Source: Paragordius varius | Taxonomy: Eukaryota > Animalia > Nematomorpha | NCBI GenBank assembly: GCA_964247055.1 | Contig: OZ176055.1 | Coordinates: forward strand, 8,928,001 to 8,992,000 | Reading direction: 5' to 3' | Length of the DNA stretch: 64,000 nt | Shown: positions 1 through 64,000 of the stretch, piece after piece | Layout of the letters: each line of letters starts with the position of its first letter | How positions within the stretch are numbered: position 1 is the stretch's first letter | Translations under genes and position numbers: made by a program | Notes under the pieces: model-generated | Seen by the model: only the letters and a program-made list of their open reading frames with translations | Told to the model about the DNA's origin: nothing | The model's database searches: none

Positions 1-227
1 ATTTAAACAGATACCTAAGGTATTCTATTAATGATCAATAGCATTTGAATTTTACCAAAAAACTCAAAAATGCTTTCAAGCAGAGACAACACATTTAATT
101 ATGAAAATAGTTTTTGGTTGGGCCCAGCATCCACCAGTGATTAGGATTATATATGTTAATGCTATTATCTATAACGTTGAGTAAAAGGAGCCGCAATTAT
201 TTTTTCTGGTATCAGATAACTTTTCTA

Positions 228-763
228 TTAACACTTGGATACAACACATTCATTTTAGTCATTCGATTCAAAGTGAGACAGTTAAATACCCCAGGCCTGT
301 TTAAAATTAAATTCATTTAAAAATATGGAAGAAATCGCAACCATGGCATAATTTTGCACTTATATAACATTAATAAACCGAATTATATAAATTTTATTCA
401 AAAATACTTGATATTACTTAAGCTAAAACCGAACAAGTTATTTACTCAACGTGACATGTGTGCAATAAATTGAAAAATAATACAAAATAAACCGTTCTAA
501 AATCTTTAATTTTAACCTTAGAATTAAATTAAGACAATATTTGCAAAAAAATTTGTAAAATAAAATGGCGTCGAAGGAGTTTGACCTGTTGGAACTTTTT
601 TTCAAACAAACTTCATTGTGATATTTTGTTATATTTATATAATTTTTATTATGATAGGAGCCTAAATTTAAATTGGGATCGTTTCATTCAGTAATTTTTT
701 AAAAATCTTAACTCAAATTTAGTCTGGGGTATTGAGATACCCCAAATCGAGTCGAAGTGTTAA
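228..763. mobile_element. TTAA-flanked non-autonomous TIR element (piggyBac-like MITE), copy 1
   Basis: Begins TTAA-CACTTGGATAC and ends GTCGAAGTG-TTAA. Homologous to copies at 985-1559, 47416-48001, 49099-49666 and the fragment at 41737-41991. No coding capacity. Confidence 0.8.
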
Positions 764-984
764 AATAGATAAATTTTTGAAGATCCGAATGATTATACAT
801 ATTTTTTTAAAGCATTAATTTTTTATAAATACACCGGATATAAACTACTTTAAAATATTATAATACCACTTTACATTTCCATTCCACAGAATATCACATC
901 AGTATTCTGATTATTATTTTTGATTTCTCATTTATAAATGAATATATATTGTGCCATCAATTATCATATCTGATATCATTCTTA

Positions 985-1559
985 TTAACACTTCGATTCA
1001 AATTGTATCTAAATACCCCAGACTAAATTTAAATTAATATTTTTAAAAACTATTAAAGGAAACGGTCCCAATTTAAATTTATGCCTCTCCTAATAAAAAT
1101 TATATAAATGTGCTAAAATATCTTAATAAAATTTTGTTTTGAAAAAAAAAGTTCCATGTCAAACTACTTCTATGCCGTTATTTAACGAAATTTTTGTAAA
1201 ATATCGTCTTCATTTAGTTTTAAGGGTAAAATTAATGCTAATTTATTTAAATTACATCTAACACTGATAATAGAAAAAGCGGTGTTTTTTGTATTTATTT
1301 TCAATTTAATTATTGCCCATATGTTACGTTGACTAAATTTTTACCTTTCAGTTTTAGCTTAAAATAAGCATTATTAAGAAGTATTTTTGAATAAACTTTT
1401 TTGTATATTTCGGTTTATTAATATATAAGTGCAAAATTTCGCCATGATTTCGATTCTACCCATATTTTTAAAAAATTCAAGTTTAAACAGGCCAGGGGTA
1501 TATAACTACCCCAATTTTAATCGAAGGACCAAAATGAATGTGTTGTATCCAAGTGTTAA
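985..1559. mobile_element. TTAA-flanked MITE, copy 2 (inverted relative to copy 1)
   Basis: TTAA-CACTTCGATTC ... GTATCCAAGTG-TTAA. Reverse-complement match to 228-763 along its length. Confidence 0.8.
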
Positions 1560-2577
1560 TGAGGAGTTATATTGGCCCGAAAATACATAATAATTTATTT
1601 TTAGGGTGAATTTGAAGTGTAAATAGTATATTAAATTCGTTCAAACATTGCATTTTTTATATAAATTAAGTTAGGTTATATAGTGGTAATTATTAGCACC
1701 AAAGGCAAATTTTGAATAAATTTAGCACATGCATCAAAATTCAACAGAGAAAAATTTTTTATATTATTAATATAAGTAATAACTTTAAAAGCTACCGTGT
1801 TTCATCATGAAATATTACTAAAACACCTCTAATAATTATGTTTAGCCGATAAATGCATAAATTTATGCAAAAACTTAGGTAACAATTTTCGCAAATAATA
1901 GGTACATAACTTAATTAACAAAGTTGTCACTAATTATATAAAATTAAGCAATATGTGGTTTCTTTATAAAAATACTTTACAGTTATGGAAAATAGTGGCA
2001 TAAATGTCTCTTCACTATCACGGTTCCCGAAAAGAAAGAGCTTGTGAAATATTGGCAAGAATTTTCCATGGTTAAATAGGTTTAATGTTAAGCATTGTCC
2101 ATATTTAGTGATATGATAAAGAGGTCCCCAAACAAGCCTAGAAAATCCATAAAGATAATAGTGTGCGAATCGTTTTGTTAGCAACTAGAGATTTAAAATA
2201 AATGCATTTATAAGAAATTTAATTAAATTTATTGTTTTATATTACGGGTTCATAAAAGGTTTCCAGATCGTATCAATTTCATTTTTTAGCCATTCCATTC
2301 TACTTTATTAGCAAATACAAATCTTTTTCCACATAAATATTAACATCAACTATGTTGGGTCAGGGATCCTTGTTTAATAGGAGTATCGCACAGCCAAATT
2401 TGTAATATTACTCCCTGTTTTGTTGAAGTGAATACTAAAAACATTAAACTTGGAAATTATTATTTATAATTCTAATCCCGATAGTTTAAAATAATACTTT
2501 TAAATGAGTTAACAACGAACCCTAAAACTAACAACATCAAACGTGGTTTAAAACTAACCAATGAAATTTTTTCCTTA

Positions 2578-2769
2578 CTTCCTACAGCCAACAATCGTAG
2601 GAATAAATCCACTTTTAGAGGGAACCAATAAACGATGCATTAAGTGTTTCCAATCTTAATGCTCATTCCTGGGCTTCCTACAGCCAACAATCGTAGGAAT
2701 AAATCCACTTTTAGGGGGAACCAATAAACGATGCATTAAGTGTTTTCAATCTTAATGCTCATTCCTGGG
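2578..2769. repeat. 96-bp direct tandem duplication
   Basis: cttcctacagccaacaatcgtagg...gctcattcctggg occurs at 2578-2673 and 2674-2769 with about 2 substitutions. Confidence 0.9.
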
Positions 2770-3189
2770 ATAAAATATCTTGTGAATCAATTTAATTATA
2801 AACCATCTTAATGTTGGAAAAGATTAAAAATGACTTTTGCACACTTCTAAATTGATATATATTAAAAGGGTATTGCCTATTTTAATAAACTAAATTATGA
2901 GTAGATACGATTAAATTAAATGGAGATCCAAAACAACTTAATTTAATTATTGGGCTAACTCTTGACATCTGACAATTTTCAAACGAAAGATTATTTAATT
3001 ACCTCATTAACAACTATATTTCACATGTTTTTATAATGTATTTTAGGTAAATGGCTATTTTACATTTTCATAAGTTCATCTTTTAAAATAATTTCCACCT
3101 CAGTTTGTTAGATAAAACCTTTTATCATACTAAACAAAGAACACAGGTGTCACCTGACCCATGGTTTTAAAATAATAAATTGTGATTTA

Positions 3190-3926
3190 ATGGAAAAGCG
3201 TGGGCGTTTTGATAGATCACACAACCGAAAGACGCTTAATTACAAGAATGAGATGTCGACCCAATTCAAACTAATTGGCAGAAGCTCAAGTATGACAAAA
3301 AATATCAAACTACGAGCAACGGAACAGATCAATAAGATCGGTAAATGGGTTTCAGACAATTTGAAAGAACGTTTCGAAAATCGCAAAAGGACATGTGAAA
3401 GCCTACAATTTTATTAATCCAAGGCGGAAAAATCGTGCTTCCAAGCCGATAACACCAATGCCAAATCGCTTTGACAAATACTATGTTTTGTGTTTAATGA
3501 GACTAGAGCGATATTGTATCATTAACTTTAGAAGTCTGGGGAAACCGATATAACGCTATTACCAACAAATGATTAATTTAAACCATGCATTAATCGAACG
3601 ACCGGAATGGACCACACAAAGACACCTTAAAACCGTTTCGATGTGGTCATTTGCATCGACTAAACTCTCCATATATGGCGCCATCTGATTAATACAACAA
3701 GCGGAATAAGGCACACACTTGCAGATCAGATCTTCGATGATTTCGAATACGCTGGAAAATGGTTTGACGAATTTGCTGCAAAAGCCAAACAGTTTGGCAC
3801 TTCAAATTAACTAAGAGATGGGTTGTGTAGAAGCCAATTCACAATATTTGGATGATAAATAATTGATTTCCTTTTAAAATTACTTGTTTTTTAAAAATCG
3901 TTATAAACCTAGGACTACACCTGATA
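3190..3926 (+). mobile_element. Decayed mariner (Mos1-like) transposon, 5'-truncated
   Basis: Broken frames give KIGKWVSDNLKERFENRKRTCESL (cf. mariner KVGRWVPHELNERQMERRKNTCEIL), SPYMAPSD (cf. SPDLAPSD) and LADQIFDDFEYAGKWFDEFAAK. Right end ...ctacacctgaTA resembles a mariner TIR. Confidence 0.8.
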
Positions 3927-4584
3927 AATTAATGAATGCTAGGGAAGGATTTCTTAAAGTGTGTTTTCAATAAAAATTTTAGGGGCTATGAAATATGAAT
4001 TGAATAAAAGGAAAGTTTAACTGTATCTTTATTATATAAGGAAAGTTACAATAGATTGTTTATCTGCAGCGAGATAAAACTTATGTCGCACAAGATGAAA
4101 TTTTTGAAGTAAAAAAACAAAAATTGATGATTTGGAGGAAATTAATTGAGTTTTATGCCAGGAATGTCAGCTATCTACCCTATATGTGCGACTAAATTAA
4201 TGATTTAATAACAAAACAAGAAGAATAGAGTTGCAATAGTTTTACATGAAATATAAATAGGGTTTGACCGGGATTGAAGGGAAACTATTTGATGGACTCA
4301 CCATCATAAGGAAAGTTACATAATTTATCAATTATAGAAACTCCACATCAGTATTAAAACTCTCCGGGGAATATTAAATCTTTTGAAATCGAGGATGACA
4401 TCCACCAATAATTATCGCTTAGCCTACCATTATTCATCAAATGCATGGCTTATCAAAATTGTCCCTTATTAATAAAAACTTTAATTTGATTTTTTAACCA
4501 TCATAACTTTAAAATAAGCCAAGGATATAGTAAGCTCTCAAGACCTGATACTTTAGTTTACCAATAATCAGAGCAACTGTCTTA

Positions 4585-4616
<32 letters not shown>

Positions 4617-4746
4617 CTGGTATTAATTTTTAAGAGCTTAACATCTTAAAATGAACTATGAAGCCAATGTTAAAAATTAAAGCACATTATAAACCATGAA
4701 ACATCATGCCTAATCACCGCTACATTAAATCATATTTTGTGCGGTA

Positions 4747-5692
4747 ATGGCCCTGTGGCTTAAGGTTTTGGAGATACAGGGAGAGGCTGTTAAACAAATA
4801 CCGATATACAGTAACACTTTCCCCTTTGAAGTAAGGCATTGTCTTGCAAATTGGATCGAAGAACAATCTTGGTTTGATTTAACATTAATTTATAAGGGAA
4901 TCTATTAACCCTAACAATTCCCAACATATGATATATGCCCAAAATTTACTTCAATTGTTTCAACAAGAAATTAGTAATACAGTTGCGGATATGGCAAACA
5001 AGGGCTTACATTTTATGCCCTTAACTTATCGTCTAACATCAGCCGCTAAAATATTTCAAGTAAAGTTGCATAGCTAAAATCAAATATAGGAACTTTATGG
5101 TGACAACCCTTTAGAATTTGTTAGGACCGTTCAAAATTGTTTGCAGATGGAAAAAAATTTAATTTACGAAAGCGAAAAGGTTTTTTTGCTATCATTATAT
5201 TTAGGTTGGTTTTCTCGGGGATATCATGGAAAATGATGCATCTGTCTACAGGCCCAATTTCGATATTCTCCGTCATCTGACATATGTAAGATTTGTTTTA
5301 ATTTTTTCTTACCAGGAAGCAGACAAATTGATTGAAATAGTCCATCAAGAACAAGAATCATTTATATTAAGTAGTCAAGAATACAAAAAAATAACTGGTA
5401 AATTTCTCTTTTTGTAAAAAATTCTTTTTGTAAAAATATATTTATTTTGACCGGATAATTAAAAATAACCGGTGTGACCGTTTCTATGCAATAAATTTAT
5501 CACAAACGCAAAATATGTTTGCTAAAAAATAAAACCATCAATTAAATTGGTTTTAATTTGATAATTTTAATTTTTTTTTCAATAATATTTAAGATTTATT
5601 TTAAGGCTATAAAATTTATAATTAATTTCCAATTATATTATATATAAGTTTTTGCCATATACATTTACCTATACTAAATGAATATTAATTTT

Positions 5693-5727
<35 letters not shown>

Positions 5728-8700
5728 CTCAATTAAAACATTATGCAAATACATACAATGTTGAAACCTCTTCAATGACCCCACAACCTCCTAACATAAT
5801 TGATCATAATAATAATGATATTAGTGCGTATTCCAATCCAGCCGTAGAATTTTCTAAAATACGACACGAAAAAGACGTCTTATTGGGTTTACTCAACTCC
5901 AAAAACATGGAAATTAAACGACAAAGAATGGTATATTACAGTCATAAAATAAGATTATAATGATAAAACGTAAAATTTAGAAACAGATATTACTTTAAGA
6001 AAGTTAAGTTTTTTCTTCCTTGATTTTATGTATAAAATAAATAACAGTTGGAAATTAGTATAGGTGAGTGTGTTTACCTCTCTATTCCTTATTTCAGAAC
6101 CCTAAACATTTAATTTTATGCAAAGTTTATCTTTATGAAAAGTTTGTCCTTTAAATTTACGTCTTGTCTTTGCATAATAGTAATTTTACTGTAAAATTAA
6201 ATTTTTTGATTTAAAAAACGTTTTATCCACAATATATATAATATATTAGAAACTTTTGGAAATACTGTCTCAAACTCAAAACTCCCTGAAAGAATTACTT
6301 TATAACATTGTGAATGAGGATTTATTGAAATGGAAAATACAGCAAAAGTTGGCTGGAAACGGTGTGCCACACCACGATAACTTGAATAAAACACAAAAAT
6401 GGTATATATTTGACTTTTTTTTTCTAATTGTTTTTTACGAAAAAAGGGATTACAATTAAATTTATCTTTACAAGCGGACGATGTTTAATACTCATTTTTA
6501 TTTCTCACCATCAAACTTTACATCTTTTTCCTGCATCTTAATAATAAGTTTAAAAGGGCGTAAAACTGTTTTTTAGGTTTATTGCTAAAAAAATATAGAA
6601 ATGTTTCAAAAAGGCTTTCGGATTTTTTCCTAAAACTATTTTTTTGCATTTTTATGTGGCCAAAAAATAGCTGCTAATATCTTAGGATTAAATTATAACT
6701 TTAATTTTTTTGCATTTTAAGAGGTCTAGGGTGCAAAAAAAAATTTTTTTATAAAAAATACTTTTAGGTTTGAACAGGTGGCTGACAATGCCTGGAAAAA
6801 TAGGAAACAAATTAAACGTTTTTACAATTTCCAAAGTCAAATCAATTTACCCGAACAGGAAGAATTTTTGTCAAAACTCAATGCCAACAATAATCACATT
6901 ATAATTTCATTGGTTTATGAGTAAGTTTTTATATTACCTTACCATTTACAGTACAAATTTACTCTTAAACAATAATTTATCCTCGAACAATTCAAATTTA
7001 TTTTAAAACAAATTAAGTGTGTTTTTAAGATTAAAAATTACTAATATTTTTTTATTATTTTTTTTAAAAATTAAATAATAATGAAAAAATAATAAACTAT
7101 GCCATTAAAATATGTTTCATATTAATTATGAGTTATATTAGACCGAAAACACCTAATTTGAATTAAAATTGTTCAGCGGTGAATTTGAATAAATATTATA
7201 TAAAATTTGTAATTCTAAAGAAAAAAACCAAAAGACAAATATATCTAGGAAAAAGTAGTTACTTTAGACACTAAATTTTTGATATAACGTTTCGTTTTGG
7301 GTAGCTGTAAAATAGGGAATAAAAGTGTAAACTGGTAATAACCTCTAAAATTTATACAATTTGAAAAATTAGGGTTTACAAAAATGTATGGTTGTTTTTA
7401 TCAAAAATTTTCAGTTGACTTTCTATTTAATTTTCGTTTATCATTATCTTGATTTAACAACTGATATTTTTGTACTTATTATTTTATAAATTATGATTCT
7501 ACTGTAAAACAGAGAAAAAAATCAAGGTATAAATGTATTTTTTTTTCAAAAATAATTGTTTTTTTATTTTTGTACATTTTATTTTTATATAATCATTATT
7601 TAGTTCATTCATAATTGAAAAACAACCTCCACAAGTCCTTAAAACTAATACGCGATTCACATCATCCGTTCGTTTATTAGTTGGGACTAAGCTAAATTTA
7701 CATATGACAGCCCCTGAAGTTCAGACTTTTATCATAAGGTTTTACTCTAAAAAACTTGGTTATTTTAGTTGATTTTTTATAAAATTGTTGTTATAGAAAA
7801 TTTATATATTCTTTGGGAGTTTTTTTTAATTTTGTTATAAAATTTTGTATATGGTAATAAGTTCATGATTTAAATTAAAATCTTATTTTCAAAAGGTTAA
7901 AATATGGCTAAATACAGCTTTATTTTCTTTAGAAAAACGGTTTTTTAACATTGTCTTGTTTTTGAAAATGTTTAATAGCTAACATTTTGGTAGTTGTTAC
8001 TTCGATTGGTTGATCATATAAAAACTTATATTAATCAATTAAAAAATGGTCAAAATGTTTTTATTTAGGTGTTAAATGTTGGCAAAAATTGTTAGATTAT
8101 TTAAGTAATATGCCAAAATTGTGTGATCTATACATTAAATTTAATCAAATTTTTAACTTTATTTAGTCTAGAATTCAATTCATTTAACAAATTTTTATAT
8201 TTTTTTTTATGAATTCTGAAGCGAAACACAGGCATCCCACCTACATAACGAAAAAGAAAAAGCTAAAATAGCCATTGAAAACATTAAAAGTATTGTAAGT
8301 GGGGAGATATTAAATCATCACGGTGTTATGGAGTATGACCCTTCGCTTGATATATTGAGCGTTAATTTTAAAAATATGGTAAAAATTTTATGTAATTTTT
8401 TACAAAAGTTTTAGGAATAAAGAAAGAAAATTTTTTAATTTTACAGTGAAATTTACTGGAAATTTACGGGATAAAAAGTTTTTTTTATAAAGAAATTCAT
8501 ATTTTTGTTTTCACTTTATTCATATATATTATAAACGACTTTTCTTAAAAATAACTTACTTTTCAATTAATTTTTAGTATATATCAATTTTTTTTAAAAA
8601 CGCAAAAAAAGTTACATAAAAATAATTTTTTCTACTAATATATGTTTTTAACAATATTTTAAATTTATTTCGGTAACTAAATCATTTTTTTATCTATAAC

Positions 8701-11700
8701 ATTTTTATCATGTAATAATTTTTCAAATTTGCGATTTTAGCAATTAAAAAAAATTAAACGACAAGAAAAACGTAGTACAGAAACCGTGGCTGAAGAAAAA
8801 TTTTGCCTTCTATATAAATCCTCGTTTAAAATAGCCGGGGGCGATTTAACTTTCAATGTTTGGGTAAATAATTTTATTATTTCAGTAATGAGAGTCAATC
8901 AAATTTTGGTTAAAATGGTCTTTTAGCATAGAGAAAATAACATTAAAGAAAGCAGTAGAAATTAATTAAAAGATAAATAAATATTTTTTTCCCATAGAAA
9001 TATTGTCATTATACCCTTGGTTTTTACAACTATATATATTATGTGTTATACTTATTTATCATTTTTTATCGATTTAAATGACCTTTTCAACCAATAATTT
9101 TTCTTTCAACCAATAATATTTTTATAATTACAATTTTGGAATTTCTTTTAAAAAATTTAAATTCATATTCTTTTGAATTTTTCTTTTTATAGACCCTTTC
9201 TCTACCAGTAGTTGTTATAGTACATGGGAATCAAGAAGCAAATGCATGGGCCTCCATACTATGGGATAATGCTTTTTCTGATTTTGTATTTTACATTCAT
9301 TTATATTTTTTTATTATTTTTTTGAATTCAAAAAACCAAGGTTTTTTAAGGCAATATTGAGTAGATATTGTATATATCATAAAACTGTAATTTGATCCAT
9401 TAAAAGCTATAAATATTTATACGGGTTATTCCCTTTTGTAGGGTTCAAACACGTTACTTTTTACTTTAATGTAATGTTTGTTGTAGAAAATAAACGAATA
9501 AATATAGTTGAACCTCTTTAATTATATGTGTAAAAATAGAAAGTTTTACTTGATTTTTTAATAGAGATTATTTATTAGATTTATATTTTCCATTTTAAGA
9601 TGTTATCGCTTACATAAAATGCATACATGTCTAGTTTATTAAACTGATTATTTAGTCGATTGTTGCATGTTTTTGCAGTGCAAATATAAAATGTTTCGGA
9701 AGTTTGACCTTATATTTTTTGAGTTTTGACAAATAATAAGTCATTATATATCATAAATTTAGTGGATTTGCCATATTGTTGCATTGTACGTTTTATCATA
9801 AAAGATTTTATTATTTCAGTCTGTTTTTTCCCCCCATAAAAACCAACAAAACTGGAGTTTGTTCTTTATTAAAATATATATCTAATAAATAAACAATATA
9901 TACTTTTTATTTAAAAAATTATATATATATATATAGCGAGATATTAGTTTATAATAATTTTTTTTTTATTCAATTTATTTTTTATAAATTTTTATAATTT
10001 TCACTTATATAGCATCGAGAACCTTTTAAAGTTTGGTCCGAAGTCCCGTGGATTAAAATGGCGGAAATGTTGAATTACAAATTTCAATCTATGGTTGGTC
10101 TTGGGTTAACTGCACAAAATATTCAATATTTAAAATCTAAAATTATGAGTAATTATTTTTTAAAGTTTTTTTGACAATTATTTTTTATATTATAATTTTT
10201 TATAAAGACAAAACTTCATAAACTTGAAGAAAAATAATTTTTCGTAAAAAGGCAGCCTTACTTTTTGAATCTTTTTTCAATTATTGTTTTTGGTTGCCAG
10301 AATAAAACATTAATTCTCAATTTTAAATTCGCAATCATAATTATTTAGTTTGTTAAAAAGATATCAAGGGTGCAAAAAGTATGGCAGTTTTTAACAAAAT
10401 TTTTGGTTTAGATCTCTTGTCCTTAACATTTTAATTTTTTTACTGTAATACGTTTTTTGTAAATAGTATTAATTCCCTTAACTTTTGTTTTAGGTGTAGT
10501 GAATTCCCAAGACAGTGAAAATATAACCATGTCCCAATTCAATAAAGTATATATTCTATTCTTTTTTACCGTTATTTTTTTAGAGAATTTTTGGTTTTAT
10601 AATACACTATAAAAATTACGTTTATTCAAACAAAACATAAATACTAAATGTGACAAATTTATATTTTTTAGTATATAAAAGCCGTATTTTGTTAACCTTG
10701 ATTTCATTTTATAAAATATATCGATGGAATATGGGTGTAATTTGGTTTCACACTGAATTCAATATATCTAAATTGTCTTATATCGGATTTATAAAAAATC
10801 AAGAATTATAATCTAATATTTGATATAATGATAGGTTATTTTACTTTTTAAGTTTTGTTATATAATATTTTACTGTAGTGAGATTACGAATATACTTAAT
10901 TTTTTATGGTATTAGGAACACCTTCAAAATCGACCATTTACATTTTGGCAATGGTTTTACTACATCTGTATATTGGTTAGGGATCATTTGAAAGCACATT
11001 GGATAGACCGGTATATTATAATTAAAAATGAAAAGATATTTTATGTTTTTATAAGAATTATTATAAAAAAACATTATTTTAAAGTGGACCCCAGTGTATG
11101 ATCCGATTGTGGTATTAAAACAGCATGGTAATCCGGCTTATGACCCTTTATATATATATGAATATATAAATTAAATTATTGAACAGATTTACAGTCATGT
11201 ATCCTTTATTTTATCAATTTTTTTTTCGTTAACTTGGTATAAATATTTGGTAAAGCATGGAAAAAAGAAGAGCTCTATGGTATTAACAATATCATATTCA
11301 TCAATCAAGTATAAGAAATACCACTGAGCTCTTGTATTTTCCATTCTTACCAAATATTTATACCCATTTAATGAAAAAATATTTTTTCATAAAATAAAGG
11401 ATACCTGATTGTAATAATTTTTTTTGGCATACTTAACGTTGAACGATTATGACTTTAAAATTAAGGCCTTTTTTGATATGGGAAGAGTGCATGATCACAA
11501 GATCTAATTATTTTTTAGCTGCTGTTTATTTAAAATAGCCTATTATGAGGGGGGAGATCTATCGAACATTTTAAAATAAATTTAATTACCAATTTTTGTT
11601 TTGCTATCTAGATCTATAATGGGATTTGTTAGTCGAACGGATGCACATGACATGTTAATGCGGAAATGTCGACACACTTTTCTCATCAGATTTAGTGATT

Positions 11701-13684
11701 CCGTTTTGGGTGGTGTAACTATTGCCTGGGTTGACGAGAATACAGCTTTGGGCCCAGGTAATTTTTGCTCGATTCAGGTTTTAACTGGTCCAAAAAACGG
11801 TCTTGAAACAATTATAAATTTTAAAATGGTGGCCTTTTAAAATGTTTTTGATTCCAAGCTCCTTCGTTGTTATCGGTTCTAAGACTGGTTTTCGATTATA
11901 ATTAGATTAAAGTGGTTTAAAACTGAAAATAATACGGTTGTGTTTAACATCTGGTTTTAAAATTTTGTTCGGTTATGTTATCAGCCCTGTTAATAGCCCT
12001 CTATTCTGCTATAACCATTTTTTACCTTGCTTTTTATTTTCAGTTTAATAATTTTAAGTATCCTAAATCCTGGTGCTCGTATATAAAAAGCTTGTTATAT
12101 ACAGTTTAGAGTCTCTTTTTTTCTTTTTTATTAAGGTAAAGACTTAAATTGTATCCGGACTTGTCAAGGCTTTAACACTCGCCTGCCTGCCCAGGGCTGA
12201 CATTGATGATGGAAAAATTGCGTAATTTGGGGTTCGTAGCACGCAGTGTAAGAGTGGCGCCCTACCTGATATATAATTGATTAAAACATTTATAGTATTA
12301 AACCTTTTTTGAAAATTTTCCAGCTAATTACACAATATAACATTTTTTCTTGCATCTGAATATAGATAAGGTTGATGTTTGGAATTTACGGCCTTTCACC
12401 TCAAAAGATTTTGCTATAAGATCCCTATCTGATCGAATAAAAGATTTGGATCATTTGCAATTTCTTTACCCTGATATACCAAAAGATACGGCATTTGGGA
12501 ACTATTATTCAGCATCGGAAGGTTTTTGTTTTTATTTAATGATATAAAAATAGACAAATAATTTTTATTTTTAAAGACAATCGTACTTTTTGAACAACTA
12601 AACTTTGGTTTACTCTCTCTCTCTTTATATATATATATATATAAATATATTACCTTTAAGTTATTATTGAAATATATATAATATAGTATATAATACAATT
12701 TGTCTTTCTATTCCATAGATTACAAGCTAAGACAATAAGTTTTAATCAATAAAAAAATTAAGGTCTAAAAAATATAATTGTCTTATAATTTTTACCCCTT
12801 TTCAATCATAATTTTTACTATATATGCCTAATGCAAGTATTATACTATCATAGGTGGACCTGCCATATTGAAGGATGGATATGTTGGAACCGTACTTATA
12901 ACCACAACTGCCTTACCTCTCGAGTAAATGACTTGTATTTTATTAGTTAAATTACCAAAAAAATATTAACTCGACCTCTTGTATAATAAAGTAAATTTAT
13001 TGATAAATTCATTCGATATTTTAGTAGGGTAATATAATTTGTATACAAAATGTTTAAATTATATACGATTATCATGATTAAATAAAACTTTATTGAAATA
13101 CTGATAATTGATATCAAAAATTTTATAGCAAATCAACCAATTTAATCCCATCTAGTCATCATCATGAGGTGGAAAATAATTCCCATAACAGTTCAACGGA
13201 AAAATCCTCACCCCCATCTTTCAATCAATCTATGAATGAAGAAATTAGGTGCCTAAATAATTATTATATACGCTTCTTTATCATCGGAATAAATTTTCTT
13301 TAAAAAGAAAAAACGTAAAAAATAATATTTTAAACATAACAAGTTATAACTCCAAAACTAAAAATTTTTTCCATAAAGGCAACCATATATATTTGAATTT
13401 GCTTTTATAATTATTTTGAGATGGGAAGGGAATAGTGATATGTTAGCTAACAACACATATACCCAGTTATATATTTTTTAAATTATTTATCCGTATATTT
13501 TTTATATATGTGCAAAAAATAATCTGTTTAATTAATTTTTTACTGTAGTAATGTTCCTTTTGAAGAACTGTGGAGTTCCGGTGGGGCTGACGATTTCTTA
13601 ACTAGCATAGAATCGGAAAGTTTGAATTTTTTGAATAATCCCAATTTGATGGATGATATTGATATTTGCACTTCAACCCATTAA
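4747..13684 (+). CDS. STAT: STAT transcription factor (STAT5-like), 20 coding exons, 822 aa
   Basis: Exons: 4747-4871, 4897-5059, 5090-5179, 5205-5285, 5316-5397, 5728-5930, 6250-6401, 6768-6920, 7604-7738, 8222-8378, 8741-8863, 9193-9285, 10013-10148, 10494-10546, 10916-11010, 11612-11757, 12366-12521, 12854-12923, 13129-13248, 13549-13684. All GT-AG and phase-compatible, total 2469 nt. Motifs: [64 protein letters not shown]2 [14 protein letters not shown]-like FLYPDIPKD, phospho-Tyr DGYV. Confidence 0.96.
5937..6193. mobile_element. TA-flanked MITE (TACAGT...ACTGTA family, Tc1/mariner-type) in STAT intron 6
   Basis: Ends TA-CAGT...ACTG-TA with imperfect long TIRs (aaaacgtaaaa / tttacgtcttg). 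Relatives at 19475-19751, 20716-20961, 61335-61575 and 63411-63648. Confidence 0.65.
6947..7506. mobile_element. Longer TA-CAGT...ACTG-TA element in STAT intron 8
   Basis: tacagtacaaattt at 6947 and ttctactgta ending 7506. The interior is too degenerate to classify. Confidence 0.4.
11189..11413. mobile_element. Fold-back MITE in STAT intron 15
   Basis: The ~87-bp arm 11189-11275 is the imperfect reverse complement of 11327-11413. A solo copy of the arm lies at ~24706-24797. Confidence 0.7.
12204..12269 (+). ncRNA. Candidate intronic box C/D snoRNA
   Basis: GC-rich island in STAT intron 16 with TGATGA (12204-12209) and CTGA (12266-12269), ending 96 nt before the 3' splice site. No target identified and the terminal stem is weak. 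Confidence 0.25.
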
Positions 13685-13976
13685 AATTGTTGTAAAATAT
13701 ATATTAAATTATTAAACAGAGTGCCTTTTTTTCTAATATATCGGATGTTCCCCCAATCATAGTCATATGCGATTTATTATAATATATATATTACACAGAA
13801 TATATATGATTATATATATATTAGTATTTTATTTAAAAATTTATACATATATTTTAATCACATTATATTTCTTTGTTTTAAACATATAATAGTATAGACG
13901 CTCTCGGTATTTAATAAGTATATAAAAACCACAATAAATTTTTACAAGAAGCAGTTATTTTCGTTTGAGTGATGAT

Positions 13977-16900
13977 TTATGCATGATTGCGTTTTACATG
14001 GCTATCATGAGCAGCGTGGGAAGCAAAAGCCCTTCCACAGAATTTGCACTATTCCATACACAGAGATATGAGATAACAATAAAGAGCGGAATTATGGGCT
14101 ATAGGGGAAAATATTCCCTTATTTTAATAAGGTAAAAGTACCCATAAAGCCAATAATATGGTTGTTTGCATAAAAAATTTAAATTATTTATCATCTACGG
14201 GTGTGGTTCCTTTTTCAATTCGATTTAAAATACGATCTCGCTCAATTAATGAACGTCTTTTTTAGACTTTTTTATATATTAAAATCGCAGTTTTAAGCCC
14301 GATAGCTAAATATTTCACATAAGATCCGGTTCAAGCAGCTCTATTTAAAGCGGTACAATTTTTTTAGGTTACTAATTTTGGAAATAATTAACAAACTAAC
14401 TATGTATAGCGGACATCTATAGTTCCAGTATTCCGATAAAAAATATCTTAATTTTCTCATTTTTTAATTCATATCGAGTCCTATATCGATCAATAAATAA
14501 AAATAAATTTTCCATATGAATCAACGTACAATCCAAAATAAAAAACCCCTTCGTATCTTTCATTGCAAAATGGCCGCGATAAAATTTAAGTTAAATCTAA
14601 AACTTATTTTGCATGAAAGAAGCTTACATTTTCATATAACATCCATCTACTATTAATTATTATCGAACCCTTATCAATGGTATAAAATTTTATATTTATT
14701 CATGTAATCTTTTTTTAGTTTTTTTGTTATGAAAGACAAATTTCATTTGCTCGTAGCATATTAAGGGTGACTTGTCACGCGAATCACGTTTAACGTCTAA
14801 TTTACTAATCAATAAAATATATGGGCTTTAATCACTTTATTTCGTTCAACAGTTTCAAATAAAATTTTAAAATATAAAAAAACGGAAATACATATTCAAT
14901 TAAAATAAATATTTTTATTATGACGTGATGAATGTATGCGTTTGTTTACTTTCGCTTAATTTTTAATAAATTACTTTTTTAAATGCCAACCCCAAAACTA
15001 AAACACCATTTCTGCCTATATAAATTATAAAAAAAAGATCACTAGTTTTCTTATTGCAAAATAGAAGTAATATAGTTTTATAACCAATCATAATGCTCTT
15101 TAATGTATATGCTATCTGTCCAAAATAAATGAAAAACTAGCAATGTATTTTTAATTATGCCATATATCTATTATGCCGAGAAATATATTTTATCTGATCG
15201 GATTACCTTGAATGGTTTTTCCCCACTGTGTTGTCTAACATGCGTCCGTAAAATGCTCGATGCCGTGAACGCTTTCGTGCAATGCAAACATTTATATGGT
15301 CTTTCACCACTGTGCACCCGGACATGTTTGTTGAGGGATGAAGATTGACTAAAACATTTTCCACAAAAAGCACATTTGTGTGGTCTGTGCTTATCATGTA
15401 CATGCAGTATGTGGATCCTTAATCTATCCCGTTTTTCGAACGATCTATTTTTTTTAATGTTTAAGAAAGTTATGTTTTATTTACCATTTTAACTTCAAAC
15501 AGTTAGTTATAACTGACAAACATTAGATATACGGATTAATGAGCTAAAAAAATTATTTTCAAAACTATTTTTACTAATCATTAAATTTATACCTGGCACA
15601 CATATTGCAAGGAAACTTTCGATTACCTTGATCCACACACTTGGTATATTTCAAATGTTTTTCCAGATAATAATGATAGGCAAATACTTTACCACAGTAA
15701 CGGCATTGGTATCCATCTTTACTGTTGTTGTTAACTAAAGAGAGTGTTATGAATTCAACAAAATTAAAAGTGATTTATAAAAAAAATATGATTTATTTAG
15801 GCCAAGGAAATCAAGTTAATTGGAATTTAAGATAGTAAAATGCAATAATTATATGGCTTTTCATTTTTATCTATTAGTGTTCACAATCCATTTTAATTTA
15901 TCCAAAGTTAAGAAAAAAAGAGAAAAATGAGTTTTTAAAAATAAAAAAACGGTATTATTCAAATGCAATACCTTGGATAGTTTTTATAGTGTCAATGCCT
16001 AAAATTTTATTTTTGTATGCCTTTAAAAAATAAAAAGCCTTTTTCATGTTGAACATGGCCCGATTTTTGAAAAAAATATATTTGGACAATATGGATTAAT
16101 TCAAAGATTTTGATAATTGAACAGTACCTAAATGGGACGGGTTAATGCATGTAACTAGGATCGCTTTCGATAATAACCAATTACATTTAACATGTGTTTT
16201 TAATTTATTTAATTTGCAAAACAAAAATATCTATTATATTGATTGATATAAATATAGAATGTTGCTCTAAGATAATTTGCCAGAAAAGGTTATCCCATTC
16301 AAATACAAAAGTTTTTATATTCATCATTTAATGTGCCGACTATTATTATCATGCCAAATTTCTAATTATCCTCTGTTAAGTAATTTACCATATAAAAATA
16401 ACTTAGCTTTGAAGCAACTTTTCCAGAAAATCCATGAGAATATATATATTGATTCATAATCATTTTAGTTATTTCTCATTTGATGGCAAAAATTTTAGTC
16501 AAGGGTTAAATCAGCCCCGAGTTAGGGCCGCACCATATGTTCAATATGCCACTATACAAAAATAGAGTGAATTGGAAGCATTTACAATGGAAACTAATGA
16601 GACCATGTAGTTTTAAAGGCAAATTAAGTTCACTCGAAAGCTTTTTATTAGCCGTTAGATACACATTGTTAAAAACTACTTTATAATTGATAATTGTGTG
16701 TGTGACACAATATTTTTTATATTGCAGAAAAAATTAATTATCCATTTAGTTGACAGTGTCGATTTAGTCTTAGCGATGCGTGACAGGGTTAGTAAAACTA
16801 CTTAAATATATACATATTTGTATATATATATATATATATATATATATTGATAATTGATTTTGGCCTATTAAATGAGCAAAAAATAATTATCTAAAATAAA

Positions 16901-18083
16901 AAAAAATTTTCAACCTGAAAAAATATTATTTTTCTAACGCATCAATATGGTCATTTTCAAAGTAGTCTACAGTTAAACTCCATTTATTTATTTTAGGGAA
17001 AACTATAGTAATAAAAACGATTTACTTGTTATTGAGATTGGCGTTTGTACGATTGCCAGAGGAATGCCTTCTGATATATCTTGAACAATTAAAATTTCAA
17101 CGTAGGGCATAAATTTGGTTACTACGGCATTATAGGAGGAATGTGGATATTCGGTTTGCATGGATTTCCGAAAAAAGTTGTATAGCATATACCAAAATTT
17201 TTCAATTGTATGATTTTTTGCACCATTTTCTCCATTGATATCTATGACAAATCCTAAATAATTTAAAATCTTAGTTCACCTTTTTTTAATTTTATTTTAT
17301 ATGTAATAAAGATTATTAGTAGTACATACAAAAAATATGTATTATCATCATCCTGTTTAAAAAACAATTCAACGAAAATAATTTGATGGTTTTTAAAAGA
17401 TAAAATTTTTTTAGCAATGGGTTTGGGTATGTATTATGTTCTTCGCTAACTAGCAAAATTAATGGTTAAATCGGTTTTTGGATAATAAAAATTTTTGTTT
17501 ATGGACTGTATACTTTATAAGCAAGAAAAAACTAAAAAAACCATAATCGATCAATTATATCAGTGGTACTCACCAAAAATATTTAACAGGCCCCACAAAA
17601 ATTATTTATTTTTTATCTGAAGGGTGCCATGTCCCTATAATATCGATAATAATTTTCACAGCAGTTTTTACATATTTGTAGGAATTTATTCTTAAAATAA
17701 ACAATTTTAATTCGAGGCCATAAAAAGCACTTTAGTAGGGTTGCGGTTTAAGTATTAAATTATATCCATTTCATTGTTTGTCTTTTAACAAATAAAAGAC
17801 CTACCTCTTTAACCAATAAATAATATGGTAGTGAATGCAAAACATGACCGATAACCTAATATTAAATTATTTTTTCCTAAAAATATTTAAGAAATTTTTA
17901 ATACTCATCAGTACTACGATAGTTACCATGGATAATAATTTATAAATATTTTAAAATTAAAAAACTTACATGTAATATTTATACCTTTACTACGAAACCG
18001 GGTGCCCTTTTTTATATATTTTCTTGCACAAATAGCCCATTTGAATTGCTTGTTGTCCGTGTACACAGTTTTTAAATATAAAT
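13977..18083 (-). CDS. PRDM14: PRDM14 orthologue (C2H2 array certain; divergent PR/SET exons tentative; start codon not found)
   Basis: Firm exons 15734-15593, 15444-15207 and 14048-13977 splice to DGYQCRYCGKVFAYHYYLEKHLKYTKCVDQGNRKFPCNMCARSFEKRDRLRIHILHVHDKHRPHKCAFCGKCFSQSSSLNKHVRVHSGERPYKCLHCTKAFTASSILRTHVRQHSGEKPFKCKFCGRAFASHAAHDSHVKRNHA*, nearly identical to the recalled vertebrate PRDM14 fingers. Probable exon 17253-17026 (phase-compatible). Tentative exons 17855-17805 and 18083-17999. Confidence 0.9.
17561..17640 (+). mobile_element. Solo end of the hAT (Charlie/Buster) family seen at 21826
   Basis: cagtggtactcaccaaaaa...gggcc/ggccc matches the left terminus at 21826. Confidence 0.6.
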
Positions 18084-19474
18084 CTAAATGATGGTAATAA
18101 TTTTAATACATAGACAAAAAAGAATTATGTAATTTTTAAAGACGTATATATATTAAATATGACTTGATAAAAGCGAATAATTTTCTTCGGAAATATCCAA
18201 AACCGAATTAGAGTTCGACATTGATAGTATAATTAGATTATATGATTGATTAAATTAATAATTTCAAAGAAATTAAATTATAAATCCTTTTTTTGCTAAT
18301 AAATTATTGGTTTGCTAAACTATTTTTTCCCCATTTATTTTTATTTTTGATTGCAATCATGACGACTTTTCTATTGCAGTTATTTTACGAGATAAAATAA
18401 AATCACATATAAGTTTCCTATTATTAATTTTCCCTAAGGGGTCGCCACACTTTAACATTTTTTTGTGCAACGCAGTTTATAATTTCCACATTCAATCTTA
18501 AACCTATCTGGAACTAACTAATAATAAATGTAATATTAATTCTGATAAAAAGTTATATATTATATATGATAGATATTATCTTTGCATCAATAATAATCAG
18601 ACAAATTTTATTATATATTGTCCTGCTCTCCAATACTCAGAAATTGGATTTATCAAAAAGATGTAGATATAAGCATCATTGTTATAGCAATTGACTGTTT
18701 TTTTATAAAAAAAATGGAGATCAAAAATTTGAAGTTATAAAAAATTTAAATATTTATGTCATGATTTGTAACAATAATTCCTGAGAGAATATCAATTTGT
18801 AACGCTTAAATAACCAAATGTAGTATTTTGATCATTATCATATTATTTGCATATAGAGAAGTCACACAGTGTTAGCTTTAAATTTCTCCTTGGAAATTTA
18901 TTTCTTGTTTTTATTATTGTTATAATTTTTTGTTTTTATAGATTTCATCTTAAAAATTATTTTTGGATAAAAAATGAGAAAAAGTTTATAACGTGTTAAA
19001 AAATGTTTTTTTTAAAACTTTTAATTCAATAAAAAACTGGGTTTTAGTGTAAAAGGTTTTTTTTGAAGAACTGAAATGTTGAGGGATATCGAGTCGCGGT
19101 TTTTTAGCAAAATATTTTCTTCGGACATTTTTCTATTATATCGATATAATGTTCTTTCCTATCATTTTTACATAAAAAATTATTAACTAAAACTATGGAC
19201 TTGGGTTGTATCACAATCACCCATATATAATATATATTTATCAAGAAAAAAGTTTTTTATTTTTTATTACAAATCTGACTAATAATGAGACTAAGTGTAT
19301 TAAACAAAAATTATTAAATTGAACTATCTCCACAAATTTTGATACATAGTAGTATCTATTTCAATGAATTAATTTTATTAACAATTATTTCTTTTGTGTT
19401 TATTTTATCCATTAAAAAAGATATTACCTACCGTGAACATGAATTGAAAATTTTGGATAGAGTTTAATTTTATT

Positions 19475-19751
19475 TTACGGACAAAACGTAAAAATATAAA
19501 GACAAATATTTTTTACTAAAACACAACCCCATACTTTTAAAACCTTAATGTTTTCCATATAAGCTACTTATAGTTATAATTGTAAAATATAGAATTGATT
19601 GTGTTAGATTCTATATCTCTATTCACTTTGTCTTAAACAATGAGTTATATTTATATAAATCTACATTTAAAAAGTATGAATGTCTTTTAGAAAAAAAGGA
19701 TTTGTCTTTATATTTTTGCATTTTGTCCGTATAATTTCAATTTTTACTGTA
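19475..19751. mobile_element. TA-CAGT family MITE
   Basis: Inverted arms acggacaaaacgtaaaaatataaagacaaa / tttgtctttatatttttgcattttgtccgt; ends ttttactgta. Confidence 0.7.
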
Positions 19752-20715
19752 AGATTTTAGAAAATATTCGTTCTCTTTAACAATATTAACAAAAAATATA
19801 AAGGTTTCTAGGGATCTTTCTAAAATTTTATTTTTTTTACTTATATAGTATGAAATATAAAGCATTACAATAAGTGTCAATAAATAGGCATAAGTTTCTG
19901 AAATTTGATTGACATAATACTCTAGCTTTTTTGTATAAAGGAGGCTTACGATTCGCTGAAATTCCTTTCAATTAATTTACTAAATAATATATTTTTGATT
20001 AAGTTTAAATATGTTAAAATCCATTAAAAAATCGAAAAGTCCCGATTTTCTATCATGCCTCTTTTTGAAAAATACATAAAAATAAATAATTTTCTAATTT
20101 TTATATCTGCACAGAAAATTCCATCGATATAACCCTTTAGTGATTAATGAAGCATGTCTAATGAGAATTGTTGTGGGAATATATTTTGACTTAATGTGTT
20201 TGGGACAAGTTATATGTAATATTAATATATATTTATGCTTATAAAATATATTTACTAAAAATCTATGTTCCATAGTTTGAAGTGGAGAAAAAATTTCAAA
20301 AAATGAAATATTTATTGTATAGTTAGTAAGTTGGCTGAGGCATCGCTTTGACATAATCAAATTTTTATAGTAAAGTGTATTTTTTTATCGGTGTACTCAT
20401 TAAGGAATCGCGAAAAACCTTACTTTATACAAAGGGAGTGAACGTTTTTCTGACACTTCGTTTCAAAGTCTCAAATTTATAAGGATGGAGTGTAGTTTAC
20501 CATGCGTCCTAAAAACTGCTCTCAAAAATTACTTGTGTATTTTGGGAAACCCCTATTTTCACAAGGAGTGGTTGGAACATAGAGGTTACTCTTAAAATAA
20601 CTCAACCACCGGAGTATTGATAATTTGAAAAATATTTATTACTTTAATGGGATTACATTCCTGGTTAATGGGCATCAAACGCTAATTTTTACATCTTTTC
20701 ATAAATATATAGATA

Positions 20716-20961
20716 TACAGTAAAAATTGAAATTATACGCAAACGTTAAATTATAAAGATAAAATATTTTTTTCAGAAGACAACCATACTTTTTTGAACC
20801 TTAATTCAACATATTAAAAATATATAATAACAATCGTAAATTGTATACTTTGGCGTTTAAAACATTGTATATTTAAAAAATCAAGTATGGTTGTATTTTA
20901 GAAAATAATAGTTTTCTTTATATTTTTACTTTTTGTACGTATAATTTCAAATTTTACTCTA
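20716..20961. mobile_element. TA-CAGT family MITE
   Basis: tacagtaaaaattgaaattatacg ... cgtataatttcaaattttactcta TIRs, 246 bp. Confidence 0.75.
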
Positions 20962-21825
20962 AGTGTAGTGACCAAATAGGGCAGCATTTCGAAAACTCTG
21001 CCATATTCTCTAAATATCTGGGATTCCACGCATTCTCGACCAACACATATAGGAGTTGTTTATTCCACTGACAAATAAAGGTTTTTGCATAAAACTTGTT
21101 TTCACGGGTTAGAACTAAACATGAGAGCAAATTATAAATAGTATATTCATAATGATCGAAATGTGATTATATGTTTAAGGTCACTAATTTTGAATGGGCT
21201 TACACCGGAAAATTATAAACACACATTTTGTATAAAAAGCGCATTTTAAGGGCATTCAATAAAAAAACGCTTTGGTGTAATCTTTAACTTTGTGAGGCAA
21301 ATACCTAGGACCATTAATTATTTTATATGCCATCATACTGTTTTTGAACCTAAAAATTGGTTTCAAAATAGGGTTACTTTGCAAAATGTGATTACACAGG
21401 ATGAAGAGCTATACTCATAGGCTAATTCATTTATAAAATGGTGCAATCGCTTGTGGGTATTCATAACACTTGTCGACAAATTTGGACATTTTGAGCATCA
21501 CCACTCAAAATTTTTAATTATGACTAATTTCAGTGTTCTAAAACTGAATTTATAAAAAATTTTTGTTCCCCCAACCAGATTTTTGAGATATTATAGGTTT
21601 TTCAATTTTTCAAAAACAAGAAAAAATCGAGAGAAAATTACTTTATAACAAAATGTTATTATATTAAATTGATGTCATTTAGCGTTTTAAACTCTATCTT
21701 TTGAATATAAATATGTCATTTAAATATCAGAGTGAAATAACACGGATATAAACGCCAAAATTCAGTCTTTTTTAAGTTAATTTTATATTAAAAAAATACT
21801 AAAAGATATATCCTATGGTTTAAAC

Positions 21826-24208
21826 CAGTGGTACTCACCAAAAAAATTTGACGGGCCAAAAAAAATATATTTTTTTTTCGAGGGCCATGAACCTTATAAA
21901 GGCAAATATTCCATAGCTATTAGACACATATGCACATATAAATACTCTAAATAACTACGATTAATTTTCTGCGGATCGCATGTAAATCCAGCTATAACTC
22001 GTTTTGCACCATTTAGTTTTTAAAATTAAAATATTTAGATAACAACATTGCTATTATATTAACTAATAATTTTAACAAATTTGGTATCGCCTCATGACAG
22101 GCGAATCTTAATACGTCGTTCATATGATCATCGGTTAATCGATTTCTTTATGAATTCTTGGCATACTTTATTTTTGAATATGCCGTCTTACGCGTGTAAG
22201 TTGAGCAAAAAACAACTAGGATAACTTGAGCTCATTTTTTTATATTTTCTTATTCATTTGGCACATCTTGCCAAAACCCTACATATCTTTCTTCTCTACC
22301 ATTCTCCTTGAATATAGCCTCCAAATTGAAAAAAACCAAAATTCTCAATTTGCTTAATATTGGATATATCCATATGCCATGGATTTTCAACAAGTTAAGC
22401 AATTTTTAATATTTCCAATTTAAAATCTGAGTTTCATCTTAGATCAAAATGTTAAATGATTCTCTATTATTAAATACTCTCCGCGGTAAATTCCATATTT
22501 TTTACATGAATCGTTTTAAGTTTTGGAAAATATAGGAGTGTTTTATTTATGAAATCTTGTTTTCTCTAATTAGAAAATTTGGTCATTATTTTGCTCCCTT
22601 GGATTTGTTAAAACTAAGTTTATAATTAACATCGCAAAGGTGGGCTAATACAAGCCACTATTTGGCACAAGCTTCGTCAACTTTCTGTATCTTTCATAAA
22701 TAATAGAATTTCATGTCTTAAAACAAAAAATCTATTTAATACTTTGCTAAGGCTTAGCCATCTCACAGCGGTGTACAAAAGAATATCATCAAACTCACTG
22801 TGGATATCTTTTAAAAGGTTTTTGAATTTACGGCGGTTGAATTATCTGCTACGAATGTGGTTAGCTATATCCTAAACCGTTTAATTACTGAATTAAGTGA
22901 TTCATTTTTTACACGCGAAATCAAGTTTTGCTGATGAATAAAGCAGTAAAAGGATAAAATATTTTGCAAATTATATTTGTTTTTCAAAAGAGGAATAAAT
23001 CATTTGTTATTCCAATCATAAGAGGGACAGCCACCTGTGCAGATTGAAACCAAATTTTTTATAGCCATTCCATTATATCGAAAAAAGTGCTAATTATTTT
23101 GAAAAAAAAAACATTTCCTTTCGTGGTATTTATTGGTAAATATTTTAGATATTCCTCGTTGAATATGTATTGCAAAATCTCACGAAGAGCGCTCATTGAG
23201 GTGTTGTCCTAAAATCAGTGCTAGAATCAATAGCAATCATAAAATATTTGTAGTTTTTCAGAGCCAATAATGTATTGTTAAAAATACATTTAGACATATC
23301 TTCAATGCATCCAGCACATGTTGAATTAGAAAGTTGAAGTTTTTGAATTGTCTCATGAATTGATCCTTATTATGGAATTTATCAAATAAAAAAGTGCCAC
23401 CATTTATTAGACATTCTTTAAATAGTTAAGAATCAGTAAACGATTTCATATATTTTCCTAAAATATAGCAAATTTTGTACCAAGCTAATGTTACAGCTCT
23501 TTCCTAGGAGAAAATTATGGACATAATAGATATTTTTTTCTGGTATAATCCTTAATCTTTTTATATTTTTCATTGTTCGCATTCTGTTAATTTATGAGAA
23601 ATTTGGATTGTAATTCTTTTAATATTGTATTTTTTTATAATTATGTTGTCCTTACATATAAGGCAGGTAACAACAATTAAAATACAAAAAATTTTTTTCC
23701 CCCATTATTTTATAAAGGAGTGATTTTCATCGGATGATTTACGTTTTTTAGCATTAGATGTCAGGGAATATAATTTGAATTATGCTATAAAAAACAGGTC
23801 ATTTAATAATGTCGATTTAAAAAATAATGGGAATAAGTTATATAAAATGATGTAGGATAGCAATGAAAAGTTTGTATATGCAAGTTTGTGTGAAAGTCTT
23901 GCTTAAATACAAAAAGGAATGCAATAAACATTTCAAAATAGAAAAGAAAATAGAAAACAAAAACAAGTGTGCCAAAATTTTGAAATCTGTGGGGAAATTT
24001 TTTAATATTTCATATTCGGTAAAAAATGTAAATTACCAAAATTATATGTAAAGAAAATAAATTAATATTAAAATAAGCGAAAATTTGTTTATGTGTATTT
24101 TAGAAATTTATCAAAAAAAAATAATTGGGTATCAATATGGTCATAGGGCCATTTTATAGCACTCTTAGGGCCGCATGCGGCCCGCGGGCCGCGGTTTGAG
24201 TATCACTG
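21826..24208 (-). mobile_element. Decayed hAT transposon (Buster/Charlie group) with both ends and TSD
   Basis: TIRs CAGTGGTACTCA / TGAGTATCACTG, 8-bp TSD gtttaaac/gtttaaat, subterminal gcggcccgcgggccgc. Minus-strand relics FMIAIDSSTD, LVSICTGGCPS and DDILLYTAVRWLSLSKVL. Confidence 0.88.
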
Positions 24209-24807
24209 GTTTAAATAGGCTATATTTATTTTGTTAGTTTTCGTTATTTCGAGTACTTATTAGGGGTTTTCTCTTTGGTTGATTCTTACAAAAATCCACT
24301 ATTCATACCTAGTGGATATTATTTATTTTTAAAATGATTGGTTGCCCTGTGTGAATTTCAGATGGATGTTGGAGAGCTACTTTTAGTAGAATATACTGTT
24401 ATGGGATTGGACCATTTGTATTTACCTAATCTCATTCGATTTAATGGTAATCTAACTTTATTCTGTGAATTGGTTAACTTGGCATGTCCATTGCCTGGCT
24501 TTGCTTGCAAATCTCTCCTATGGGCTCTACGATTACTTATTGTGACCTTCGCCATATTTGGCATAATTAAGGATAGCTTGCGGGATAAGTTGCAGAGCTT
24601 GTGCAACCTGTCCGGATCTATCACACCATACATAAGCCCTTTTAGATTTTTAATACTTGGCTCTTAGCTTGTTGAGTATCTTATTTTATTTAATGTTAAT
24701 ACCATAGAGCTCTTGTTTTTCCATTCTTTACCAAATATTTATACCCATTTAACGAAATAAAGTAAATTTTTGATAAAATAAAATATACACGACTGTATGT
24801 GTTAAAA

Positions 24808-25627
24808 GTCTAAATGTATTTAAATAAACCTAGGGATTTAGACCCCTTCGGAATTTGGATTGGTTATTTTAACATTGAACAATTTTTTTAAATAAGCTAT
24901 GCTTCAAGTAACGTACAAAAGTGATAATAGCTTAAAATTTGTAGGAGTGTATTTGATCATGCTTTAAATGCCATTGTTTATTTATGTTACATAGCAGGAA
25001 GAGCGTTTTTTATTAGTCATTTAGTGTGAAGCTTGTTTGGAAAAGGATCAAAAATATAGTTGTGCCCGTATATGTTTGGACCATTTATCTTAACGATCTT
25101 CATTTTTAACGGCGAGCACTACGGAGCTTGGATATTTATAAATATTGCTTCAAAGCTCTCGAAAAAAATAATAAAACGTTTTAACAATATTTTATAATAT
25201 ATTGAATTTTAAAAGTAATCTTGAGTTATTAGTCGCTCGCTAATTTAAGGTCACCTTATTAAAAATACCAAAAATGCTGTTGATTATGCGTAAATTAAAT
25301 TTTTTTAACTAAATTACAAAAATTACACTTAGCCATGAAAACGTGTAAATATTTTAAATGCCGTGTGTAAAATTTTGCTGATTACATAGTGCACAAAATC
25401 AAGGAGTATATAATTTATTTTTATAAAAGAATATATTATGCATAAATGCCTCAAAGTTCACGTCATTGTTGTTGGAAAGTGATTTAAACATTATACTACT
25501 TTTGAGTTGAGTCTTTATCAAAATAAGTAGCAATCTTAGAGCACATTATGTTAAATACAGTATGCTCATTTATATTCGTGAATTCTCAATATTTTTGACA
25601 AATTGTCAACACGGTAGTGTATGGGTA
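24808..25627. repeat. ~820-bp dispersed repeat, inverted relative to the copy at 51846-52666
   Basis: Collinear reverse-complement similarity (e.g. gttaaatacagtatgctcattta; gtgcacaaaatcaaggagtata), visibly more diverged than the 26389/54313 pair. Confidence 0.8.
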
Positions 25628-26388
25628 AAAACCAAATGTTGAAATTAAACATTTATTTCCTATTTTATGTTTATTCAATTGCAAATAAATTTTGTATAAC
25701 ACATGCTATTGTATTATCCATCGGTAATGTCAATAAGTGGGCATATTGTAGATATGGTGAAAATCATATGTTTCTTTCCATAAAAGTACATATTGAAATT
25801 CAGAAAATGGCATTTGCGCATATTTTTTTGGTTGGTGCTAAATGCTTCATTCTAAAAAATATCATTAAAATTTTATCAACTACAATAGCAAATAATATCA
25901 AATATTTTTAAGATGTGGCCTCAGAAAGTCGTTTTTTGGTTCCTATAAAATTATCCAATTTTCTTATAATAAACGTAAAATGCCGGGATCGTTAAAAATT
26001 TAATGTATATAGTATAAACTAAAAATATTTTTTAAACAATGCATATTTGTAAAAATTTAATTTTAGAAATTTTTTTCGAAATATATTACTATTTTAAGGC
26101 ATGATAGCCACAAAGATAATATAGGAAAACTTGAAAATTTTTATCGTTTGATTTTTGCATTAAAATTTTGGTGTTGTAAAAAAACATAATTTAAATTTAT
26201 ATAAATTTTCAGGTGAACGCATAATTTAATCAAAATTCTGCGGTAATGTTCATTATCATCGTAGTATATAGAAAATTTATTTTAATCGGTTTTATACCGA
26301 TCAAGCCATAAATAGTATCTGGTAGCTTCAAAAAAATTTTTCAAAAAATCAAAATTTTATAAAAGTATGCCTTAATAAATATTTTAGT

Positions 26389-28150
26389 TGATATCAAATT
26401 GCAGATATTCAAAATTTTTATGGCGCATTTACGGCAAAGCGTTTATTTAAGTAAACTAACCCACGAAGAGTAAAAAAATTTGAGACGGTTGGAATACATC
26501 TAAAAATTATTTTTTTAAAAAATATCGGTTTTATTATATGTAGTTATTTGGAAAAAAATTATTTAACACAATGTGCGCAATTCATTTTTTTGTTATAGAG
26601 TCGTAACCACAAAAGTATAAATAACTTTCTTAATAATGACATGTAAGGGGCAAAATCAAAAGACCATGATAATCCTGTTATATTTTTTATCAAATATATA
26701 TTCATAAGGTTGATTTTGTGCAAGCTGTGTAATTCAAAAACCATATGCTAAAAAGGTATGGTTGTTATTAAAAATTATTTGCTTTTGGTTTTGAATTTTT
26801 GTCTGTACAATCTGAATTTTAACTGAATATCGACTATATTTATGTAAATGATTGTTAAAATAAATCTCGGTAACTCTTCTACCCACTCCAAAATGGGCAG
26901 TATTTATAAAATGCACACCAAAGCCCTAGGGTCGCTCAATAACTATTTTTATGATAAAAATAAGTTATTTTTAAAAAATTTATTATACAAAATTTCGTTA
27001 AAATACATTAGTTTGAAATTTAAAATATGGTGGAAACGATATGAAAACAGTTTAAGATATAATAGATCCATATAACTTCCAAGAGCATTAATATTCCTTG
27101 GTTGGTTCTTCCAATTATTTACAATCACAGTAGGAATATTCAAAGGATATCACCTAGCCATATCAGATTAAATGACATTACAGATAAAAACGATTTGTAT
27201 CATATAAAAATATTTTACGCAGAGATATTCGTAACAAAATAAATGAATGTATTCAATGTCACTTATTAATTTGTTTCGAATATATTTTTATATATTAAAC
27301 TTTTAAGTATCCGATTGAAGAAATATCTGTATATTTAAATATTTTTATCATATTAATATTATTAGTGTAACCTAGAGTTATATAGAATTTAAATTTAATA
27401 ATTTTATTATAACAATCATTTTATATTGATTGTCTACTATTACTTAAGTAATTAATTGGTTTAAAAAAATTAAAAATGAAACGTAAATCTTCTGATGAAT
27501 TAAAAACTCAATCAAAAAAACAAAAAATATCTCAAAACACGGCATCTAAAATAAAAAGTACACCCATTAAAAGGAAAGGCAAACAGTCAACATCTAGCAA
27601 GAAAGCGGAAAGCAAATCCAGAAAGATAGGATTGCAAAATAAAATTGTTAAGGGAAAAAGTTGTATAAACGGAGTTCCGTAACAAAACCTATAAAATCGA
27701 TAAAACATAAGACTAAACCAGTTTTAAAATCAACAAGAAAAGTAAAATCCCTAAGGCAGAACATAACAACCAAACATAAGAGCTCTCAATCAAATAACAA
27801 AAATTCCAAAGTGAATCGCAAAAATGAAATGCCAAAAGTAAATAAAAAAGGGATAAAGTTTTGCAAAAAACGTGTATTGAAAGATAAGAAAAACGCGGAA
27901 TCCAATAAGAGATTTAAAATGGGTGAAGACATACCTCTGGAAATCAAGTCATCAGATATGAACTTAAGTATCCTGTGTAATAGTTCGATTTCAGAGTTAA
28001 AGATTGAGAAAAAAATAGACAACACTATAAGTGAACATATTATTATAACTAATAAAAACGTTACTGCCCTACGAATAACCCGGAAAAATGCATCAGCTAA
28101 ACAAGAAATTCTGGAAAATGTTGTTATAACCCCAAGAAGTGAAACCAATT
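26389..28150 (+). repeat. Duplicated unit (1.1 kb upstream region plus basic-protein gene head), inverted copy at 54313-56101
   Basis: Continuous reverse-complement alignment from tatcaaattgcagatattc (26392 vs 56101) through the ORF into the first repeat monomers. Confidence 0.92.
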
Positions 28151-28227
28151 GTCTTGAAAATGTTGTTATAATCCCAAGAAGTCAAACCAATTGTCTGGAA
28201 AATGTTGTTATAATCCCAAGAAGTTAA
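27476..28227 (+). pseudogene. Disrupted gene for a Lys/Ser-rich basic protein with C-terminal 14-aa tandem repeats; function unknown
   Basis: ORFs 27476-27682 and 27661-28227 join once a 1-nt deletion (aagttgtat vs aagtttgtat in all other copies) is repaired. 18 K + 3 R in the first 62 residues. TAA at 28225 in the third repeat. Confidence 0.7.
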
Positions 28228-31200
28228 ACCAATTGTCTGGAAAACGTTGCTCTAGCCTCAAGAAGTGAAACCACCAATTGTCTGGAAAATGTTGTTCTAG
28301 CCCCAAAAGGTGAAGCCAATTGTCTAGAAAATGTTGGAATAATCACAAGAAGTGAAACCAATTGTCTGGAAAATGTTGTTATAACCCCAAGAAGTGAAAC
28401 CAATTGTCTAGAAAATGTTGTTATAAACCCAAGAAGTGAAGCCAATTGTCTACAAAATGTTGTTATAACCCCAAGAAGTGAAACCACCAATTGTCTGGAA
28501 AACGTTGTTCTAGCCTAAAAAGTGAAGCCAATTGTCTAGAAAATGTTATAACCCCAAGAGGTGAAACCAATTGTCTAGAAAATGTTGTTATAACCCCAAG
28601 AAGTGAAACCAATTGTCTGGAAAATGTTGTTCTAGCCCCAAGAAGTGAAACCAATTGTGTGGAAAATGTTGCTATAATCCCAAGAAGTGAAACCAATTGT
28701 CTGGAAAATGTTGTTATAACCCCAAGAAGTGAAACCAATTGTCTAGAAAATGTTGTTATAATCCCAAGAAGTGAAACCAATTGTCTGGAAAATGTTGTTA
28801 TAATCCCAAGAAGTTAAACCAATTGTCTGGAAAACGTTGCTCTAGCCCCAAAAGGTGAAGCCAATTGTCTAGAAAATGTTGTTCTAGCCCCAAGAAGTGA
28901 AACCAATTGTCTGGAAAATGTTGTTATAATCCCAAGAAGTGAAACCACCAATTGTCTGGAAAACGTTGTTCTAGCCTAAAGAAGTGAAACCAAATCTCTA
29001 GAAAATGTTGTTATAACCCCAAGAAGAAGCCAATTGTCTACAAAATGTTGTTATAATCCCAAAAGCAAAACCAATTGTCTGGAAAATGTTGTTCTAGCCC
29101 CAAGAAGTGAAACCACCAATTGTCTCGAAAATGTTGTTCTAGCCCCAAGAAAAGAAACCAATTGCCTAGAAAATGTTGTTATAACCCCAAGAAGTGAAAC
29201 CAATTGTCTAGAAAATGTTGTTATAACCCCAAGAAGTGAAACCAATTGTCTAGAAAATGTTGTTAATATAAAAGAGTGAAACCACCAATTTTCTGGAAAA
29301 TGTTGTTCTAGCCCCAAGAAGTGAAACCACCAATTGTCGGGAAAATGTTGTTCTAGGCCCAAGAAGTGAAGCCAACTATCTAGAAAATGTTGTTATAATC
29401 CCAAGAAGTGAAACCAATTGTCTGGAAAATGTTGTTCTAGCCCCAAGAAGTGAAACCAATTGTCTGGAAAATGTTGTTATAATCCCAAGAAGTGAAACCA
29501 ATTGTCTAGACAATGTTGTTATAGCCCCAAGAAGTGAAACCAAATGTCTAAAAAAATTTGTTATCACCCCAAGAAGTTAAGCTAATTGTCTACAAAATGT
29601 TGCTATAATCCCAAGAAGTGAAACCAATTGTCTGGAAAATTTTGTTCTAGCCCCAAGAAGTGAAACCACCAATTGTCTGGAAATTGTTGTTCTAGCCCCA
29701 AGAAGTGCACCAATTGTCTGGAAAATTTTGTTCTAGCCCCAAGAAGTGAAATGAAATGTCTAGAAAATGTTGTTATAACTCCAAGAAGTGAAGCCAATTG
29801 TCTGGAAAATGTTGTTCTGGCCCCAAGAAGTGAAACCACCAAATGTCTGGAAAATGTTGTTATAACCCCAAGAAGTGAAACCAAATGTCTAGAAAATGTT
29901 GTTATAACCCCAAGAAGTGAAGCCAATTGTCTGGAAAATTTTGTTCTAGCCCCAAGAAGTGAAACCACCAATTGTCTGGAAAATGTTATTCTAGCCCCAA
30001 GAAGTGAAGCCAATTGTCTAGAAAATGTTGTTATAACCGCAAGAATGAAACAATTATCCAGAAAATGTTGTTATAATCCCAAGAAGTGAAACTAATTGTC
30101 TAGATTTCTAGACAATCTAGATTTCTAGACAATCTAGATTTATAGACAATCTAGATTTATAGACAATCTAGATTTATAGACAATTGGTTTCACATCTTGG
30201 GATTATAACAACATTTTCCAGACAATTGGTTTCACTTCTTGGGATTATAACAACATTTTCTATACAATTGGCTTCACTTCTTGGGGCTAGAACAACATTT
30301 TCCACAAAATTGGTGGTTTCACTTCTTGGGATTATAACAACATTTTCTAGACAGTTGGTTTCACTTCTTGGGGCTAGAACAACATTTTCCAGACAATTGG
30401 TTTTGCTTCTTGGGATTATAACAACATTTTGTAGACAATTGGCTCCTTCATGGTGTTATAACAACATTTTTTAGACTTTATTTCTTGGAGCTAGAACAAC
30501 ATATTCCAAACATTCGGGTTCACTTCTTGGGTGTAAAACAACATTTTTCAGACAATTGGTTTCACTTCTTGGGATTATAACACTATTTTCTATACAATTG
30601 GTTTCACTTCTTGGGGATATAACAACATTTTCCAGACAATTGGTGGTTTCACTTCTTGGGATTATAACAACATTTTCTATACAATTGGTTTCACTTCTTG
30701 GGGATATAACAACATTTTTCAGACAATTGGTGGTTTCACTTCTTGGGTGTAAAACAACATTTTTCAGACAATTGGTTCACTTCTTGGGATTATAACAACA
30801 TTTTCTAGACAATTGGCTTTACTTCTTGGGGTTAGAACAACATTTTCCAGACAATTGGTGGTTTCACTTCATGGGGCTAGAACAACATTTTTTAGACAAT
30901 TGGTATTTTCACTCCCGGGGGCTAGAACAACATTTTCCAAACATTCTGTTTCACTTCTTGGGATTATAACAACATTTTCTAGACAATTGGTTTCACTTCT
31001 TGGGGCTAGAACAACATTTTCCAGACAATTGGTTTCACTTCTTGGGTTTAAACAACATTTTCCAGAAATTCTTGTGTAGCTGATGCATTTGTCCGGGTTA
31101 TTCGTGCAGTAACGTTTTTATTAGTTATAATAATATGTTCACTTATAGTGTTATCGATGATCTGATGTCTTGATTTCCAAAGGTATGTGTTCACCTTTTT

Positions 31201-34200
31201 TAAATCTCTTATTGGATTCCGCGTTTTTCTTATCTTTCATTACACATTTTTGGGAAAACTTTATCTCTTTATTTACTTTAGGCATTCATTTTTGCGATTC
31301 ACTTTGGGATTTTTGTTATTTGATTGAGAGCTCTTATGTTTGGTTTTCTGCCTTAGAGATTTTACATGTCTTGTTGGTTTTAAAACTGGTTTAGTCTTAT
31401 GCTTTACCGATTACATAGGTTTTGTTAGGGAACTCCGTTTATACAAACTTTTTCGCATAACATAAATGTTGTTATAATCCCAAGAAGTGAAACCAATTGT
31501 CTGGAAAATGTTGTTCTAGCCCCAAGAAGTAAAACCACCAATTGTCTCGAAAATGTTGTTCTAGCCCCAAGAAGTGAAACCACCAATTGTTTGGAAAATG
31601 TTGTTATAACCCCAAGAAGTGAAACCAATTGCCTAGAAAATGTTGTTATAACCCCAAGAAGTGAAACCAATTGTTTAGATGTTGTTATAACCCCAAGGAG
31701 TGAAACCAATTGTCTGGAAGATGTTGTTATAATCCCAAGAAACGAAACCAATTGTCTAGAAAATGTTGTTCTAGCCCCAAGAAGTGAAACCAATTGTCTA
31801 GATGTTGTTATAACCCCAAGAAGTGAAATCAATTGTCTGGACGATGTTGTTATAATCCCAAGAAACGAAACCAATTGTCTGGAAAATGTTGTTCTAGCCC
31901 CAAGAAGTGAAACCAATTGTATAGAAAGTGTTGTTATAACTCCATGAAGAAAAACCACCAATTGTCTAGAAAATGTTGTTATAACCCCAAGAAGCGAAAC
32001 CGAATGTTTGGAATATGTTGTTCTAGCTCCAAGAAGTGAAACCACCAATTGTCTAGAAAATATTGTTATAACCCCAAGAAGTGAAACCAATTGTCTAGAT
32101 GTTGTTATAACCCCAAGAAGTGAAACCAATTGTCTGGAAGATGTTGTTCTAGCCCCAAGAAGTAAAACCAATTGTCTGGAAAATGTTGTTCTAGCCCCAA
32201 GAAACAAAACCAATTGTCTGGAAAATGTTGTTATAACCCCAAGAAGTGAAACCACCAATTGTCTAGAAAATGTTGTTATAACCCCAAGAAGTGAAACCAA
32301 TTGTTTAGATGTTGTTATAACCCCAAGGAGTGAAACCAATTGTCTGGAAGATGTTGTTATAATCCCAAGAAACGAAACCAATTGTCTGGAAAATGTTGTT
32401 CTAGTCCCAAGAAGTGAAACCAATTGTCTAGATGTTGTTATAACCCCAAGAAGTGAAACCAATTGTCTGGAAGATGTTGTTATAATCCCAAGAAACGAAA
32501 CCAATTGTCTGGAAAATGTTGTTCTAGCCCCAAGAAGTGAAACCACCAATTGTCTAGAAAATGTTGTTATAACCCCAAGAAGTGAAACCAATTGTCTGGA
32601 AAATGTTGTTCTAGGCCCAAGAAGTGAAACCACCGATTGTCTGGAAAATGTGGTTATAGCCCCAAAAAGTGAAACCACATTGTCCTGAAAATGTTGTTCT
32701 AGCTCCAAGAAAAAACCAATTGTCTAAAAAATGTTGTTCTAGCCCCAAGAAGTAATACCAATTGTCAGGAAAATGTTGTTCTAGCCCAAAGAAACAAAAC
32801 CAATTGTCTGGAAAATGTTGTTCTGGCCCCAAGAAGTGAAACCACCAAATGTCTGGAAAATGTTGTTATAACCCCAAGAAGTGAAACCAAATGTCTAGAA
32901 AATGTTGTTATAACCCCAAGAAGTGAAGCCAATTGTCTGGAAAATTTTGTTCTAGCCCCAAGAAGTGAAACCACCAATTGTCTGGAAAATGTTATTCTAG
33001 CCCCAAGAAGTGAAGCCAATTGTCTAGAAAATGTTGTTATAACCGCAAGAATGAAACAATTATCCAGAAAATGTTGTTATAATCCCAAGAAGTGAAACTA
33101 ATTGTCTAGATTTCTAGACAATCTAGATTTCTAGACAATCTAGATTTATAGACAATCTAGATTTATAGACAATCTAGATTTATAGACAATTGGTTTCACA
33201 TCTTGGGATTATAACAACATTTTCCAGACAATTGGTTTCACTTCTTGGGATTATAACAACATTTTCTATACAATTGGCTTCACTTCTTGGGGCTAGAACA
33301 ACATTTTCCACAAAATTGGTGGTTTCACTTCTTGGGATTATAACAACATTTTCTAGACAGTTGGTTTCACTTCTTGGGGCTAGAACAACATTTTCCAGAC
33401 AATTGGTTTTGCTTCTTGGGATTATAACAACATTTTGTAGACAATTGGCTCCTTCATGGTGTTATAACAACATTTTTTAGACTTTATTTCTTGGAGCTAG
33501 AACAACATATTCCAAACATTCGGGTTCACTTCTTGGGTGTAAAACAACATTTTTCAGACAATTGGTTTCACTTCTTGGGATTATAACACTATTTTCTATA
33601 CAATTGGTTTCACTTCTTGGGGATATAACAACATTTTCCAGACAATTGGTGGTTTCACTTCTTGGGATTATAACAACATTTTCTATACAATTGGTTTCAC
33701 TTCTTGGGGATATAACAACATTTTTCAGACAATTGGTGGTTTCACTTCTTGGGTGTAAAACAACATTTTTCAGACAATTGGTTTCACTTCTTGGGATTAT
33801 AACAACATTTTCTAGACAATTGGCTTTACTTCTTGGGGTTAGAACAACATTTTCCAGACAATTGGTGGTTTCACTTCATGGGGCTAGAACAACATTTTTT
33901 AGACAATTGGTATTTTCACTCCCGGGGGCTAGAACAACATTTTCCAAACATTCTGTTTCACTTCTTGGGATTATAACAACATTTTCTAGACAATTGGTTT
34001 CACTTTTTGGGGCTAGAACAACATTACCAGACAATTGGTTTCACTTCTTGGGTTTAAACAACATTTTCCAGAAATTCTTGTGTAGCTGATGCATTTGTCC
34101 GGGTTATTCGTGCAGTAACGTTTTTATTAGTTATAATAATATGTTCACTTATAGTGTTATCGATGATCTGATGTCTTGATTTCCAAAGGTATGTGTTCAC

Positions 34201-37200
34201 CTTTTTTAAATCTCTTATTGGATTCCGCGTTTTTCTTATCTTTCATTACACATTTTTGGGAAAACTTTATCTCTTTATTTACTTTAGGCATTCATTTTTG
34301 CGATTCACTTTGGGATTTTTGTTATTTGATTGAGAGCTCTTATGTTTGGTTTTCTGCCTTAGAGATTTTACATGTCTTGTTGGTTTTAAAACTGGTTTAG
34401 TCTTATGCTTTACCGATTACATAGGTTTTGTTAGGGAACTCCGTTTATACAAACTTTTTCGCATAACATAAATGTTGTTATAATCCCAAGAAGTGAAACC
34501 AATTGTCTGGAAAATGTTGTTCTAGCCCCAAGAAGTAAAACCACCAATTGTCTCGAAAATGTTGTTCTAGCCCCAAGAAGTGAAACCACCAATTGTTTGG
34601 AAAATGTTGTTATAACCCCAAGAAGTGAAACCAATTGCCTAGAAAATGTTGTTATAACCCCAAGAAGTGAAACCAATTGTTTAGATGTTGTTATAACCCC
34701 AAGGAGTGAAACCAATTGTCTGGAAGATGTTGTTATAATCCCAAGAAACGAAACCAATTGTCTAGAAAATGTTGTTCTAGCCCCAAGAAGTGAAACCAAT
34801 TGTCTAGATGTTGTTATAACCCCAAGAAGTGAAATCAATTGTCTGGACGATGTTGTTATAATCCCAAGAAACGAAACCAATTGTCTGGAAAATGTTGTTC
34901 TAGCCCCAAGAAGTGAAACCAATTGTATAGAAAGTGTTGTTATAACTCCATGAAGAAAAACCACCAATTGTCTAGAAAATGTTGTTATAACCCCAAGAAG
35001 CGAAACCGAATGTTTGGAATATGTTGTTCTAGCTCCAAGAAGTGAAACCACCAATTGTCTAGAAAATATTGTTATAACCCCAAGAAGTGAAACCAATTGT
35101 CTAGATGTTGTTATAACCCCAAGAAGTGAAACCAATTGTCTGGAAGATGTTGTTCTAGCCCCAAGAAGTAAAACCAATTGTCTGGAAAATGTTGTTCTAG
35201 CCCCAAGAAACAAAACCAATTGTCTGGAAAATGTTGTTATAACCCCAAGAAGTGAAACCACCAATTGTCTAGAAAATGTTGTTATAACCCCAAGAAGTGA
35301 AACCAATTGTTTAGATGTTGTTATAACCCCAAGGAGTGAAACCAATTGTCTGGAAGATGTTGTTATAATCCCAAGAAACGAAACCAATTGTCTGGAAAAT
35401 GTTGTTCTAGTCCCAAGAAGTGAAACCAATTGTCTAGATGTTGTTATAACCCCAAGAAGTGAAACCAATTGTCTGGAAGATGTTGTTATAATCCCAAGAA
35501 ACGAAACCAATTGTCTGGAAAATGTTGTTCTAGCCCCAAGAAGTGAAACCACCAATTGTCTAGAAAATGTTGTTATAACCCCAAGAAGTGAAACCAATTG
35601 TCTGGAAAATGTTGTTCTAGGCCCAAGAAGTGAAACCACCGATTGTCTGGAAAATGTGGTTATAGCCCCAAAAAGTGAAACCACATTGTCCTGAAAATGT
35701 TGTTCTAGCTCCAAGAAAAAACCAATTGTCTAAAAAATGTTGTTCTAGCCCCAAGAAGTAATACCAATTGTCAGGAAAATGTTGTTCTAGCCCAAAGAAA
35801 CAAAACCAATTGTCTGGAAAATGTTGTTCTAGCTCCAAGAAGTGAAACCACCAATTGTCTAGAAAATGTTATTATAACCCCAAGAAGTGAAACCAATTGT
35901 CTGGAAAATGTTGTTCTAGGCCCAAGAAGTGAAACCACCAATTGTCTGGAAAATGTTGTTCTAGCCCCAAAAAGTGAAACCACATTGTCCTGAAAATGTT
36001 TTTCTAGCTCCAAGAAAAAACCAATTGTCTAAAAATGTTGTTCTAGGCCCAAGAAGTGAAACCAATTGTCTGGAAAATGCTAGCCCCAAAAACTGAAACC
36101 ACATTGTCCTGAAAATGTTGTTCGAGCTCCAAGAAAAAACCAATTGTCGGGAAAATGTTGTTCTAGCCCCAAGAAACAAAACCAATTGTCTGGAAAATGT
36201 TGTTATAATCCCAAGAAACGAAACCAATTGTCTAGAAAATGTTGTTCTAGCCCCAAGAAGTGAAAATAATTGTCTAGATGTTGTTATAACCCCAAGAAGT
36301 GAAACCAATTGTCTGGACGATGTTGTTATAATCCCAAGAAACGAAACCAATTGTCTGGAAAATGTTGTTCTAGCCCCAAGAAGTGAAACCAATTGTATAG
36401 AAAGTGTTGTTATAACTCCATGAAGTGAAACCAATTGTCTAGAAAATGTTGTTATAATCCCAAGAAGCGAAACCGAATGTTTGGAATATGTTGTTCTAGC
36501 TCCAAGAAGTGAAACTACCAATTGTCTAGAAAATATTGTTATAACCCCAAGAAGTGAAACCAATTGTCCAGATGTTGTTATAACCCCAAGAAGTGAAACC
36601 AATTGTCTGGAAGAAGTTGTTCTAGCCCCAAGAAGTAAAACCAATTGTCGGGAAAATGTTGTTCTAGCCCCAAGAAACAAAACCAATTGTCTGGAAAATG
36701 TTGTTATAACCCCAAGAAGTGAAACCACCAATTGTCTAGAAAATGTTGTTATAACCCCAAGAAGTGAAACCAATTGTTTAGATGTTGTTATAACCCCAAG
36801 GAGTGAAACCAATTGTCTGGAAGATGTTGTTATAATCCCAAGAAACGAAACCAATTGTCTGGAAAATGTTGTTCTAGCCCCAAGAAGTGAAACCAATTGT
36901 CTAGATGTTGTTATAACCCCAAGAAGTGAAACCAATTGTCTGGAAGATGTTGTTATAATCCCAAGAAACGAAACCAATTGTCTGGAAAATGTTGTTCTAG
37001 CCCCAAGAAGTGAAACCACCAATTGTCTAGAAAATATTGTTATAACCCCAAGAAGTGAAACCAATTGTCTAGATGTTGTTATAACCCCAAGAAGTGAAAC
37101 CAATTGTCTGGAAGATGTTGTTCTAGCCCCAAGAAGTAAAACCAATTGTCGGAAAAATGTTGTTCTAGCCCTAAGAAACAAAACCAATTGTCTGGAAAAT

Positions 37201-40200
37201 GTTGTTCTAGCCCCAAGAAGTGAAACCACCAATTGTCTAGAAAATGTTGTTATAACCCCAAGAAGTGAAACCAATTGTCTGGAAAATGTTGTTCTAGGCC
37301 CAAGAAGTGAAACCACCGATTGTCTGCAAAATGTGGTTATAGCCCCAAGTGAAACCACATTGTCCTGAAAATGTTGTTCTAGCTCCAAGAAAAAACCAAT
37401 TGTCTAAAAAATGTTGTTCTAGCCCCAAGAAGTAATACCAATTGTCAGGAAAATGTTGTTCTAGCCCCAAGAAACAAAACCAATTGTCTGGAAAATGTTG
37501 TTCTAGCTCCAAGAAGTGAAACCAATTGTCTAGATGTTGTTATAACCCCAAGTAACGAAACTCATTGTCTGGTAAATGTTGTTCTAGCCCCAAGAAGTGA
37601 AACCAATTGTCTGGAAAGTGTTGTTATAACCCCAAGAAGAGAAATTTATTGTCTAGAAAATGTTGTTATAACCCCAAGAAGTGAAACCAATTGTCTAGAA
37701 AATGTTGTTATATTATCAAGAAGTGAAACCATCAATTTTCTCTAAAATGTTGTTCTAGCCCCAAGAAATGAAACCACCAATTGTCTGGAAAATGTTGTTC
37801 TAGCCCCAAGAAAAAGCCAACTGTCTAGAAAATGTTGTTATCACCCCAAGAAGTGAAGCCAATTGTCTACAAAATGTTGCTATAATCCCAAGAAGTGAAA
37901 CCAATTGTCTGGAAAATGTTGTTCTAGCCCCAAAAAGTGAAACCACCAATTGTCTGGAAATTGTTGTTCTAGCCCCAAGAAGTGCACCAAATGTCTGGAA
38001 AATGTTGTTATAACCCCAAGAAGTGAAACCAAATGTCTAGAACCCAAGAAGTGAAGCCAATTGTCTACAAAATGTTGTTATAACCCCAAGTGAAACCAAT
38101 TATCTAGAAAATGTTGTTATAACCCCAAGAAGTGAAAACAATTGTCTGGAAAATGTTCTTCTAGCCCCAAAAAGTGAAACCAATGGTCTAGAAAATGTAG
38201 TTGTAATCCCAAGATGTAAAACCAATTGTCTGGAAAATGTTGTTCTAGCACCCAGAAATGAAAATACCAATTGTCTGGAAAATTTTGTTCTGGCCCCAAG
38301 AAGTGAAACCACCAATTGTCTGGAAAATGTTATTCTAGCCCCAAGAAGTGAAAGCAATTGTCTATAAAATGTTGTTATAACCGCAAGAATGAAACCAATT
38401 ATCCAGAAAATGTTGTTATAATCCCAAGAAGTGAAACTAATTGTCTAGATTTCTAGACAATCTAGATTTCTAGACAATTGGTTTCACATCTTGGGGTTAT
38501 AACAACATTTTCCAGACAATTGGTTTCACTTCTTGGGATTATAACAACATTTTCTATACAATTGGTGGTTTCACTTCTTGGAGCTAGAACAACATTTTCC
38601 ACAAAATTGGTGGTTTCACTTCTGGGGATTATAACAACATAGACAATTAATTTCACTTCTAAGGGTTATAACAACATTTTCCAGACAATTCACTTCTTGG
38701 GGCTAGTACAACATTTTCCATACAATTGGTGGTTTCACTTCGGGGAATTATAACAACACTTTCTATACAATTGGTTTCATCTTGGGGCTAGAACAACATT
38801 TTCCAAACATTCGGTTTCACTTCTTGATTATAACAACATTTTCCAGACAATTGGTTTCACTTCTTGGGATTATAACAACATTTTCCAGACAATTAGTTTC
38901 TCTTCTTGGGGTTATAACAACATTTTCTAGACTTTACTTCTTGGAGCTAGAACAACATATACCAAACATTCGGTTTCGCTTCTTGGGATTATAACAACAT
39001 TTTCTAGACAATTGGTTTCACTTCATGGAGTTATAACAACACTTTCTATACAATTGGTTTCACTTTTTGGTGCTAGAACAACATTTTTCAGACAATTAGT
39101 GGTTTCACTTCTTGGGTGTAAAACAACATTTTTCAGACAATTGGTTTCACTTCTGGGATTATAACAACATTTTCCAGACAATTGGTTTCATTTCTTGGGG
39201 CTAGAACAACATTTTCCAGACAATTGGTGGTTTCACTTTTTGGGATTATAACAAGATTGTCTAGACAATTGGTTTCACTTCTTGAGGTTATAACAACATT
39301 TTCTAAACTTTACTTCTTGGAGCTAGAACAACATATTCCAAACATTCGGGTTCACTTCTTGGGTGTAAAACAACTTTTTTCAGACAATTGGTTTCATTTC
39401 TTGGGATTATAACAACATTTTCTATACAATTGGTTTCACTTCTTGGGGCTAGAACAACATTTTCCAAACATTTGGTTTCACTTCTTGATTATAACAACAT
39501 TTTCCAGACAATTGGTTTCTCTTCTTGGGGTTATAACAACATTTTCTAGACTTTACTTCTTGGAGCTAGAACAACATATTCCAAACATTCAGTTTCACTT
39601 CTTGGGATTATAACAACATTTTCTAGACAATTGGTTTCACTTCATGGTTATAACAACACTTTCTATACAATTGGTTTCACTTTTTGGTGCTAGAACAACA
39701 TTTTTCAGACAATTGGTGGTTTCACTTCTTGGGTGTAAAACAACATTTTTCAGACAATTGGTTTCACTTCTTGGGATTATAACAACATTTTCTATACAAT
39801 TGGTTTCACTTCTTGGGGATATAACAACATTTTTCAGACAATTGGTGGTTTCACTTCTTGGGTGTAAAACAACATTTTTCAGACAATTGGTTTCACTTCT
39901 GGGATTATAACAACATTTTCCAGACAATTGGTTTCACTTCTTGGGGCTAGAACAACATTTTCCAGACAATTGGTGGTTTCACTTTTTGGGATTATAACAA
40001 CATTGTCTAGACAATTGGTTTTACTTCTTGGGGTTATAACAACATTTTCTAGACTTTACTTCTTGGAGCTAGAACAACATATTCCACACATTCGGTTTCA
40101 CTTCTTGGGATTATAACAACATTTTCTAGACAATTGGTTTCACTTCATGGAGTTATAACAACACTTTCTATACAAATGGTTTCACTTTTTGGTGCTAGAA

Positions 40201-41736
40201 CAACATATTCCAAACATTTGGGTTCACTTCTTGGGTGTAAAACAATATTTTTCAGACAATTGGTTTCACTTCTTGGGATTATAACAACATTTTCTATACA
40301 ATTGGTTTCACTTCTTGGGGTTAGAACAACATTTTCCAGACAATTGGTGGTTTCACTCCCGGGGGCCAGAACAACATTTTCCAAACATTCTGTTTCACTT
40401 CTTGGGATTATAACAACATTTTCTAGACAATTGGTTTCACTTCTTGGACTTATAACAACAATTTCTATACAATTGGTGTCACTTCTTGGGGCTAGAACAA
40501 CATTTTCCAGACAATTGGTTTCACTTCTTGGGGTTAAACAACATTTTCCAGAAATTCTTGTGTAGCTGATGCATTTGTCCGGGTTATTCGTGCAGTAACG
40601 TTTTTATTAGTTATAATAATATGTTCACTTATAGTGTTGTCGATGATCTGATGTCTTGATTTTCAAAGGTATATCTTCACCTTTTTTAAATCTCTTATTG
40701 GATTCCGCGTTTTTCTTATCTTTCATTACACATTTTTGGGAAAACTTTATCTCTTTATTTACTTTAGGCATTTCATTTTTGCGATTCACTTTGGGATTTT
40801 TGTTATTTGATTGAGAGCTCTTATGTTTGGTTGTTATGTTCTGCCTTAGGGTTTTTACATGTCTTGTTGGTTTTAAAACTGGTTTAGTCTTATGCTTTAC
40901 CGATTTCATAGGTTTTGTTAGGGAACTCCGTTTATACAAACTTTTTCGCATAACATAAATGTTGTTATAATCCCAAGAAGTGAAACCAATTGTCTGGAAA
41001 ATGTTGTTATAACCCCGAGAAGTAAAACCAATTGTCTGGAAAATAATGTTATAACCCCAAGAAGTGAAACCACCAATTGTCTGGAAAATGTTGTTCTAGC
41101 CCCAAGAAGTGAAACCACCAATTGTCTAGAAAATGTTGTTCTAGCCCCAAGAAGTGACACCAATTGTATAGAAATTGTTGTTATAAGTCCAAGAAGTGAA
41201 ACCAATTGTCTAGAAAATGTTGTTATAATCCCAAGAAGTGAAACAGAATGTTTGGAAAATGTTGTTCTGGCCCCCGGGAGTGAAACCACCAATTGTCTGG
41301 AAAATGTTGTTATAACCCCGAGAAGTAAAACCAATTGTCTGGAAAATAATGTTATAACCCCAAGAAGTGAAACCACCAATTGTCTGGAAAATGTTGTTCT
41401 AGCCCCAAAAAGTGAAACCACCAATTGTCTGGAAAATGTTGTTATAACCCCAAGAAGTGAAACCACCAATTGTCTAGAAAATGTTGTTATAACCCAAAGA
41501 AGTGAAACCACCAATTGTCTCGAAAATGTTGTTCTAGCCCCAAAAAGTGAAACCACATTGTCCTGAAAATGTTGTTCTAGCCCCAAGAAGTAAAACCAAT
41601 TGTCGGGAAAATGTTGTTCTAGCCCCAAAAAGTGAAACCACATTGTCCTGAAAATGTTGTTATAACCCCAAGAAGTGAAACCACCAATTGTCTAGAAAAT
41701 GTTGTTCTAGCCCCAAGAAGTGAAACCACCAATTGT
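28111..41736. repeat. 42-bp (39/45-bp variants) coding-type tandem array with alternating orientation
   Basis: Monomer gaaaatgttgttataaccccaagaagtgaaaccaattgtctg. Forward blocks 28111-30098, 31466-33104, 34472-38443, 40959-41736; reverse blocks 30184-31066, 33190-34072, 38478-40551. Each reverse block is followed by a reversed partial gene head (31067-31463, 34073-34469, 40552-40956). Confidence 0.97.
29794..35830. repeat. 3006-bp higher-order tandem duplication
   Basis: ORF-track pairs are offset by exactly 3006 (30184/33190, 31170/34176, 31425/34431, 32008/35014). Only a few differences are visible (near 30777/33783 and 31000-31020/34005-34026). Confidence 0.95.
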
Positions 41737-41991
41737 ACTTATTTTAAGCTAAAATCCAAAGGTATTAATTTAGCCAATAATTTAAAATAAAAATGGCGTC
41801 GACGCATTTTGATATTAAACTTTTTTTTTAAAACGAAATTTTATTTAGATATTTTGGCTTAATTATATAATTTTTATCAGGACAGAAGCATAAATTTAAA
41901 TTGGGACCGTTTCTTTCAGTATTTTTATAAAAATATTAACTTAATTTAAGTCTGGGGTATATAGATACCCCAATTTAAATCGAAGTGTTAA
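41737..41991. mobile_element. Internally deleted TTAA-MITE fragment abutting the end of the array
   Basis: Ends cgaagtgTTAA at 41991; reverse complement of parts of 49099-49480. Confidence 0.75.
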
Positions 41992-42924
41992 TATATTCAA
42001 TAAAATATTTATCTATTGTATATATCTAAAATAATAATTATGTAGCATTAAAATTCCAGATAAAATCAGAAATTATGTTAATATTGTTTCGCGAGTTGTA
42101 TCTCGGGTGCATTCTCTCACCAACTTGATCGGTAATGCAATTAAACGGATATCTTTTAATATGTTCACAGCCTACATTTATAAATAATATAACCATCCGA
42201 TGGTAAATTTTTTCAAGCTCCTGGGTTAATATTTTATACTCCTCTGACTTATGTGATTATAAAAAGAAAAAAATATGGCCCAATTATTTTATACCTGCCC
42301 CTGGGTAAGGAGTTACCCGCCAAAAACTGCGCCACTGCTTGAAATATTACCCGTAACTAGGTAAAAAATTTAAGTCAGGCGTTTTATTATTAGCCGTTAA
42401 TTTGGAGCCTTTATGCCTTAAAAACACCATCATATAATGATTATTTAGTGTTGAAGTTTTTTTTGAATAACCCATGAGACGATATCAAAAATGATTCCAA
42501 ATATTTGCCCTATAAAGGCAAAGAATTTAGCTCAGCGCTTTTTCCATATAGGTCTATGGGTAGGGGTCTACCGGTTTAAAACTGAGATACCATACAGAAA
42601 TGGCGTGGTTTTGGAGCTAATTTTCAAAAACTTAAGAAGCCATACGAGTTCAGTTAAACACATTTCTGAGGAATTTATATCATTTTTTCCTTTAAAAAGG
42701 GACAAATGAAGTACTTTTTATATCCCTTAATCCCACCTGTGTGAACAAATTTTAAAATAAAACTTTTAACCATGATTTTATTAAATCCAATTAGAGTTGA
42801 ATTCCTTCAATAAGAGACAGTTTAAATAAGGTCAATTTCGAGTAAACAATATTTGAGCCTATGCAAAAACCCGTAAAAGAATAATTAAAAGCAATCTTTT
42901 TAAATAAGAATAATTATCAGTGAG

Positions 42925-42962
42925 ACTACGTCACAACGAAGCGTGGCAGAGCCAGCTACTAT
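42925..42962 (+). mobile_element. Possible Helitron-type 3' terminus
   Basis: caacgaagcgtggcagagccagctact resembles the GC-rich motif followed by CTAGT that ends non-autonomous Helitrons. No 5' end or Rep/helicase seen. Confidence 0.25.
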
Positions 42963-43526
42963 ATAAAATGTTTTGAAACAGTATTCAAAATTTTTTTTAT
43001 TACTAGCTAGTCTCTTTATTAATATCTTAACATTCATATTTTATACATTAAAATATATATTGCAGTATATTAATAAAATATTTATTTTCAATTTTTTGCC
43101 ACGTTATGAGTAGTATAATTTTCCTGTTTTATTAAGGAGTCTTTCAAGAGCGGGATTTTAAAGTGTATAAATTAAAACAAAACAGGATTTACAAATGGTG
43201 GATCAACCAATTCGTAGATATCCTAGCAACAAATTGTGTTTGCGTTTATTTTAAGAGATCTGCCCATCACAGAAGGGCGAAATAATTTGGGACTTTCGGA
43301 ATCCACATCTAAAAAAATTTCAAAATGTTGTTTTGCTTTATAAATATAGTATATGATATAATTCAATTTTTGGTATAAGTAATAAACTTTTACCAAAAAT
43401 TATTATCACACATAAAGTGCGATTTTGCGAGATATCGAGTAATAATTACTAAAGTGCAAATAACTTTCTTATATCACCCTTCCAAAACAAAAAGCATCAT
43501 TAGAATTCAGCTACATTTCTATCAGA

Positions 43527-43560
<34 letters not shown>

Positions 43561-43626
43561 ATCAGGATTTGTTCCCCCCAATTTCGACGCAATGTTATTC
43601 ATAACTGAAAATAAATATGAAATAAA

Positions 43627-45173
43627 TTATATTAATTTATTTTTGATTAAATATTTATTTAATAGGGTAGGGCGATCCGTCATAACTCCAGCCACACCCA
43701 ACGTTTTAAAAGCGAAATCAAAATCGGTTTCCTCATTCAAAGTCCATAGGTATGTCTAAAATCAAATCAAAATTTTAGGAATTTTATTTCAAACTCAATA
43801 ATCTATGGAAAGATAAATAATTGGTTATTAGTGAATTTTTAATAAAAAATGTGAAAATTTGTATCATACTATGATTCCGCGTTTCTCCAGATACTTGATA
43901 AATGAAGGTCTCAATAAAAATCTAATGGAGACAAATATAAATATAAGTACATATGGGTCTCTAAGGTTATAATTATGACCGTGATTGTAATAATTTAGTA
44001 AAACTTTTAAATAATAATGGTATAACACTTAAAATTTAATAAAAAAATATGAAATTAATATAAAATTCATTATAACTATTATATTTTGGCACTATTAAAA
44101 CTAATTTTGACGATTAATTATTTTTTGTTTAGCTTTCTTGCTACATATATATAATTAAAATAATGATAAATGCTTTAACCAGCATTAGAAGTCATCAATT
44201 CTTTAGATTTTTATGAACATTGTTAAACAGATTTTTTAAATTTTATATAATTTAATTGCTTTTAGTTTATTAAAATGAATTTATTTTTAAACATAGCAAA
44301 ACTAGACTTACTTATCAGCAAGAAACATGATTAAACGTTTGGATGGTGGAAAATATTTTTCATCTGGATTAAATCTATAAAAAAATATAGAAAATCATTA
44401 ATTTAAATAAATATGCATAAATTTATTGATTATGCAAATTTTAAAATGAAAATTTATTTTATTAATATAGCTTTATACGACAAGTTTAAAGACTTCCAAT
44501 TTAAAAATTGTATGTAATGTTGTTTCAAACTATGGCAATTCCTAGATTAAAACGGAAACTGTTTTGCAATATGATCGTCTTTTATGGACAGGGCTTCGAT
44601 TAACAAAATCTTGTGGTGGTAAAGTTTGAGAAAATACTTTTATATTAATTAAGTTTTTAACTCTATAAGAAGTTTGGTGGGGATATCATTAAATCCTTTT
44701 GATTTATAACCCGCCGATTGCGATAGAGCTTATTCAACTTCTTGCTTGCGCATTAGAATTTGAGAATCCTCTGATATGTATCGATGGGTTTCTGGATATC
44801 AGTAAAAATTTGTATAATTTGTCATTATACAGATGAGGCGATCATAAGTATACATCAATTACAGAAGAAATTCCCTTCCTTAATTCATCAATCTCAATTT
44901 TTTTAAAATCGTATACAAGGGCAAAATAAGCCTGAAAAAGCTAATAAACGAGCGGGTTCAGGTAAACAGGAAGGATGTAGAGATGTGATGCGCAACATCC
45001 GATGGATAATTAAAAAACAACTAAAATTTCAAAAGGCAAACCCATTTCTTTAAAGATTTTACTAGAGCGTACGTTCAATAATATAAGTCTTGCGATGCTT
45101 TAAAAAGCTCTAAATCAGATGGAAGTTTTTATTCACATAATTAATATCATACATTGCCTTTATTCCATCCTTA

Positions 45174-45219
<46 letters not shown>

Positions 45220-47053
45220 ACCACAATTCAAAAATAAGAAAAGACGCCAAGATTGCGTTCTTTCACTAAAACTTTTTAAAATATGTTTGAAGAGTATTAT
45301 GCAAAAAATAAACGAGAGTCACAGTATAAAAATTGCCGGACACACAATCAAATCCCTCAATCATGCTAATATTCCAACATACGTTTATCGAAATATTTCA
45401 CGTTCAAAAGCGCCAAAATTTGATTTATTTATATTAATTAGCTATTACAAAAGCATCAATATCCATAAAAAACGAAATGATTGAGGTAGTTTTCCAATAC
45501 ATACATATTATACATTTCGTCAACAATATATAAATTCCACAGACGAATTGCGAGTAAGACAAATATGACAAAATATCATAAGCTAGGAAATATCATGATA
45601 ATAAACTTAAAATAAAAAACAGATGATTTGATTTATGAATCCTCCCTGCAATGTTATATAAAGCTAATGAACCATAAAAAGCGACAAACGTTCGATAAAC
45701 ACATTTAAATAATGATATTAGCGGAAGGCTCTAAAAACAAGATGGACAGACATCGACTAAAAAGTAGATCTTGACTGAACTCATTATGGCTCTAACCGGT
45801 CAATGTCTAAAAATGGAGTTATCCTATTTGGGAGATGTCTTTAGAATTTAAAATATCACATAAGACAGGCGAAATAAAAGGAAATGAAAGCGCAATCGCT
45901 GTAAAAATGCGTAGGACGGAAAAAACCTTTCACTAGAAAACCTTATGCATATTTATTAAAAAGAGTATATAGACATAAATTTTAGAATCTATTGCTTAAA
46001 TTAACATATAGAGACGAAATATTAAATCAAGGTAATACGTATCAAAATGTCAAAAAGTAATAAAAATAATAAAAAAATTTAATTAGTCATGCACATTTTC
46101 GATTTTAAGCAAATTTATCTGAGTTTTCCTAATTATTTTTTAAAGTATGTAGAAAAACTTAGTTGATATATTATTATTTAAGATTACAGTCCAACATTAG
46201 GTTTAAATGGTTATGTAGAAATAGTTAAAAGTTGAATATAATTACCGAAACAAAGCTGTTGATAAGGGGAGATTCAAATAAGTTTCTTTAATGTCAATAA
46301 ATGGTAAGAGACCACTGTAAAAGTAGAATGCAAGTTTGGCAATCGATTGAGTGGAAAAAAATAATGGAATGTCTTTATTCTATAATTTAATTTATAGAGG
46401 GTTTTTAAAATACAGTTTTCCAACATAGATCCCTTATTGGATCTTGAAATGAACCCCATACTGTAATATTTTCCCGATCATATTTCTTTACCAATGATGA
46501 TATCTTATAAATATAATTATGAAATTTACCTTTTCTATCAAAGTAGGGTTGTTTGCTTTAATATCAAGATTAATGGGTGTTTGTGGAAAAGATTTAAACA
46601 CATCCTCCAACAGAGGTATTTTTTCGTTATTAAACTCTTTATATAAATACCATATTATATACTTAATAAGGGCAATTTCTATAAAAATTAACAATATTTA
46701 ACCTCATATTGTGTTTGAGAAACAGATAAATTACAGTTTGTTAAACGTAACAAATTATCATCGTGAACAACAACAACCTGATTATCGCTTGTAAGATGGC
46801 AGTCCAATTCAATCATATTAGAACCGGATTCATTTATCGCTCTAAATTTATGTATAGGTATACTTTTTAAAAGCATGTATGGTGTTTTCAGGATTCTCCA
46901 AAGACCCTATTTGTAATAAAAAAATATCATAAAACCTCCACGATGACATATATTTTTGCATTTGATTCCCCGTTTATTTATATAAAAAATTGGATTTTTA
47001 TAGAGAACAATCGAAGTTAGAGCATATGCGCCTACTGCCGTATAGAGCAGCAT
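43627..47053 (-). CDS. GDPD1: Lysophospholipase D / glycerophosphodiester phosphodiesterase, GDPD1/GDPD3 family, 10 exons, 296 aa
   Basis: Exons 47053-46936, 46906-46864, 46841-46703, 46678-46663, 46636-46530, 46503-46414, 46379-46246, 44374-44312, 43921-43870, 43755-43627 (891 nt). Motifs: N-terminal hydrophobic anchor, ICHRGGSLENPENTIHAF, MIELDCHLTSD, VHDDNL, PINLDIK, SGLLPF, WTLNEE, GVMTDRP. Confidence 0.94.
44520..44800 (-). mobile_element. Probable decayed non-LTR (LINE) RT fragment in GDPD1 intron 7
   Basis: The minus strand gives KSKGFNDIPTKLL (cf. KSPGPDGIPAxLL upstream of LINE RT), with many stops. Confidence 0.3.
45177..45217. repeat. (TA)n microsatellite
   Basis: About 20 uninterrupted TA units. 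Shorter (TA)n tracts at ~4585, 5695, 12627, 16822 and 43526. Confidence 0.95.
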
Positions 47054-47415
47054 GATATATTATTATAAAAGCCAAAAACTGTATTGATATAAAAAAATTA
47101 GCATAAACTATTATTTAAATATGTATAATATGCAAAAATTATAAAATAATTTACACTTAGCAAAGTATATTCCCGTCTAACGCCTATAAAATATCTTTAC
47201 AAACCATTATTATCATTTTACTAACTCTATTTTACGCTTCATGATCTTTTCACCTATTTGTCGTCCGCGATGACAATTTCAGAGCTCCATCTTCTGAATA
47301 AAATACTGTTTAGAAAATTTTTTAAGTTCAAGCTAAATTATAAACACTGCCCTATGAGACAAAAATATTTTTAGTTTTGTGACAGCTCCAAAATATAATT
47401 AAACTAATTCTGATT

Positions 47416-48001
47416 TTAACACTTCGATTCAAATTGGGGTATCTAAATACCCCAGACTAAATTTAAATTAAAATTTTTATAAAACTACTGAACGAAACGG
47501 TCGCAATTTAAATTTGTGCTTCTATCCTGATAAATATTATATAAATATGCCAAAATATCTTGATAAAATTTGGTTTTGAAAAAAAAGCTCCATCTCAAAC
47601 TACTTCGACGCCATTTTTATTTAACAAAATTTTTGCAAAATATCGTTTCTATTTAATTTTAAGGCTAAAACTAAAGCTAATTTTTATATAAATTACATCT
47701 AACAATGATAGAAATAGAGAAAGCGGTTTAGTTTGTATAATTTTTCAATTTTACAATTTGACACATGCCACGTTGACGAAATTTTTACCTTTCGGTTTTA
47801 GCTTAAAATGTGTAATATCAAGTATTGAATAAAATTTTTTATATATTTCGGTTTATTAATGTTATATAAGTGAAAAATTTTGCCATGGTTTCGATTCCTT
47901 CCATACTTTTTAAAGTATTTAATTTTAAACAGGCCTGGGGTTACCAACTACCCCAATTTGAATCGAAGGACTAAAATGAGCGTGTTGCATTTAAGTGTTA
48001 A
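47416..48001. mobile_element. TTAA-flanked MITE, full copy
   Basis: TTAA-CACTTCGATTC ... AAGTG-TTAA, homologous to 985-1559. Confidence 0.82.
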
Positions 48002-48328
48002 AATATATGACTATCAGGTTTTGCTGATATAATGCAACCCTCAAAGCCTTCTAAGGCTTCTATTTAGCATATACCATAAAATAAATTTAATAGCCTATTA
48101 CACTGCTTAACAAGGTTTTGCACCACCCCATTTTTTGCATTTTCTGATACTTAGGGATAGAAAGGCCAAAACAAAAATTTAGGCCACCAATAGGATTTTT
48201 CCAAAAGTTAATTTTTAATATTGTATTTAACTTAAAAAAACAATCATTCCACGTGTACATATGTTTAAATTTTTAAACGAGCAAGTCGATACAAGTAACA
48301 TTTCAGATCCAGGTATTTTCATATTAGT

Positions 48329-48500
48329 ATGAAAATGCAAAAATGATCCAAATAAATCTTGCATCTGTTGTGGTAAATATATATTTAAGAAAAATAACTT
48401 GCGGAATATCGATGTTTATACTGAAAAACTTTTTACAAAATATTTTGATACCAAAATTGATAATGACAGAGCATGGGCCCCCCCCCCCCTCCATTTTTCT
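48329..48500 (+). mobile_element. Chapaev-like (CMC) transposase N-terminal relic
   Basis: CKNDPNKSCICCGKYIF...KYFDTKIDNDRAWAP matches the recalled Chapaev motif CxNxPDxFCYICG...YFGxKxGDQDKxWAPH. Frameshifted relative to the ATG at 48329. Confidence 0.55.
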
Positions 48501-49098
48501 TAACAAACACTCTTCAGAAAATGTTATTGGTAATCCATTAAATAAAACTTTATCTGAAAAGGCCGTTGATCTTTGTATTAAAAATTATAAACTGCCTAAA
48601 AATGCTGCCTATTCATAAAAAATCTTGACAAAGATTCAGCCTCATTCATGTACTTTCAAAATCATTATAAACTCTGTAAAGCCAAAGCTAAGGCTGGTAT
48701 AGCTAATGGGCCTTTAATCAAATAATTTTTTAAGATAACTACTTTATAAACCTATTATCTGCAAAGGAAAAAAAAGCTTTTGAAGCTTTAAAAAATTCAA
48801 CACTGGTTTTGTAGGTATAATATATATTTAAATATTGGAATCACATTAGTCAGAGGAGTATAAAATAATCCAAGAGCTTGTAGAAATTTACCATCGTATT
48901 ATATTATTTTATAAATGTAGTCTGTGAACATATTGAAAGATATCCGTTTGATTGCATTACCGCTCAAGTTGGTGAGAGAATGCACCCGAGATACAACTCG
49001 CGAAACAATATTAACATGATTTCTGATTTTATCTGGATTGTTAATGCTACATAATTATTATTTTAATATACAATAGATAAATATTTATTTTGAATATA

Positions 49099-49666
49099 TT
49101 AACACTTCGATTCAAATTGGGGTATCTATATAGCCCAGACTTAATTTAAGTTAATATTTTTATAAAAATACTGAAAGAAACGGTCCCAAGTTAAATTTAT
49201 GCTTGTGTCCTAATAAAAATTATATAATTAAGCCAAAATATCTAAATAAAATTTCGTTTTGAAAAAAGGTTAATATCAATGCGTCGACGCCATTTTCATT
49301 AAAAAGATTATTGCAAAATATCGTATTCATGTAATTTTACAGGTCAAATTAAAGCTAATTTTTTTATTTAAATTAAATCTAACATTGATAGATATAAAAA
49401 AAGTGGTTTATTTTTTCAATTTTACCATTGCATTTATGTCACGTTTACTAAATTATTACCTATGGATTTTAGCTTGAAATAAGTATTATCAAGTATTTTT
49501 GAATAAAATTTTTATATAATTTGGTTTATTAATGTTAAATAGGTGTAAAATTTTGCCATGGTTTCGATTCCCTCCATATTTTTTGAAGAATTTAATTATA
49601 AATAGGCCTCAGGTATCCAACTACCCCAATTTGAATCACCAAGATTGTGTTGTATCCAAGTGTTAA
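49099..49666. mobile_element. TTAA-flanked MITE, full copy
   Basis: TTAA-CACTTCGATTC ... GTATCCAAGTG-TTAA. Confidence 0.82.
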
Positions 49667-49835
49667 TTAAAAATTTGTAGCTAAAAAGAAAATATTGAGA
49701 ATAATATCTATATGTATTTATACAATTTTTTGTGGAAGTGCCTACAAAGATATGCGAATCGATATATATATATAATCAACACTAAAATTTGTACAAAAAA
49801 TTTATTTACATGAATAACAAAATTCTAGGTATTAA

Positions 49836-51845
49836 TAGGGTGACCAGTTTTTTTAAAGTTTGAAGGAAAAAGCGGGAGAAATTTGCGAAAAGGGGAGGGG
49901 GCATGGGGGTACAAGCAAAAAAATTTATACAAAAAATTTATTGTAATAATTATTTATTTTCACAAATACATTATTATAAATGTAAATAAATATTTTATTC
50001 CTTGGTTTCAGGTTATTCTTACCTTATTCAATAAATTTACATGTGCACGAACAAAGGGTGAAGCGATTGTATGCAATGTCCTTTCATCTGCATTTTCTGA
50101 AATAGAAAAAGTTTTGCAGAAAATAAATTTCATATCCCTCTGATGCACAAAATTATTTCTCACTCTCGTTCAGCCCAAAATTCTGACATATTTTACTTCA
50201 ATGAATATTCTGGAAAAAATTAAAACAGAATCATCGCAAAGTGCGCTCTGTGGAAATGCAAGGAGCGGCACAAAAAATATTTTTAATAATTTAGCGAATA
50301 ATCTTAATCAAAACATAAATGAGGGATACACAACGCTATTCAAACAGCTGCTGATTCATAACCCCTGGATGTGGAAAATGTATTTGTTAAAATCCTTGGA
50401 TATTGTGAACTCGTTGGTTAGCTCTTTTGTCAGCTATTAAAAAAAATTAAAAATGTATGATCGCCTAAAATCCTATTTTTTTATCACAAGACAAATGCTA
50501 AAATTCCGAATCAAGAAAGGTTAGAAAATAATTTTAAACCATTACCTAATCGCAATATTATAAATCATCCAGAAAAATAAGGCTTAATGAATGGCCAGGA
50601 TATAAAAATGTTTTATTGAAAATATTATAACGCGTATCGAGGATATATCAAAATAGGAATATATTTTAACATCTACATTTTCCACATCTAGGGGTAACAA
50701 ATCAGCAGCTGTTTGAAAATCGTTGTGTATTATATGCGCTGCACACCCAACGCCAATAATGTTTTGATTAAGGTTATCTGTTAATTTATGAAAAATATTT
50801 TTTGTTCCCATCCTTGCTTTTTCACAGAAGTTCGTATTGGTGTTGTGAGCGCAATATGCGATGATTGTGTCTTTTAAAATATTTTTTCTAGAATCATTAT
50901 TGAAGTAAAATTTATGTCGGAATTTTCACCGGCTAGAGAAATAGCTAAAATTTTAATTTTTTCGGTTTCTGGATCAAAATATCTAATTAAAGTGGGAAAT
51001 AGTTTTATTTGCTTGTGTGATGCATCGTGTAGCGATATAAAATTAATTTTCAGCGAATCTTTTTGTATTTCAGAAAATGCATGTGGCGAAAGGACAATGC
51101 ATTCAATGGCTTCAGCCTTTGTTCAGGCACATGTATATATTTTTATTGAATAAAGTAGGAATAACCTGTGAGCAATCCATAGATCTAAAGGAATGATTGT
51201 GATTAAAGGCATGAAACGATAAAACGTTTTCGACTAGTGCCAAATTCTTTTTTTCCTGTCAAAATCGGTTTTTCTATTAAAATCGCTCATTTTCTAACAT
51301 GATGCCGCCATATCTAAACATTTTTTATGTTTCTGTGTTTCCATATGCTTTGTAATGTCATGCTTGCCGTCACGTGTTAGGAACCCCTCGCATAAAGAGC
51401 ATTTAACAAATAATTCCTTCTTTGTTTTTTTAATAAAAGGAAATTTTTTAATTAATTCATCCTTAATCTTACAACCTCTTTATGTACTCATATTTTTAAA
51501 CTAATATTTGTTTAATAAAATATTATATTACCTTCGCTGCTAATTTGTGGTATTAATTTGTTTATTGATAATGTTGGCAGTAGAAGTAGGAAGCAGTGTA
51601 CAATTATATGATATAAATTGGAAAAAAATAAATATTTTTATTTTAAAATAAAAAATTTTAATTTAAAATTGATATAGATAAAGATAACTAATGATAAAAA
51701 ATTTAAACGGATAAAAAAATTGATTTTTTTCAAAAAAATTAAATGTATTTAAATTTTTTTATATAATCGTCAAAACGCGGGTCATTTCGAAAACGTAGCG
51801 GGACGCGGGACAAAGTGTGAAAAAGCGGGACGTCTGGTCACCCTA
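49836..51845. mobile_element. hAT-superfamily relics bounded by TAGGGTGACCAG termini (two opposed fragments)
   Basis: Minus strand 51420-50584: CSLCEGFLTRDGKHDITKHMETQKHK zinc finger and GVGCAAHIIHN...AADLLPLDVE. Plus strand ~50020-50330: a diverged homologous segment (KFTCARTKGEAIVCNVL; GTKNIFNNL). No TSD. Confidence 0.75.
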
Positions 51846-52666
51846 CCCATACACTCTGTTGACAATTTCAAATTCACCATAAATGAGCATACTGTATTTA
51901 ACATAAAGATTGCTATTTTTTGATATGGAGTCACCTTAAAAGTAGAATGATTTTTTAATTAATTTTTCTAACAACAAAGGCGTGAACCTTGAGTCATTTA
52001 TGCATAATATATTTTTTTATAAAAATAAATTATCCAGGTTCAAAAAAAGGATGTAGCAGACCCATATACTCCTTGATTTTGTGCAATATGTAATCAGCCC
52101 AATTTTATACATGGCATTTATATTTACATGTTTACCTGAAAATTTGGTATGCTATGTTTAATTTTTATAGTTAAATTTTTTAAATTACGCATTCAGTAGT
52201 TTTGGTATTTTTAAGGTGATGCTGATAGCAAGCGACTAATTACTCAAAAATACTTTTATAATTTAATATAAAAACACCTTAATTGGATTTTATTATTTTA
52301 TTGGAAAGCATTGAAGCAATATTTATAAACATACAAGCTCCGCAGTTCTCGACGTTAAAAAAGAAGATCATGAAGATAAATGGTCCAATTCCGGGCAAAA
52401 CTATACTATTGATCCGTTTCCAATTAGATCCTAAATGACTAATAATACGCTTTTCACTTGTGTATAACTAAATAAACACCAATGGCATTTAATGCATGAT
52501 AAATACACTCCGGCAAATTTTAGGCTATTGTAACTTTCCTACGTTACCACCTCTGATTGAAGTGCATCAGAGCTTATTTTAAAAAATTGTTCAATGTTAA
52601 AAATAATTATTCTGAATTCTAAAGGAGTCTAAACCCCTATGTTTATTTAAACACATTTAGACTTTT
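51846..52666. repeat. ~820-bp dispersed repeat, inverted relative to 24808-25627
   Basis: Reverse-complement similarity to 24808-25627. Confidence 0.8.
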
Positions 52667-52879
52667 GCTGCATAATACTACGATCATTAAATTAAGTCGT
52701 TTAACAAATTTGTAGATTGACAGTAATAACGAAAATTTTAAAATATTGTTTAAATGTAATCAAATTAAATGATGTTGTTTTATGCTAGCAGTTTTGCATC
52801 TAACTTAAAGTCTGGGACAATTTTTATGTCCTGCTAAATCAAAAGGCAAAAAATATAAATAAACCGCTAAATATGTTAA

Positions 52880-53900
52880 AAATTACGAAATCATTAGAAT
52901 TTATTAATATATTTGTTCAAACACAAAGGCAGTTTTTAGCCACGATTTTCTTAAAACGATTCCATCAACGATTGCCGCATAACCAAAATTGATCATTTTT
53001 AAGATATGAATGGGTAAATGTAGGCGGCAATTGATGTAACGATTTATGCTTTTATCTATTTTGTTGTCATAGAGACAGATATATAAATATATCTCTACGC
53101 AAAATATTACAATCATTAGAAAATCTGAGAGTAATGTAGGCATGATTTTTAAGATATTTGAATATGAATTATCAATTATTATTTCTGAAACTCCTTTACT
53201 TTCATATCAGTTAATATAAAGACCATTGTTTTCAATTGCCTTTTTAATCCTTTTTGAACAATGATTTAGGAAATAGGCGGTTTTGATTTCCTGGCTGCAA
53301 TCATTACTCGATATTCTAATTGTATTTATTCAATGCCTAATTGTTTTTAATATATTCTGATCATTTTTGATAGAATAAATATTTCAATTTTATAATGTTA
53401 ACTGCGTGGCCATTTAAGCTTTTATTTGTTTTGTTGTGCATTTTAATAATTTATATATTCTGTTATCTTTTAAGCACATATACTCAAATATTGTATCTGT
53501 ATAAATATTGTTGCTTCGATGGAATATAAGAAACAATGAATTGGCGGTATTCATTGTATTAAAAGTAGTTTGTCTTTTGGGGAGAATTATAAATGATAGG
53601 GCATATCAGGAGGTACTTTCAAGTTTATATTTCTTGATTTTTTTTTTATTAAGACAATTGATATCCATAAAAAATAGAATGTGTTGAAATAAATGATGTA
53701 TTTTTCGATTTTGTTGGATTGGATATCTATATAAATTCATATATTCAATATTTAAAATAACGGCATATTTCAAAATTTAGTTTAATTCTCTTTTATATGA
53801 ATATTCAAATTATAGTAATATCTAAAATGCAGAGTATTGCTTGGATTAAAGTAACCAGTTTCATTTAGAAAATAACTAAAGTATACGTTAAAAATGGGAA
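52880..53900 (-). mobile_element. Possible highly decayed non-LTR retrotransposon
   Basis: Only weak motif resemblance (ICLYDNKIDKSINRY, cf. IPKKG...NYRPI); boundaries approximate. Confidence 0.2.
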
Positions 53901-54312
53901 GAAAATATGGGAGCTAAGCAATCGGATCCCGTTATGTCTGGCAGATTATGACTGTTTTCCTGGCCGGGCAATGGACAGATAGGTACTGGCTCTGTAAAAA
54001 TTCTACCTCTTCTCCTTCTAATGTAGGGGAAATCATGGTTTGAATTAGAATTACCAAAGTACGAGCATTTACATCTAATATAAGTGGTATAAAAATAATT
54101 GTTTAAGTTTATTATTGTAAAAATTTAGGTCTTACTTTGAACACATTATATTTAGTGTTTTTCTCGGCATTGGAGATGATTGACGGGCATCTGCCGACCG
54201 AGTTCGCCATACACATGAACGATAGGACGCCCGTTTCCCGCTAATAACTCTATGGGTATAATAAGCAGGGACTCGATTGACAATAGATTGTCTGACCTCA
54301 CTTCTACTGTGG

Positions 54313-55038
54313 AGACAATTGGTTTCCCTTCTAGGGGCTAGAACAACATTTTCCAGATAATTGGTGGTTTCACTTCTTGGGGCTAGAACAACATTTTCCA
54401 GAATTTCTTGTTTACCTGATGCATTTGTCCGGGTTATTCGTAGAGCAGTAACGTCTTTATTAGTTATACTAATATGTTCACTTATAGTGTTGTCGATTTT
54501 CTTCTCAATCTTTAACTCTGAAATTGAACTATTACATAGAATACTTAAGTTAAAATCTGATGTCTTAAATTCCAAAGGTATGTTTTCACCCATTTTAAAT
54601 CTCTTATTGGGTTCCAAGTTTTACTTATCTTTCATTACACGTTTTTTGGAAAACTTTATCTCTTTTTTATTTACTTTAGGCATTTCATTTTTGCGATTCA
54701 CTTTGGGATTTTTGTTATTTGATTGACATCTCTTATGTTTGGTTGTTATGTTTTGCCTTAGGGTTTTTACTTGTCTTGTTGGTTTTAAAACTGGTTTAGT
54801 CTTATGCTTTACCGATTTCATAGGTTTTGTTACGGCAGTCCGTTTATACAAACTTTTTCCCTTAACATTTTTATTTTGCAATCCTATCTTTCTGGATTTG
54901 CTTTTCGCTTTCTTGCTAGATATTGATTGTTTGCCTTTCCGTTTAATGGGTGTACGTTTTATTTTGGATGCCGTGTTTTGAGATATTTTTTGTTTTTTTG
55001 ATTGAATTTTTTAATACATCAGAAGATTTACGTTTCAT
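54313..55038 (-). pseudogene. Paralogue of the basic repeat-protein gene with only ~2 repeat units
   Basis: ATG AAA CGT AAA TCT TCT GAT at 55038. +1 frameshift near codon 11 and TAA at 54621-54623; retains the KSLYKR frame broken in the 27476 copy. Ends ENVVLAPRSETTNYLENVVLAPRRETNCL. Confidence 0.7.
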
Positions 55039-56101
55039 TTTTAAATTTTTAAAGCAAGTAATTACGTAAGTAATAATAGACAATCAATATAAAATGATTG
55101 TTATGATAATATTATTAAATTTGAATTTTATATAACTCAAGGTTACACTAATAATATTAAAATATAATAAAATATATAAATATACAGATATTACCTCAAT
55201 CTCGAATACTTAAAGTTTAATATATAAAAATAGATTTTAAACAAATTAATATTTGACAAATACATTCATTTTATTTGTTGCGAATATCTCTGCGTAAAAT
55301 ATTTTTATATGATACAAATCGTTTAATCTATAATGTCATTTAATCTAATATAGCTAGGTCCTTCGGTTATTCCTACAACAATTGGACATATCAACTAAAG
55401 AATGGGAATGCTTTGGAAGTTATACGGATCTATTATTTCTTAAACTGTTTTCATATCGTTTCCACCATATTTTAAATTCAAACTAATGTATTTCAACGAA
55501 ATTTTACATAAATATTAAAGCTAGTATAAATTTTTTAAAAATAGCTTATTTTATATCATAAAAATAGTTATTGAGTGAACCTAGGGCTTTGGTGTGCAGT
55601 TTATAAAACAGCCCATTTTGGAGTGGTTGGAAGAGTTACCGAGATTTATTCAAATAATCATTTACATCAATATAGTTGATATTCAGTTAAAATTCAAATT
55701 ATACAGACAAAACTTCAAACTAAAAGCAAAAATAATAACAACCATACTTTTTTAGCATATGGTTTTTGAAATACACAGCTTGCACAAAATCAACCTTATG
55801 AAGTATATAGATAAAAAATATAACAGGATTATCATGGTCTTTTGATTTTGTCCCTTGCGTGACATTATTAAGAAAGTTATTTATACTTTTGTGGTTACCA
55901 CTCTATAACAAAAAATGAATTGCGCACATTGTGTTAACCAATTTTTTACCAAATAACTACATGTAATAAATAAACCGATATTAAAAAAAATTTAGATATG
56001 GACCGACCGTCCCAAATTTTTTCGCTCTTGATGGGTTAGTTTCCTTAAATAAACGTTGTGCAGTAAATGCGTCATAAATTTGAATATCTGCAATTTGATA
56101 T

Positions 56102-58420
56102 TGATAACTGGGGACGAGAGTAAAATTTATGGTAAGGTGAGATGTTTGCTTTTATCAATTAACCAGGGTATAATAATAATAGTCACACGTGGTGGTGAGG
56201 TTAAAATAATTTAATAATACTAAACAGAAAGATAATAGGTTAATATATTAATATATAACAAATGTTGTTTGTGCGGTTATCTAATAGTGTAATAAAAGGT
56301 TCATTCAACTTAGCCTGCCAGTAACCACTCTAACATTACTACCCCCTCCTACGAAAGCGGGCAGGTTTCGGACGACTTCTTGTCGGTACCGTCGTTCCTG
56401 TGCTTTAGCGGGGAGTAGATTGTCGCAGATTCCTGTTTATTAACATTATTTGAACTTTCGGCTGTCGGAGTAATTGGTCCGATTTTGTCCCTTGAATTAA
56501 TCGTGTTTGGTTGTTGCGTTTCGGCGATTGTTTCATCATCCGTGGCAGTGGTTACATTCTTTTCATTTGTGTTGATGGCAGTGGTAGGTTGTGGTAGTGG
56601 CTGGTGTACCATTTGGTCAGCGTGTTTCCTCAAACTTTGTCTCGGTCCTTGTCCCATTGTATAAGCAGCCCTGTACGGTCCGTAATCTCTTTGGCGCGCC
56701 ACCCTGGACTTAATTCATTTTTAATCATTACCTGGTCATTAATGGCAAACTGCCGTCGGGGGGCCGGTGCATCTAGCAATCTCGCCCTACTATTTAACCA
56801 GGTTAAGGGGGTATAGGGAGTACGCTTGAACATTAACTGGGTCGGGGTTTCTTTCGTTGTTGAGTGTATAGAATTTCTATACGCCTATTGGCTAGTGTTA
56901 AACGCTTTGTGAATGGATATCACATTATTTTTTATTCTTTTGTATTTATTTTTTTGTGTACCTTCTAACCTTTCTACCATCCAATTACTCTTAGGGTAAA
57001 TTTAATATGTTTTACCCCTTACGTACTTAAGGTTGACGTGAAGTACTCATTACTGAAATACGAAGCGTTATCGCTAACGATCTCTCTTGCAAAGCCAAAT
57101 CTTGCAAAGGTTTCTTCTATTTCATGGATTATATTCGCTGCGGTAACCTTTTTCAAAATAAATCCTTCTGCCCATTTCGAGGCACTATCAATTATCAACA
57201 ACCAAAAAAAACCGTACGGTCCAGATATATCAAAATGCAAACGCTCCCACACAGCAACATTATGATCCCACTGATACGTGGAATTCTGAGTAACATTCAG
57301 CCTACTACGTTGGTACGATTCGCATCGACTACTGGCTTTTACCAGTTTTCTAATTCTGGCCAATAAAACGTAAATCTGGCCATCGCTTTCATGGTCTTTA
57401 CGTTGTTATAACCGCTGTGTAAATATCTCATCACCTCTTTTTGGAGGGGCTTGGGAATTACAATCCGATCATTTAAACTTAATAAGCCATATTGATATGC
57501 CAATTCGTCTTCACGGTTTACAAACTTTTCTAATTCTGGAAAACTCCAGTCATGGTTGTTTAACGCTTTAATTACTTTTTGTAATACCGGATCTAATGCG
57601 GTTTCTTTTCGTATTGCATCTCAGCTTAACCGCACGTTATGACAATTCAAAAATCTCAGATATCTGGTAACCGCATAATCTTCATCATAGGCAACGATCT
57701 CGTCAATCGGCCATCTCGATAAATAATCAGCTCTATTTTAAACCGCTTTTTGATGACTTATTTCAAAGTCGTATTCATTTATCATATTAATCCACCTTAG
57801 TACTTTAGCATTATGTATCTCTTTTAAATTTCGATATTTTATTAACTTTACTAAAGGTAAATGGTCAGTTAATAATATAAATTTTTTACGATATACGAAT
57901 CTATTAAACTTTCGTAACGCAAAAATATTGCTTTTAATATAGTGGAATAACTCTTTTCAGCGTTGCTACACTTTTGTGAGGCATACGCTACCGGTATCCT
58001 TTCACTATTAACTTCATGACTTAAAATACACCCGAATTTTAAATCTGACGCATCAGTTTCTATTATCAATTTCCTATTCGGGTTATAAGTGTTAAAAGCT
58101 TAACCAATTCTTAGTTGCTAACCAGCTTTCCTCATGGTTCTCGGTCCAAAACCATCTCGTATTTTTACTAGTTAATTTATGTAAGGGACCGACTATCATT
58201 TGTAATTTTGGTATAAAGCGTTCATGAAACGTCAAAAAACCTAAAAAACTTGTAATAGAATTTTAGGTTACTAACTTCATTGGCTACTTTGATTGCCGAA
58301 ATTCTGTCACCTTTTATCAATTTAAATAACATTTTGAAAGAGAGAAGCTTGATTATGTAGGAACTCTAACCATATTTTTGAAGTATCACTTTCAAAAAAC
58401 TTTTCTAAAGTTGTAGGACA
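56102..58420 (-). mobile_element. Ty3/Gypsy LTR retrotransposon, decayed 3' half (RT end, RNase H, integrase, PPT, 3' LTR)
   Basis: RNase H ETDASD...PVAYAS...AEKSYS (58069-57869); integrase WERLHFDISGP...IIDSASKW...IVSDNASYF (57363-57019); RT-RH-IN order. Purine tract aggagggggt at ~56350; putative LTR TGTTA...TATCA at 56335-56102. Confidence 0.88.
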
Positions 58421-59610
58421 TTTGTCCTGTGAAAAAAAATAGGATTTTAAAGGATTATACATTTTAAAAATTCAGAAAGTTTTTTCCTGAATAAATGTAT
58501 ATTTTGCTTATTGTGTTTTGAAGCATGGTTTGTAGCGGTGTAATTTTAGAATGTTATAAAAACACTTTTTCTCGACAACTCTATGCTGAACATCTCTATC
58601 ACATAAAACCTCATAGCTCCTTGTGGTAGTTTAATGGCAAGCCATTTAAATACAAATATTTTGGAAAAATTATCCTGAAACAATTGTAAAAAATGCTAAT
58701 CTTTAGCCTTTTGAGCGCATGATGCTTTTTTCATATAAAATAATAAAAAAATCCTCACCACAAACTTTTTCGTTATTATTTTATTTTTTAAAAATTTAAA
58801 TTGGGTAACTAATAACGCCAGGTAATTGCTATTAATAAAAAAACTACTGAGAAAAACTGTTATATTTAAAATTTATGCTTCTGTCCTCATAAAAATTATT
58901 TAGCCAATGACTAAATAAAATTTGGCTTTAAAAAAATTTCCACATTAAACTTCGATGCAATTTTTGTTCTAACAAACTTTAGTTCCTATACAATTATCTT
59001 TAATTAAAGTTATTTTTTATTAATTTTATAACCAAAGTTAAAATAAACAAAAGGGGTTTATTTTGAATTATTTTTATACCTATCTAATCCAAACCTGTCA
59101 TGTTATCTAAGTTTCTACCTTCAGGATTAGCTAAAAAGCTGCATTGATGTTATATATTATCAACTTTGCAATCGCATCAATTCGTTTCCTATTTTTGTAT
59201 TTTAAGCTGACCTGGAGTCACAACTAACAATCGGAAATTAAATGTTAAATCGTGAATTATGGTAACAAAATAAAAATAATTAACTTTGAAGATCTTTCAA
59301 AAAGAAATGTCCATCAAGTTTTTTAATAGTTTTATACTAGCTGTTCTTTCAGTCGTATTTCGAGGTTCATTAAATTTGGAACTTTTATAAAAATTATTAG
59401 ATTTATAGGCTTTTTTTCTATACACTACAAGAGGGTTTTAAATACTTTTTTCACGAAACCAAATTTTGAAACGCTAGTTTGCTAACTAAAAAAGAAAATA
59501 TATCATATAAAAGATAAAGACGATAAAATTTCATAATCCAGGTTTTTTGATATTTTATTACATATAAACAATGAGTTTTGTTTAGTATCACATAATCAAA
59601 TGAGTGTCAT

Positions 59611-62600
59611 ATGGGGTTTTCTGAAATTTCGGAATATATTTTATTGGAAATTTTTTATTATTTGAGTCCAGAAGATTTGTTTCAATGTGAGGCAGTTTGT
59701 AAAAGTTGGCGACTTTTACTGTTGAGAGATAATAATATATGGCATTATGCTTATAAAAGGTTTATATTTTCTATAATTTTAAGGATGTTTGCCAGAATTT
59801 CGATAACGCCTTACCTAAATTGGAGAGATGAGTGTTATAGATTATTGGCGAAAGTACCTTGCAAAGAAGTTTTAAGCCATAAAGAAAAAACATTTCATAG
59901 AGATCAAGTGTTACATGTCTGTTTTTCTCATAATGGCCAATTGTTTTCCACTTGTTCCAAAGATGGATTTATTAAAGTAAATTTGGGCACTTTATTGATT
60001 TTTTGAATAATTTTTTTTGTTTATATTTACCAGATTAACTTAATATATTGTTTTACAAAATTTTCTAGTGTGAATATTAAACAAAAATTGAACTGAAAAT
60101 TACTTATTATTTATATATTATATAATGTTCGGTTTCTCAAAACTCGGAACTACATTTTTTACCTACCAACCATTTGAGTCAATATAGGTGGGGGGGGGAG
60201 GTTTTTTTATTTTTTACCATATTTTCATTTTTTTTTGCTAAAAAATATCCAAGGTTTGGGACTTACCAGGATGTCAAATTAATCTTGTACATTGTCATGA
60301 TATGAAAACGTTTCATTGGAAATATACTCAACTCTCATCTTTTAATGCTTCAGACACACTTTTATTAGTTTCTGGAGTTCATTTTGGGGCCCACAGTTCT
60401 TCAGGGGAAATAGCCGTGTTTAATTTGGCGGGTTGGTTATAAGTTTATTTTAAAAAAATATAAATTTGCAATTATTATAGTTTTACAACCATAAAACAAA
60501 AAAAGGACAAAATATTAGCATAAAGCATGTTGGAATAGTATCAAATAATAAAAATATTACGATTGTATAGAAAAAAACCGTATTTTTAAGCCTGAATATC
60601 GATGAAACGCCTATTGTTTTGGGTAATAAGAAATAAGGTTAAAAAATCATATAGCATACACTTAATTTTATGTTTAACTGTAGAAATGCCTAGAGTTTTT
60701 GCCTAACAAAAATTAAAAAATTAAAATATGGTTTTGCATGGGATTAATATTCCTTTTTTATTCTCCTTATTCATATTTTTACAGCTTTACTATTCAGTTA
60801 TATTCAAATTTTGAGATTTGAAACAATTTATTTAACTATTTGCGCTTTCAGAGTGTCCTTAAACACTTAAATCGGTTAACACTTCAAGTTGGTCCTTAAA
60901 CTGTTTAAGCTTAATTTAACCAAATTTTTGCATTAATTTTTATATTTTATCCTAATTTCCTTTTTATATATGTATTTATTTTTCATTAAAAAACCAGTTT
61001 TGTTACTAACTAGTTTTTCCAATTCAATAATAATTTTAACTTTTGATGTTTTTAATGAAAAATCGTAAATAAAATAAAAAGTTTACGGACGGTTTTGTAT
61101 TGTTAAAGGACACTCTTGAAGTGCAAATGGTATATATATATATAATTTTATTTTCCCGCTTAATAAGATGATAACTTTACGCTGCAATGTCGGATAATTA
61201 ATCGACCTTACGATACATTCGGTGCCTGGTTTGATGAGAATCACATAATTTCGGGCAATTTACATTGGTTTGGTCATTTGATTTCTTGCAGTTCTTTTTG
61301 GATTAACAAAGCTTGGCAAGTATAAAGTTTTGATTACAGTTAAACATTGATGTTTTACGGATAAAACGTAAAAGTATAAAGACAAATATTTTTTCTAAAA
61401 GACAACCAACCAACCATACTTTTTAAGTTTTGATTTTGTAAATATAACCTATTGTTGTAATTTAATGTGCTTTATAGGATAAATAAGGTTTGGAAAGTAT
61501 ATGGTTGTCTTTTTTGAAAATTTTGTCTTTTTTGAATGTTTAACATTTTGTCTGTATAATTTAAATTTTTATTTTAAGAGTATTCGATGGTTATTAAAAT
61601 GATAAACTAACCACCGTTTATGAATCCAATTATTTACGTTCATATCTGGTCAATTAATCTAAATAACATTGGAGTAAGGTGTATTAATAATTTATATTTA
61701 ATAGATGTTACTTTTGACTGTGTTTTTTTTAAAAATAATTGTTAAAAAAGCATATAATCATTTACATTTATATACATTTTTTTATAGTCTGAATCTATTA
61801 AATTTTTTTTATTCACGCTCACAGTTAGAATCTAAATATGATTTAACATTTTTTAAATTTTGTTTAAATTAACTTTTTTTCATATTAATTTTTTTTCCAA
61901 TTGTTTTAAGGAAACTGAAACCGCTAAAGAAGGGGTCGTCATGCAAGCCTTCAAATTTTTTAACGTTAATGGAAGTTTAATTCGGAATATTCTTGTGGCA
62001 AATGTGGAAAAATCCTTTCAGAAAGGAAATGGAATTCTTGGTTTAATATTTTTTACTGGGGGGATCAAATTTAACTGGAACTGTTTTTTTTGTTAAGGAA
62101 AACTGTTCAAAACTTATAAATAGTAATATTATTTTTAAAATGTTTCCCATTATTTTTAATGGTTAATTTTGGATTTTTTCACAAAAATGATCCTATATAG
62201 GTAAATATTTTTGCCTGTTACCATATTAACCCTTCTGTAAATTCTTTCGAATCTAAATTAGATATTAATCACTAAACCGCTCTTCCTTGTATTTTTATTT
62301 ATATACCTTTGAAATTTAATTTAAATTTTTAAACATTAAGATAACCCTGATGAAATTCAATCTCAACAAAGACGCAAATTATCATACGAAAAATTAGGCA
62401 TCGATTGTGATAAACCTTCAACTAGTTGTCAAACAAATATGGATTTCGATGATTCCAAAACGGGCAACACAGAAAAATATTTGATATTTACTACAGGTCA
62501 TTTATTTCGATTCCTCCTAATTTTATGTAGAATTTAATCAATTTTCTTCTCTCAATCGCTAAAATCCAGTAAAATATATCATAATTGTTTAGGATAGATG

Positions 62601-63840
62601 TGTGCGAAGTTTTCCGGTTGATATTTTTGTAAATTAATTATTCTACATAGTATATGTATCATTGGAATATTTGTAAGAATATGGCCAACGCTCTACATGC
62701 TCCTTATTTATGATAAACCAACCATAAATTGGTGATTTTATAGAAAAAAAATGGCGACAGCTCTTTAATCGATACTTTTTTTTTCAAACACATGAATTTG
62801 TCCTCAATTTTAATTACTGTATTTATGTATTATAGGTTCGCATTCGTACGTTCCACACCAAGTAGGTTTTAAGCGAATAGCTAAAACGCTCAATTTACCG
62901 AGCGTTTGGGAAAGTGTACAAAAAGCCCGATTAAATAACCTAGTTGAAAGAATTGAACACCAACTTTCAAGCTTTGATTATGATGGCGGCGGTGGTGACA
63001 TTCAACAATCAGGCGACAATTCTAATTTCTCTGCATCTCACACAACACCTAGAAACGAGGAAGAAATTCAAAATTTAATTCAACGTAAGATTTGGATTTT
63101 AAATTTTTCAAATTTAAGAAGCCGTATATTTTGAAAAAAACAGGAGGGCTAGTCAAAAAATTATTATAATTGCTTAGACTACTCACTAATATTATATATA
63201 TCTTACTTGAAATGTCATATAACTTTATCTGTGCAAAGATTTTTTATTATATCTATATAAAAATTGGTTATATCCCAAAACATAGTATATTAATTACACA
63301 ACAGTTTATGTTTAATTATGCGCCCTCAAATATTATTGCAAAACAGATTTAAAGCTATTTTTAATAGGAAAAATTAGGTTAAATTACCCTATAAAAATAA
63401 TTTCATCATGTAGTTAAAACTAAAATTCAAACGTAAAAATATAAAGACAATTTTGTTTTAAACATAACCAACCATACTTTTCAAACATATAACCTAATCT
63501 TGAAATAAGTAATCTATTTAATATATTGTAGTTTAAAACAATGCATTCATTATATTTAAAATATATGGTTGTGTCCTTTAAAAAGAATTTTGGTCTTTAT
63601 GATTTTTACGTTTTGTCGTTCGTATACAAATTCAATTTTTTTATTGTAAACCCGAATATTTTGGTGGGGGTAGATTACATTGAATTGGAATATATGTTGG
63701 ATGAACAAACCAATGCTACTAATAATAGTAGCTGTCCTTTTAACAATAATGACATTGTTCCTTCTTCTAGAATATTCTCTTCGAATGTGACGACTGCCCG
63801 TCTTATACCTCACCCCGATATCCATCCACACCCAGAAGAA
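59611..63840 (+). CDS. FBXW5: F-box/WD repeat protein 5, 5' part (continues beyond the window)
   Basis: Exons 59611-59976 (possibly split by a 24-nt intron), 60254-60431, 61168-61319, 61911-62040, 62341-62496, 62836-63084, 63674-63840, all phase-compatible. F-box (ILLEIFYYLSPEDL...VCKSW), then HRDQVLHVCFSHNG..STCSKD, LLLVSGVHFG..SSSGEIAVF, PYDTFGAW, ISGNLHW, KYLIFTTG, PHQVG. Confidence 0.92.
61335..61575. mobile_element. TA-CAGT family MITE in an FBXW5 intron
   Basis: tacagt start and acggataaaacgtaaaagtataaagacaaa arm, with an inverted arm at ~61495-61560. Confidence 0.65.
63411..63648. mobile_element. TA-CAGT family MITE in an FBXW5 intron
   Basis: aaacgtaaaaatataaagacaa / ggtctttatgatttttacgttttgtc inverted arms. 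Confidence 0.6.
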
Positions 63841-64000
63841 GTTTGCTGTTTCAGCATTTTTGAAAAATTTTAAAAATCAAAATATATAGTAAAATTTGGG
63901 GTAAAATAGTTAAAAAAATGATTTTATTTCATTATAATCATCAATGCTGTTGTTCTTCAGAGTTGAAGGTAGCTGATTTGAGATAAGTTTTTATTGCTAT

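Follow-up and report, generated by a model that had tools for sequence, protein, structure and literature searches.

Most knowledge of inverted triplications comes from yeast cultures and from patients. Junctions of the ODIRA type form at inverted repeats of 2 to 14 bp, with a spacing of 40 to 80 bp preferred in yeast (PMC10766183), and in yeast and human an inverted triplication can be followed by the microhomology-mediated loss of one palindrome arm (PMC10766186, PMC10766183). Arm-to-arm conversion has been proposed for the mitochondrial palindromes of nematomorphs (PMC6649704). In Drosophila, hairpin RNAs act against protamine-derived genes, and hairpin-RNA loci are sometimes arranged as tandem multicopy clusters (PMC10317233).

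The locus described here lies in a window of 64,000 nucleotides (the whole stretch of DNA that was analyzed), which has a GC content of 29% and carries animal genes, including a STAT gene and an F-box/WD40 exon. The locus may be read as a natural, fixed record of an inverted triplication over evolutionary time, with the steps ordered at one place: arm deletion, growth of a hairpin spacer, tandem multiplication in which the junctions were reused, and transfer of sequence between opposite orientations. Every step has an already known mechanism. The locus also appears to show the expansion of a coding-type repeat after the loss of its reading frame.

The STAT gene (4872-5317) contains four consecutive GT-AG introns of ∼25 to 31 nt with approximate boundaries, and the F-box plus WD40 exon (59611-60006) is FBXW5-like. 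MITE-like short imperfect inverted repeats are found at 11189-11414, 19472-19735, and 20716-20961, and further copies are scattered at 24691-24797 and 61324-61456. A 96-bp tandem duplication with 98% identity lies at 2578-2769, decayed DNA-transposon-like sequence lies at ∼50600-51500 (50970-51870, minus strand), and the segments 24804-25627 and 52666-51844 form an inverted match of 73%.

Layout of the locus and its junctions

The locus begins with an upstream region (26391-27475, plus strand) and a head, termed head A (27476-28110, plus strand, ∼211 codons), which is followed by the repeat array. An inverted paralogue, termed paralogue B (54313-56101, minus strand), consists of the upstream region, a full head with its ATG at 55038, and only two monomers. 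It shows 88% identity with 26391-28196 over 1.8 kb, including 1.08 kb of upstream DNA; the upstream region has no further copies in the window. After the two monomers, paralogue B passes into unrelated, more GC-rich DNA (54313-54270, minus strand), which contains a small GACAAT-CT-ATTGTC hairpin resembling the palindromic core of the monomer. Its upstream boundary coincides exactly with the end of a decayed LTR retrotransposon fragment (56100-58200, minus strand) with RNase H-like and integrase pieces (Pfam rve), a polypurine tract, and then an LTR of ∼235 bp with TG...CA ends.

A k-mer dot-plot and TRF resolve the array into seven alternating blocks, F-R-F-R-F-R-F, extending from 28110 to 41736. 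They contain 47, 21, 39, 21, 95, 50, and 18 monomers, respectively, giving 291 monomers in 13.6 kb, with a repeat period of 42 bp (39- and 45-bp variants occur) and a unit of 14 amino acids. The two methods agree with the seven-block layout reported in the initial annotation, which had proposed the dot-plot as a check. The term "satellite" used there probably overstates the case: it denotes a long noncoding tandem array that is abundant or spread over the genome, and within the window, the array is confined to a single locus, as a local minisatellite.

The forward blocks are F1 (28110-30104), F2 (31464-33110), F3 (34470-38449), and F4 (40957-41736), all on the plus strand; R1 (30185-31070) and R3 (38479-40556) are on the minus strand, and R2 is part of the minus-strand segment 33105-34476, which comprises the second copy of J1, R2, the second reversed head, and the second copy of J2. 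F2 is a hybrid of 32 monomers of post-J2 type and 7 monomers of the F1 tail. F3 contains internal higher-order duplications with offsets of about 630, 1470, and 1677 bp, and its tail is homologous to that of F1. F4 stops at a dispersed repeat beginning at 41737, and since the array abuts this repeat, the original 3' end is missing. Members of this dispersed family, with 70 to 91% identity, are located at 41737-42258, 48839-49676, 47413-48001, 216-1570, and 58794-59137.

Two junction types connect the blocks. J1 is found at 30099, 33105, and 38444 and J2 at 31459, 34465, and 40952, each with an identical junction sequence every time, so the threefold reuse described earlier holds for both. The J1 hairpin has arms of 10 bp and a loop of 2 nt and lies around TCTAGA, which belongs to the monomer itself. 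Copies 1 (30095-30184) and 2 of J1 contain five 17-bp units, leading to a 70-nt spacer; copy 3 (38444-38478) contains two units and has a 19-nt spacer. J2 is an AACAT-AA-ATGTT hairpin (first copy at 31459-31470) with 5-bp arms and a 2-nt loop, and an 8-bp microhomology, AAAATGTT, is shared there by the monomer and the head, the latter in the form carried by the copy at 55038. On the minus strand, the loop bases at both junctions simply continue the arm that precedes them. As a sign of one strand turning twice, this sidedness is weak evidence, amounting to about a factor of two.

The arms at these junctions are not mirror images. In the J1 arms, mismatches lie 11 and 19 bp away from the center and the register is gone after roughly one monomer, the mirror alignment of F1 with R1 scores the same as shuffled sequences, and the start of F1 is out of register with both R1 and F2. 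The forward head that a true triplication would leave after J2 is absent. Monomers 11, 13, and 14 of R1 and F2 have rare variants in common. The mirror register at J2, at first the best of 207, has a p value of 0.055 once the choice of length is corrected for, and that at J1 has a p value of 0.08. These may be faint relics of mirroring; they were identified post hoc, and correction leaves them short of significance. The colinearity of F3 and R3 was also considered as whole-arm mirroring and is due instead to a common four-monomer cassette.

Age of the inversion and order of the later events

In three of three cases, J2 follows a reversed partial head whose sequence corresponds to that from 27646 on. 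The first (31071-31462, minus strand) carries deletions of 56, 6, 3, 3, and 1 bp. The 56-bp deletion and both 3-bp deletions occur in all three copies, as do 8 private substitutions; the 6- and 1-bp deletions are limited to heads 1 and 2. This bears out the partial heads of the initial annotation, its shared deletion of ∼55 bp, and its further small deletion in the first two copies only. Because its ends are not GT-AG, the 56-bp deletion was dismissed as a spliced intron.

Over 392 gap-free columns, heads A and B differ by 7.9%, and reversed head 3 (40557-40955, minus strand) differs by 6.6% from each of them. Reversed heads 1 and 3 differ by 1.8%, as do 2 and 3, and reversed heads 1 and 2 are identical (0%). 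The nested indels and these two low values agree with the earlier proposal of a single inversion followed by two duplications. At informative sites, the reversed heads side with A 14 times and with B 14 times, without significant clustering; a mosaic of A and B finds no support (runs test, p=0.087). Judged from these distances, the inversion either dates from about the time of the A/B split or is derived from a third paralogue. Since the reversed heads do not carry the alleles of A, a recent fold-back of head A is unlikely, and an origin in cis from A is not proven, given the even count of sites and the register of the F1 start. An inversion as old as the paralogue split (∼7%, with star-shaped distances) does not fit the idea that the birth of a satellite has been captured here.

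The later steps are shown by comparison of the copies to be direct tandem duplications, with divergences of 1.8% and 0.1%, and not new fold-backs. The most recent one (29794-35830, plus strand) has a unit of 3006 bp (29794-32799 and 32800-35805); its copies show 4 differences in about 3030 bp (0.1%), one of them a homopolymer indel. The breakpoints lie inside forward blocks and show ∼25 to 31 bp of homology, for example, at 32800-32824. The older duplication has left its marks in the resemblance of the F3 tail to the F1 tail and in the divergence of 1.8% between the reversed heads. Unequal exchange is the presumed cause of both. This process leaves unchanged junctions that are reused inside direct repeats.

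Sequence has also passed between the two orientations. A 183-bp tract in F4 (41129-41311, plus strand) matches the reverse complement of 40325-40507 in R3 without a single difference. A 121-bp segment flanks this tract on both sides, at 40985-41105 and 41288-41408. A 104-bp tract in F3 (36381-36484, plus strand) is the exact reverse complement of 38962-39065, likewise in R3. Both tracts exceed 200 of 200 shuffles of monomer order; exact inverted tracts between F1 and R1 or R3 do not rise above such shuffles. The F4 tract points to a template switch across orientations or to conversion, and conversion between inverted arms is a known process. Most likely, it moved from the reversed arm into F4 by two template switches; this direction is suggested by R1, which has monomers of the same types at the corresponding position.

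The reading given moderate confidence combines one inverted triplication, an arm deletion at J2, spacer growth at J1, and unequal exchange. The starting point would be an orphan gene whose basic protein contained a 14-residue repeat; it would have undergone a single, old inverted triplication near the time at which paralogue B arose. A double U-turn of one strand, at TCTAGA of a monomer for J1 and at AACAT of the head for J2, would have produced F-R-F. Past J2, the forward head would then have been lost by a deletion through the microhomology with the monomer; such a deletion yields the observed join, because head B and the monomer both carry AAAATGTT at this place. In the center of J1, the spacer may have grown in steps of 17 bp from 2 to 19 to 70 nt, the states being observed and their order proposed. 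The arm deletion and the spacer growth would both stabilize the palindrome. Two unequal exchanges between forward blocks would later have copied J1, the R block, the reversed head, and J2, an older one at 1.8% and the very recent one of 3006 bp at 0.1%, resulting in seven blocks. Slippage and unequal exchange would have reshaped the blocks, and tracts of 2 to 4 monomers would have shifted between orientations, as the exact tracts indicate. The end state would be a noncoding minisatellite under neutral evolution.

The reversed head and the R block could instead stem from a third paralogue, located in tandem or at another place, that was joined to A through an ectopic template switch, through inversion and deletion, or through a fold-back of its own followed by fusion between arrays, with the two tandem duplications coming afterwards. 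The star-shaped head distances would be expected from such a source, as would the R-type variants found in the forward blocks after J2 and absent from F1 and the lack of register between F1 and either R1 or F2. It requires more events, the window holds no third copy, and the hairpin geometry at J1 and J2 is more easily explained by U-turns, which makes this origin unlikely while leaving it some weight. A series of recent fold-backs, in which ODIRA or BFB cycles are still converting a live gene into a satellite, is scarcely probable. BFB adds a new fold-back junction in each cycle, leaves nested, mirror-identical arms, and entails terminal loss. Alternating orientation and hairpin junctions would suit a fold-back series, yet the arms mismatch within 11 to 19 bp of the J1 center, F1 and R1 mirror each other no better than shuffled sequences, the reversed heads are ∼7% diverged, and the units are direct repeats without any new junction type. 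BFB itself was discarded: two junction types are reused by direct duplication, the arms are unmirrored, and the flanks are intact within the window. What survives of the fold-back or template-switch origin given in the initial annotation is its plausibility for the first F-R-F, where both junctions are hairpins with 2-nt loops; as an account of the seven-block pattern it is not supported, the copies of the 3006-bp unit being direct and in tandem, and BFB-type amplification is at odds with the absence of both new junctions and mirror-identical arms.

The newest 3006-bp copy might also be an error of assembly, caused by a loop in the repeat graph or by joined haplotypes, in which case the true locus would have five blocks. 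So few differences between the copies, one of them in a homopolymer, would be expected of such an error, and satellite loci are prone to misassembly (PMC5411766). Private changes relative to the common monomer types, in R1 monomer 7 and R2 monomer 2, speak mildly against it; variants that tell the copies apart lie at 30775 and 30999-31020 and at their counterparts. J1 and J2 themselves were excluded as fold-back chimeras of reads, which cannot produce them, since the arms are unmirrored and the third unit is 1.8% diverged. The error is therefore considered rather improbable, and the remaining conclusions would stand even if it had occurred.

Coding status and a possible hairpin RNA

Head A reads as a basic sequence, with lysine and arginine making up 35% of the first 150 amino acids, and its frame continues into the 14-residue repeat unit. 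The full gene head placed by the initial annotation at 27476 is present, but it is a pseudogene, with a 1-nt frameshift near 27661 and a first in-frame stop at 28225, inside F1. Head B is broken at other positions, by a +1 frameshift near its start and an in-frame TAA. No protein homologue was found among 1.84 billion representatives, in a search of 5.8 billion proteins, in the Atlas, or in the PDB, with the pieces used as separate queries or as an alignment of unjoined pieces and with a length filter narrowing two of the searches. The word "gene" therefore denotes a presumed status, because both full heads are frameshifted and the searches returned no homologue. The protein-coding origin assumed earlier accords with the reading frame, and the broken heads and missing homologues limit it to a presumption. 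An orphan gene for a basic protein is nevertheless the likely source of head and repeat.

The sense repeat is predicted to form a β-solenoid (pLDDT of 73 and pTM of 0.68, compared to a pTM of 0.24 for the antisense-frame control); AlphaFold predictions on single repetitive sequences are weak evidence. A structure search with the predicted fold gave no real match, the best hit in the PDB having an E value of 0.08 and the best in the Atlas, an unnamed cluster, a TM score of 0.56. Pfam family PF24748, the galaxin-like repeat proteins, scores 53 bits against a gathering cutoff of 28. Galaxin-like repeat proteins have di-cysteine repeats and a signal peptide. Membership was dropped on account of the single cysteine per unit, the basic N terminus, and the full-length relatives that were not found, and the score was put down to periodicity, probably of the cysteines.

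It is quite improbable that head and repeat never belonged to a protein gene of the host and represent a decayed mobile or viral insert or A-rich noncoding sequence. Such an origin would account for the lack of homologues in all of the protein and structure databases searched, for the two broken heads, and for upstream DNA conserved about as well as the head (8.6% compared to 7.2% divergence between A and B). Against it stand a stop-free run of 149 codons, a length reached in 0 of 5000 shuffles; the different places at which the two full heads are broken; and the usual monomer lengths of 39, 42, and 45, all multiples of three. A dN/dS of 0.55 between A and B, from few sites, and the higher pTM of the predicted sense fold point in the same direction, as do two negative results: no transposon domains were found, and the metagenome and viral contigs searched contained no exact monomer.

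Whatever its origin, the locus is at present noncoding as judged from its frame, because frameshifting monomers occur in every block (7 in F1). The reversed head gives dN/dS values of 0.93 against A and 1.55 against B, and the substitutions in the repeat fall into types in proportion to the opportunities for each (17/55/2 compared to 29/93/4 possible). The simplest reading is that of a neutral, unstable minisatellite without function. Antisense frames of 427 to 475 codons, longer than the sense frames, are open at 31425-32708, 34431-35714, and 35961-37388 (minus strand) and are probably by-products of the repeat.

A very low probability is assigned to the proposal that the inversion was kept and amplified because a hairpin RNA of kilobase length, transcribed from the promoter of the former gene, silences an intact, selfish family of basic-protein genes elsewhere in the genome. 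Such a locus would need a long inverted repeat capable of forming dsRNA, which is present, and further a transcript that crosses the junction, siRNAs made by Dicer, and a target that is expressed. For the segment 29650-30620, which spans J1, the folding energy is -561 kcal/mol (z=-43), a trivial consequence of any inversion, and reversed head 3 has 100 exact 21-mers in common with each full head. If true, this horsehair-worm hairpin would be an independent parallel to Drosophila Nmy and Tmy, directed against protamine-derived drivers. The value of the locus would be higher if it produces small RNAs.

Comparison with known systems

The inverted fragments of a basic-protein gene family resemble Drosophila Nmy, Tmy, hp-tHMG, and hp-CG4068 (PMC10317233). 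Unlike in those loci, both visible targets are pseudogenes, and the present locus is known from sequence alone. Drosophila Rsp (PMC5411766) likewise shows inverted blocks, higher-order duplications, and homogenization through unequal exchange and conversion. Compared to the ∼170 kb of Rsp, the array is small, its monomer is derived from a reading frame, and it has only two junction types.

The inferred F-R-F core has the central inverted copy between direct copies that is characteristic of ODIRA and DUP-TRP/INV-DUP (PMC10766186, PMC10766183, PMC4689423), and the junctions at short inverted repeats and the proposed widening of the spacer by microhomology-mediated arm loss may be further likenesses. 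Mirror-copy arms at each junction are absent, which is compatible with ODIRA only if secondary deletion and age are assumed. With arms of 10 and 5 bp and spacers of 2 nt, outside the range preferred in yeast, J1 and J2 are more like a snap-back hairpin. In contrast to ODIRA, the event described here is old and fixed, it took place in a coding-type minisatellite of less than 4 kb, and its product was copied further through direct tandem duplication. It works like an inverted triplication with secondary rearrangement; the name ODIRA proper, which also calls for a replication origin inside or next to the amplified segment, would go beyond what is shown.

Small inverted triplications, or SITs (PMC13334657), have the same DUP/INV/DUP layout with short junction homology, and their size is near that of the 183-bp patch and 121-bp duplicate in F4. 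In contrast to a SIT, the F4 patch was copied from an arm that was already inverted and hence reads in the direction of the array, and the main event is kilobase sized.

The palindromes of nematomorph mitochondria (PMC6649704), probably from the same phylum, are also inverted repeats in coding sequence. Those palindromes are mitochondrial, perfect, up to 284 bp long, and situated in working genes; the array arms, unlike them, belong to the nuclear genome, reach kilobase length, are imperfect, and have exchanged sequence only in patches. The locus would gain in value if the nuclear genome of the phylum, like its mitochondria, is unusually prone to copying from arm to arm.
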